64,000 nucleotides of DNA from Pristiophorus japonicus (lineage: Eukaryota), in the NCBI RefSeq assembly GCF_044704955.1, contig NC_091984.1, forward strand, positions 204,104,001-204,168,000, read 5' to 3'. The translations under genes and the position numbers were made by a program. Positions within the stretch are counted from its first letter, which is position 1; each line of letters opens with the position of its first letter. Shown here piece after piece: positions 1 through 64,000 of this stretch. The notes under the pieces were generated by a model that worked only from the letters and a program-made list of their open reading frames with translations, was not told where the DNA came from and did not search any database.

Positions 1-269
1 TCTCCACCCTTAAAAACCTTCACCAGACCCATCTCTTCAAGCAGTTTTCCCTCCCTAGTTTGGCGTCCCTTTTTGTTACTCCTAACAGTGAAGTGCCTTG
101 AACATTTCTTTTGTGTTTAAGGCTGAGTACAAATGCAAGTTGTTGTGCATGTTTAGTGCAGCTGCAGGGGACTCTCCAAAATTCTTGGGAGTGAGATTTA
201 TTATCAAACAAGCTGAAAATCCATACATCAAAAACAGGTTGGATTTCTGATCCAAATGAGTGTCACTCT

Positions 270-600
270 AACCCAGGGTGGATTTGACAGGCCTGGTAAA
301 GCGTCTGGAGGCGCGTGGGTGCGCGCGCATAATGCATTCGCGCGGGGCGGGATCAGGTTCGTCAGGGATTTTGTAAGCGAGTTGGAGGTGGGTGAGCTTG
401 TCGGCGGCGGAGAGACGGTTATTTTTCGTCACTAAAACTCTTGGGGATATGGCGGTAAGTGTTACCAAAGAAATAACGTTCTTTTTGGTTATTCGGGTTA
501 AGTGAGATTTATCCAAAACCCGCAGCTTTTGGTGTGGTTGCGAAGGTGCTCAATAGAAAATGGCGGCAGGCGCCATGTTGGAAATACTTTGTTTTCTGGA
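270..600. promoter_or_regulatory. CpG-rich promoter/first-exon region of RSRC2, probably bidirectional with KNTC1 beyond the window start
   Basis: CpG-dense patch in AT-rich DNA with TGCGCGCGCA (NRF1-like), GGGGCGGGA (GC-box/E2F-like) and YY1-type AAAATGGCGGC at 557-567. The KNTC1 head-to-head arrangement is inferred from mammalian synteny only. Confidence 0.7.
449..454 (+). CDS. RSRC2: RSRC2 coding exon 1 (ATG GCG)
   Basis: ATGGCG followed by a consensus GTAAGT donor. Splicing to 9288 gives MAASDTEQDG, matching recalled human MAASDTERDG. Confidence 0.85.
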
Positions 601-1789
601 ACATTCCTCTTTTTAAAAAAAAATACATATGCATGAAACGCCTCCCAAATTATATTGTGTGTGATAGTTGCGCATTTCCCATATATTTTATTAGAAAATC
701 CGATTTTTGCTGCGCTTAATTGTCATAGATTAATATGGTTAAGCGGGTGCCAATGGATGGTGCGTTGAGCAGTTTTGTGAGTGGCCGCATTGTAGGCTTG
801 CATGTTCTGCAAATTGTGTTTTGATGGACGCAGCCAGCAGAACCTCCGATTTGCAACAATCCTGTACGTGTTTATGTATAATATATGTATATATTGATAA
901 AATATAAGTCAATGTACATAATGTTCATGGACATATTTTGCGTCAAATTCGTGTTGTTACAGCCGAAAGCTTCTGGGGCCTAAAACAGCGCTTGAATCCC
1001 CAGCCAATCTTGCTCAACATAGAGCTGTCGCGCTTGTGATGAGCCGGGTTGGAGAAGCATCTGGAACATCAACGATGTGGATATGAGGCTCTTGAGTTTA
1101 GATTCAATTTACAAACTTACTGTCGTGCAGGTGAAATCAAAATGTTTTGACAATTCACAACCAGCGTGGTTTGATCTTGGTGTAATCGATATATCTGAGA
1201 TGAGCAATTTTCTGGTAGGATTAGCTGTACAGTATCCTTGTGTCACATTTTCCAGAACTGCCTCTTTTCTGAAAATGAGATCGTTTCCATTATATATATA
1301 TATGTGTGTGTGTAAATATCTAAATGATCATTAATGGATAGACAGTAGACATTTTCAGAATTTTTACAAAAATGTTAAAGCAGCTAGCAAGTCTAATTAA
1401 AAAATTTACAGAAATACGTGTATACAGTTGGTTGCCTTTTCTGTTCTAAAATGAGTTGTAATTTGTATCTAATGAGGCTGTTTGTATTAAAATTAAAACA
1501 TGACATTTTAAAGATGTACATTCAATCCTTATTTTAATATTTTTCATTCCTACATCCACATTTATAGTGAAACTTTGTAAACTTGTCACTAATTACAGCC
1601 TTCCACCAGTAATGTTGCTGCAGTGCCTCTGTTGATAGTGTCATTACATCATTAATTTAATTAGGCATTCTATATTGTTGCTTGGTGTGATAAGCACTGG
1701 ATAGTAGGGTCTTCAATTTCTTCCAGACAAAGCTCCAAACAAGGTTATGTATAGAACAAGAATATATTTAATAATCAGTAACAATGATA

Positions 1790-2440
1790 CAAGAGAAAGT
1801 GTAACCACCGTCCCTTGACATTACCATTGACTAATTTCCCACCATCACTGACCTGGGGGTTCACCATTGACCAGAATTTAACTGGACCAGCCACATACAC
1901 ACACTGGCCACACAAGGCTGGGTATTCTGCAACGAGTGACTCACCACCTGATTCCCCGAAGCCTTTCCACCATCTACAAGGCACAAGTCAGGAGTGTGAT
2001 GGAATATGCTACATTTGCCTGGATGCACTCAAGCTCAACGCCATCCAGGGCACAGCAGCTCGCTTGAATAACACCCCATCCACCACCTTAAATATTCACT
2101 CCCTTCACCACCGGCGCACTAGCTACAAGATGCACTGCAGCAACTCGCCATGGCTTCTTCCACAGCACCTCCCAAACTGTTGACTACCACCTAGAAGGAC
2201 AAGGACATCACATGGGAACACCATCACCTCCCAAGTTCCCCATCACCATTCTGACTTTTTGAAATATATCACTTTTCCTTCGTCGCTTGGTCAAAATCCT
2301 GGAACTCCCTCTCCAATGGCACTATGGGAGTACCTTCATCACACAGACTGCAGCAGTTCAAGAAGGCAGCTCACCACAGCCATCTCGAGGACAATTGGGG
2401 ATTGGCAATCAACGTCCACATCCAACAGATGAATGAAAAA
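1790..2440 (+). mobile_element. decayed non-LTR LINE 3' fragment (family distinct from the CR1s)
   Basis: Remnant frames (LNAIQ, SWNSL, FKKAAHH) and an atgaatgaaaa tail; related copies near 37520 and 50140. Confidence 0.7.
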
Positions 2441-3489
2441 AATTATAAATGTGAAAAATGGATGTTTGCACACAAGAATTTTAATATAGAAATATATAGC
2501 TTGTTTTTAAAGTTATGCAAGTTATTTAGAGGTACAATTAGTGCCAATTTTAATGTAGCAATCCTGGGGATTCGTTGTGGGAAGTGGACTTGTGGCTCTT
2601 CCCACCGCTGGGGAAGAGGAGAGGGGGAATTGGGCATGTCGGCCAAAATGTTCTGGAGAGAGAATGATGGAAGATGAAATGCTGCAAATTCTAACTTTGT
2701 TACTGATTATTATTAAATATAATCTTGTTTTATACATAACTTTGTTTGGAACTTTGGAAGAAATTGAAGACCCTGCTATCTGGTGCTTATGTTTGTCTTC
2801 ACATCTAGAAACTATCATATTTAGCTTTTTGAGTATATATATTTTAAATTGCTGCCCACATTATTTGCCTACCAGCAGAGTGAAATTTGGACCAATGTCA
2901 GCTCAAAAGTTGATTTTTATAAGGACCTTGATTTTTATAATTCACTGATATTAGAGATTTCTTAACCCCCAAGTGGATTGGGATTTGTTGCAGAGCGCAT
3001 TAAAAATCACAAACTTGATTATCAAATGTAAGTAAACATCCTGGACACTAGTCTCTTTCAGAATCTACTTGAAGCTCCCACTTTGAGATAAATATATCTG
3101 CACCCCTAAATATCTGTTCATTTAATCTTAAGAATCTACTGTTATAGTGTACTATTACAGAGTTCTCAGCATTGCCATCTATCTGCTCACTTTGTTAACT
3201 TGTTTATGACCTCCGGCATTCTTTGCCCATTTGTTATGCTGTCTAATTTATCATCCAACTTTGTACATCTAGCTCACCCATTCACATCTTCCATTAGTTT
3301 TCTTTTTGTGATTCCAGAGCTAATTGCCTTGTATACTGTTTCCTAATAGATATTCATCTTGTTCTTTTCTTTCAAACGGGCCATGGTTTTGATTTCCACC
3401 CTGCCCTAATCACCCTTATACTTAAAAAAAAAAAAAAATTGGTGGAGGGGGGCGGGGAGGGGGGAGGGGGAGAGACTTTGTAGGTATTA

Positions 3490-3925
3490 GCCTATGATCA
3501 GTGGAAGCACTCTTGCCTCTATGTTAGACGGTTGTGGTTAAAAGGTTCAGGCCTCACTCCAGAACTTGAACACATTCTCTCTCTGACACTCTAATGGAGT
3601 ACTAAGGGAATTGAATGATGTACTGTCAGAGATGTCGACTGTCAGATGAGGCGTTAAACCGAGGCCCTGTCTGCCCTTCGGGCGGATGTAAAAGATTCCA
3701 TGGCACTATTGAACAAAGAGCTGGCGAGTTCCTCTGGTGTCCAAGTCAACCTTGATTCTACAACCAACATCACAAACAGTTTAATTGGTCACTACTGTTG
3801 GTGAGATCTCGTGCACATATTGGCCACTTCCTTTCCCTACATTACAACAGTGACTATACTTCAAAAGTACTTTATTAACTGAAGTGCTTTGGTGCGCCCT
3901 GAGGTTGTGAACGATGCAATATAAA
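3490..3925 (+). mobile_element. DeuSINE/SacSINE1-like SINE
   Basis: tRNA-like head followed by the Deu-domain motif gatgaggcgttaaaccgaggccctgtctgccc; related copies at 58995 and 60175. Confidence 0.7.
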
Positions 3926-6704
3926 AGCTGTAGAATTATTGGAGAGTGCAGGGTAGGAAAGCTGATTCCTCAACTTGCAGGACTGAGTTAAGTGCAAAGA
4001 TTTTCTACCTTGGAACTTTACTCTTGCTATGTAAATGCAAGTTCATTCCTTCTAAACTGTGTCATCTAGTCCTTTAATCCTATGCCCAACAGAAGAACCA
4101 CCTTCTACCCAAATTTTTCATACCTGTGAAAATCTTAAAAACACTTGTAAGTGCCCCCTTATCATTGTCCTCTCCAGAGATTAAAGTCCCAGGGTAGACT
4201 TTGCACATATGGGTGGTGGGGGTCTGGAACTCGCTGCCTAAAAGGGTTCTAGAGGCAGAAACCCTCATCCCTTTATAAGATACTTGGATGTGCATTTAAA
4301 GAGCCGTAACCTACAGGGCTACAGACCTAGTGCTGGAAAGTGGGATTAGGCTGGGTAACTCTTTTTCGATGGGTCGAATGGCCTGTGTTGTCATTTTTCT
4401 ATGATAACTCAGCCTGGTAAGTTCAGGAATCAGCCTTCCTGACCACCAAAACATTGAGATGTCTTTTCTCTGTTAACTTTAAGCATGTTGCCATTTAATT
4501 TGTAATCCACATTCTCGATTTCTAATCTTGACTTCACATGTATCTGTGTTAAAGTTCATTTGCGGCTACTTGGCTATAGCCTGTCGATATTTCTTTGGAT
4601 TATTGCACTTTAGTTAGCTTCGTTCGTCACTGCATCCAATTTGGTACTGTTTGTAAAGGAACAATTCGGAGAATATTCATCCTCAAAGTCATTTATAAAA
4701 TTTCTCTAAGTAACAGCGGCCAGCTCATTAACCTCTGCAGTTTCACTGATACTTGTGCCATCTACCTTTCAGCCACACATCAATCCAATTTAATCCTTCA
4801 CCATCTATCCCATGTGAATCGGTCTGTTATACGGAACAGTGACTTCCTGAAATCAGGTAGATAGCATCCATCGCCTCTAACTTACTCAAAGAAATTCAGT
4901 CAAGTTGTTTGATCTGACCTGCCGCTTCTGAATCCAGATTCTCTTTAATCTTACCATGACCTGTCCTTATCACAATTGAAATAAGGATGAAAAATCTGTA
5001 ATTTGAGGGTTCATCCCTTGTCCCCTTTTTAAAGTGGAGCTCACATTTGCTACTTTCCAATCAGTTGGGATTTCAATGACATTTTGAAACATCAATGAGT
5101 AGATTTGCAATCTCCACAACCAATTCTACCAGCTCTCTTAGTTGGAGCCTCATTTGCTTTTGAGTTGCTGAATCTCTTTACCAGGCCTTCCCATGTGATT
5201 TGAGGATTACTCAAATCAGTTTTTTTTTTTAAAAATCTGTTTTGAGTTTTTAGTTTTAGCATCAAAAAAAAATTGGGATGGAGGGGGGAGAAAACTAGGT
5301 TAAATTCAGAGAAAATTAGTTTTTATTTGAAATATCACAAACTCAAGAAAACGTAAAAGATGAACAAACTGGGACTGAAATGACAACCCACCATTATTTG
5401 TCCTAACTCTTTGAAAGCTATCCAATTAGTCTCTTTTTCATGCCCATAAAAAATCTTTTTACAAGTATATTTTTCTTTTAAAAGTTATATTATGAATTTT
5501 GCTTCCATAATTGTAGTGGAATATTCCATGTCACTACAATCCTCTAGTTAAAAAATACTTTTCATAATCTCTTTTTTTAAATTATAAATTTATATGCCCA
5601 AGAGTTACACACTCATGATTGGAAATAGTTTGATTGTTGGACTACGAATAAGTAATTTACTCATTTTTAATGGTTTAAAGTGTGAATATTTCATAAAGTC
5701 TTTCTGGCTTCTCCACCTTTTATTCCTGGGCAACCACTGTAATGGAAGTTAACATTTAAAAATATTTAAATTGGACAGCCTCAATCCAGCTCCTAAACAT
5801 GGATCCACAACACAAACTTCCAAATTTTGCATGGTTTGTCAATCTCAATGAAGCTGGCTACAACGATAGCTGATTAAAACTCATTGTAGGAGCAACGTCT
5901 GCCATATGGTATCCCTGACTCTTAAGTACTTGATACTAGCTGGAAAAATGGGAAATGTTCCATTGCTCAATAATGGATTTTTAGTCAAGTAACCATGTTC
6001 CCTAGGAGTTTCATGAAAGGATTGTAAGACTCCTCCAGTTGTATCTAGGAGTAACTTCCTAGATTAACATTACATGGAGGAAACTGAAAAGGTGTGAATT
6101 TGCAATATAACTTCTATTCAAAGGAATTCCAATGGAAAAGCAGCGCTGAAGCTATAACCAAATCTGTATTGTAACATTTATGAAAAACATCTGGGTTGCT
6201 AAGTAAACTGAAATCCTTTAAAGGAAGATTTTTTCCGTTATTTCGGTGGATGGATGAATAATACATCTGGGATGAACTTGCTCAAGTCTCAACTCCCTGC
6301 AAGAATTTGGTGCTGAAAATTGAGTCTCTAGATGCATGCACATCAAGTTGGTGACACACACGGTGTATAACATCACTAATAGGATACATATGCATCTCTA
6401 GACCCATGAAGACCAGGGAGAATTCAAAATTCTGCAGGTGATAAACAGCAGGAAATCAATTTTTACTGATCCACCAACCCAAAAAATGTGAATTGGAAGT
6501 GAGTAATTGACTTCAGTGGTCCTAAACTCACTTTAATTGTCTTTATCTGTGATGCTCGGTCTCTGTGTCTCAATCTTTACATACCCTTTCATATCAGAAT
6601 CTCTTCTATTTCTCCTGTGGTTTTTAAAAAAAAAAAGTCACAAGATAATGTAATTCCAACACTTCCTTGTCCTCTGATATCTCCTCGATTTAGAGTCGTA
6701 GAAA

Positions 6705-8500
6705 AATTATAGAATCGTTGCCGCACAGTCGGAGGCCATTTGTCCCATCGCGCCCGTGCCGGCTCGCTGCAAGAGCACTTCAGCTAGTCTCAATCCCCCG
6801 CCCTTTCCCCGTAGCCCTGTAAATGTTTTTCCTTCGTATACTTATCTAATTCCCTTTTGAAAGCCACGATTGAATCTGCCTCCACCACCCTTTCAATGTA
6901 TTCCAGATCATAACCACTCGCATTGTAAAAAAGTTTTTCCTCATGTCATCCTTGGATCTTCTGCCAGTCACCTTAACTCTGACCTCTGGTTCTCAACCAT
7001 TTCGCCAATCTTTATCTACTCTTTTGACCCCTCATGATTTTAAATGCCTCTATCAAATCTCCCCTCTAACTTCTCTGTTCTGAGAACAACTCCAGTCTAT
7101 CCACGTAACTGAAGTCCCTAATTCCTGGGACCATTCTTGTAAATCTTTTCCGGACCTTCTCTTAAGACTACATACTCATTCTTCCTAAAGTGTGGTGCCC
7201 AGAATTGGACACTACTCCAGCTGTGGCCGAACCAGTGTTCCTTCATAACTTCCTTGCTTTTGTACTCTATGCCTCTATTTATAAAGCCCAGGATCCTATA
7301 TGCTTTCTTAACGGCTTTCTCACCTTCAACAATTTTTGCACATATACCACCAGGTTCTCTCTGTTCCTGCACCCCATTTAGAATTGTACCATTTAATTTA
7401 CATCACCTCTCCTTGTTCTTCCTATCAAACTGTATCACTTCGTACTTTTCTGCGTTAAACATCATTTGCCACGTGTCCGCCCATTCCACCAGCCTGTCTT
7501 ATGTCCTCTTGAAGTCTATCCCTATCCTCCTCATTGCTCATTATACTTCACTATTACTGGGGCAGACCACTACCCATGTCCCATCATTCTCAAAAAGTAT
7601 CCATTTATCCGTGCTCTTTACTTTCTGTCTCAGCCCTTTTTATCCATGGAGCTACATTCCCCTTGATACTATCTGCCGTTATTTCCCTTACAAGTCTTTT
7701 ATAAGAACATAAGAAATAGGAGCAGGAGTAGGCCATCCGGCCCCTCGAGCCTGCTCCGCCATTTAATACGATCATGGCCGATCCAATCATGGACTCAGGC
7801 CCACTTCCTTGCCCACTCCCCATAACCCCTTAATCCCTTATTGGTTAAGAAACTGTCTATCTCTGTCTTAAATTTATTCAATGTCCCACCTTCACAGCTC
7901 TCTGAGGCAGTGAATTCCACAGATTTACAACATTCTGAGAGAAGAAATTCCTCCTCCTCTCACTTTTAAATGGACGGCCCCTTATTTTATGCCCCCCTAG
8001 TTCTAGTCTCCCCTATCAATGGAAACATCCTCTCTGTATCCACCTTGTCAAGCCCCCTAATCTTATACGTTTCGAAAAGATCACACCTCATTCTTCTGAA
8101 TTCCAATGTGTCTGGCACCTTATCAGATGCCTTCTGAAGATCCATAAGCACAACATCCACTGTAGTCCCTTTGTGTGGTCTGTGATTTTCTCCAAAAAAA
8201 TTACATTAATTGAGCTCAATCTGCCCTTTATAAATCCATGATGTCTGTGTTTAGCCTATGCCTTTCTAAGGATTCACTAATTTTATCCCATATTGTGGAG
8301 TTTGTCTTTTTTCCACAACTGAGGTGAGACTGACTGGCTTCCAGTTCACTGGTTATTCCTTTCTCTGACACAGTCATGTGATATTTGCCACCTTCCAGTC
8401 CTTTGCTACAATTCCCATGTTCCAAAAATGTTTGCAAACTGTTGGTACTTCTACTATCTGTCACAGTGATTTTTGTACTTTTACACCAATAAACAATTTT
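6705..8500 (-). mobile_element. cluster of decayed CR1 LINE fragments, including a younger 3' tail at about 7703-8110
   Basis: RT C-terminal motifs (GFINRGIEYKS, VQFWAP) and an ataagaacataagaa tail. Confidence 0.8.
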
Positions 8501-8515
8501 AATAGTTTCCTTTTG

Positions 8516-8648
8516 AATACTTCTCTCCAGTAGCGATTTTTCCACATTCTCCTTTGGTATTCCTACACTGTCACTTTCACAAGATGAAAGTGACAGTGTA
8601 GGAATACCAAAGGAGAATGTGGAAGAATCGCTACTGGAGAGAAGTATT
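8516..8648. repeat. 64-bp inverted repeat with 5-nt spacer
   Basis: 8516-8579 is the reverse complement of 8585-8648 with a single mismatch. Confidence 0.95.
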
Positions 8649-8814
8649 TTTTTTTAAAAAACAACTGTAAAATACTTATTAAAGTATCTCTGCTATTCCC
8701 TATAATATGGCTGTCCACTGTCTCAAAGTGGTCCCACCCCTGCCGTGCTTCTGCTTGAGCATTGACAGATAAATAATACTGATCTGGGTCTTTCCTATCA
8801 AAATCTTTGTTAGC

Positions 8815-9225
8815 TATTGCTCTGGTGGCTCAACAAATTTGTCCAGTGAGTGAGTGAGCCAAATAGATCAGGAAAGTCCTAGATTTGATTCTTGGTCTGT
8901 GATGAATTAGCTAATCTGTGTTAGAAAAATCATGCTGCAATTGGCTCCAGTGTTACAGAGGGGCAATCAGCCAGGTTTCCTGTCCCCGTTTACTATCCAG
9001 TGACTCCTGCCCATGTGCATGCATAGCAAGTAAGGACAAGAGAGGATAGGATTAGGTTTGGCCGTGATGCCATCTCAACCTTCCACCACCAACCAGGTAA
9101 GAAAGCTTACTAACACTGTCAAAACTCTCACTTGAATAGTAGCCACTTGGGCCAAGAATCAGAGGGTGTTTATCTTGAAACTGTACCCCAGCAAAGGAAC
9201 AATACCTTTAGGAGGAAAGGCAATG
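8815..9225 (+). mobile_element. LF-SINE-like element
   Basis: Ordered motifs recalled from the LF-SINE consensus: ggtctgtgatgaattagct, caattggc, atcagccagg, ctatccagtgactcctgc, ggccgtgatgcc, gccacttgg. Decayed relatives lie near 11690, 16390(-), 48155, 49330 and 57420(-). Confidence 0.65.
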
Positions 9226-9287
9226 GAGGACTTTTGTCAAACAAAATTAATACCAATCTATATGCAACTTTTAAAATCTACCAACAG

Positions 9288-9456
9288 GCAAGCGATACTG
9301 AACAGGATGGTTTAGTTTTGAAAAAGTCTGCTTCTGACACGGAAAAGAAAAGTGAGAGATCGGCATCGTCTAGATCTCCCAAAAGCTACAAGCACCATTC
9401 TTCCCGATCCCGGTCTAGGTCGAGATCAAGATCTAGGGAAAAGAAACGGAAGTCTG
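9288..9456 (+). CDS. RSRC2: RSRC2 exon 2
   Basis: caacag|GCAAGCGAT...TCTG|gtgtgt; encodes ASDTEQDGL...KHHSSRSRSRSRSRSREKKRKS; 169 nt, ends phase 1. Confidence 0.9.
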
Positions 9457-10612
9457 GTGTGTACGTTTTTATTGGTGTATAAGATTCTACACTCTTGTTA
9501 TGTTAGAATTACACACTCAAATTGTAAATGGGAAATTAATTATTATTTGAGAGTTTACGCTTTTCTCAACTAAATATTCTTTCTTCCTTACTTAGGTGGC
9601 CATGTGGTATTACTTGATAGGGCAGGTGATTTCTTCCTAAATTTCTACTTATACCAATATGCAACCTGGCATTAGAGATGCACAAAAGCAGCAGAGATCG
9701 ACTTGACCTCTTCTTCCCTCCCCAAACACAATTCCTTTTCCCCTTGCCCGAGATCAGGAAGTTGTGAATTCCACTGTGTATTAGTAGCTCAATGTACTAC
9801 AACTTTAGGTTTCCACAATCTTTAATTTGCTAGAGCTATAGAAACTTGAGCTAATTAGTAGTAGTTTATGAAAAAAATTGTTTGCATTAGTTCTTTTCAG
9901 TATTTGTGAACATAAGAATCATGAAAATAATAATGAATTTCCAAAAGATACTTGCCTATTTGCTTACTCTTTTACGTAACCTTGATGTGAGTGAAATGTA
10001 TTAAACAACACCACACTTTTACAAGCCAGGTTAAGTGCCACATGCAACTGAAACTTTTCTCTGAAAGTGAAGAGCACCAGTTGTAAACATGCACTTTGCT
10101 TCAGATATTAGTTGCATAATTGCCTTTGAGAAAGCTGGAGCAGCGGGTATAATTTAGTTGCACATTATAATTTACTCATTGGCCCAAATGGTTAGACAAG
10201 AGATAAGTAAAGAGTGGCGATACACATCACAGTTGAGGTTGATCGGCCCAGGTGCCAGAATACTACTCATTCATTAGATTAGCACCAAACCTGGGTTGGA
10301 GCTGCTTTTGATATTATAGTTCAATACTGAGAATCTTGTGTACCTCCTCCCACAGCTGCAAGTGTAAATGCTTGCAAAATATATTCTATTACAATCTTCC
10401 ACTGCCTTTTGGTTTAGATTGAACTGATCAAAATAAATTAATTTGTGACCAGTTCCTCTGGGTCTTGAATCCTCCTTTCTGATTTTTAAAAAAATATGCG
10501 CTGCATGGATAATTAAGTTATAATTCTAAAATTATCTTTTATAATGAACACTCATCATTTTTTTCTCCACTGAGTTTGTCAGGTGCTCATGTGGCAGTTT
10601 TTCATTTTCCAG

Positions 10613-10659
10613 AAAGTGAAAGCCGGAAACGCAAACGAAGTCGCAGCAGAAGCAAAGAG
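10613..10659 (+). CDS. RSRC2: RSRC2 exon 3
   Basis: ttttccag|AAAGTG...AAAGAG|gtaatt; ESESRKRKRSRSRSKE, phase 1 to 0. Confidence 0.9.
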
Positions 10660-13476
10660 GTAATTAACACTTTCTGTAGCGTATCGGTAATTTAAGAACT
10701 AAATGTAGTGCTGCTGACAATTGTATTAATTGATTACTGACAATCGGGATGGTAAGTACCAAAAAAAATTGGTGCGCAGAAGTAAAATTGTTTAGCTGTC
10801 GGTACAAAGTACAGTATCCTACCTAAGCATGTGACTGATATAAATATTTTCCCAATTCTAATTAAAACAATATAGTAAATTGGTTAAAATTGACCAAATA
10901 TTGACAATTTTAATATTTAGTGGTTTGACAATTTAGGAGGATATCAATGCGCATTTTTGTGTTTGGAAAGTTTACTTTGTATATATAGATCACATGATAA
11001 CATTTCTATAATGAATCGTACTCAGCGTGCTAATGCACGAAGAGAAACAGCGAGCGGAAGACGCTGCAGAGTCAAATAGCAAAAAATATAAACCTACCTC
11101 CTGAAAAGGTAAATATCAGCCATTTGCACTCATATTTGCTTTGTAACTTGAAAGAATCACCCAGCAATCTGCTTTGTTTGTGGTAGTCAATGTCTGTTCA
11201 ATTTGGGTTTTTTTTGGGGGGGAGGGGTTGCTTCCCCATAAACTACATTGAATAAGGTAAAGTCCAAATATTTCAATTTGATTTAATTTAACTCTAAGAA
11301 CTGACCAACCTGTAATAAATGTTGCTTTGTAAATTATATCCTAATTGTTGCTTATAAGTACTTTGGTGGGCTTTAGCCCAGAACTAACTTTGTTTTGCTG
11401 TTGCTGATTCAAATTGGGGGGGATTTATATAGCTCCTTTCATGACCACGGGACGTCTCCAAGCACTTTACAGCCAATTAAGTATTTTTGAAGTGTAGTCA
11501 CTGTTGTAATGTGGGAAATTGTTACAAGCATTCTGGTTTTAAATGCCAAAGTATATTTTCTGGGTATTAATGCTGGCACCAGGTTCTGTTCAGAGGCCTG
11601 TTAATATAATAAGGTCTCACAATAAATTTGTAGTCAGTAAAGGAGTTGAGATCTGGATAAGATGAAATGTTCAGAAGTACATTTGCACTCCCCTATGGCT
11701 TAGTGGGTAAAAAGCACAGCAAGATGTGTCACTAAGTCATAGACACAGGCAGATGAGCCCCTATTAAAAGGGATGTGTGTGTGCATTTGTGGATTGGACT
11801 TGATTGTGATGCCTAATGTGGTAGCCAACCACCATTAATTTTGGGGGCTTGTAAGGAATGATCACTTGGATGAGGTGTTAAGAGAGTGGGAGCTGGGATG
11901 ATCGTTTGAAAGTTAGGCAATTTAGCAGTGCGCCGCACTGTGGTGTTGTGCATGTATGGCTTGAAATTTAAAATGTTTACATTTGAATAAGAACTCTAAG
12001 CATATTGAAATTAATATAAAATATTAGTGTCAGAACACCTTCATGTTAAATAACTTAATTTAAGTGAGGATTAAACTTTTTATAAACTTGCTGCAGCAGG
12101 TTTGGACTTGATGTTTACTGATTGAAATATGGTTTCGGAATGTCTTAACCGACATCCAGAGTAAATTCTTGTTCTGTGATTATTGGCTACCACAAAATGA
12201 TTCAGAATTATCAAGAATTTTCTAAGACATCAGTAGAGTTGTATGAAACTAGGATTTGCTACTTCCTTTCAAGTCACTTTCTACATTGCTGGTGAATTTA
12301 AGATCTGAAAACATAGTTGTTCAAATTTCTGTTTAATTGAAGAAGTAGCTTAGTTGACATGGTAACTATGAAGACATAGCCTTGTAGCAAATGTACTGGC
12401 TGTGAATTGTCACATGTTTGGCAGTTTTTCCCAAATGTCTGGTGATACTGTGTGTTAAGATTTATATTCGTTAAATGGAAAATGAAAAATTGGAATTCTT
12501 TGAAGATCATAATAGGATCACAAACTTATGGGCTATTTATGTAGTTATTTTATCAATCTAATCCATCCCAGACTACTTTTTGTAATTTTGCTCTGAAAGC
12601 AAAGCTTCATTTTGATAGCATTTCAGCGTTTGACCAGAACACCCATTTGCAATGTCCTCGCAGAATTAAAAACAAATTTGATTGGAAATAGTTGATGCAA
12701 TTCCAGAATTTTTCCTATTTGGAAAGTGTGGGAACTGGATACAGGGGAAAGGGGTATTTATAGAGACAGGTACTGTTTTCAAGGTAAGTAAAACACTGAG
12801 TTTGGGTCAGATCTAAAAGTGTAACCAATTTGCATTGAAATAGGCCTTTTGATACTTGGAAAATTTAGTTATCTGCTGCAGCTGACTCCTGTCTTTGGAA
12901 GGGGAAAGGATCTGAACAGTGCCGAGCAGTTGAAATTTAAGTCTTGTGAAAGTACGTAATATCAGAACTAGTAGCTAATTGGTTTGATAGCCCAGCTTTA
13001 TTGTTTGAGTACATTGCACCTATTAAATGTATGGCCACATGTATAGCAGCTGCCATTTGAAAATTTCATGAGAGAGAGACAAATTATGTTTGATTGATTG
13101 GACTGAGTTAATTTTAATTCAAGTATAGCTGGAGAGTTTTTCTACAGTGATGACAGTAGAGGATGTGCAGTGATAAAACTTCATGAGTACAGAATAATTA
13201 TTGATGGCTAATTATTGGTATCATAGGAACAGGAGTAGGCCATTCAGCTCCTCGAACATGTATCGACATAAAATACTAGTTTTCTGATTTCTATTTCTTG
13301 GGTTTGGTGTGTTGTAAAAAGCATTGAATGTTGAGACCATGTTGCTTCACTCCTCCTAAGACATTCAAAAAATCGTTGCTTTTACAACCCACTATTAAAT
13401 CTTTATATTTTAGTATCCATACTAACTCTTTTTGTTGCACTATTTTCCTGAAAGAACCAACTTCTTCTTAAAACAG

Positions 13477-13667
13477 GAACGAAGACGGGACTTAAAAGAA
13501 AAATGTGCCACCAAAAAACAGAAATCTTCTGATCAACAAAGTGACAAGGAGCGTGACAAATGGAGGGAACGATTAAGTTCAACAGAAAATGGAGAAGACA
13601 GACCAAAGCGGAAAGAAAAGAAACCTTCAAAAAATCAAAGTTATTCAAGGTCCAGGTCAAGAGAAAG
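13477..13667 (+). CDS. RSRC2: RSRC2 exon 4 (GC donor)
   Basis: aaacag|GAACGA...GAAAG|gcaagt; contains RERLSSTENGEDRPKRKE, similar to human RERLNSSENGEDRHKRKE; 191 nt, ends phase 2. Confidence 0.88.
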
Positions 13668-13970
13668 GCAAGTATTGTTGATACCTTTTAATGTAAATAT
13701 TTTTAGGGTTCAAATAAATCTCGTGCTTGGCATCCTGATTGAGACAACATATTTGCCACATTTCTAGGGCGAAGTGTTGAAAAGTAATGGGCCTTTGTGG
13801 TAACTTCTTCTCAAAGTTTTTAAATTAACAGGGGCTGTCTTTTTCAGTTGGATGCTGCAGTTGCATGGTTGCCCCGCGAGTATTCTGTTAAGATTATTTT
13901 TAGGTGTGTGACTGATTTTCTTTTGTGTAAACATGGGAGTGTATATTTGTTGTTTTATGTTGTACTCTAG

Positions 13971-14387
13971 ATGGCATCGCAGTCGTGAAAAGAAGAGATC
14001 ACGTACACGGAGCAAAGAAAAGAGGTCTCGGAGCCGAGACAGGCGGTCAAGAAGCAGAGACAAACGCTCAAGGAGCTGGGACAGGCACTCTCGGAGCAAG
14101 GATAAGCGGTCCCGCAGCCGGGATAAGCGGTCCCGCAGCCGGGATAAGCGGTCCCGCAGCCGAGAGAAGCGGTCCCGGAGCAAAGATAAACGATCCAGAA
14201 GTAGGGACAGACGGACTCGGAGCAGGGACAAGCGTTCTCGGAGCCGGGAAAGACACTCAAGAAGCAAAGACAGGCGCTCAAGGAGTCGAGGCAGGCGCTC
14301 AAGAAGCAGAGAAAAAAAACGACGTCCAAAATCCTGTTCAAGATCACGATCAAGGCACAGGATACGCAGGAGTAGGAGCAGAAGCAA
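13971..14387 (+). CDS. RSRC2: RSRC2 exon 5, expanded RS domain
   Basis: ctctag|ATGGCAT...AGCAA|gtaggt; 417 nt, phase 2-2, RSRSRDK repeats; in frame with the exon at 28323. Confidence 0.88.
14023..14316 (+). repeat. coding 21-nt tandem repeat (14 heptads, RSRSRDK-like)
   Basis: Unit gataagcggtcccgcagccgg, near-identical at 14101-14160 and more diverged outward. Confidence 0.9.
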
Positions 14388-14557
14388 GTAGGTTCATTGC
14401 TCTCTATTTTTCTTCCCTGTAGTTATACAAAACCAGTTGGACATTTTGTGAAATTAAAAGCTTTCCTCAAATTTTTTCCCCTCTTTTCTGTTCAATAACT
14501 CCCTTATTAGGGTTACATCAGTTTGATATCAGAATTTTACCTCTAGCACCTCATGCA

Positions 14558-16386
14558 CATAGAAACATAGAAAATAGGTGCAGGAGTCGGCCATTCGTCC
14601 CTTCAAGCCTGCACCACCTTTCAATAAGATCATGGCTGATCATTCCCTCAGTACCCCTTTCCTGATTTCTCTCCATACCCCTTGATCCCCTTAGCCGTAA
14701 GGGCCATATCTAACTCCCTCTTGAATATATCCAATGAACTGGCATTAACAACTCTCTGTGGGAGGGAATTACACAGGTTAACAACTCTGAGTGAAGAAGT
14801 TTCTCCTCCTCTCAGTCCTAAATGGCCTACCCCTTATCCTTAGACTGTCCCCCCTGGTTCTGGACTTCCCCAACATCGGGAACATTCTACCCGCATCTAA
14901 CCTGTCCCGTCCTGTCAAAATCTTATATGTTTCTATGAGATCCTCTCTCATCCTTCTAAACTCCAATGTATAAAGGCCCAGTTGATCCAGTCTCTCCTCA
15001 TATGTCAGTCCTGCCGTCCCGGGAATCAGTCTGGTGAACCTTCGCTGCACTCCCTCAATAGTAAGAACGTCCTTCTTCAGATTAGGAGACCAAAACTGCA
15101 CACAATATTCCACGTGAGGCCTCACCAAGGCCCTGTACAACTGCAGTAAGACCTCCCTGCTCCTATACTCAAATCCCCTAGCTATGAAGGCCAACATACC
15201 TTTTGCCTTCTTCACCGCCTGCTGTACCTGTATGCCAACTTTCAATGACTGATGAACCATGACATCCAGGTCTCGTTGCATCTCCCCTTTTCCTAATCTG
15301 CCGCCATTCAGATAATAATCTCTCTTCACGTTTTTGCCACAAAAGTGGATAACCTCACATTTATCCACACTATACTGCATCTGCCATGCATTTGCCCACT
15401 CATCTAACCTGTCCAGTCACCCTGCAGCCTCTTAGCATCCCCCTCACAGCTCACACCGCCACCCAGTTTAGTGTCATCTGCAAACGTGGAGATATTACAC
15501 TCAATTCCTTCATCTAAATCATTAATGTATATTGTAAAGAGCTGGGGTCCCAGCACTGAGCCCCGCGGCACCCCACTAGTCACTACCTGCCATTCTGAAA
15601 AGGACCCGTTTATCCCGACTCTCTGCTTCCTGTCTGCCAACCAGTTCTCTATCCACGTCAGTATATTACCCCCAATACCATGTTCTTTGATTTTGCACAC
15701 CAATCTCTTGTGTGGGACCTTGTCAAAAGCCTTTTGAAAGTCCAAATACACCACATCCACTGGTTCTCCCTTGTCCACTCTATTAGTTACATCCTCACAA
15801 AATTCCAGAAGATTTGTCAAGCATGATTTCCCCTTCATAAATCCATGCTGACTTGGACTGATCCTGTCACTGCTTTCCAAATGCGCTGTTATTTCATCCT
15901 TAATAATTGATTCCAACATTTTCCCCACTACCGACGTAAGGCTAACCGGTCTATAATTACCCGCTTTCTCTCTCTCTCCCTTTTTAAAAAATGGTGTAAC
16001 ATTAGCTACGCTCCAGTCCATAGGAACTGAACCAGAGTCGATAGACTGTTGGAAAATGATCACCAATGCATCCACTATTTCTAGCGTCACTTCCTTAAGT
16101 ACTCTGGGATGCAGACTATCAGGCTCCGGGGATTTATCGGCCTTCAATCCTATCAATTTCCCTAACACAATTTCCCGCCAAATAAGGATATCCTTCAGTT
16201 CCTCCTTCTCACTAGACCCTCGGTCCCCTAGTACTTCTGGAAAGTTATTTGTGTCTTCCTTCGTGAAGACAGAACCAAAGTATTTGTTCAAATGGACTGC
16301 CATTTTTTTGTTCCCCATTATAAATTCACCTGAATCCAACTGCAAGGGACCTACGTTTGTCTTCACTAATCTTTTTCTCTTCACAT
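14558..16386 (-). mobile_element. 5'-truncated CR1 LINE (RT domain, one frameshift)
   Basis: ORFs 15404-16396 and 14778-15380 contain YLDFQKAFD, GVPRGSVLGP and FADDTKL; catagaaa tail repeats. Confidence 0.95.
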
Positions 16387-16739
16387 GGCCATTCATGGAT
16401 GAACTTTGCCAGTATGTATTCGCTTGCAGCCAAACCTCATCCTGTTCTCACCAGACATGAGCGTGCACACTTCCAGTAGGATCAGTGAGTAGTGGTCAGG
16501 AATGAGAATATGGTTGTTTTCACTTACCCAATCCAGAGCACTGGGGAATTATACCATTCCTCTTGTTGCGCCAGCTGAGATTAGCTAACTCCCAAAGACC
16601 AGGAAATATCTTTAACGTAGTAATATATAAAAAGTCGTGCACCTTCAATGTACATCCTGTTAGCCTTTTCCATTAAAGATTTCTATGTCCATGTTTATAA
16701 TGGAAACTATCTATGTAAAGCCAGGGAAGATTGACTCTG

Positions 16740-17710
16740 GGCAGTGGCTACGTGGATATGTAATTTGCAAATGGTGCAGAAAGCACAGAGAGTAGTGGTG
16801 AGCGGTTGTTTTTCAGACTCAGAAGAATGTAGTGGTGTCCACCATAGGTTGGTGTTGGGACCACTGCTCTTTTTGATGTATATTAATGACCTGGACTTGG
16901 CTGATGACATAAAACTCGGAAATGTAGTAAAACAACGAGGAGGATATAGGTCGACTCCAGGAGGATATAGATAGACTGGTAAAATGGGCAGACACATGGC
17001 CGATGAAATTTAACAGAAGTGTGAAGTGATTCATTTTGGGAGGAAGAATGAGGAGAGGCAATACAAACTAAATAGTACATTTTTAAAGGGGGTGCAGGAA
17101 CAGAGAGACCTGCGATGTACATGTACAAGTCTTTGGAGGTGGCACGACAAATTGAGACGGCTGTTTAAAAAGGTATGCAGGATCCTTGTCTTTTATAAAT
17201 AGAGTACAAAAGCAAGGAAGTTATGCTAAACCTTTTATAAAATACTAGTTTGACCCCAAATGGAGTATTGTGACCAATTCTGGGTACTATACTTGATGTC
17301 AAGGCCTTGGAAGGAGATTTACTAGACTGGTACCAGGGATGAAAGACTTCAATTACGTGGAGAGACTAGAGAAACTGGGGTTGTTCTCTTTAGAGGAGAG
17401 AAGGGTTTTGATAGAGTAAGGAGAAACTGTTTTCCAGTCGCAGAAGGGTGAGTAACTAGGGGACACAGATTTAAGGCAAAAGAACCAGAGGTGACATGAG
17501 GGGCAGGAAATCCGAGTTATGATCTGGAATGCACTGCCTAAGAGGGTGATGGAAGCAGATTCAACAATCATTTTCAAACAGAAATTGGATAAATACTTGA
17601 AATATTTGCAGGGGCAAAATGAGGGGAGTGGGACTAATTGAATAGCTCTTTAAAGAGCCGGCATGATGGGCCAATTGCCCTCCTTCTGTGCTGCATCATT
17701 CTATAACTCT
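16740..17710 (+). mobile_element. decayed CR1 3' fragment
   Basis: LGPLLF, INDLD and ADD motifs plus CR1 3' end. Confidence 0.8.
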
Positions 17711-18759
17711 GTGACTCATAAACAATGAACTTGGGTTATTTTTAGTGATTTTTGTTAATGGGAATATATTTGTTAAAGACAATATTAAGTGCATTAAATG
17801 TTGTTCGTTTTCCCACTGCTCTTTTCCCATTCATTCAAGAAACAAAATAAAAGCGTAAATATTTTAAGACGGGAACATAAAGACAAGAACCAGCAGTGGA
17901 TGGCAAAATTGTTGGTGGAGTACCAGAGGGTACAAAAAGGATTGTAGCCAGGTTGGGGAGGATACTGACAGTAAAGAAAATGGGGGTTTTGAATCTGATG
18001 GATCAAAAGAAGCCAATTGCAGTTTGGGTTATATTCTCCTGGGTTCCTTCCCTCAAGGGGATCTCGGATTCTGCTTTTCCCAACACTGCCAAACCCAAAT
18101 CTCCAAAACTCCTTCTCGTCTCTTGCCGGACCCTCGGACACTCTTTCTATGTTCACAAATTCCTACACCGCATTTCTCGTGCTCTTTGCCAAAAGCACCC
18201 CCAATGTTTACAGACCTTGTGAATTCCCTTCCTAATGCTCAGGATTCCTCTTCAGAGCCAGGACCAGGTTCTGTGTTCCTCAAACCTCCCTCTCCAATAT
18301 TCCTGGGAACCCCTCGCAGTGCTCCCAGATACAAGGACCCAACCCCAAAATGCTGCTAGATCCTAAAATCTAAACCAGTACTGCAAGGTCCCTGGGCCAT
18401 CCCCAATTTTTGCTAAAACATCTCTGTTCTTAAAAAATCTCCAACTTACCACGAGTGAAACTACAGAAGATCTGCTAGTAATATAATAAAAACGTTACTT
18501 TGTACGCATTTCCTATCCATTCTACTTCTCCATGTTTGATTCATCAGATTTCAAGAGTTACACTCAATTCTCTGCATTAGTAAATATAATTTCTTCTAAA
18601 GAAAAGCATAAAGAAACAAAGCAAGCCATTTGGAATGTACTTGGAGAAACTACTGAGCTCATAATTGTACTTAATATCAGAAGTGATAGTTAACAACCCA
18701 GGGTTAATAACTGATTTCTGATATTCATCTTGTTCACTTAATTGGGCTTAATGAATTGG

Positions 18760-21700
18760 ATGAGCAAGCTGACCATGGTGCAGAAGGTCATTCAAGTGGG
18801 GGGAGTGAAAGAGAATGTAGTTGTGGTAGGGGACAGTATAGTCAGAGGGATAGATACTGTTCTCTGCAGCCGCGACTGGGAGTTCCGAAGGCTGTGTTGC
18901 TTGCCAGGTTTAAAGACGACATCTCGTGACAGGAGAAGAATTTGGAGTGGGAAGGTGCGGATCCAATTGTCATGCTCCACGTAGGAACCAACAACGTAGG
19001 TAGAACTAGGAATGAGGTTCTACTGAGAGAAATTAAAAAGCAGAACCTCAAAGGTAATAATCTCTGGATTGTTACCTGAGCCAATTGGCATGAGATAAAC
19101 AGATTAGAAGGTTAAATGCGAGGAGTAACAAATAGTGTCTGAGGCAGGGGTTTTGCTTCATGGGGCACTGGCACCAGTAATAGGAAAAGGGAAACAGTTC
19201 TGTTGGGATGGGTTCCACTTAAACCGGGCTGGAACCAGTGTCCTGGTGAATCAAATAATTAGGGCAGTAGACAGGGCTTTAAACTAATTAAGGGGGAGAT
19301 GGGAGGATTCAGGAAAGAGTAAATTTAAAAGCAGCGAGAAGCCTCTAGAGCAGAGTTTTGCGTAAAAATAAACAAAGTGGATCAGAAAGGGACACAGATG
19401 GTATCAACGATAACTGCATCAGTGACTACGGTGACATCAGGGAAAAATAGAAAAAAGTCAAAGCTAAAGGCATTATATCTGAATGCGCGAAGCATTTGCA
19501 ACACAATAGATGACTTAATAGCGCAAATAGAAATTAATAGGTTTGATCTAATAGCCATTATGGAGACATGGTTGCAAAGTGACCAAGGTTGGGAACTAAA
19601 TATTCCAGGATACATAACTTTTGGAAATGGAAAAAGAAGAGGGGTAACCCTGATTAAAAACCTAGAGAGAGAAAGGATCTTGGCTCTGAAAATCCAGAAG
19701 TAGAATCAGTTTGGCTGGAGTTAAGAAACAGCAAGGGACAGAAAACATTGGTGGTAGTTGTTTACAGGCCCCCAAACAGTAGTTGTAATGTAGGGCAGAG
19801 TATAAATCAGGGAATTAGAGGCGCATGTAACAAGGGTAATACAGTAATCACGGGGGACTTTAATCTACATATAAACTGGGCAAACCAAATTTGCAGTAAT
19901 AGTGTGGAGGGATGAATTCATGGAATGTATACAAGATAGTTTTCTATATTAGTATGTTGAGCAACCAACTAGAGAACAGGCTATTTTAGGTCTAGTATTG
20001 TGCGCTGAGAAAGGGTTAATTAGTAACCTTGTAGTAAAGGGGCCCTTAGAGAAGAGTGACTATAATATGATAGAATTTTATATTAAGTTTGAAAGTGATT
20101 TAATTAAAACTAGGGTCTCAAATCTAAACAAAGCAAACTACTTGGGTATGAAGATACGGTAGATTGGGAACTACATTTTAAAAGATATGACTGGACAAGC
20201 AATGGTTAGCATTTAAATAATTGATACATAATTTACAACAAATATACATTCCTTTAATGCACAAAAACCCCACAGGAAAAGTAGTTCAACCGTGGCTAAT
20301 GAGCAGTTAAATAGAGTATTAGATCAAAGAAAAAGGCTTATAATGTTGCCAAAAAGAACAGCAAGCCTGAAGATTGGAAGGATTTTAGAATTCAGCAAAG
20401 GAAGACCAAGAAATTGATAAAGAAAGAGAAAATAGAATGAGAGTAAACCAGCGAGAGACATAAAAACAGACTGTAAAAGCTTCAATGGGTAAGTAAAAAG
20501 GTAAAGAGTAGCGAAAGTATACAGGCTGAGACAGGAGAAATTATAATGGGGAATAAACAAATGCCAGAAAAATTAAACAAATACTTTGTGTCTGTCTTCA
20601 CAGAAGAAGATGCAAAAAACCTCCCGGAAATAATGGAGAACAAAGGGTCTAGCGAGAATGAGAAAGTGGAAGAAATTAGTATCAGTGAATAAAATAGTAC
20701 TGGAGAAATTAATGGGACTGAAAGCGATAAATCCCTTGGACTTGATGGTCTACATACTAAGGTTTTGAAAGAGGTGGCTATAGAGATAGTGAATGCATTG
20801 TTTGTCATCTTCCAAAATTCCATAGATTCTAGAACTGTTCCCGCGGATTGGAAGATGGCAAATGTAACCCCACTATTTAAAAAAGGAGGGAGAGAGAAAG
20901 CGGGGAACTGCAGACATATTAGCCTGACATCATTTGTTGAGAAAATGCTGGAATCTATTATTAAGGACGTGGTAACAGGGCACTTAGAAAATAATAATAC
21001 GGTTGGGCAGAGTCAACACAGATTTATGAAAGGGAAATCATGTAATTAGCAGAATAGATAAAGAGGGAACCAGTGGATGTGGTGTATTTGGATTTTTAGA
21101 AGGCATTCAATCAGGTGCCACACAAGAGGTTATTAAACAAAATTAGGGCTCATGGGATTGGGTGTAATATACTTGAGGATAGATTAGCGGACAGAAAACA
21201 GAGTTGAATAAACAGGTCATTTGCGGCTTGGCGGACTGTAACTAGTGGGGTACCGCAAGGATTGATGCTTGGGCCCCAGCTATTCACAATCTATATCAAT
21301 GATTTGGATGAGGGGACTGGGACCAAATGTAATATACCTAAGTTTGCTGATGATATAAAGCTAGTTGGGAATGTAAGTTGTGAGGAGGATGCAAAATGGC
21401 TGCATGAGGATATAGACAGGTTAAGTGAGTGGGCAAGAACATGGCAAATTAAGTATAATGTGGACAGATTTTAAGCTATCCACTTTGGTAGGAAAAATAC
21501 AAAAGCAGAGTATTTTTAAACGGTGAGAGATTGGGAAATGTTGGTATTCAGAGGGATCTTGTACACAATCTGGGTGCCCTTGTACACGAATCACTGAAAG
21601 TTAACATGCAGGTACAACAATCATTAAGAAAACAAATGTTATGTTGGCCTTTTATTACAAGAGGATTTGAGTGTAAGAGTAAAGATGTCTTACTGCAATT

Positions 21701-22015
21701 ATTTAGAGCCCTGGTGAGACCACTCGTGGAGAATTATGTACAGTTTTGGTCTCCTTTCCCAAAGAGGAATACACTTGCCATAGAGGGACTGCAACAAAGG
21801 TTCACCAGACTGATTAATGGGATGGGGGATTGTCCTATGAGGAGAGATTAAGTAGACTAGGCCTAAATTCTCCAGTGCTTAGAAGAATGAGAAGTGATCT
21901 CATTGAAACATACAAAATTCTTACAGGGAAGATGTTTCCCCTGGCTGGGGAGTCTAGAACCAGGGGTCACAGTCTCAGAAGAAGGGCTCAGCCATTTTGG
22001 ACTGTGATGAGGAAC
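18760..22015 (+). mobile_element. near full-length decayed CR1 (ORF1 esterase plus EN-RT ORF2)
   Basis: VVVGDSIVRG and HVGTN (SGNH esterase), LNARSI and ETWL (APE endonuclease), FADD; many frameshifts. Confidence 0.9.
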
Positions 22016-23437
22016 AGAAGAAATAGGAGCAGGAGTAGGCCACCTGGCCCTTCAAACCTGCTCTGCCATTTAATAACATCATGGCTGATCTGATCATGGA
22101 CTCAGCTCCACTTGCCTGCCCTCTCCCCATAACCCTTTATTCCCTTATCGCTCAAAAATCTGTCTCCGCCTTAAATATATTCAATGACCCAGCCTCCACA
22201 GCTCTCTGGATCAGAGAATTCCATAGATGTACAACCCTCTGAGAGAAAAAATTCTTCATCTCGGTTTTAAATGGGCGGCCCCTTATTCTGAGACTATGTC
22301 CCCTAGTTTTTGTTTCCCCTATGAGTGGAAATATCCTCTGCATCCACCTTGTCTCGTCCCCTCATTGTCTTACATGTTTCGATAAGATCACCTCTCATGC
22401 TTCTGAACTCCAATGAGTTTCGTCCCAACCTACTCAACCTATCTTCATAAGTCAACCGCCTCATCTCCGGAATCAACCTAGTGAACCTTCTCTGTACAGC
22501 CTCCAATGCAAGTATATCCTTCCTTAAATACAGAGACCAAAACTGTATGCAGTACTCCAGGTGTGGCCTCACCAATACCCTGTACAGTTGTAGCAGGACT
22601 GCTCTGCTTTTATACTCTATCCCCCTTGCAATAAAAGCCAACATTCAATTTGCCTTCCTGATTACTTGCTGTACCTGCATACTCACTTTGTGTGTTTCAT
22701 GCACAAGGACCCCCAGGTCCCTCTGTACTGCAGCACTTGGCAATTTTTCTCCATTTAAATTATAATTTGCGTTTCTATTTTTTCTGCCAAAATGGATAAC
22801 CTCACATTTTCCCACATTATACACCATCTGCCAAATGTTTGCCCACTCACTTACCCTGTCTATATCCCTTTGCCGATTTTTATTTTTGTCACAATTTGCT
22901 TTCCCACCCATTTTTTGTATCATCAGCAAACTTGGCAACATTACACTCGGTCCCTTCATCTAAATCATTAATATAGATTGTAAATAGTTGAGGCTCCAGC
23001 ACCAATCCCTGCGCCACCCCACTCGTTACTGTTTGCCAAGCGGAAAATGACCCATTTATCTTGACTTTCTGTTAGTTAGCCAATCCTTTATCCATGCTAA
23101 TATATTACCCCCGGGAACTTTTATCTTGTGCAAAAACTTTTATGTGGTACCTAGAAACCTTCTGGAAACCCAAATACACCACATCCACTGGTTCCTCCTT
23201 ATCCACCCTGCACATTACATCCTCCAAGAACTCCAGCAAATTTGTCAAACATGATTTCCCTTTCATAAAACCATGCTGACTCTGCTTAATTGAATTATGC
23301 TTTTCCAAATGTCCTGCTATTGCTTCTTTAATAATGGATTCCAGCATTTTCCGAACGACAGATGTTAGGCTAACTGGTCTATAGTTTCCTGCTTTTTGTC
23401 TGCTTCCTTTTTTAACTAGGGGCGTTACATTTCCAAT

Positions 23438-23858
23438 CATAAGAACATAAGAAATAGGAACAGGAATAGGCCATACGGCCTTGTGAGCCTACTCCGCCAT
23501 TCAATAAGATCATGGCAGATCTGATCATGGACTCAGCTCCACTTCCCCGCCCGTTCCCCATAACCCCTTATCCCCTTATCATTTAAGAAACTCTATATCT
23601 GACTTAAATTTATTCAATATCCCACCTTCCACAGCTCTCTGAGGCAGTGAATTCCACAGATTTACAACCCTCTGAGAGAAGAAATTCCTCCTCATCTCAG
23701 TTTTAAATGTGCGGTCCCTTATTCTAAGATTATGCCCCCTAGTTCAAGTCTCCCCCATCAGTGGAAACATCCTCTCTGCATCCACCTTGTCAAGCCCCCC
23801 CCATAATCTTATACGTTTTGATAAGATCACCTCTCATTCTTCTGAATTCCAATGCGTA
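23438..23858 (-). mobile_element. CR1 3' tail nested in a CR1
   Basis: Interrupts the host between ttccaatc and gctggaccacccc; begins cataagaacataag. Confidence 0.85.
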
Positions 23859-24984
23859 GAGGCTGGACCACCCCAGAATCCAGGGAATTTTGGTAGATCA
23901 CAACCAATGCATCCACTATCTCCGCAGCCACTTCTTTTAGGATCCTATGATATAAGCCATCAAGTCCAGGAGACTTGTCTGCCTTTAGTCCCATTATTTT
24001 ACCGAGTACTACTACTTTAGTGATGATGATTGTATTAAGTTCCTCCTTCCCAATAACCCCATGATTATCCACTATTGGGATGTTTTTAGTGTCTTCTACC
24101 ATGAAGACCGAATCAAAATATATGTTCAACGTGTCTGCCATTTCCCTGTTCTCCATTATTAATTCTCCAGTCTCATCCTCTGCGGGACCAACATTTATTT
24201 TAGCCACTCTTTTCCTTTTTATGTACCTGTAAAAACTCTTACTATCTGTTTTTATATTTCGTGCTAGTTTACTTCCACAATCTATCTTCCCTCTATCTAG
24301 TCATTCTTTGCTGGCTTTTAAAAGTTTCCCAATCCTCTGGCCTCCTACTAGTCTTGGCCACCTTGTATGCCCTCGTTTTTAATTTGATACCATCCCTTCT
24401 TTCATTAGTTCACCACAGAAGCAGTCTTTCCTTCTCATTGGGATATATTTTTGCTGCGAGTTATGAAATATCTCCTTAAATGTCTGCCACTGCTCATCGA
24501 CCGTCCCATACTTTAATCTATTTTCCCAGTCCATTTTAGCCAACTCTGACCCCATACCTTTGTAGTCTCCTTTATTTAAGCTTAGGACAGTAGTTTGAGA
24601 TCCAACTTTCTCACCCTCCAACTGAATTTGAAATTCAACCATGTTATGGTCACTCATTCCTAGAAGATCCTTTACTAGGAGATCATTTATTAATCCTGTC
24701 TCAATAGACAGTACCATATCTAAGATAGCCTACTCCCTGGTTGGTTTCACAACGTACTGTTCAAGGAAACTATCCCGGATACAGTCTATGAACTCTTCCT
24801 CAAGGCTACCTTGGCCAACTTGCTTTGTCCAATCAATATGAAGGTAAAAATTGCCCATGATTATTGCCATTCTTTTTTTACAAGCCTCCATTAATTCTTG
24901 ATTTATACTCTGTGTCCAACAGTGAAGCTACTGTTGGGGGGGCCTGGAGACCACAACCATCAGCGACATTTTCCCCTTATTATC

Positions 24985-26835
24985 TGATGAAAGTAAACTA
25001 GCACAAAATATAAAAACAGGTGGCAAGAGTTTCTATAGATATATAAAAAGGAAAAGAGTGGCTAAAGTAAATGTTGGTCCCTTAGAGGACGAGACCGGGG
25101 AATTAGTAATGGGGAATATGGAGATGGCAGAAACTCTGAACAAATATTTTGTATCAGTCTTTACGGTAGAGGACACTAAAAATATCCCAACAGTGGATAG
25201 TCAAGGGGCTATGGGGCGGGGGGGGGAGGAACTTAACACAATCACTAAGGAGGTGGTACTCTGTAAGATAATGGGACTCAAGGCGGATAAATCCCCTGGA
25301 CCCGATGGCTTACATCCTAGGGTCTTAAGAGAAGTAACAGCAGGGTTAGTGGATGCATTGTTTGTAATTTACCAAAATTCCCTGGATTCTGGGGAGGTCC
25401 CAGCAGATTGGAAAACTGCAAATGTAACGCCCCTATTTAAAAAAGGAGGCAGACAAAAAGCAGGAAACTATAGACAAGTTAGCCTAACATCTGTCATTGG
25501 GAAAATGTTGGAGTCCATTATTAAAGAAACCGTAGCAGGACTTTTGGAAAAACATAATTCAGTCATTCAGAGTCAGCATGGATTTATGAAAGGGAAATCA
25601 TGTTTGACAAATTTGCTGAAATTCTTTGAGGATGTAATGAACAGGGTGGATAAAGGGGAACCAGTGGATGTGGTATATTTGAACTTCCAGAAAGCATTTG
25701 ACAAGATGCTACATAAAAGGTTACTGCACAAGATAAAAGTTCACCGGGTTGGGGGTATATATTAGCATGGATAGAGGATTGGCTATCGAACAGAAAACAG
25801 AGTCAGGATAAATGGTTCATTCTTGGGTTGGCAATCAGTAACTAGTGGGGTGCCGCAGGGATCAGTGCTGGGACCACAACTATTTACAATCTATGTTAAC
25901 GACTTGGAAGAAAAGCCCGAGTGTAACGTAGCCAAGTTTGCTGACGATACAAAGATGGGAGGAAAAGCAATGTGTGAGGAGGACACAAAAAATCTGCAAA
26001 AGGACATAGACAGGCTAAGTGAGTGGGCAAAAATGTGGCAGAGGGAGTATAATGTTGGAAAGTACGAGATTATGCACTTTGGCAGAAAAAAAATCAAAGA
26101 GCAAGTTATTATTTATATGGTGAAAAATTGCAAAGTGCTGCAGTACAGGGGGGCCTGGGGGTACTTGTGCATGCAACACAAAAGGTTAGTATGCAGGTAC
26201 AGCAAGTGATCAGGAAGGCCAATGGAATCTTGGCCTTTATTGCAAAGGGGATGGAGTATAAAAGCAGAGAAGTCTTGCTACGGTGAGGTGAGGCCACATC
26301 TGGAATACAGCGTACAGTTTTGGTTTCTATATTTAAGAAAGGATATACTTGCTTTGGAGGTAGTTCAGAGAAGGTTCACTAGGTTGATTCCAGAGATGAG
26401 GGGGATGATTTATGAGGAAAGGTTGAGTAGGTTGTGCCTCTACTCATTGGAATTCAGAAGAATGAGAGGTGATCTTATCGAAACGTATAAGATTTTGAGG
26501 GGCTTGACAAGGTGGATGCAGAGAGGATTTTTCCACTGATAGAGGAGACTAGAACTAGGGGGCATAATCTTAGAATAAGGGGCCGCCCATTTAAAACTTA
26601 GATGAGGAGGAATTTCTTCACTAAGAGTTGTAAATCTGTTGAATTTGCTACCTCAGAGCTGTGGAAGCTGGGTCATTGAATAAATTTAAGATGGAGATAG
26701 ACAGTTTCTTAACTGATAGGGGGTTATGGGGAGTGGGCAGGGAAGTGGACCTGAGTCCATGATCGGATCAGCCATGATCGTATTGAATAGCGGAGCAGGC
26801 TCAAGAGCCGTATGGCCAACCCCTGCTCCTGTTAA
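24985..26835 (+). mobile_element. 5'-truncated CR1 nested antisense in a CR1
   Basis: ORFs 25058-25765, 25823-26209 and 26222-26539 carry RT motifs. Confidence 0.9.
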
Positions 26836-27804
26836 GTTTTTATGTAACAGCTCCCTCTTACTCCAGTATGGGTGCCAGTGTCCCACGAACCAAAACCCAT
26901 TTCTCCCACACCAGTCTTTGAGCCACGTGTTTAACTCTCTGATCTTATTTACCCTATGTAAATTTGCTCGTGGCTCAGGTAGTAATCCAGAGATTATTAC
27001 TTTTGTGGTTCTGTTTTTTAATTTGGCCCCTAGCTGTTCATACTCCCTCAGCAGAACCTCTTTCTTTGTCCTATCTGTCATTGGTATCCACGTGGACCAT
27101 GACAACTGGATCTTCCCCCTCCCATTCCAAGTTCTTCTCCACCCCTGAGGAGATATCATTAACCCTGGCACCGGACAGGCAACACAGCCTCTGGGACTCA
27201 TGCTCTTGACTGCAGAGAACCGTATCCCCCTAATGATACTGTCCCCTACCACTACAACTTTTTTTTTTTTTTACTCCTCCCGCTTGATTGGCCCCCTGTA
27301 CCACAATGCTGTGGTCAGTTTGCTCATCCTCCATGCAGTCCCTGCTCTCGTCCACACACTGAATAAGAGCCTCGAAGCTGTTGAACAAGAGCAAGGGCCG
27401 AGGCTCCTCCGTCACTACATCCTGGGTCCCCTTATCTACCTCGCATGTAGTCACACCCTCCTGTCCCTGACTGTGGACCAAATTTGAATGAATTAATCTA
27501 AGAGATGTGACTGCTTCCTGGAACACAGCGTCCAGGTCACTCTTTCCCCCCCCCCTCTCCCTGATGTGTCACAGTGACTGCAGCTGGAACTCCAGCTCGT
27601 CAACACAGAGCTGAAGTTCCTCGAGCTGCAGACACTTGCTGCAGATGTAGTCGCCGTGAATCTCAATTGTTCAACCAACTCCCACATACAACAGCAGAAA
27701 CACATTGCCTGTCCTGACATCTTTAATGTATTTAGTTAATTAAGTTTTCAAGTTTTATTTTTAATCCCAGCTCATAATTCAAACCAAAGCCCCAGAAAAG
27801 GAGA

Positions 27805-28042
27805 AACATCTTCACTCAGGGTGGTGAATCTTTGGAATTCTCTACCCCAGAGGGCTGTGGAGTTTAAGTCGTTGAGTATATTCAAGACTGATCGATCGAT
27901 TTTTGGATATTGAGGGAATCTAGGGATACAGGGATAGTGCAGGAAAGTAGAGTTGAGGTCGAAGATCAGTCATGATATTGAATGGCGGAGCAGGCGTGAG
28001 GGGCCGAATTGCCTACTCCTGCACCTATTTCTTATGTTCTTA
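27805..28042 (+). mobile_element. CR1 3' tail
   Basis: LWNSLP-coding stretch, 3' UTR and ttcttatgttctt tail. Confidence 0.8.
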
Positions 28043-28322
28043 ATTTCTTCAAATCAAATTTCATCAGAATATTTTAAGTATTCACTATTGGAAATTTTGT
28101 AAGACTCAACAGAAACTCAGAAATAATGGAATACTATAGAACTGTAATCAATAATTATATATTTTAAAGATTGGCAGTGATCATGGAATTGATTCCATTT
28201 CTAAAATTTTAGATCTTTGCCGCTCACAAAGGGAATCAAATGAGGATAATGAGTTTTCATTTTTGTTGTACTGTGTTCTCGAATTATTTGATTTAATTCA
28301 TAAATGAAGATTTATATTACAG

Positions 28323-28430
28323 AGAAAAAAGAAAACGCAAGTTCAGTAGAAGCAGAAGCCGTAGCCGGACTCCCCCAGCTTTCAGGGGCCGCAATGCTGC
28401 CATGGATGCTCAGGAAGCATTGGCTCGAAG
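28323..28430 (+). CDS. RSRC2: RSRC2 exon 6
   Basis: ttacag|AGAAAA...CGAAG|gtaatt; FRGRNAAMDAQEALARR (human FRGRNTAMDAQEALARR). Confidence 0.93.
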
Positions 28431-28478
28431 GTAATTTTTGTTTCTTCATATAATTTTTAAATAGTTAATTTTGGTTTT

Positions 28479-31215
28479 AGAAACATAGAAACATAGAAAA
28501 TAGGTGCAGGAGTAGGCCATTCGGCCCTTCTAGCCTGCACCGCCATTCAATGAGTTCATGGCTGAACATGCAACTTCAGTACCCCATTCCTGCTTTCTCA
28601 CCGTACCCCTTGATTCCCCTAGTAGTAAGGACTTCATCTAACTCCTTTTTGAATATATTTAGTGAATTGGCCTCAACAACTTTCTGTGGTAGAGAATTCC
28701 ACAGGTTCACCACTCTCTGGGTGAAGAAATTCCTCCTCATCTCGGTCCTAAATGGCTTCCCCCTTATCCTTAGACTGTGTCCCCTGGTTCTGGACTTCCC
28801 CAACATTGGGAACATTCTTCCTGCATCTAACCTGTCTAACCCCGTCAGAATTTTAAACGTTTCTATGAGGTCCCCTCTCATTCTTCTGAACTCCAGTGAA
28901 TACAAGCCCAGTTGATCCAGTCTTTCTTGATAGGTCAGTCCCGCCATCCCGGGAATCAGTCTGGTGAACCTTCGCTGCACTCCCTCAATAGCAAGAATGT
29001 CCTTCCTCAGGTTAGGAGACCAAAACTGTACACAATACTCCAGGTGTGGCCTCACCAAGGCCCTGTACAATTGTAGCAACACCTCCCTGCCCTTGTACTC
29101 AAATCCCCTCGCTATGAAGGCCAACATGCCATTTGCTTTCTTAACCGCCTGCTGTACCTGCATGCCAACCTTCAATGACTGATGTACCATGACACCCAGG
29201 TCTCGTTGCACCTCTCCTTTTCCTAATCTGTCACCATTCAGATAATAGTCTGTCTCTCTGTTTTTACCACCAAAGTGGATAACCTCACATTTATCCACAT
29301 TATACTTCATCTGCCATGCATTTGCCCACTCACCTAACCTATCCAAGTCGCTCTGCAGCCTCATAGAATCCTCCTTGCAGCTCACACTGCCACCCAACTT
29401 AGTGTCATCCGCAAATTTGGAGATACTACATTTAATCCCGTCGTCTAAATCATTCATGTACAGTGTAAACAGCTGGGGCCCCAGCACAGAACCTTGCGGT
29501 ACCCCACTAGTCACTGCCTGCCATTCTGAAAAGTCCCCATTTACTCCTACTCTTTGCTTCCTGTCTGACAACCAGTTCTCAATCCATGTCAGCACACTAC
29601 CCCCAATCCCATGTGCTTTAACTTTGCACATTAATCTCTTGTGTGGGACCTTGTCGAAAGCCTTCTGAAAGTCCAAATATACCACATCGACTGGTTCTCC
29701 CTTGTCCACTCTACTGGAAACATCCTCAAAAAATTCCAGAAGATTTATCAAGCATGATTTCCCTTTCACAAATCCATGCTGACTTGGACCTATCATATTG
29801 CCTCTTTCCAAATGCACTGCGATCACATCCTTAATAATTGATTCCATCATTTTACCCACTACCGATGTCAGGCTGACCGGTCGGTCTGTAATTCCCTGTT
29901 TTCTCTCTCCCTCCTTTTTTAAAAAGTGGGGTTACATTGGCTACCCTCCACTCCATAGGAACTGATCCAGAGTCAATGGAATGTTGGAAAATGACTGTCA
30001 ATGCATCCACTATTTCCAAGGCCACCTCCTTAAGTACTCTGGGATGCAGTCCATCAGGCCCTGGGGATTTATCGGCCTTCAATCCCATCAATTTCCCCAA
30101 CACAATTTCCCGACTAATAAGGATTTCCCTCAGTTCCTCCTCCTTACTAGACCCTCCGACCCCTTTTATATCCGGAAGGTTGTTTGTGTCCTCCTCAGTG
30201 AATACCGAACCAAAGTACTTGTTCAATTGGTCCGCCATTTCTTTGTTCCCCGTTATGACTTCCCCTGATTCTGACTGCAGGGGACCTACGTTTGTCTTCA
30301 CTAACCTTTTTCTCTTTACATATCTATAGAAACTTTTGCAATCCGTCTTAATGTTCCCTGCAAGCTTCTTCTCGTACTCCATTTTCCCTGCCCTAATCAA
30401 ACCCTTTGTCCTCCTCTGCTGAGTTCTAAATTTCTCCCAGTCCCCGGGTTCTCTGCTATTTCTGGCCAATTTGTATGCCACTTCCTTGGCTTTAATGCTA
30501 TCCCTGATTTCCCTTGATAGCCACGGTTGAGCCACCTTCCCTTTTTTATTTTTACGACAGACAGGAATGTACAATTGTTGTAGTTCATCCATGCGGTCTC
30601 TAAATGTCTGCCATTGCCCATCCACAGTCAACCCCTTCAGTATCATTCGCCAATCTATCCTAGCCAATTCACGCCTCATACCTTCAAAGTTACCCTTCTT
30701 TAAGTTCTGGACCATGGTCTCTGAATTAACTGTTTCATTCTCCATCCTAATGCAGAATTCCACCATATTATGGTCACTCTTCCCCAAGGGGCCTCGCACA
30801 ACGAGATTGCTAATTAATCCTCTCTCATTACACAACACCCAGTCTAAGATGGCCTCCCCCCTAGTTGGTTCCTCGACATATTGGTCTAAAAAACCATCCC
30901 TTATGCACTCCAGGAAATCCTCCTCTACCGTATTGCTTCCAGTTTGGTTAACCCAATCTATGTGCATATTAAAGTCACCCATTATAACTGCTGCACCTTT
31001 ATTGCACGCACCCCTAATTTCATGTTTGATGCCCTCCCCAACATCACTACTACTGTTTGGAGGTCTGTACACAACTCCCACTAACGTTTTTTGTCCTTTG
31101 GTATTCTGCAGCTCTACCCAGATAGATTCCACATCATCCAAGCTAATGTCCTTCCGAACTATTGCCTTAATTTGCTCCTTAACCAGCAATGCTACCCCAC
31201 CTCCTTTTCCTTTTA
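28479..31215 (-). mobile_element. young 5'-truncated CR1 with ORF2 broken by one 4-bp duplication
   Basis: ORFs of 445 aa (endonuclease GDFN, SDH) and 427 aa (RT FADD); CGGT duplicated at 29878-29885. Confidence 0.97.
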
Positions 31216-32108
31216 TTTGAGTTTCTATTTGGTTAGATACAACCCTGTAACATATATGGAAACTATTTGCTTTAAAACTAGAAGTTTAAATAGCTGGTTG
31301 AGCCACGAGGTGCTGATTCACTTATTTGAGTTTAATTTCATGGGGTGGGTGTGGTGAAGAAAGCAAGATCTGTCGACCTCACTTCCCTCTGCTTTCAGCT
31401 GGCTCGTAATAGAGTAGCACTGATTGTCCAAAAATCAGGTCTCACTGTCCTTTGCTTCTAGGCAGAGGAGATGCGAAGAGCCTGCAATCTTTATTACAAT
31501 AATACATAGTAACAAAGGTGATCATTTAGATACAATGGGGGTTTCAGTATTTTTTTTGTGCTTTTGGTCCCTAGATTTTAAATTTATTGATGTATCAAAG
31601 ACTTTTTTTTAACCACCCGTCTGTTTGTCTGCCAACTGGTAGCATTGGCCAGAGAGGGACTTTTCAGTTAGCAACACTTGCATATTAAATCCTGTAGTGA
31701 CTGATAGGCAAATCTCTGACAGCTCAGAAAATTCTTTTCATCTGTTTTTAATATGCCTCTGCTACTGATAATTCCAAAGCTGAACTCTTCAGGTAGCAAC
31801 AGCATGCAGGGTATGTATTAAGTCCCATGGTGATTGAGGTGGGAACTCCCTGGAGCTAACCATAACTTACGCGCTGAAAAATGTTGTCTGTTTTGGCGTC
31901 TCTTATTAACCTTACTATAATTCTACTCGAGTGCTTCAATAAAAAGTTACATTTATATTACATGTTGATTATAAAATTATGGATTCTATTTCATAGAATA
32001 CCTTGGCTACAGTTTAGAGGCACTGCTGCTACTTGTGCCTGTTATAAAGGTCAGCTTCCACGGCAGCCTCATGCTCCTTCCGAATTGAAATATGACTGTA
32101 CACACATT

Positions 32109-33541
32109 AGGCCCAAGTTTCCACATGATTTGCGCCTGATTTTTAGGAGCAACTGGTGGAGAACGGACTATCTTAGAATTCGCAATTCTCCACATTTTTT
32201 TTTTCTGCAGTTCTAGTCAGGTAGAACAGTTCTACTGGGGCGGTGTGTCCGGCCACTGACGCCTGATTTCAAGTTTCCAGAGTGAAAATGTACTCCAAAC
32301 TAAAGTAGAATGGAGCAAGTGAAGATTTTTGTAGAACTGAAAAAACCTGTTCTACACATTAAAAAATCAGGCGCAGGTTACAAATCAGGCGTCTAGAACG
32401 AGGTAGGCAGGGGGGGAAGGGAACTCATTAAATTCTACAATAAATCCTTATTTATACTTCTACAAATAAATCCAACCTGAATAAACATTTATAAGCAAAG
32501 AAAAGATTAAATAAACTATCTTCCTACCTGTGTGAAAGTGCTTCAGCCAGGAAGAATGGTGGAGGGAGCCGACCGAACGCGGGCCGGGGGGTTGGGGGGG
32601 GGGGGGGGGGGGGAGGGGGGAAGAAGAGAGGAGGGAGCCGACCGAACGCGGACAGGTGGGGGAGGAGGGAGCCGACCGAACGCGGGCCGGGGGGGGGAGG
32701 AGGGAGCCGACCGAACGCGGGGGGGGGAGGGGGGGGAACGGAGCCGACAAACGTGGGGGGGGGGGGTGGAGGGAGCCGACGAACGCGGGGCGGGGAGGGA
32801 AGGGAGCCAACGAACGCGGGAGGGAGAGAGCCAACCGAACGCGGGGGAGGGAGCCGACCGAACGCGGGAGGGAGGGAGCCTACCGAACGCGGGGGGGGGG
32901 GGGGGAGGGGGGAGAGGGAAGGGAGCCGACCGAACGCGGGTGGGTGGGGGGCGGAGGGAAGGGAGCCGACCGAATGCAGGAGGGAGGGAGCCTACCGAAC
33001 GCGGAGGGGGGTGGGCAGGGAATGGAGCCGTTCCAGACGGCTGGCGGGAAAGAGAGAAGGCTGCAGGAAGCCTCAGAAATTGAGGAGCCATTTCCCGACG
33101 GCAAAAGGGGGAGGTCGTCGGGAAACGGCTGCCTCAACTTTCTGAGGCTTCCTGCACCCTTCTCACTGCGACAAGAAGCCTCTGTGCTGATGGCAATGTA
33201 CTTTTATTAAAAAAATGTTAAAAAAAACTAAGCAGCTACAAAGAACTACAAAAATGGCCGAGTGGCAATGTTTTTTTCACACTGAGCATGCGCGAACGCT
33301 CCAACGCGCACGTGCAGCGTTGCCGGCAGGAAAAAAACTAATTTAAATAGTACCCGCCATCTCCCACTTACAAAATCGGCGCGAATGTAGGCTCCGCCCC
33401 CCTGGGCGCCGCGCCAAGCAGACAAGGAGCTGCAAAGCGCTCCAGAATCGCTCGTTTTTTTTCCGGCGCCGTTTTAGGCGCGAAAGACGGGCGCCCAGCT
33501 CAGAGGGGCGCCCGTTTTTTATCATGTGGAAACTTGGGCCC
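32109..33541. mobile_element. non-autonomous TIR DNA transposon, PIF/Harbinger-like (copy A)
   Basis: TIR ggcccaagtttccacatgat at both ends; internal GC-rich minisatellite; no transposase. Confidence 0.8.
32560..33020 (+). repeat. G-rich minisatellite (gagggagccgaccgaacgcggg plus G-runs)
   Basis: More than ten imperfect units separated by poly-G. Confidence 0.9.
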
Positions 33542-34230
33542 TTTAATCTGGGATTAATCCGAGGAAGTACACCCTAGAAATACGGATAATCACTCTACGC
33601 TCTTAATTCTGTGACTGGCCAAATAATACTGACAGTCCATATATCTTGCTACAAACTGAATCACATTTATTTAGAATTTAAATTAAACAGAACCAAGAGC
33701 AAACATGACAGGTTTCATTAAATTACAGAATTCTACTTGACTGACCAGTTTCAAAATGATATGCCTTGAAGTTCCCTCATTCTCTGTAGTATTCCACATT
33801 AACTTTGAGGCAATGTCTGTTGCGACGTTTATAAGTGAAATTGGATGTTCATGGAGTATTCCACATCCCAGCTCAGCAGCCTGGCAAAGCAGAAAATCAC
33901 TGACTAAACGTTAATACCAGCAACAGTTATACTGCCCCATCCCCGCTCTGAACTATGAACAGAGGCAAAAGAAGATCAAACGGGTAACCTCAATTAAATA
34001 AAGTTGTTACTTCCTAGTAGGGTTTAGAGAAATTGCCCTGACAGGATTTCCTGATGCTCTTTATAATTGTGAAAAAAGCAAATCTTGTATAGAGCAGGGC
34101 AGCCAATCCCCATCTATCCTTGCGTAGTCTATGAATATTTAACTAAAATTATAATTCACTAGCCAAGCCAAAAATGTGGAGTCAAAGTAATGGCTAAGTA
34201 TTTAGTAACTTGTAATGTTTTGCATCACAG

Positions 34231-34313
34231 GCTTGAAAGAGCAAAGAAGCTTCAGGAGCAAAAAGAAAAAGAACTACTGGAGAAACAGAAAGAGGAGCAA
34301 ATAGATACTGCAG
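34231..34313 (+). CDS. RSRC2: RSRC2 exon 7 (coiled coil)
   Basis: tcacag|GCTTGAA...GCAG|gtaatt; LERAKKLQEQKEKE. Confidence 0.93.
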
Positions 34314-36070
34314 GTAATTCTTAATTATTGAATATATTACAACATTTGTTTATTTTAAGGTTTGCAAAACAAATAAGAGTAGAGAGGAATAACTGCATGC
34401 AAACAAATGGAAGCCTTTCATATCCAAGATCAGATGTTTATAGAATATTGTTTGTTTACCAGTCTTTGTTTGGTTTGTGGTAGGGAAGTGGAAAATTGAA
34501 GATGTTTATCTACTGCAATTTTAATTTTGCAGCAAAGCAGTTTCCACTTCACTGCAAAAGTGGCAGTGTAAAGCAATTACTTTGGCAGTCTGACTTCATA
34601 GTACACTTGAAACCACAAAGTGAAATCCCCTATAGTTGTAGGCTCCATCATGAAGTGAAATTCATGACTGAGGTGTATATCTGGCTTCCTGGAAGATGAG
34701 TGACCAGCAGGACTTTTCTGCAGCAATCCGTGTCAGTAGTTTGACGTCATTAGGATTGTAAATCAGCTTTGGAATTGGGGACACGCAGTGCTAGTGTGGA
34801 TAATGAAGTGAACTCTCACTTCCCTTTATGCAATAGAATGACACAATTTTCCTGTAAATGTTGGTGTATTTTGTTGCATTATGTTTAAAAAGTGTAGCAT
34901 GGTTTTTATGCTGGCTGCCAATTAATCCCGAACCATAGGTCATTTAAAAAAAATACTTTGAACATAGAATTTATGTATGAAATGTTGTGGTACTTAATAC
35001 TATGGCACTTCATGAAATATAATAAACAGATGGGTTTATGTAAATGTTACTAGTTTTGCCCATTGATAAACAATATGTCAACACTGACATGGCACCTGAT
35101 TACATGATATCACTTCAGAATTGGAATGCAGCATTCCACATTGCTGTACTTTTATGAAATATTTATTCCTCCTTCCTCCATTGACAAGCCGAGAGGTTTA
35201 CTAAGGAAGTAAAAAGGATAATTTTTAAAATTAGTCTGATTTGTCAGCTTTTCTATTTGTTCATAATTTCTGATTAGCCGTAGATGTATTTGTTGTCATA
35301 GTTTTTGAGCTGTATCTGTCCAATACTTTTAAAGATTCGCATTTCTAACGAAATTGCGGAGTTTCTATTTTACATATACAGTCTGAAGTCTGCTCATGAA
35401 TGAAAATGTTTGAGATTCTGGGTTGTATCTATTGTGCAGTGGATACCCACAATGTAAACTTATTTTTCCCCCTCTTTCACATTTTCTCTTCTCCTACACT
35501 CTAAACTAGATAATATTTGCACGTTAATGGAGTTTTTCACGTTTTGACATGAACGGGACCAATCCAGTGTTTGATCACTTGCGTAAGAAACTAAAGTGTA
35601 AATAATGCACTTGTTACTGGATAGTAAATCCTGTTATGGTGCTAATTGTTACTGTAACATAGGAAGCATTCATCTTTGATTTTTATTGTATTAGCTCATT
35701 AATATTTCTGTTTTACACTTTCCCTTATTTTATTCTTTCCAAAATAGTTTAAAAGTGATTTCTCAAAGTACAGGTAGTAGAATTTTAGGATTGAGAACAT
35801 TGTTACTGATTTATAGGCAATTGAGCATGTGAGGGAATGTGAGGAAGTTGTACCTGAAGAGAGGTCTAATTCCTGGAGCATTTGTCATGCAATAAATGCA
35901 CACTGGAATATCACCATATCATGTCCCTTGGTAATTACTGCATATATGCAGATGGCAGGAACTGTAATGTGCATACAAAACAGAAACTGCAATAATGTTT
36001 AAAATTGGAGTTTGAAAAAACATAACTGGACAAATACTTCTGAAAAATAAGCACTATTTATTTTTAATAG

Positions 36071-36112
36071 ATACAACTAATGGATCACTTGGAAATGTCA
36101 ACCAACCAACAG
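36071..36112 (+). CDS. RSRC2: candidate extra 42-nt in-frame RSRC2 exon
   Basis: tttttaatag|ATACAAC...CAACAG|gtagga; phase 1-1 and open (DTTNGSLGNVNQPT); no counterpart in the human protein as I recall it. Confidence 0.5.
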
Positions 36113-36607
36113 GTAGGAAAACTTCATATCTATTTATTAGCAAAGTATGTCCTTCCACAATTACATTTGCATTTAATTTCAAATTACTCCAGTTGCCAGA
36201 GCTTCCTGTATGTGATTAGTCTTTCAGTTTTGACTTATAAGGGAATATTTGAGGGAATGCAGAACTTCCAGCCAGATGCAATTTGTGTTCTTTTGATTGC
36301 TGTCCTCGAAAATTATGTTAGAAATACAGTCATGTTTTTAACCTGTGGGTCAGAAACACTTGTCAGTATTCAGCTATGTTCCTTACTACCAGTCTCATCT
36401 TCAATTCTTGACTGATGCTGCTGCCGCCGCCGCCAGGTGCAGAATTCCCGCATGTAGCTGCGTCTGCATCCAGAGCAAAGCAGCCATTATATGCAGGGGC
36501 TACAGCCAAGACAGTCCGTGAAGACTGCATCATAGAGGGAGAGTGCAGGATAATATAAAGGAGTGTTTTGAAGCAGAATGGGTACTAAGAAATTCCTTGG
36601 GGAAGGG

Positions 36608-37300
36608 AAGTAAGGAACAGGAATAGGCCATTCAGCCCCTCAAGCCTGTTTCGTCATTCCGTTAGATCATGGCTGATCTGTACCTCAACTCGATTCACTC
36701 ACTTGCACCGCATTCCTTGATATCATTACCTAACAAACATCTATTGATCTCGTTCTTGAATTTCAATTGACCCAGCATCTGTAGATATTGAGGAGTGAGT
36801 TTCGGATTTCCACTATACTTTGTGTGAAAAAGTGCTTTCTAATTTCACTTCTGAATGACATAGCTCGAAGTTTAAGATTCTAGATTCAATCAGAGGAAAT
36901 AGTTTCTCAGTCTCTACCTTAGCGAATCCCTTTATCATTTTTTAAAGACCTCGATTAGATCATTCCACAACTTTCTAAATTCGAGGGAATACAAACCAAG
37001 TTGATGAAACATATCCTCGTAATTTAATCCTTTGAGATCCAGTACAATTTGTTGTATCTGCGCTCGACACCCTCCAATGTCAATATATCTTTCCTGCAAT
37101 TTTGTGCCCAAAACTGAACACACAACTCCCAATGGAGTCGATCCAAGGCTTTACAACTGAAGCATCACTTCCTTACTTTGGTATTCCAACCCCCTCAAGT
37201 TAAAATCCACCATTCCATTAGCCCTTTTTAATTTTTTTTTGTGCCTGTTCACATGAGCATCTAAATCCCTTCACTCCTCCACAACTGATCTCTCACTATT
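36608..37300 (-). mobile_element. decayed CR1 3' fragment
   Basis: LGLYSLEFRKL and DLIEVFK motifs plus tail. Confidence 0.8.
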
Positions 37301-37519
37301 AAGAAACTACGAAGATGCTTCTGGTTGCAGGTTTTTGCACAGTAGAAGTAATTAGAATATTTGTGAGAATTGCGAATGTTTTGATTTTCTAACATCAATA
37401 TTAAAAAGATTGAATGTTGGAGAACCTACTGCAGTTTAACAGTTTAATGCTTGTAAATTCTGCAATTTTATGTTTGTTGTATTTTGCTGAAACTCCCTTC
37501 CAGAACACTCGTGGAAGTG

Positions 37520-38020
37520 ATATATGCAACAGAGTTCAATCGATTCTAATGGTAATGCCATTGAACTATTGGGGAGGTGGTCAGGCTTTCTCTTGGAGAT
37601 GATCATTGTCTGCCATTTGTGTAGCATGAATGTCATCAACCAATTATCAGCCCAAGTCTGGATGTTGTCCAGGTTATGCTTGATGGCTTAATTATCTGAG
37701 GAATTATGAATGAAGTTGAACACTGCAATCTTCAGCGAAGAGCACTTCGAACCTTGTGATGAGGGGAAAGTTATTGATGAAGCAGTTGAAGATAGTTAAA
37801 CCAAGGACACTGCCCTGATAAACTACTGCAGCAATGTCCTGGGACTGAGATGATTGGCCTCCAACAATCATCATTATCTTTTGTACTAGTTATGACTCCA
37901 GCCAATGGAGAGTTTTGCCAAGATTCACGTTGATTTCGGTTTTACTCGCACTTTTTGGTGCTACACTCCGTCAAATGCTGCCTCGATGTCGAGGGCAGTC
38001 ATTCTCGCCTCTCCTTTGAA
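37520..38020 (-). mobile_element. decayed LINE RT fragment (same family as 1790-2440)
   Basis: Shares stretches with 50700-50940, for example atggtaatgccattgaa and agcccaagtctgg. Confidence 0.65.
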
Positions 38021-38120
38021 TATATTCACATTTAAATGTATATGTTATATATGGGTTTAAGATGCTCAGTTAAATTTGTCTTAACAGGTGTGCATAATTG
38101 TATTTTTATGTTCTTAACAG

Positions 38121-38344
38121 TCAGTAGTGGATCAGTTCTCAATGTTGCTGCTCTCCTGGCATCTGGTACTCAAGTTACACCTCAGATTGCAATGGCTGCA
38201 CAGATGGCAGCACTCCAAGCCAAGGCACTGGCTGAAACTGGTATAGCTGTGCCTAGTTACTACAACCCAACTGCTGTCAACCCAATGAAGTTTGCAGAGC
38301 AGGAGAAGAAGCGTAAACTCCTTTGGCAGAACAAGAAGGAAGGG
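38121..38344 (+). CDS. RSRC2: RSRC2 exon 8
   Basis: taacag|TCAGT...GAAGGG|gtgagt; SVLNVAALLASGTQVTPQIAMAAQMAALQAKALAETG, near-identical to human. Confidence 0.96.
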
Positions 38345-38949
38345 GTGAGTTTGAATAAAAGTTCTACTATGTACAAGACATCAGTGCTGCACAGAAGCTG
38401 TATGGCTTTGTCTGTGTTACATCACACTGATACAAATGCTTTGGTTTATTTTGTCTACCCCACCCCCAACCATTGTGCCTACTTTCATCATGCATCTGGC
38501 TTGATGGGATGGGTGAGCTCCTTTCTCTCAGGACTCTGCTTTTGCAATTTCTACTTGCTCTGAGAAGAATTGCCCATTCTTTCATTACTTTCGATGTGAA
38601 AAAGTCTGTGCTTTAACATTTATTATCAGCAGCATTTCACCTCGGGGCTGGCTTTTGTTGCATATCGTGCAGGTCTTTCTATTTTAAATCATTTTCATTG
38701 ATGGCTTCTGTATTCTATTTGTATTGCTTTATGTGGTTATAGTGTTTTCCCTTCATCTTCTGTGGTTAGTTTAAGAGAGTCTGACTTTCAAATCCCGAAT
38801 CGTAAAATGTGATTTTTGAAATAGCAAAAATTTTGCTCTTTGTTGCTGCAGAAAATACAAATTCTGTTCAAAGCAGATTTAATTTAGATTAACTTTCTTT
38901 TGTATTATGTACCCGTTACCTGAGGCAGATAAATGTCTTGGAAGTGGAA

Positions 38950-39830
38950 ACAAACAAAACTTCAAGCTTGCAGATGTTGCCAAATTGAGTGAGACTGTAA
39001 ATGGGGAACAACTGATCCAAATATAAATAGCTTGGATAGGTTATAGAGCTATGCTGTCAAGTGGTATATAGACATCTGCAGAGTTGTAAGATTGGGAAAG
39101 GATAATAAAGATGGCAATATAAGATAAATGGTATTATTTTACAGGGCATGACACGGGAGAAGCGTTTTGTAGATATTGGTGGATTGATTACTGAAGTCTT
39201 TAGCATAGTGTGCAGCAGTAGTAAAGCATGCACGAAGGAGCTGGAGCTAGATAACAAGTGGAATAAATGGAGCACATATCTCAGGAAGCGATTGATTTTG
39301 TACAGGACCCTGGTCTAGCCCCACATGGAGTACTGTGTAGAGTTCTGGTCGCCATATAAGAAAGACATCTTGCATTAGAGGAAATGCTGCAATAGGCAAC
39401 TAAATTGATAGCTGGGATTAGGCACCTGAGTTAGGTGCTGGGGAATATATTTACACTGGCAACGAGAAGGCTCAGTGAGTATATAGAAGTGATCAAGTTC
39501 CTGAATGGCATAGACAAGATAAACTTCAATATATTTAAGTAGGTCACTGATTCTGCAGCATGAGGATACATAGCCTTAAAACATAGGTGCTAGAGGGTGA
39601 AAATACTTGAAATTTAACTGCTTTACACAGAGGATGGTTAATGTATGGAATAAACTTCCAGGAAGACAGTGGGGGCTTATTGTATCAGCAAATTTGAGAG
39701 TTGAATAAATAGCTGGAGAAACAGTTGATGGCTGGCTATGCCAGATGTTGTGTGATATATTTTCTAGGCACTGTATTGGGCCAGATGGATCCCACTAGTC
39801 TTTTCCATTCCTACATATAACGATTTGTAT
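38950..39830 (+). mobile_element. old CR1 3' fragment
   Basis: Degenerate EYCVxFWSP and WNKLP-coding sequence. Confidence 0.65.
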
Positions 39831-39989
39831 TGATCAATTCAAACGGGAGAAAGAACAAAAACTTCATGCAATTTGTTTCTCGAAATCGTGATCTGACCAC
39901 TATATTTGTGTGGTCACTAAAAGTTGGTCTTCTGTGTAAGTGCTGTGTCTAACTTGCGTTATATGTGCAAAGTGTCCATCAAACGTTAG

Positions 39990-42832
39990 AAAAAAGTGTA
40001 GTGCCAGAGGACTGGCGGATAACTGACTTATTACCTATATTTAAGAAGGGGGATAGAACATGTCCGGGGAATTACAGACCAGTCAGCTTAGCATCGGTGG
40101 TAGGAAAAATAAAGGAATCCTAAAGGAGATAATAGAAGAACATCTAGAAACCAAAATATAGTAATGAATAGTCAGCATGGATTTCAAAAGGGAAGGTCTT
40201 GCTTGACCAACCTCATTGAATTTTTGGAAGCGGTAATAGACAATGGTAATGCAATTTATCTAGTTTTTCCAAAAGGCCTTTGATAAGGTACCCCATAATA
40301 GATGATGAGTAAGGTCAGAGATTGCGGAGTCTGGGGACAAATAGCAGAATCGATAGCTAGCTGGCTTCAAGGCAGAAAGCCAAGAGTAGGGGTAAAAGGT
40401 AGCTACTCACAGTGGCAGAATGTGGACAGTGGTGTTCCACAAGGATCAGTGCTGGGACCACTGTTGTTCATAATTTATATTAACGATTTAGACCTTGGAA
40501 TCAACAATTTCTAAATTTGTGGATGATGAGAGGGGAAGGGGGGTGGCTGGTCAATAATGAGGACTGCAACAAATTATAGGCGGACATTAATAAACTTGCA
40601 GAATTTTGGTAGGAAGAATAGGGTCACTTATTACTTGGAGGGTGAGAGTCTTGGGTGAGAAGTACAAAGGGATCTCGGAGTACAAATCACTAACAGCTCC
40701 AACAAAGCTATAAAAAAGCTTTGCAGAATAAAAAAGCAAACGAAGCACTAGGGTTTATTTCTAGAGGTAGAGAATTGAAAAGTAGGGAAATTATGCTAAA
40801 CCTATATCGAACCTCGGTTCGGCCACACTTAGAGTACTGTTCTGGTCGCCATATTATAATAAGGATATAGAGGCACGGGACAGTGTGCAGAGAAGATTTA
40901 CAAGGATGATACCAGAAATGCGAGGGTTTACATATCAGGAAAGGATGAACAGGCTGGGTCTCTTTGGCCCCAAGTTTCCACATGATTTGCTGCTGATTTT
41001 TCGGAGCAACTGGTGTAGAACGGAGTATCTTAGAAATCGGAATTCTCCACATTTAGTTTGCTCCAGTTCTAGTCAGGTAGAACAGTTTCACTTTGGAACA
41101 CTTTTTTTCAAATGGGGGCGTGTCCGGCCACTTACGCCTGATTTCAAAGTTTCGTGAGTGAAAACTTACTCCAAACTAACTTAGAATGGAGTAAGTGAAG
41201 ATTTTTGTACGCTCGAAAAAACCTTGTCTACACTTTAGAAAATCAGGCGTAGGTTACAAATTAGGCGTAGGGAACGAGGTGGCGGGGGTGGGGGGGAAGT
41301 CATTAAATTCTACAATCAATCCTTAGTTATACTTATACAAATATTATACAAATAAATCCAACCTGAATAAAAAAATTTAAGCAAAGAAAAGATTAAATAA
41401 ACCATGTTCCTACCTGTGTGAAAGTGCTTCAGGCAGGCCTTTCATGTTGAAGACAGGCAGCGGTGTGGCGTCAGTGTCTCGACGGCAGCAAGCTTCGAGC
41501 TGAGCTGCAGTGCTTGAGGCAGGCCTTCATTCTCTTCATGGCTGGCCGCGAAGAAGCAGCACAGGACGGACCCGAGGCCATTCGGCCATGAGATATCAGT
41601 GGCGTCAGTGGCTGGCCGGCAGCCGAAGAATCGACGCAGGACACACGCAGCTCATTAAGGTTCTTGAGGCCATTCGGCCACGCTTTAGGGGCGGCGTCAG
41701 TGGCTGGCTGGCAGCCAAAGAATCAGCAGCGGACGGACGTGAGGCCATTCGGCCATAGGATATCAGCGGCGTCAGTGGCTGGCCGGCAGCCGAAGATACA
41801 GCAGCAGCCTTCGAGCTGTGAGGGGGACTGAGGCCATTTGGACAGGGAGAGGCAGCCACATCGACAGTTTTATATTTAAATTTGCAGAATGGGTGCTGCA
41901 TTGTCAACACCACTTTTATTATTGCAAAGTTGAATTGGCACTCTTATTTCTCCAAACACACAGTCCTTAATTTGCATGCACCAATGCAGCACCGGTTCTG
42001 CAAGTTTAGCAGTGAAAAGCTGAACTCACTGATTTCAGCAGGTGATTTATTCAGCAGTGCTGCTAAAAGCACTCCCTCACACACAGAAATATCAAAAAAA
42101 ATTAAATTACAAGCCTTTGCAGGGGTCCAAGAAACAAATCTTCACTTTGTCTGCAGTATTTTTAAACATGGCCGAGTGCCAATGTTTGTGTGAGACTGTG
42201 CACACGCTCCAACGCGCACGCGCAGGGTTGTCGGCACCACGAAGGCTAATTTAAATTGTACCCGCCCCCTGCTGCTTAGAAAATCGGTGCAAGTGTTAGG
42301 CTCCGCCCCCTGCTGTGAAGAGCGTGCCGCGCCAAGCAGACATCGAGCTCCAAGGAGCTCGAGAATAACGGATTTTTTTTTTTTTAAGCGCAGTTTTCGG
42401 CGCGAAAAACAGGCGCCCACCTCGGAGGTGCGCCGTTTTCACCGCGGCACGAAACTTGGGGCCCTATTCTCTTGAGAAAACAAAAGGCTGAGGAGTGACC
42501 TAATAGAGGTCTTTAACATTATGTGGGGAAGAACATAACTTGAGGTCATCAATATAAGATAGTTAGCAAGAAATCCAATAGGGAATTCAGAAGAAACTTC
42601 TTTACCCAAAGAGTGGTGAGAATGTGGAACTCGCTTACCACAGGGAGTGGTTGAAGTGAATAATATAGATGCATTTAAGGGGAGGCTAGACAAGCATATG
42701 AGGGAGATGGGAATAGAGAGTTAGGCTGATAGATTTAGATGAGGAAAGACGGGAGGAATCTCAAGTGGAGCATAAATGCCGGCATGGACTGGTTAGGCCA
42801 AATGGCCTGTTTCTGTGCCGTCTATCCTATCT
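39990..42832 (+). mobile_element. CR1 fragment interrupted by a TIR element
   Basis: [13 protein letters not shown] motif; the host resumes at 42465 after the insertion. Confidence 0.85.
40966..42464. mobile_element. non-autonomous Harbinger-like element (copy B)
   Basis: ggccccaagtttc...gaaacttggggccc; arms homologous to copy A; core of gaggccattcggcca repeats. Confidence 0.8.
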
Positions 42833-43209
42833 AAAACAAAGTCTTAACTGCCCCACATTTCCCAAGGGCCAATCAAAAATCACTTCACTGTTTTTGCCAA
42901 ATTTTTTCAGCACCTAAATGCACCACCCTCAACACTCCCACACCCCAGTATCCCCGTTGCAACAGCGTCTCATCCAACTCATTGAACACCAAGGTAGTTC
43001 GGCAAGTATGTATATACCAATTACTTTAAATCTATGCCCCCTGGTTAATGACCTCCCTGCTAAGAGAAATAGGTCCTTCCTATTCACTCTATCTAGGCCC
43101 CTCATAATTTTATACACCTCAATTAAATCTCTCCTCAGCCTCCTGTTCCAACGAAAACAACCCCAGTCTATCCAGTCTTTTCTCACAGCTAAAATTCTTC
43201 AGTCCTGGC

Positions 43210-43343
43210 CAATGTTTCCATTAAGCTGTGCAGCGCCCTGCAGCTCCCGCACAACGGCTCATCAGCTTTGAAATAATAAAAAACGTGCATGCACAGTATT
43301 TTGAATGGGCTGTGCACCCAAAAGAAAATTTAAGGGAATATTG
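43210..43343. mobile_element. hAT-type MITE
   Basis: Perfect 8-bp TSD gtcctggc (43202-43209 and 43344-43351); imperfect TIR caatgtttcc/gggaatattg. Confidence 0.85.
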
Positions 43344-43626
43344 GTCCTGGCAATATCCTAATAAAGCTCCTCTGTACCCTCTCTAGTGCTATCACATCTT
43401 TCCTGTAATGTGGTGACCAGAACCATACACCGTACTCTAGCTGTGGCCTAATTAGTGTTTTATACAGTTCAAGTATAATCTCCCTGCTCTTGTATTCTAT
43501 GCCTTGGCTAATAAAGAAAAGTATCCCATATACCACCTTAGTAAATCTACTGCCTTCAGGGATCTGTGGACGTGCACTCCAAGGTCCCTCTGTTCCTCTA
43601 CGCTTAGCAGTATCTTACCATTTATA

Positions 43627-44227
43627 GGGCTAGAATTTCCAAACAATTCGCCAGCGCCGGATTGCCACCCAAAATTCTCACTAAGGTTCTCAAATTAGCG
43701 CCGGTGAAAAATTCCATTTTTTACAAAGAAAAAAATCCGCCCAGCAAAAAAAAATGGACCTTACACCCGATTCTCGGCAAAAAAATGGAATCTTGGGCCG
43801 ATTGGGCGTTTCTTTTTTTTAAAGTGATAATGACTAAAATTCACACCGAGGCTACGGGAGGAGAAAAACACACATTTTTCCAAAAAACGTAAAATAACAA
43901 AATCAGAAAAACATTCTCAGGGCTCTTTTCATTTAAATCACTGCAAGAGAATTTAAAAATAATTAGTAAAAACCCATTTACTTCCCTTTTTTTGCAGGGC
44001 TACTTACCTACCAGCCAGCTCCGCTGCTTCTCACCATTTTTTTTTCAACTTACCAACGGGTCACCGCTGAGCCAAAAATCGGGCGATGCCGGTTTATGGA
44101 CGGTGCCTGCCGGCGGTCCCCTCCCTATCGGTACTTTGAAACCGCCAGCAGAACTCAGCTGTGGAAGTTTTCGCCAACCTGGTTTTTCTCCCAAAACCGG
44201 TCGGTGAAGCAATGGAAATTCCAACCA
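43627..44227. mobile_element. Harbinger-like MITE
   Basis: TIR gggctagaatttcc/ggaaattccaacca; 3-bp TSD ATA restores host catttatagtgtat. Confidence 0.8.
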
Positions 44228-45420
44228 ATAGTGTATGCCCTTGCCTTGTTTTCCCTCCCCAAATGCATTACTTCACACTTCACCAGATTTGAATTCCATT
44301 TGCCACTTTTCTGCCCATCTGACCAGATCATTGATATCTTCCTGCAGTCTACAGTTTTCAACGACACGGTCAATTTTTGTGGCATCAACTACACGACCAA
44401 TTTTTGTAGCATCTGCAAACTTCTTAATCATGTCCCCTACATTGAAGTCTAAATCATTGTTATAAACCACAAAAAGCAAGGGACCTAATACTGAGCCTTG
44501 CGGAACCCCACTGGAAACAGCCTTCCAGTCACATGTCGATCATTGCCCTTTGCTTCCTGGCACTGAGCCAATTTTGGATCCAACTTGCCACTTTCCCTTG
44601 AATCCCATGGGCTTTTACATTTCTGACCAGTCTGCCATGTGGAACCTTGTCAAAAAGCCTTGCTAAAATCCATGTAGATAAACGCGCTACTCTCATCGAC
44701 CCTCCTTGTTACCTCAAAATTCAATCAAGTTAGTCAGACACGACCTTCCCCAACATATCCACATTGACTGTCCATGATTAATTCGTGCCTTTCTAAATGA
44801 TGATTAATACTATCCCATAGAATTTTTCCCAATAATTTGTCCACCACCGAGGTTAGGCTGACTGACCTGTAATTGCTTAGTCTATCCCTTTCTCCCTTTA
44901 ACAGCAGTACAATGTTCGCAGTCCTCCGGCACCACACCTGTAGCCAAAGAGGAGTAGAAAATGATGGTCATAACCTCTGCTATTTCCTCCCGTGCTTCTC
45001 TTAATAGCCTGGAATACATTTCATCCGGGCCTGGTGATTTATCAACTTTCAAAGATGCTAAACCCTAAATATTTCCCCTCAGTATATTTATCTCATTTAA
45101 TATTTCACAATCCTCCTCAACTACAATGTCTGCATCATCAATCTCTTTTGTGAAGATAGAAGCCAAGTATTTATTAAGAACCATACCCATGTCTTCCACC
45201 TCCACACACAGGTACCTTTTTGATCTCCAATAGGCCCTACTCTTAGTTATCCTCTTGCACTTCATGGATTTATAAATCTTTGGGTTTTCCTTGATTTTAC
45301 TATCCTTCCCAATTTTTCTTTCTGTAAAATGTTATTTGAAACTGTTGATTTGTTTTTTTTTCTTGAAGTCAGTATGATGTAATGGATTTTCACATGCCTT
45401 TTTTTTTTGCTCTTTTCAAG

Positions 45421-45510
45421 GATAAGTCACAGACTGCAGAATTATGGGAAAAGCTAAATTTTGGTAACAAGGACCAAAATGTAAAATTCCGAAAATTAAT
45501 GGGCATCAAG
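45421..45510 (+). CDS. RSRC2: RSRC2 exon 9 (SMAP-like domain)
   Basis: ttcaag|GATAAG...ATCAAG|gtgagt; DKSQTAELWEKLNFGNKDQNVKFRKLMGIK. Confidence 0.96.
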
Positions 45511-46279
45511 GTGAGTTGTATTAAAGAACAGTGCAGGCCATAAATTATTTTAGTTTTTTGTGATTTTTTTTTTAAATGTCGAAACACCAGAATAAAATGA
45601 CAAGTGATTACTGAAAAACATTCATGCCATTAGAATGAAATAATGCATACCTGCTATAGTGGATAGTTTTTTAAGTAAAGCTATTTGAACATTCCAGCCA
45701 CTTGTCACTGTTGAACCAAGTGGCTGTGCGAAGAACTGTTACACCTTGGTGTGTGGAAAGGGGTTGACTTTACCTCTTAGTTAAATTTGTATTCTGAATT
45801 AGAGTAGTTCTCTGTTAATTAACCACAGCCACCCAGGATAATCCTTGTTTGAAGTAATGCAATACTTTTTGGCTCTTCAAATAAAATTGTAAATATAAAT
45901 TTTAAGAGACTTTCCTTTTACGGGTGAGTTTGACCGGTAGAACACCAGAATCCCAGATGAAGTGCTCTTCAATGGGGGGAAAAGCTGCATTACCTCGATG
46001 CCAATTTCTACAGAAAGCCCAACCAAGTTGTGGCATAGGAATTCAGATTCTGCAGCTAGTCTGTCTACAATTGGCTGTCATCTCAATTTCAGTATAACTT
46101 TAAATCCCCTTGGTTAATGTATTTTAAACGGTTTAAAAGCAACTTACTGTTCTCCTCTTCAGAGTCTTGCACTGCTCCGCTGTTTGCAGTAATAGTTGGC
46201 ACTTTATCCAGCTGGCTCACTGACGGGTGAGAATGAAGCAACATAAGTGGGCCTATTGTAAAGTCTCTTATAAACCAGG

Positions 46280-46706
46280 TTGTTGTATGATGAGACATTG
46301 AGTAGAATGGGCCTATATTCTCTGGAATTTAGAAGAATGAGAGGTGATCTCATTGAAACTTACAAGATTCTTAGAGGGCTTGACAGGGTAGATGCTGAGA
46401 GGTTGTTTCCCCTGGCTGGTGAGTCTAGAACTAGGGATGGGCCATTTAGGACTGAGATGAGGAGAAATTTCTTCTGAGGGTTTTGAATCTTTGGAATTCT
46501 CTACCCCAGACGGCTGTGTGGATACTCAGTAGTTGAGTATATTCAAGAATGAAATCATAGATTTTTGGACACTAAGGGTACAAGGGATATGGGGATACGG
46601 CAGGAAAGTGGAGTTGAGATAGAAGATCAGCCATGATCTTGTTGAATGGTGGAGCAGCCTCGATGGGGCGTATGACCTACTCCTGCTATATTTCCTATGT
46701 TCTTAT
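46280..46706 (+). mobile_element. CR1 3' fragment
   Basis: GLYSLEFRRMRGDLIETYKIL motif and tail. Confidence 0.85.
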
Positions 46707-46869
46707 GAACCAATATGACAGTGCCCACAGTGTGCTAAGCTGAAAAATGTTGTGGAGATGGGAAGGTAAATCTGTCTTGTGGTTACACAGCGTGTGACCG
46801 ACAAAGCACATTGAGAGGCCTTAATTATCTGTAGTGTTGTTATTTTATTGTAATCATTTTGTTTTGAAG

Positions 46870-47052
46870 GATGAGGAAGAGGTAGGAACCCCAATCCCAA
46901 ATCCTGCTGAAACTTTCAAAACTCTAAAACAGCAGGAAGAAGTGTTCAGGAACTTGGATGCTCAATATGAGATGGCACGATCACAAACCCACACACAAAG
47001 AGGCATGGGCCTGGGTTTCTCCTCTTCGATGAGAGGAATGGACGCAATTTAA
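46870..47052 (+). CDS. RSRC2: RSRC2 last coding exon
   Basis: ttgaag|GATGAG...; KTLKQQEEVFRNLDAQYEMARSQTHTQRGMGLGFSSSMRGMDAI-stop. Confidence 0.96.
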   Translation, partial: DEEEVGTPIPNPAETFKTLKQQEEVFRNLDAQYEMARSQTHTQRGMGLGFSSSMRGMDAI

Positions 47053-47611
47053 GAACAACCATTGTACTTGTGCTTAAGTACATGATTTTTTTATATCGTC
47101 TTCGTCCATGTTGGAGATTTAAAGCTTCATCTTGACTTTCACTTTCCCGTTTACTGAAAAAGCTAGCAGTCTAGCTTGCATGGTTGTTGCAATGCAAAAT
47201 AATTTATTAAAAATGGTTTTGATTGTAAAGATAACTGGGTGTATCAACAATCATACTGTGATAGTTACTCTTCCTAAACATTGGGACTTCATTGAAGAAA
47301 CAGTTGATGGCAATGTTTTGCAACTAGGAAAAGGGAAGTTCTATCATATCTTTTTTTTCTTTTTATGTATTTGAAGTGATGTATGCAGACTGGATTCAAA
47401 CAGCCCAATCTCATTCATATTTTGTTGTAATACTTCATGTTGCTGTATTATGTGATTGCTTTTGTACTAAAACTTGTACAGTTATTTTCATCTTTGGAAA
47501 TGCAAATGATGACTGTGTAGTTGTAAATTAGGATTTAGTTTGTTTGTAAGTACTTATTCCAGTGCTGAAAAGCGCTTTATAGTGTATTGTTCATTATCAA
47601 GCTTTCTGGAC

Positions 47612-47635
47612 AATAAATGGATGATTTTGAATAAA
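47612..47635 (+). terminator. tandem polyadenylation signals of RSRC2
   Basis: AATAAA at 47612 and 47630 after a U-rich 3' UTR of about 560 nt, followed by GT-containing sequence. Confidence 0.6.
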
Positions 47636-48869
47636 CCACTTGTGTAATGAGATCTAGAATGTTCTGTGAGCATGGTCAGTAATTCTATCACCAACAGATA
47701 TGTTAGTAATTAAAAGGAGAGGTTATTCAGTCTACTCTGCTTCTCAAGCCCCATTTTTTTGATTAACCTTTCTCAACGCATCATGGATCTGCAATTTTTC
47801 CGTTATTTCATGTATCTTATTTTCCTCCTGTAAAGCACCTTGGGATGTTCTATAAATGTCAGTTACAGAATAGCCTGTCAATTGGTCTACGCTGGGCCGC
47901 GACCTGGCTGCTGGTCTCTGCTACGCCGCTCCTGGGCCACGACCCTGCTGACCCCTGCCTGTGGGCTCTCGCTGTCCTCCGATCTCCCGCTGTCCTCTGA
48001 CCTCTTCTGGGCCCTGACCCCACCGCTGAGCTCCACCTCGCACCAAGAGTCGCCAACCAATCTGGTCGTTGCCCAGGAACAGCGCAGCATGGGCCAACAG
48101 TGAGTTCGTGAGGCCGCCATTGTGACATACAAAACCCATATCTATCATTTGTTCACATGCCTGATTACTATTCAGTAGCCTGTGGACACTTGAGAGTCTA
48201 GGCTCACCTTGCTAAATGAGGAACTGGAGGAATGCTGTCATCCTTGGAACTGTATCCCCCTAAGAGTCAGTGTTCAGCATAAAAGTAACCTGCAAGGAGA
48301 GTTGAATGGTGGAAAAACCAACAATCACTTCTTGAAATGATACTATGAAAATGAAATACTGAAACACCTTATGGTTGCAGATTGCCTCCAGAATTATTCA
48401 AAGCATCAGTTCTCAACAGAAACCTAACGAACTGTTCAAGGAGGCATAGTGGCTACCCACTTAACATTAGTGCAACTTGGGAGGGAGGGCTATGAACCAA
48501 AATGAGAACATAATGATTTTTTTTAAATGGTAGATGGCAGGAGGGTGAGATAGCTACTTTATTCTTTAAAGTGGTTGTACATAAACAACCAGCATGGATT
48601 CTGACTATAAAGTTAGTAGCACAAGAAAGATAATGAATATGATTAAGCAAAAGAAGCATCTTGTCTTTCATGTCTGAAGACTCCTGACAGATTCCTCTGC
48701 TTTTGTCAGTTGCATATCTTAACTTCTCTGGTGTAAAATACATAATAACATTTACTCCCATCTAGGAACTACAGATAATGTAGGAGAATTAAGCATAGAA
48801 CAAAGCTTTCCGAAAGGCTCCACTGTTAAGGCAGTAACAGCTATGCAGACCGGCAAGTTCAGAGGTCTA

Positions 48870-49240
48870 ATTGCTAGCTTGTGCTGTAGTGATTGAGGTG
48901 CTACAATTGACCTTGGTGGATCTTCTTGTGGACTTGCTTTTGGGCCTGGCTAAACAGCATTTTGTAAGTCTAGGATGGGCGGGTCGTTCTGGCTGCCTGC
49001 CTTTCTTGTGCAGTCCTGTGTGTGCCAAGAGGATCCTGGAGAGGGAGTGTCCACTGGTATGCTTGATGTCTTCCCCGACTGGTGGGCACCACAGGGTATA
49101 GAGTGTCTTATCGACACTGATGACCTGATTTAGTTGGGAAGATTCCCTTTACTTTTGTTCGGACTATGTTGCTTATTTTGGCTGCTTTTAGTTTGATTAG
49201 ATCCTATGTTTCTTACATTAATGGTGCCCTAAAAGTGGCA
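48870..49240 (+). mobile_element. Tx1/L1-clade LINE 3' remnant
   Basis: DLLVDLLLGLAK resembles the Tx1-type ORF2 C-terminus (from recall). Confidence 0.5.
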
Positions 49241-50139
49241 CTTGTGATGATTTTTGTTTGGTGACCTTGGGGCAACCCAGTGTCACCCTTGGTCCATCAA
49301 AGGGGACCCTGCTTTTGGTAGAGGGAAAAAATAAGAAGGGCTCTTCTAATCACTATCCAGCAACTCTTACTGGAACTGTTTGGTGAGAAGGATCAACTGC
49401 TGCTGTAATGCCCTTTCCCTGATTGAATAAATAGCCTGCCAACACTCAGATTGAGAGTGGCTAATTAGATGAGTTGTTGGAGGGTGACTGCTACTTGGGG
49501 AATCACACCACAGAAAGATGTAAGCACCTTCAGGAAAGCAGAATACTGAGATAAATGATAGTGATGCTGTGTTTATGTTTACATACTACTGATGAAGTGC
49601 AGGGACTTTTGCTGTTCTGGCCAATATTCTTGCCTTAACTGGACAGTCATCAGATTTGTTGTTTGTAGGACCTTGCTCTGCATATTTAATGATTACATAA
49701 CAAGTAACTAATTTGTTATGAAGCCCTTTTATAATGTCCTGAATAAATGCAAGTTCTTTTACTGGATAGTGAGCAGCAGCAGTCACATTCCAATCATTGC
49801 CCCAGCTGCGATCACGTAACTCATGGTAAATTAGAATTTCAGCCAGGGACTTTCTGGCCCATGCAACTTAATAGTACACCAAGCAGTATTTTTACCCATC
49901 AGACAAACAAATTAAATAATCAAACTTTACCTGTCTTCAAACATTGCATTTGATTCAAGAATTATCACAGTGAGTGATTTAAATGCCTCTCAATGAGCTT
50001 TGCAACATACACAATGCCAAAAACAAAGAAATTCAGCATCCCAAATCCAACTTAAAACTGGTTGAGAAAAAGGCTGAAAAAAAATCAACTCAAAACTTCT
50101 TTACCTGAAGACAAATCTGCTAGGAGAACCCATTTTAAA

Positions 50140-51050
50140 AAATTCATTCTGGGGATATGGGCATTGCTAGTAAAGTCACCAGTTATTGTCCATCCCTTGT
50201 TTTTGAGAAGGTGGGAGTGAGCCTTCTTGAACCGCAGTGGTCCATGTGATGAAGGTACTGGCACAGTGCAATTAGACAGGAAGTTCCAGGATTTTGACCC
50301 AGTGACCATGAAGGATTGGCAATCTGTGTCCAAGTCAGGTTGGTGTGTAACTGTCTTATGTGCTGGAGGTCGCTGGTTTAGGTAGTACTGTTGAAAGAAC
50401 CTTGGCGAGCTGCTGCAGTGCATCCTGTAGATAGTACACACTCCAGCCATTGTATGCCGAGGGTGGAGGGAGTGGACGTTTATGGTGGTGGATGGACTGC
50501 AGATCAAGTGGACTGATTTGTCCTGGATGGTAAGCTTCTTGAGTGCTGTTGCATCAATCCAGACAAGTGGAGAGTATTCCATCGCACTCGTGACTTGTAG
50601 GTGGTGGACAGACCTTGGGAAGTCAGGTGAGCCACTTGCTGCAGAATACCCAGCCTCTGTCCTGTTCCAGGAGCCATGGCATTTATGTGGCTGGTCAATG
50701 GTAACCCTCAGGATGTTGATTGTGGGGAAATTGGCAATGGTAATGCCATTGAATGTCATCGGGAGGTGGTTAGATGACTGTTGGTCATTACCTGGCACTT
50801 GTGTGGCACAAATGTTACACCACTTATTAGCCCAAGCCTGGTTGTTCTCCAGGTCTTGCTGCATGTGGATATGGATTGCTTCATTATCAGGAATTGTGAA
50901 TGGAGCTGAACCCTGAAATCATCAGCAAACAGCCCCACTTCTGGCCTTATGGTGGAGAATGGCTCACTGCCACCTTCTCATGGGCAATAGAGATGGGCAA
51001 TAAATTCTGGCCTTGCCAGCGACGCCCACATCCCAGGAGCAAATTAAAAA
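50140..51050 (-). mobile_element. decayed LINE RT/3' fragment
   Basis: GLFADD, QQDLENNQAWA, MEYSPLVW and FKKA remnants; same family as 1790-2440. Confidence 0.75.
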
Positions 51051-52649
51051 ATGATGAAACAGCTGGACAATTGCGCCTAGGACGTTGCCCTCAGGAATTC
51101 CTGCAGCGGTATAGTTGGCAAAGGTTCTACCATTAGTTGCCAATGCTGTGTCTATTAGATATACCTCACTGACTCAAAGCTCCATCTCAGACTGGTACAT
51201 CGGATCAGCGCTTGAAAAAAGGGCAATCGAAGATGGGCACAGATTTGGGACACAGCAACAGATTCAAGGACATCAGAGGAAAGGGAGATTAAATGGGGTG
51301 GTAATTTGTAAGGACAGATGGGTCAAGGTGGTTACTTTGAGGCATTTACTTAGAGTAATGGTCAATTTGCTTCAAGGTAACAAAGGGCTCCGAGCATATC
51401 TTGGTCAGTACGGTCACTGCCTTCAGGAAAAGAAGAACATTTGGCAGAGGGTGTAATTACAGTGTGACAAGTTTACATAGGCAGTTTCCATTCTGTGAAA
51501 AGGAAATATAAAACTAAGGACAGAATGTATCATTTTAAAATGGGGACTGAATTACACCTGTATTCCACAGTCCAATTATCCCTCACTCTCCGATCTCGCT
51601 TCTCCTGAAAACTACACTTTGTCTACCACGGAAGATCGATTAGTCAATCTAAAGCACCAATTTTACATTGGAGCAGGAAAATAGGCAGGTAGGGGTAAAA
51701 GCGAGCATCAAGCCACACCCAACCTTGACAGCACAAGGTCTGGGTGATTTTAACTCTTGGGCCTCATCTGCATGCCACTGGTCAGCTGCCCGCTCGAAAC
51801 AGCCGGGTGGAAATTCAGGGAACAGGAGGCTCCCAGCCTGCACTAATGAGAAGCTCATCAGCAAGAAAGCAAGTTGCGATGAGAGAAGCGGGCGAAGCCT
51901 AAACATCCCTTGTGGATCCCACATCTGCTCCTGGTCCCAAAAGGAAAGATGAAAAAAAACTTGCCTTAAATGGCCTCTTATGGTCCCAGATCCTCCTCCT
52001 GCCTTCACCTGGCTGGAAAGACACAATGGCTTCTCAACTCAAGCCAGTTAAAATTTCAGTCGGGGCCCAAGTGTCCAATTACCAGCATGTCAAGTTTGCA
52101 TAAGCAGTTTCCATTATAACTGGTCATGATGCTGCCACTTTCTCCATAGGTGGAAGATTAAAACATCTCCATCATGCGACTGTGGAGCTCCTAATCAGAC
52201 CCTGGAGCGCATTGAGCACTGCCCTCAGAGGAAATTTGCAGGCAGCCTATAAGATATCCACGCTGTTACACTTGGCCTGGATATCCAACTTGGATATTGA
52301 TGTTTGATTTGCTTTGCTTTGCTACTACCGTACAAAAGAAGACGATAAATTTATAATGGAACTGTCTGTAGATGTAAGATTTTTAATGTACAATATGTAT
52401 TATTGTACTTTAATATAAATAATGTCAAAATAAACAATAAACAATCATGACTATGCAACAGTAAGAGGAATTTAAGAAGCAATCCATGGTCACATGGAAT
52501 CTTTTCAGACAATAAAAGTAGTTTGATGGATCTACAGTTTAGTATCCAAATCATGCTTACAGTCCGAAACATAAACAGGGTCCAGACCAAAATATAAATT
52601 TGTCTGTTCTCTTCACAGATGCTGGCCTCCTGTTTGTTTCCAACATTTT

Positions 52650-54105
52650 GGGGCCAAGTTTCGACCTGAGTTGCTCCTGTTTTTTTGGAGCAACTGGTTA
52701 AGAATGGAGTATCTTAGAAATTGCAATTCTCGGCATTTAGTTTGCTCCAGTTCTAGTCAGATTTTTTTTTTCAAAAGGGGGCGTGTCTGGCCACTTATGC
52801 CCGTTTTGAAAGTTTAGTCAGTGAAAACATACTCCAAACTAACTTAGAGTGGAGTAAGTGTAGATTTTTGTACGCTCAGAAAAACCTTGCCTACACTTAG
52901 AAAATCAGGCGTAGGTTACAAATCAGGCATAGGGAATGGGGGGGGGGGGGGTTTAAAGGGAAGTTTACAAACATTAAACACTTCAGTTTTACAAATAAAG
53001 AGCCATCATCAATAATAAATTATAAATACATCAATAAATCAACCAATAAATCAAAAAAAAATAATAAAACAAATTTAAAAATCAATAAATAAAACATTTT
53101 CTACTTACCGACTGCAACACCGGGAGACCTCCAATAGCATGCTGGGACGGCCCCCCCGCCCCCCCCCAGTGTGTCTCTATCTCTCTGTCTGTCTGTGTGT
53201 GTGTCTCTCTCACTCTCTGTCAGTGTCTNNNNNNNNNNNNNNNNNNNNNNNNNNNNNNNNNNNNNNNNNNNNNNNNNNNNNNNNNNNNNNNNNNNNNNNN
53301 NNNNNNNNNNNNNNNNNNNNNNNNNNNNNNNNNNNNNNNNNNNNNNNNNNNNNNNNNNNNNNGAGGGGGGCAGAGGGAGGGAGAAGGGCGGAGGGAGGGA
53401 GAAGCGGTGGCGGGGAGGGGGAGAGGAGAGGGAGGCTGAAAGGGGCTGGCCGGGCCCAAGACTTTGGGCGGGGCCTGCCCCCAGCGCCGGAGTTAAAGGT
53501 AGGTGGCCGGGGGTCGGGTCGAGTCCGTGGCGGGGGAGAGCAGGTCGGGTCCAGGGGTTAGGGTTAGAGTCCGGGGGGGGGCGTCGGGGCGGGGGAGCAA
53601 GGGTCGGGGGGGGGGGGAAATCGAGTCGGTTCGGGTCCGGGGGGGGAGGAGCGGGGGTCGGGTCCGGGTGGGGGGAGCGGGAGTCGAGTCGGGTCCCGGG
53701 GGGGTCGGGAGCTTGGGGGGGTGGGGGGGAGGGTTGAGAGCCAGCTGAAGGGAGGAAGTGGGAGGTGCAGCCTGATCTGTGCAGCCTGATCCATGCCGCC
53801 CCAGTGAGCCCATTCGGCCAGGGCTAGGGGCTGCGTGCTTCGGGCCCCTCCCATACAGTTTTGGGCACCTGGAGCTACTGCACATGCGCGCCCACTGTGG
53901 CGCGCCTGTGCAGAGGTCCCGGCACTGTTTTCATCGCAGGGACCTGGCTCCGCCCCACAGTTCGTGCTGTGCCGCGCCCGGCTCCAGAGGGGACCTGCAG
54001 GGAGCTGGAGAATCGGTAAGTATTTTTTAGGCGCACTTTCGAGCGCAAAAAACGGGCGTCCAGGTCGGGGCTGCGCCGTTCTAGGCGCGGCCCGAAACAT
54101 GGGCC
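52650..54105. mobile_element. non-autonomous Harbinger-like element (copy C), contains an assembly gap
   Basis: ggggccaagtttcg...cgaaacatgggccc flanked by TTT/TTT; gggtcgggtcc-rich core. Confidence 0.8.
53229..53362. other. assembly gap (N run)
   Basis: Run of N between (CT/GT)n and G-rich repeats. Confidence 0.99.
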
Positions 54106-54378
54106 CTTTATGTCTTTGTTTCAAACTTCCAGAATCTACAGTATTGTGTTTTTCTCACACTTTTAGGCTATTGCTTACAAAGTCCCTGCACCACCCCACT
54201 TTCTCTCCCAGCAACAAACCAAGTTTATGACAGTGGATGGTTAGTGAAATAACATCTTCAAATGCCTGTGTGGAGTTCGAAAATAATCTTTTTACTTGTT
54301 AAAAATTATCTTCAAAAGGTATCCAAATTGAAGCAGTGGCATCCAGTTTAAATACTGTCCAAATTCCTACTTAAAGAT

Positions 54379-55275
54379 TTATTTACAGATCAAGCTAGAA
54401 TACAAAACATGAGCTACACCAGTGATTAGATTATGATTGGCAAACTCTAATATAAGCAGCACTATGGGATATTCACTTTGCCGTTTCCACAAGGCAGAAT
54501 TATCATCAAGCCCCATCCAGCTGAACAGCAAAACTTTCATAGCTTCAGGAAATAGTTTGTCTACCAGTTCCTCAGCAGGTGGTAAGTCTGTGATTCTGTC
54601 AATGTGGGTTGTTTTAAAGTCTTCTACTTGTCTGCTGATAGAGGCATTAGCAGAATAAAACTGATGTCCCAACCAATTACTTACAGTATAAAGCATGTGA
54701 CTACAATAAATAGAATTAACCCCTGTTTCAGTGGTTTCTGTTTTGATAATTAAGTCTTGAAGATGGGTCAGAAGTTGCAGCATCCTATCAGCCAACTTCT
54801 GTGCAGATATGGTTTCACTTATTAGGAGTTCTACAAAATCAACTAACAGTGTAATTACTTTCTCACGTTCCTTTTGTATTTTCAATGGTAAAATTTTAAA
54901 AGCCTGATAAACTGATCTAAACTTGATGGACAAAGAATCATAATCCACAACTTCTGCATACAGTGAATTAGCTGCACAAGGTTCTTCACTTTCTTGTAAA
55001 ATTCTTTCTTCTTGTGCACAGTAGTTATGGTCACCCTGATTCAAAGTACTGTTGTTGTAGGTACAATCCAAAGGTGAAGTAGCTGTCCTATATACATTAA
55101 TATCAGGTACCAGATTAGTACCTTGAATGCTTGAATGTAATGCAGAGGAACTTTTGTGGCTCTTTATTTCAGGAAGGCAATTTTCAAGCAGTTCTTCATT
55201 CGGGAGGTTTTGCAGAATCTTAACATCATATTTTTGATTCAGAATGGGGTCACTTATTCTTGCTTTCCACAAATC
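54379..55275 (-). CDS. uncharacterised gene, last coding exon
   Basis: 897-nt open frame with no transposon motifs; acceptor ttttcttgtggtag|GATTTG; ends LLILEFANHNLITGVAHVLYSSLICK-stop. Confidence 0.88.
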   Translation of the reverse strand, partial: DLWKARISDPILNQKYDVKILQNLPNEELLENCLPEIKSHKSSSALHSSIQGTNLVPDINVYRTATSPLDCTYNNSTLNQGDHNYCAQEERILQESEEPCAANSLYAEVVDYDSLSIKFRSVYQAFKILPLKIQKEREKVITLLVDFVELLISETISAQKLADRMLQLLTHLQDLIIKTETTETGVNSIYCSHMLYTVSNWLGHQFYSANASISRQVEDFKTTHIDRITDLPPAEELVDKLFPEAMKVLLFSWMGLDDNSALWKRQSEYPIVLLILEFANHNLITGVAHVLYSSLICK

Positions 55276-55545
55276 CTACCACAAGAAAATAAAATTATTA
55301 TGGTCGTACAAAATATCAGATAGCCATTTGGTTTGATTGAAATCAAAATTGCACTACTTTTCACAAAACATAGTTTAAAACTTCCTGCATCAATGCAGTT
55401 AAAGTCAGGAATTCAGCAGTTTGGCAATGCATATATCATTGATCTAAACCCACAATTCCACACTCTGTGGTCCTTCTTATTTGCGCTAAACATTGTACTA
55501 TCTTCCCGTACCTGAACAAATTTAAGACTAATATTTTAATTGATA

Positions 55546-55893
55546 CATGTTGAACCTCCCTTATCCGGAACCCTCGGGACCTAGATAAGGGATTTTTCCG
55601 GACGAGGGATGGTCACTTTAAATTGGATGGTACAAGTATTCAAGTATTGTGTAAGGGGATATCGGGGCTGGCTGGTTTCGGGCTGGGAGTGCGGCAGAGA
55701 GATCGGGGTGGGGGGTGGGGGGGGAGGATAGATCACAGGGTCAGGCCAGCGATTGCGGGAGTCGGCAGCGAGGGGGGACTGCAATTTGTTCATGTCGGAG
55801 TTCTGCGCATGCACCACCTGGTAATCGGGAATGGTTCTGGACAAGGGGTGGTTCCAGATAAGAGAGTTCTCCGGATAAGGGAGGTTCAACCTG
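55546..55893. mobile_element. Tc1/mariner (pogo/Tigger-like) MITE
   Basis: TA TSD; TIR ca(t/g)gttgaacctcccttatccgga at both ends. Confidence 0.85.
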
Positions 55894-56118
55894 TAATACA
55901 TTTAATAAGTGTCAAAAATAAACTTTCAATATTGTAAAATGCTATAGCTTTGTATTACAACATATGCATTAATAAAGCAAATGAAGAAATTTTCATTTTA
56001 AGTTACATTACACCAAGGACCACAATTAAGGCCAAATAATGCTTTATATAGTTGTGATCTATTCAATAGCAGCAAAATCTTTTACAATTGACATTTTTCT
56101 TTCAAATGCTAATAGTAC

Positions 56119-56252
56119 CTGAAGCATAACAAGGACTTCTAACTGTTGCTCTTTACTGTACATCTCAAAAGCAACACGAAACAGTCCCTGAATGCTGTAA
56201 AACCACAAACTGTTCACCACAGTTGGTATCTTCAGTCCTTCAAATCGAAATT
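56119..56252 (-). CDS. uncharacterised gene, coding exon 3
   Basis: ttttcag|AATTTCG...CTTCAG|gtacta; EFRFEGLKIPTVVNSLWFYSIQGLFRVAFEMYSKEQQLEVLVMLQ; phase 1 to 0. Confidence 0.8.
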
Positions 56253-56439
56253 CTGAAAACAAGTATTTTACAGAAATCATAAATATGAATGGAAGAGAAA
56301 TGCTGAAGAGCCAATCTGGGAGGAGGCTGCAATCAACTTTTTTTGTTGACAATCTTCAGATGTCAAGGGCAGCAAAGGAGATTACAGCAGAGGCTAGGTT
56401 GTCATCAGAGATGTGGAGAGGTCACAGTAAAAGGAATAG

Positions 56440-57010
56440 CCAGCAGGGGAAATAACAACGTATAAAACAGGTAAAGCTGGTCGAGGAATAGAAGATTACA
56501 AGTCAGAGAAGGTCATGATCAAATTTTACAGCACTCTGGTTTGACCAAATCTTGAATGCTGTGTCTAGTTCTGGTTATCAAAACAGAATAGATACATTTA
56601 AGCCCTAGAGGTAGTGCAGAGAAGAGCCACATAGCTGATCTTTACTGTCAGGGGTCTGAATTAGGAAAAAGGATTGGAGACAGTTGGATGTTTCAGACTT
56701 AAAATGAGGCATCTGAATTATTGAAATGTACAAGATAAATGTAGAAAAGTATTTCAAATGAAGATGTGTGAGGAAGACAAAGGGACATAGGTTCAAACTA
56801 GTTAAGGCAGATTTAGGCCTGATATCAGCACCTTCTTCATGCAATGGACTTCCAAATGGAAAAGTAGAAATGAACATCATGTAATTATTTAAGAAACAAT
56901 TGGATAAGAAGCCAATGAGGGGACTTTAGTGTCTTTCTGCATGGAAAAACTAGGATTGATGAACTAAGATGGGGTAAATGGTCTTTATCATCCTTAATTA
57001 TCTTGTGTAT
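56440..57010 (+). mobile_element. old CR1 3' fragment
   Basis: Degenerate LECCVxFW and RGH-type motifs. Confidence 0.6.
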
Positions 57011-57138
57011 ACGAAGGACAAAGGTAAAGTGAGTAGTCAAACCTAAAAGAAGTGTTTTCCTTCTACAGGTTTACATACTCCTTGGAGTATGTCCTGTAGA
57101 TTCTACTTTGTGGTTTCAAACAAGAATTGATGTAGTAC

Positions 57139-57268
57139 CTGAACTAAAGCTGAGCTTTGTTGCCAATCCTTTCTTTGCAAATTTTGCATGAATTCTTGGA
57201 TGATTTTCAGTGCGGATGCCAGTTTTTGCAACAACATCAGCACCAAGAAAAAGAGGGGTCAAATTCTC
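57139..57268 (-). CDS. uncharacterised gene, coding exon 2
   Basis: Strong pyrimidine tract ctctttccctcacctttag|; ENLTPLFLGADVVAKTGIRTENHPRIHAKFAKKGLATKLSFSS; donor CAG|gtacta; phase 0 to 1. Confidence 0.8.
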
Positions 57269-60174
57269 CTAAAGGTGAGGGAAAGAGAAATTAAAAAATG
57301 TAAGAAATGTTTTACTAGATATAAAATCCATAAACCTTGTGGTTTTATTTTCTGCTTTGTTCATTTTCTATGCACCATATCTCATTTTTACTGAGTTAAT
57401 TCTCAATGAGACTTAATAATCCAATATCTGAGCAAGGTAGGCTTGCAGCTTTCTAACTGATCAGCCAGTCTGATTCATTGATGGGGCTTGGAAGAGTTTT
57501 TCTGTTACTGGGGGATTGAGAACCTTCTGATTCAACTCCCGACTGACCAATGCTTTAGCAGATAGAGTGATCTGAGCTTAACAAGCAGTGGGATGCTAAC
57601 CACTGCTCTGTGCTGTTAAGCTGTGTGATTTTAGCCCATTAAACTCCAGTACTGTGCACGTTTGTGGATCCCAAAACCTTAATTTTTGGAAACCTGTAAT
57701 TAAGTTCTCTAGGCTACGACATTTGGGGCATGTCCGTACCTAGAGAGGGTGTGCCATATCAGGCAAATTAAAATTGTACTTGTGCATTTTTCAATTTGAG
57801 TTAGCAAAAATACTTCATTTTCCAACTGGAAATGTAAGTGACTCTTAAGCATAGCTAAGGCATGCTGTCCAATCTTCTCCTTCCCCCTCCTAAATAATAA
57901 AATATTCTAAATTAAAGCGTGACCTGGTCGAGTACATTTCCCTTGCTTAGCGCATTATAGAGTAGTACTGTACTTCAATGTACATACATGAGGCTGGACT
58001 GTCATCTAGAAACAATGAAAATACATTAACAAATCGGAATATCTTTATAAGGCAAAATTATTTACTACAACAACAGGATAACATATATCATTATATGTAT
58101 GTACTAGTAACTTGCTGTTAGCATTATCCATAGTCAGGTAATAAATACAAGTTTTTTTATATGCAAGCTGATGGCAGAGTACGGAAAGAGATTGCAGAAA
58201 CTCACTCCACAGAGCCTGCTACTATAATTATAACGGTCGATATAATTACAATGGTAAATGTGACCAAATATTATGACAACAGGAAGTAAGGTTTGTGGTT
58301 TGGAAGTGCGTGCCCTGCAGTAGATTTTTAATAATATATCGATAGCATTATTCTATACAGAAATTATTTTACCCAAAGTACATTAATAATTGAGACAAAA
58401 AAGTCAATCACCAAAGTAGAAATTAACAGCTGATCCTAGTCAGACCACACTAGTATTTTAAAGTTTATAAAGCAATGTTGAAATTTGACCAGTAGCAGAG
58501 AAGGAGAGTCAAATTTGAAGATTGTATTTAATGCAGTGAAGGAAAGGTGAATGCAACTAGGGTAAATGCTTATTCTAGTGTATTGTTGCAAAGTACAGCA
58601 GCTTCCTATTACCTTGGATACTCTGGGGAGGCCAAGGAACTTCATCTGACCATACGAAAGTTGCAAGAAGTACCCTTCACTGCTGAGAAAATCTTCTTCC
58701 ATAGAGCCTCAATCAAGCTCTTCATGGGCCTCCTTACCTTGGGACCAAAAAGCTGGGCCCTCCTTTGCCAGGTTATAGGCAGTAACGTCTCAACTGGAGT
58801 TTTTTTTAAGTTTATGGGTTTAGTTCCCTGAAGAAACACCAACCTCAGGTATTGCTTAAGCCACGTTGTTACAGACAGAAAATGGCTTCCTTGCTCCCAT
58901 CAGCTGCTGCAGCAGCACTAGATTTTCCTTCCTCTTCCCCTAGAGGACACTAATAGCACTAGCAGCCTGCCATGAATATTTAATAAGGGTGTGCATGTGT
59001 TTCAGATAGACATTAAACCAAGGCCCAATTTGCCTGGTAACACAGCACGGTTCGAAGAGCAAGGCAGTTCTCCTGATGTCCTGGCCAATATTTGTCCCAC
59101 TGCTAAGACAAATTAATTGGTCATTTAGCTCATTGCTGTTTGTAGGACCTTTACAAATTGGCTGCTGTGTGTTTCGACAAAACAACAGTAACTACAGTTC
59201 AAAAATAATTAATTGGCTATGTCTATTTTCTCTCAAACAAATTAAAATCAAGCAATTCTAGTTTCTAATGTCTGTACAGTTAAATGATGTGCTGGGAAAG
59301 GATCCATGTGATTTAATTGATCATCTTTATTGGTCACTAACAGACATGCCCAGCAAGTGCACTTCCTTTGACACAGCTAAGGTCATACTTTGACCAGCCA
59401 AAGGACCAGTTCCAAAAGGTTCTGAAGCAAGTTGAGAGAAATGTTATCATACAGGTTAAAGGAAGTTGTAAAGAGTTTTTGAAGCAGAATGTTTCAGAGT
59501 GAACTGAACTGAGTAAATTTAAAACAGAAGTGTTTAAAAGAGAGAAAGAACAGAACAACCTAAGTGAGTTTCAGTCAATTAATTAATTCATGTAGTCGGT
59601 GTTGTTCAGGCAAACAAAAGACTGTACAATATATTACAACAGTTACATTAACAACTTGCATTTATATAGCACCTTTTAATGTAGAAAAATGTTCCCATGC
59701 ACTTCATAGAGGTTTAATCAAGAAAAAAAAGAAAAACAAGCTGAAATGTTTAAGCAAAGAGAAATACAATATAACAGTACAGAGAAATAATACACACACA
59801 CAAGGTTAGCTAAAGTCAGAAAGTGAAGAGAGCGACTGAAGAAAGACAGCAACTACCGCAGACAATGATTTGTCGTAGGTATCCTTCGGTGAAGCTGGAA
59901 CATCCCACAGAATGTCAAAGCTGCCCATGCCACAGAATTCAGAGGTTGTATATCTAACTTTGAATCTTTTTGAGAATTAGTTTCCCAGTGCAGTGAAAGC
60001 AATCAATAAAATGACTTAGATAAATTTTGTCCAAAGAGGTTTTCATTTAAATAAGCCTCATTACATTCAAACCCAAGATATGCACACTGGCATACTGATG
60101 GAACAGGACATCTCAAGGAGATATAGCTTTACTTTCCCAGTGTGTGTAGTATTACCCATATGTGGAACAATTCA

Positions 60175-60525
60175 GCCAGTTCAGTTGGGAACACCCTCGC
60201 CTCTGAGTCAGAAGGTTGTGAGTCCCTCTCCAGTGCGTAACTGAGAGAGTGCTACACTGTCAGAGGTGCCGTCTTTCAAATGAGATGTTAAACAGAGGCC
60301 CCATCTGCTCTCCCTGGTGGACATAATAGATCAATGTTCTGGCCAATGTCTATCCCTCAGCCAACAGATTATCTGATCATTATTTCATTGCTGTTTGTGG
60401 GACCTTGCTGTTGGCTGCCGAGTTCCTACATGACAACAGTGATTGCACTTCAAAGAAGTACTTAATTTGCTGTAAAGAGCTTTGGGAATTCCGGAGATTG
60501 TGAAAGGCGCTATGTAAATGCAACA
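60175..60525 (+). mobile_element. DeuSINE/SacSINE1-like SINE
   Basis: ctcgcctctgagtcagaaggttgtg head; gtcagaggtgccgtctttc...gttaaacagaggcccc core. Confidence 0.7.
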
Positions 60526-60816
60526 CTTGCTTTTTTCTTTTAACTCTTAATTTGTTTTGAGCAAGTCAGATGCAGCTCCAAACAATTTTGTTTAGCCTAG
60601 ATATGACATTTGCCTGTTGCCAAATAAGATTATGAAATGTTTCCTTGTGTATAATTAACCAGCCAGCATACCACACAAAAGGAAAAAGAGAGATGAACGT
60701 TGACTACAGACTGTTCATGATTATATTCATATTTCACTTATTTAAACAGAGCAAGAAAGCAATAATACATATGGGCATTGCTCTAATGCAGTAAGTTGCA
60801 ACAGATAAAAAGTGAT

Positions 60817-62822
60817 ACATAAGCACATAAGAAATAGAAGCAGGAGTAGGCCATACTGCCCCTCGAGCCTACTCTGCCATTTAATAAGATCATGGCTGAT
60901 CCGATCATGGACTCAGGTCCGCTTCCCTGCCCGCTCCCCATAATCCCTTATTCCCTTATCAGTTAAGAAACTGTCTATCTCTGTCTTAAATTTATTCAAT
61001 GACCCAGCTTCCACAGCGAATTTAACAGATTTGCAATCCTCTGAGAAGAAATTCCTCCTCATCTCAGTTTTAAATGGGTGACCCCTTATTCTAAGATTAT
61101 GCCCCCTAGTTCTAGTCTCCCTTATCAGTGGAAACATCCACTCTGCATCCACCTTGTCAAGCCCCCTCATAATGTTATACATTTCGATAAGATCACCTCT
61201 CATTCTTCTGAATTCCAATGAGTAGAGGCCCAACCTACTCAATCTTTCCTCATAAGTCAACCCCCTCATCTCCGGAATCAACCGAGTGAACCTTCTCTGA
61301 ACTACCTCCAAAGCAAGTATATCCTTTCTTAAACATGGAAACCAAAACTGTACGCAGAATTCTAGGTATGGCCTCACCCTGTATAACTGTAGCAAGACTT
61401 CCCTGCTTTTATACTCCATCCCCTTTGCAATAAAGGCCAAGATTCCATTGGCCTTCCTGATCACTTGCTGTACCTGCATACCAACCTTTTGTGTTTCATG
61501 CACAAGGACCCCCAGGTCCCGCTGTACTGCAGCACTTTGCAATTTTTCTCCACTTAAATAATTTGCTCTTTGATTTTTTTCTGCCAAAGTGCAGAACCTC
61601 ACACTTTCCAACATTATACTCCATCTGCCAAATTTTTGCCCACTCACTTAGCCTATGTCCTTTTGCAGGTTTTTTGTGTCCTCCTCACACATTGTTTTTC
61701 CTCCCAGCTTTGTATCATCAGCAAACCTGGCTACGTTCCACTCAGTCCCTTTATCCAAGTCGTTAATGTAGATTGTAAATAGTTGGGGACCCAGCACTGA
61801 TCCCTGCAGCACCCCACTAGTTATTGATTGTCAACCCAAGAATGAACCATTTATCCCAACTCTCTGTTTTCTGTTAGTTAGCCAATCGTCTATCCATGCT
61901 AATATATTACCCCCGTGAACTTTTGTCTTGTGCAGTAACCTTTTATATGGCACCTTGTCAAATGCCTTCTGGAAGTCCAAATACACTACATCGACTGGTT
62001 CCCCTTTATCCACCCTGTTCGTTACATCAGTCATTGAAGGTTGGCATGCAGGTGCAGCAGGCGGTTAAGAAAGCAAATGGCATGTTGGCCTTCATAGCAA
62101 GGGGATTTGAGTACAGGGGCAGGGAGGTGTTGCTACAGTTGTACAGGGCATTGGTGAGGCCACACCTGGAGTATTGTGTACAGTTTTGGTCTCCTAACCT
62201 GAGGAAGGACATTCTTGCTACTGAGGGAGTGCAGCGAAGGTTCACCAGACTGATTCCCGGGATGGCGGGACTGACCTATCAAGAAAGACTGGATCAACTG
62301 GGCTTGTATTCACTGGAGTTCAGAAGAATGAGAGGGGACCTCATAGAAACATTTAAAATTCTGACGGGGTTAGACAGGTTAGATGCAGGAAGAATGTTCC
62401 CAATGTTGGGGAAGTCCAGAACCAGAGGTCACAGTCTAAGGATAAGGGATAAGCCATTTAGGACCGAGATGCGGAGGAACTTCTTCACCCAGAGAGTGGT
62501 GAACCTGTGGAATTCTCTACCACAGAAAGTTGTTGAGGCCAATTCACTAAATATATTCAAAAAGGAGTTAGATGAGGTCCTTACTACTAGGGGGATCAAG
62601 GGGTATGGTGAGAAAGCAGGAATGGGGTACTGAAGTTGAATGTTCAGCCATGAACTCATTGAATGGCGGTGCAGGCTAGAAGGGCCGAATGGCCTACTCC
62701 TGCACCTATTTTCTATGTTTCTATGTTTCTATGTTTCTATCCTCAAAGAATTCCAGCAAATTTGTCAAACATGACTTCCTCTTCATAAATCCATGCGAAC
62801 TCTGCCTGACTGAATTATGCTT
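60817..62822 (-). mobile_element. CR1 3' portion interrupted by a young CR1
   Basis: ORFs 60913-61647 and 61831-62034; the host resumes at ctcaaagaattcc. Confidence 0.9.
62025..62740 (+). mobile_element. very young 5'-truncated CR1
   Basis: Open RT C-terminus differing from the 28479 copy at 3 residues; (ttctatgt)n tail. Confidence 0.95.
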
Positions 62823-63078
62823 TCAATACCATATCTGTTCTAAACTTTAACCATTCACTTTCTAAAATGTTAATCTTGATTTTTAAATGTATTCAAATGA
62901 ATCAATTTGCAGTAATAGCATGTATGAAGTAACATCCGTCATCATACCCTCCTCTGTTTATAATGTAAATAATATTTTCAAGAATTAGGAAATTACACTT
63001 TATCATCCAAAACAGTACGAATTTGGCACTTCGTATAAATATAACGAAAACTCTAATTTTATTATTTTAAATACCAAC

Positions 63079-63201
63079 CTCCACCTGGAAATCTTGACAC
63101 ACCTTAATTGAATTGGGAGGGTTCAAGAATACAAATCTGAATTTCCTGAGACCCACGCTCCATTCTGGTAAACACACGGGAAAATGTTCACTGGATGCCA
63201 T
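63079..63201 (-). CDS. uncharacterised gene, coding exon 1
   Basis: Minus strand accATGG Kozak; MASSEHFPVCLPEWSVGLRKFRFVFLNPPNSIKVCQDFQVE|gttggt. An acceptor cctccag lies just upstream (exon start 63222). Confidence 0.75.
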
Positions 63202-63720
63202 GGTTCATTTTTGCCAGATCCCCTGGAGGAACACAATTACTCGGATCTCACAATGAAGACAGTTTCCAGTCAAAAAGAAACTCCAAAATAAAGAGGTAAA
63301 TCTTGAAATGTACAACAGGTTGCTCAGCAACTGAAAGAGAAAGACGAGTGTCTCCGAAATTATGACTCTTCATCAGAAAGGAGTTCTAGGCCTACCAGAA
63401 CCTCACTTGTTTTTGGGCTTAAACATTTCACTGATGTTTGCTGTAACTCGCTCCTAACATCTTCTTTGTGTTGCCCACTCCATATAACAGTTCGGCTTTA
63501 TATCCACAAGAACTTCATTAACGCAGCTCTCCACATGAGGAAGACTCCGATAGTTCATTAATATTATCAGTAGTAATAATACGTCAACTAATAATTATAA
63601 ACCACCGATATTAGGCCAAGTAACTCCTTCTGTTGTCATGGAACGCGTTCGGGTCAACAATTGCTTGCTCTCTGACCTTCGCCCTTTCACCCGGCGGACG
63701 TCACTCAGCCTAGTGACAAG

Positions 63721-63895
63721 ATGGCCGCTGAGCGGGTGGAATTGGATTTTGGGGACCGCCAACTGTTCGAGGAGTTTGAAGATTCAAAGCCTTCTCACGT
63801 CCGTTTTACCGACTCCGAGGATGCGGGCGAGACGGAGGCTATGAAGGGAAAGCTGCAGGAATGCGAGGAGAGCGTAGGTTACCTGAAGGCGGAGA
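63721..63895 (+). CDS. ZCCHC8: ZCCHC8 (NEXT complex scaffold) coding exon 1
   Basis: MAAERVELDFGDRQLFEEFE...HVRF...LQECEESVGYLKAEN resembles recalled human MAAEVYFGDLELFEPF...HTRF...LRQCEETIEQLRAEN. It is syntenic with RSRC2 and ends at an ATATCCTT donor. Confidence 0.88.
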
Positions 63896-63903
63896 ATATC
63901 CTT
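63896..63903 (+). promoter_or_regulatory. U12-type (AT-AC) 5' splice site
   Basis: ATATCCTT matches the minor-spliceosome donor consensus RTATCCTT exactly where protein similarity ends. Confidence 0.8.
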
Positions 63904-64000
63904 CTGTTTCAGTGAAATGTGACTCACAGAATCAAACGGGGCGCCTCAGGAGCGATTGGCTCGTGTCGGAGAAGCCGCGTAAAGTGGGATTAAACGGGGC

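Follow-up and report, generated by a model that had tools for sequence, protein, structure and literature searches.

A Single-Copy Animal Gene Lost in Amniotes Encodes a Candidate Nuclear Regulator with a Putative HCF-1-Binding Motif

Introduction

Several described systems resemble the protein encoded at this locus in part. THAP1, THAP7, and THAP11 have an N-terminal folded domain, followed by a disordered stretch that carries a D/E-H-x-Y motif beside a helical region (THAP layout as given in the available part of PMC13631171), and the same order is found here. However, this protein lacks the THAP zinc finger, its N-terminal fold is a different one, it has a globular C-terminal domain, and its binding to HCF-1 is a prediction. 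Bro-N (PF02498) and KilA-N/APSES proteins (Mbp1, Bqt4) provide the best fold matches for residues 1–135, with two signature stretches that align; in contrast to them, no Pfam or PHROG match is found here, and the domain belongs to an intron-bearing cellular animal gene, joined to a C-terminal domain without a clear match. The SKI/SnoN/DACH homology domain also matches the N-terminal fold (Z 4.6–4.7), although with 3–4% identity, no Pfam match, and a rank below Mbp1 and the granulovirus protein Orf22-N. SKI and SnoN are metazoan nuclear cofactors.

The gene itself is the one annotated as si:ch211-110p13.9 in zebrafish, LOC101733994 in Xenopus tropicalis, and LOC103184291 in Callorhinchus, with homology along the whole length and no substantial difference. 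Its Xenopus orthologue appears in Table S1 of the WINEGRET screen for amniote-lost genes (ag1, ras-dva, sod4; PMC10416458), but it is outside the tail-regeneration tables and the main text of that work. Thus, the gene was already known as an uncharacterised annotation and its amniote loss as a table row, and what is new here is the anatomy of the protein.

Gene Structure and Genomic Context

The window analysed, a 64,000-nucleotide stretch of the Pristiophorus japonicus genome, had been proposed in a preliminary description to contain a four-exon coding sequence with GT-AG sites, matching phases, and a strong Kozak start. Recomputation reproduced this model as an open frame of 1284 nt without internal stops (427 codons and one stop), built from four minus-strand exons: 63201–63079 (123 nt, residues 1–41, start of the N-terminal domain), 57268–57139 (130 nt, residues 42–84, core of that domain with a conserved basic helix), 56252–56119 (134 nt, residues 85–129, same domain), and 55275–54379 (897 nt, residues 130–427 and the stop, comprising the end of the N-terminal domain, the linker, the helical bundle, and the C-terminal domain). 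The three introns, of 5810, 886, and 843 nt and phases 0, 1, and 0, all show GT..AG boundaries with pyrimidine tracts, and the start codon lies in a strong Kozak context (A at −3, G at +4). The joined protein is 87.6–89.7% identical to three annotated shark proteins, and its alignment is free of gaps within three residues of the junctions in all 10 homologues tested, so the joining of the exons is not due to chance.

Transcript contigs were in agreement with this structure. Contig 24 of X6, a 1392 nt sequence from a related organism (about 95% alike), corresponds to 54334–55274, 56118–56252, and 57139–57270 in one continuous record, unbroken across exons 2, 3, and 4, and therefore introns 2 and 3 are removed precisely at the sites of the model. 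Regarding intron 1, the near-identical contig 14 of X16 ends at 63078 with 129 letters left over, equal to the remainder of exon 2, and contig 6 of X1 ends at the same position with 264 letters over (129 + 134 + 1); in contig 22 of X17, the 157 letters over match exon 2 and part of exon 3 only roughly. From these leftover lengths, we infer that the first joint also follows the model. In addition, only one match to the gene was found among nine candidates scored in the genome, indicating a single copy. We conclude that the four-exon, 427-residue gene is a real spliced gene.

The 5′ leader (63202–63665, minus strand), covered without gaps by contig 14 of X16 (63078–63665), is at least 464 nt long and includes nine upstream ATGs, among which an out-of-frame one, 7 nt upstream of the main start, overlaps it. 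The 3′ untranslated region (54088–54378, minus strand) was followed as far as contig 8 of X16 extends, which matches 54088–55277 with one difference. The joints listed for the transcript contigs were mostly repeat-derived. A tally of synonymous and non-synonymous changes among 13 listed differences was discarded as a biased subset, with 412 further differences outside it.

As originally described, the gene lies between RSRC2-like and ZCCHC8-like genes, both on the plus strand, the former with its last exon ending near 47050 and the latter with its first exon starting at 63721; these names are provisional, taken from resemblance to the RSRC2 and ZCCHC8 sequences and from the preliminary description. 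The gene is arranged head-to-head with the ZCCHC8-like gene, and both have in common a CpG-rich stretch at 63600–64000 (GC 54%, CpG observed/expected 1.04), where their transcript contigs approach to within about 50 nt. An Rfam search over 44000–64000 gave no match.

Family Range and Loss in Amniotes

Whole-length homologues were detected in sharks, bony fish, lungfish, and amphibians, with identities of 42.6–49.6% to the proteins tested from the last three groups, and homology to the si:ch211-110p13.9 group was colinear across the splice junctions. The orthologue records carry no function, domain, or Pfam family, and this is an uncharacterised coding gene, as first proposed, and neither a well-studied gene nor a multicopy transposon; it is not, however, unnamed as first described, given its si:ch211-110p13.9 and LOC annotations. 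Further homologues were found in amphioxus, a hemichordate, echinoderms, molluscs, an annelid, myriapods, and cnidarians, a range showing that the gene was not gained in this lineage. In a quick tree of 10 vertebrate proteins and the 51 of 132 distant ones having both domains, the vertebrates grouped together, amphioxus was placed with them, and molluscan subgroups, myriapods, and anthozoans took sensible positions.

Absence from mammals, humans included, as proposed in the preliminary description, was borne out, but the loss extends to amniotes as a whole, both from the homologues found here and from Table S1 of PMC10416458 (2023). The row of that table corresponding to the Xenopus orthologue already recorded no orthologue in three non-placental mammals, four birds, six reptiles, and placentals, and its presence in six of six fish, the zebrafish orthologue being listed as gene 562347; the local synteny reported there is loosely defined, requiring a single gene in common within 5 Mb. 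Among the eight supplementary files of that work, the orthologue identifiers were found only in Table S1, and in neither the tail-regeneration tables nor the main text, so there is no link of the gene to regeneration. The available part of PMC6871517 (c-answer screen) does not mention the identifiers, and no paper describing the gene under its zebrafish or frog names was found in a search of article texts; supplementary tables may contain expression or interaction data. In conclusion, the family predates the split between cnidarians and bilaterians, and its loss took place on the stem lineage of amniotes.

N-Terminal Domain

For residues 1–135, the best structural and language-model matches were Bro-N, KilA-N/APSES, and SKI folds. 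Structure comparison gave granulovirus Orf22-N (Z 6.0, rmsd 4.4, 99 aligned residues), Mbp1 (Z 5.6, rmsd 3.3, 89 aligned), SnoN (Z 4.7, rmsd 3.9, 89 aligned), Bqt4 (Z 4.6, rmsd 4.1, 91 aligned), and SKI (Z 4.6, rmsd 5.2, 90 aligned), middling matches (Z of 6 at most, no Foldseek E at or below 0.001) obtained with the whole predicted model and not the isolated domain as query. These five, all covering this domain alone, we take to be one fold group. In a viral structure library, 18 of the 50 listed rows bore the name Bro and 14 had no name, with a best Foldseek E of 1.4e-3, and in a language-model search with residues 1–150, Bro-N clusters made up 21 of 30 hits (best 0.90–0.91).

Sequence comparisons did not establish homology to Bro-N. 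Against a profile of 65 Bro-N domains from bacteria and phages, a narrow set (Neff 4.8), the two signature stretches aligned with a probability of 2.9% and a score of 18, within the range of block shuffles, which reach 22; Bro-N seeds from viral contigs were near-identical copies and added nothing. Bro-N (PF02498) was found neither in Pfam searches of 56 homologues at E 0.01 nor among the 25 of 63 families listed for 95 members at E 1. A Pfam Bro-N search of the own genome gave no match either, as expected for a domain split across exons. PHROGs gave nothing meaningful on the 95 members, and our literature search on Bro-N/KilA-N in animals found nothing relevant. The THAP zinc finger (C2CH) had no Pfam match in the exons of the window or in the shark homologue P0003, and a crinoid member, one of the 56 homologues scanned, showed a THAP domain fused in front.

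Eight positions, clustered in and after the helix at residues 60–78, kept K or R in 78–100% of 95 rows, from cnidarians to vertebrates, and residues 1–160 are near neutral overall (20 K/R, 18 D/E). The structure entry of Bqt4 is titled as solved with Rap1, and the SKI domain of this fold binds proteins. On the basis of the fold matches and the basic positions, the domain would be of a winged-helix-like Bro-N/KilA-N/SKI type with a conserved basic face, and it probably holds DNA or chromatin.

Linker and Candidate HCF-1-Binding Motif

A predicted disordered, poorly conserved linker spans approximately residues 167–238 (54949–55164, minus strand; pLDDT below 50 at residues 166–237 of P0003). Its sole conserved island is DHNYC (residues 211–215; 55018–55032, minus strand), a candidate HCF-1-binding motif. 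The pattern [DE]HxY was found in 109 of 122 vertebrate-grade homologues against 5.1 expected from shuffles (161 of 179 in an enlarged set), and in 61 of 132 distant homologues against 4.8. Across the 50 vertebrate rows of alignment A1, the H was present in 50, the Y in 49, and the following C in 48, and just two further linker columns reached even 26.

The position of the motif differed between groups, being the linker in all 99 located vertebrate cases and a loop of the C-terminal domain in 36 of 40 located distant ones, where no other pattern of that form was as frequent (33 of 68 loops, versus 11 for the next). Protostome homologues carry it in a different loop from vertebrates, and myriapod members hold four copies. 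Both named cnidarian members and several members from ambulacrarians lack it, and therefore it is not the core function of the family.

According to the available part of bioRxiv 10.64898/2026.03.19.712392, HCF-1 binding calls for a small x, an uncharged Y+1, and no proline at Y+2. Vertebrate motifs showed a small x in 162/162, a charged Y+1 in 1/162, and proline at Y+2 in 0/162, and distant ones showed a small x in 72/75, an uncharged Y+1 in 71/75, and no proline at Y+2 in 59/75, the disfavoured proline being present in the other 16. A hydrophobic residue at H-4, a preference and not a requirement, was found in 25 of 162 vertebrate motifs, with asparagine in the protein of the window, and a cysteine followed the motif in 160 of 162 vertebrate cases and 4 of 75 distant ones. 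Agreement with the consensus is not proof of binding, since the available parts of the sources report that 66 of 347 human D/EHxY peptides bound in a screen (bioRxiv 10.64898/2026.03.19.712392) and that THAP5, despite carrying the motif, failed to co-precipitate (PMC13631171).

Three HCF-type Kelch loci were found in the genome, and one of their exons was recognised as host cell factor 1. Complex prediction between the shark HCF-1 Kelch domain and a 38-residue piece of the P0003 linker scored 0.58 versus 0.02 for the best control, with contacts agreeing to at least 32% and a pLDDT of at least 36 for the partner. In a calibration of the tool without peptides, 51 of the 78 solved pairs reached the mark, as did 2 of the 108 mismatched ones, but only 5 of the 78 solved pairs reached it at or below 0.60, where all four mismatches that passed were found. 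This prediction weakly supports a Kelch–linker contact. Taking the evidence together, the motif likely plugs into the HCF-1 Kelch propeller.

Helical Bundle and C-Terminal Core

The linker is followed by a three-helix bundle of variable sequence (approximately residues 243–313; 54724–54936, minus strand) and by a helical core (residues 314–427; 54382–54723, minus strand), the most conserved part of the protein and without a clear structural match. With the core alone, Foldseek against the PDB gave no E at or below 0.001, and the best Z in a wide VIA-align search was 3.9 among 48,161 chains, an absence that is not proof of a new fold. The wide VIA-align search with the whole model returned generic helix matches to residues 240–314 and was set aside as uninformative; Foldseek with the whole model against the PDB gave no E at or below 0.001, and no Atlas hit to the whole protein reached 0.9. 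Pfam searches of the four exons, 56 homologues, and 95 aligned members, as well as a search of solved-structure sequences with profile A1, found nothing meaningful.

Discussion

The reading that we favour, with a probability slightly better than even, is that this conserved single-copy animal gene encodes a THAP-like nuclear chromatin regulator that recruits HCF-1. The N-terminal domain would hold the target DNA or chromatin, the linker motif would dock in the Kelch propeller and thereby bring HCF-1 and its partners to target promoters, and the helical C-terminal domain would putatively oligomerise or bind a second partner.

The protein could instead be a cofactor or adaptor with no DNA binding of its own, its N-terminal domain binding proteins as in SKI/SnoN or Bqt4; the whole protein would then bridge HCF-1 to another complex or compete HCF-1 off other motif-bearing factors. 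We regard this as possible, if on the unlikely side: the motif evidence fits it equally, the domain carries almost no net charge, and SnoN, SKI, and Bqt4, the latter solved with Rap1, are among the five N-terminal matches and within about 1.4 Z of the best, but Mbp1 and Bro-N outrank SKI, the eight basic positions around helix 60–78 are kept from cnidarians to vertebrates, and one member is fused to a THAP domain. The motif itself might serve another partner, such as another Kelch protein, or a modification or metal site, leaving the main job to the two folded domains. The cysteine kept in vertebrates, the mostly missing hydrophobic H-4, the cnidarian members without the motif, and the non-binding of most human consensus peptides (bioRxiv 10.64898/2026.03.19.712392, available part) would suit this rather improbable option; however, distant members retain D-H-x-Y and not the cysteine, exactly the anchors that HCF-1 needs, x and Y+1 obey the measured rules, and the motif turns up again in another loop and as tandem repeats.

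That the gene is a mobile element or viral gene, either selfish to this day or a recent insertion between RSRC2 and ZCCHC8, is very improbable. DNA viruses and phages often carry the N-terminal fold, and one member bears a THAP domain, but against this stand the single match in the genome, the three introns of spliceosomal type, the orthologues found throughout jawed vertebrates, with reported local synteny (PMC10416458), a sensible tree, and no transposase or reverse-transcriptase family in Pfam for the 56 homologues or among the families listed for the 95 members. A recent or active element is largely refuted by the single copy and the vertical pattern; the domain itself may have come from a virus in the distant past.

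Fungal APSES factors are held to derive from a viral regulator of the Bro-N/KilA-N type. A more far-reaching proposal, which we put forward tentatively and consider less probable than not by a wide measure, is that the gene represents an undescribed family of animal transcription factors of cnidarian–bilaterian age, with a DNA-binding domain from such a viral regulator, HCF-1 docking acquired twice independently in bilaterians (in the chordate linker and in a C-terminal loop of protostomes), and a new helical C-terminal fold, and that it was discarded at the origin of amniotes.

Human-centred interactome screens would miss a gene lost in amniotes. HCF-1 is described as a co-activator of CpG-island promoters (bioRxiv 10.64898/2025.12.28.696747, available part), and the regulator discussed here may feed into it. 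If this reading is right, the few known classes of animal transcription factors would gain one more family, a short linear motif would clearly have moved, or arisen twice, inside one protein family, and a conserved domain with no structural relative known so far would become available. The anatomy presented in this work makes a gene known from a table row a testable candidate regulator, present in zebrafish and Xenopus and not in mouse or human.

Structure and Splicing of the Gene

The four minus-strand exons placed by the preliminary description (63201-63079, 57268-57139, 56252-56119, and 55275-54379) join into 427 codons plus a stop, separated by GT..AG introns of 5810, 886, and 843 nt in phases 0, 1, and 0, and the start codon lies in the strong context claimed for it. 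The joined protein aligned end to end with shark proteins at 87.6-89.7% identity, with those of a ray (75.6%) and a chimaera (68.1%), and with bony fish, lungfish, and amphibian proteins at 42.6-49.6%, with gaps near the splice junctions in none of the 10 homologue comparisons, which places the window in a cartilaginous fish. The gene is single-copy in the genome, and its neighbours are, as described, a ZCCHC8-like gene (head-to-head) and an RSRC2-like gene (tail-to-tail).

For transcript evidence, four public assemblies were compared with positions 54000-64000 of the window; the four runs carry no RNA label on record, the evidence for splicing being the spliced contig itself. Exons 2, 3, and 4 were found joined in a single contig from a related organism, with both introns gone, and near-identical contigs from another organism end exactly at splice sites of the gene. 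The letters left after exon 1 number 129 in one run, corresponding to the rest of exon 2, and 264 in another, corresponding to exons 2 and 3, while the leftover of a third run matches the expected exon lengths only roughly. Thus, of the splicing originally proposed, the contig joint shows the removal of introns 2 and 3, and that of intron 1 is inferred from the leftover lengths.

The 464-nt leader (63202-63665, minus strand) contains nine upstream ATGs, suggesting that translation is damped or regulated, or that the leader undergoes splicing unseen in these data. One of these ATGs, in good context, overlaps the main start in another reading frame. The introns, intron 1 of the gene among them, are filled with LINE-type reverse-transcriptase and endonuclease fragments (28576-31285 and 60913-62728, both minus strand, among others), which showed very high depth in the comparison with the public assemblies.

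Family Range and Loss in Amniotes

A search with the C-terminal part matched 366 proteins, the best 120 of which, where named, belong to cartilaginous fish, ray-finned fish, coelacanth, lungfish, and amphibians and are mostly called si:ch211-110p13.9 or uncharacterised. The gene, presented as unnamed and uncharacterised, is therefore only the latter, as its relatives are annotated as si:ch211-110p13.9. The 50%-cluster library gave 139 matches; 30 were looked up, and those named came from amphioxus, acorn worm, three echinoderms, four molluscs, an annelid, two myriapods, Nematostella, Xenia, and Xenopus tropicalis. Among the named matches there was no insect, nematode, tunicate, or jawless fish, most distant matches carrying no name.

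With a caecilian query, 403 matches were obtained, and the best 120 run through amphibians and then directly to fish, with no named amniote among them and three rows without a name; a search of the same database with HCF-1 gave many amniote proteins. Table S1 of PMC10416458 contains the Xenopus orthologue, LOC101733994, and records orthologues for six of six fish but for no marsupial, monotreme, bird, reptile, or placental tested there; in the available parts of that paper the loss is tabulated yet not discussed, and the gene is absent from the regeneration tables. Because of this Table S1 row and the lack of named amniotes among the best 120 of 403 matches, the loss is considered amniote-wide, so that the loss first suggested for the mammalian lineage holds for mammals but extends to all amniotes, as already tabulated.

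The gene is separated from the ZCCHC8-like gene by a small CpG-rich stretch. The two genes share a very compact head-to-head promoter (63600-64000), which the amniote loss had to spare; it carries a CRE-like half site at 63698, and a YY1-like word lies over the ZCCHC8 start. In the ZCCHC8-like gene, intron 1 begins with ATATCCTT (63896-63903, plus strand), a donor sequence of the AT-AC type used by the minor spliceosome, and transcript contigs of all four runs end at 63897. The RSRC2-like gene shows a long arginine/serine repeat run within one exon (13764-14422, plus strand), open in several frames. In human, RSRC2 and ZCCHC8 are presumably direct neighbours.

Domain Layout of the Protein

No match to Pfam, PHROG, or PDB sequence families was found for the exons of the gene or its homologues. 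The structure was modelled on P0003, a shark homologue 89.7% identical to the window's protein, with 95 aligned sequences (mean pLDDT 82). This model comprises an alpha/beta domain (residues 1-161), a predicted disordered stretch (166-237), a three-helix bundle (242-312), and a helical core reaching the chain end. Conservation tracks this modelled layout: identity to fish and amphibians is 56-81% in exons 2-3 and over the final 112 residues, and 16-20% in the linker.

The window's own residues 314-427, folded alone with 140 sequences, gave a confident model of the C-terminal core (pLDDT 93.7, pTM 0.85), with no clear structural relative (best Z 3.9; none by Foldseek); oligomerisation or binding of a second partner would be a guess at its role.

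The N-terminal domain, modelled inside the whole chain for the solved-chain and viral-model comparisons, matched solved chains covering only this domain in granulovirus Orf22-N (Z 6.0), Mbp1 (5.6), SnoN (4.7), Bqt4 (4.6), and SKI (4.6), which we take to be one fold group. No viral model matched at E 0.001, and among the 50 rows listed, 18 were named Bro proteins and 14 were unnamed. A language-model search with residues 1-150 retrieved Bro-N clusters in 21 of 30 matches. These three kinds of search agree, none decisively, on a Bro-N/KilA-N/SKI-type domain, and the modelled domain probably works and folds like one. Against this, when its profile was compared with those of 65 Bro-N domains collected in this analysis, both signature stretches aligned, but the score was not above shuffled controls. 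Formal assignment to Pfam Bro-N was discarded, given the lack of a Pfam match and a profile comparison no better than shuffles. Eight basic positions of the domain are conserved throughout the family. In P0210, the Anneissia japonica member, a THAP zinc finger precedes the N-terminal domain and the linker carries EHxY; the fused finger may be genuine or may come from gene models that were merged.

A Candidate HCF-1-Binding Motif

The sole conserved island within the linker is D-H-x-Y-C. Factors bind the HCF-1 Kelch domain through a D/E-H-x-Y consensus, as reported in the available parts of PMC13631171 and bioRxiv 10.64898/2026.03.19.712392. The consensus was present in 109 of 122 vertebrate-grade matches (5.1 expected; 161 of 179 with later matches added) and in 61 of 132 distant ones (4.8 expected). 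Among the 13 vertebrate-grade proteins lacking it, 11 are shorter than 290 residues, another reads NHDY, and the last is full-length. The motif lies in the linker in vertebrates and amphioxus, and motif-bearing molluscs and myriapods carry it within the C-terminal domain, in a variable loop (36 of 40 located distant cases); it is absent from the named cnidarian and several ambulacrarian members. As it is kept amid drifting surroundings and reappears elsewhere in the chain, it behaves, at the sequence level, as a functional short linear motif. In the myriapod clade, P0152, P0229, and P0146 each bear four DHxY motifs in tandem within this loop.

Vertebrate motifs obey three measured flank rules almost without exception, but the preferred hydrophobic residue four places upstream is mostly absent from them, and a disfavoured proline occurs in 16 of 75 distant motifs. 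The consensus by itself proves little, since binding was seen for only 66 of the 347 human peptides with the consensus that were screened, as far as the available part of bioRxiv 10.64898/2026.03.19.712392 reports; the argument for a candidate HCF-1 motif is its conservation, more than the consensus match.

In the genome, HCF-type Kelch exons fall at three distinct loci (C12, C15, and C34; L002-L013). Human has two HCF paralogues, one fewer than these loci; on C34, a gap of 1.8 Mb separates one Kelch exon match from the rest, perhaps through an assembly break.

Complex prediction with a shark HCF-1 Kelch domain and the linker piece scored 0.58, against 0.02 for the best control, with contact agreement of at least 32% and partner pLDDT of at least 36. 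In benchmark pairs, 51 of 78 solved ones attained the prediction mark, as did 2 of 108 mismatched ones, peptides being outside the tool's tested set, and scores up to 0.60 comprised only 5 of the 78 solved pairs, yet all four passing mismatches. This prediction weakly favours HCF-1 binding. We consider it likely that the protein binds HCF-1.

Proposed Function

The protein would be a nuclear regulator sharing the layout of THAP proteins, in which the head would bind DNA or chromatin, a flexible tether would carry the HCF-1 plug, and the tail would be helical. According to the available part of bioRxiv 10.64898/2025.12.28.696747, HCF-1 links factors of this kind with TFIID at CpG-island promoters. 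That the head binds DNA is reasonably probable, and the THAP-like reading as a whole is only slightly better than an even bet. The main rival would make the protein an adaptor binding proteins only, head included, which appears rather unlikely.

With the gene already annotated and its loss recorded in a published table, the discovery as such was already known. A literature search, with supplements and most subscription journals outside its scope, returned no paper describing its domains, motif, or function. In conclusion, the family is a candidate HCF-1-recruiting type of regulator, whose predicted domain and motif anatomy is newly described here.
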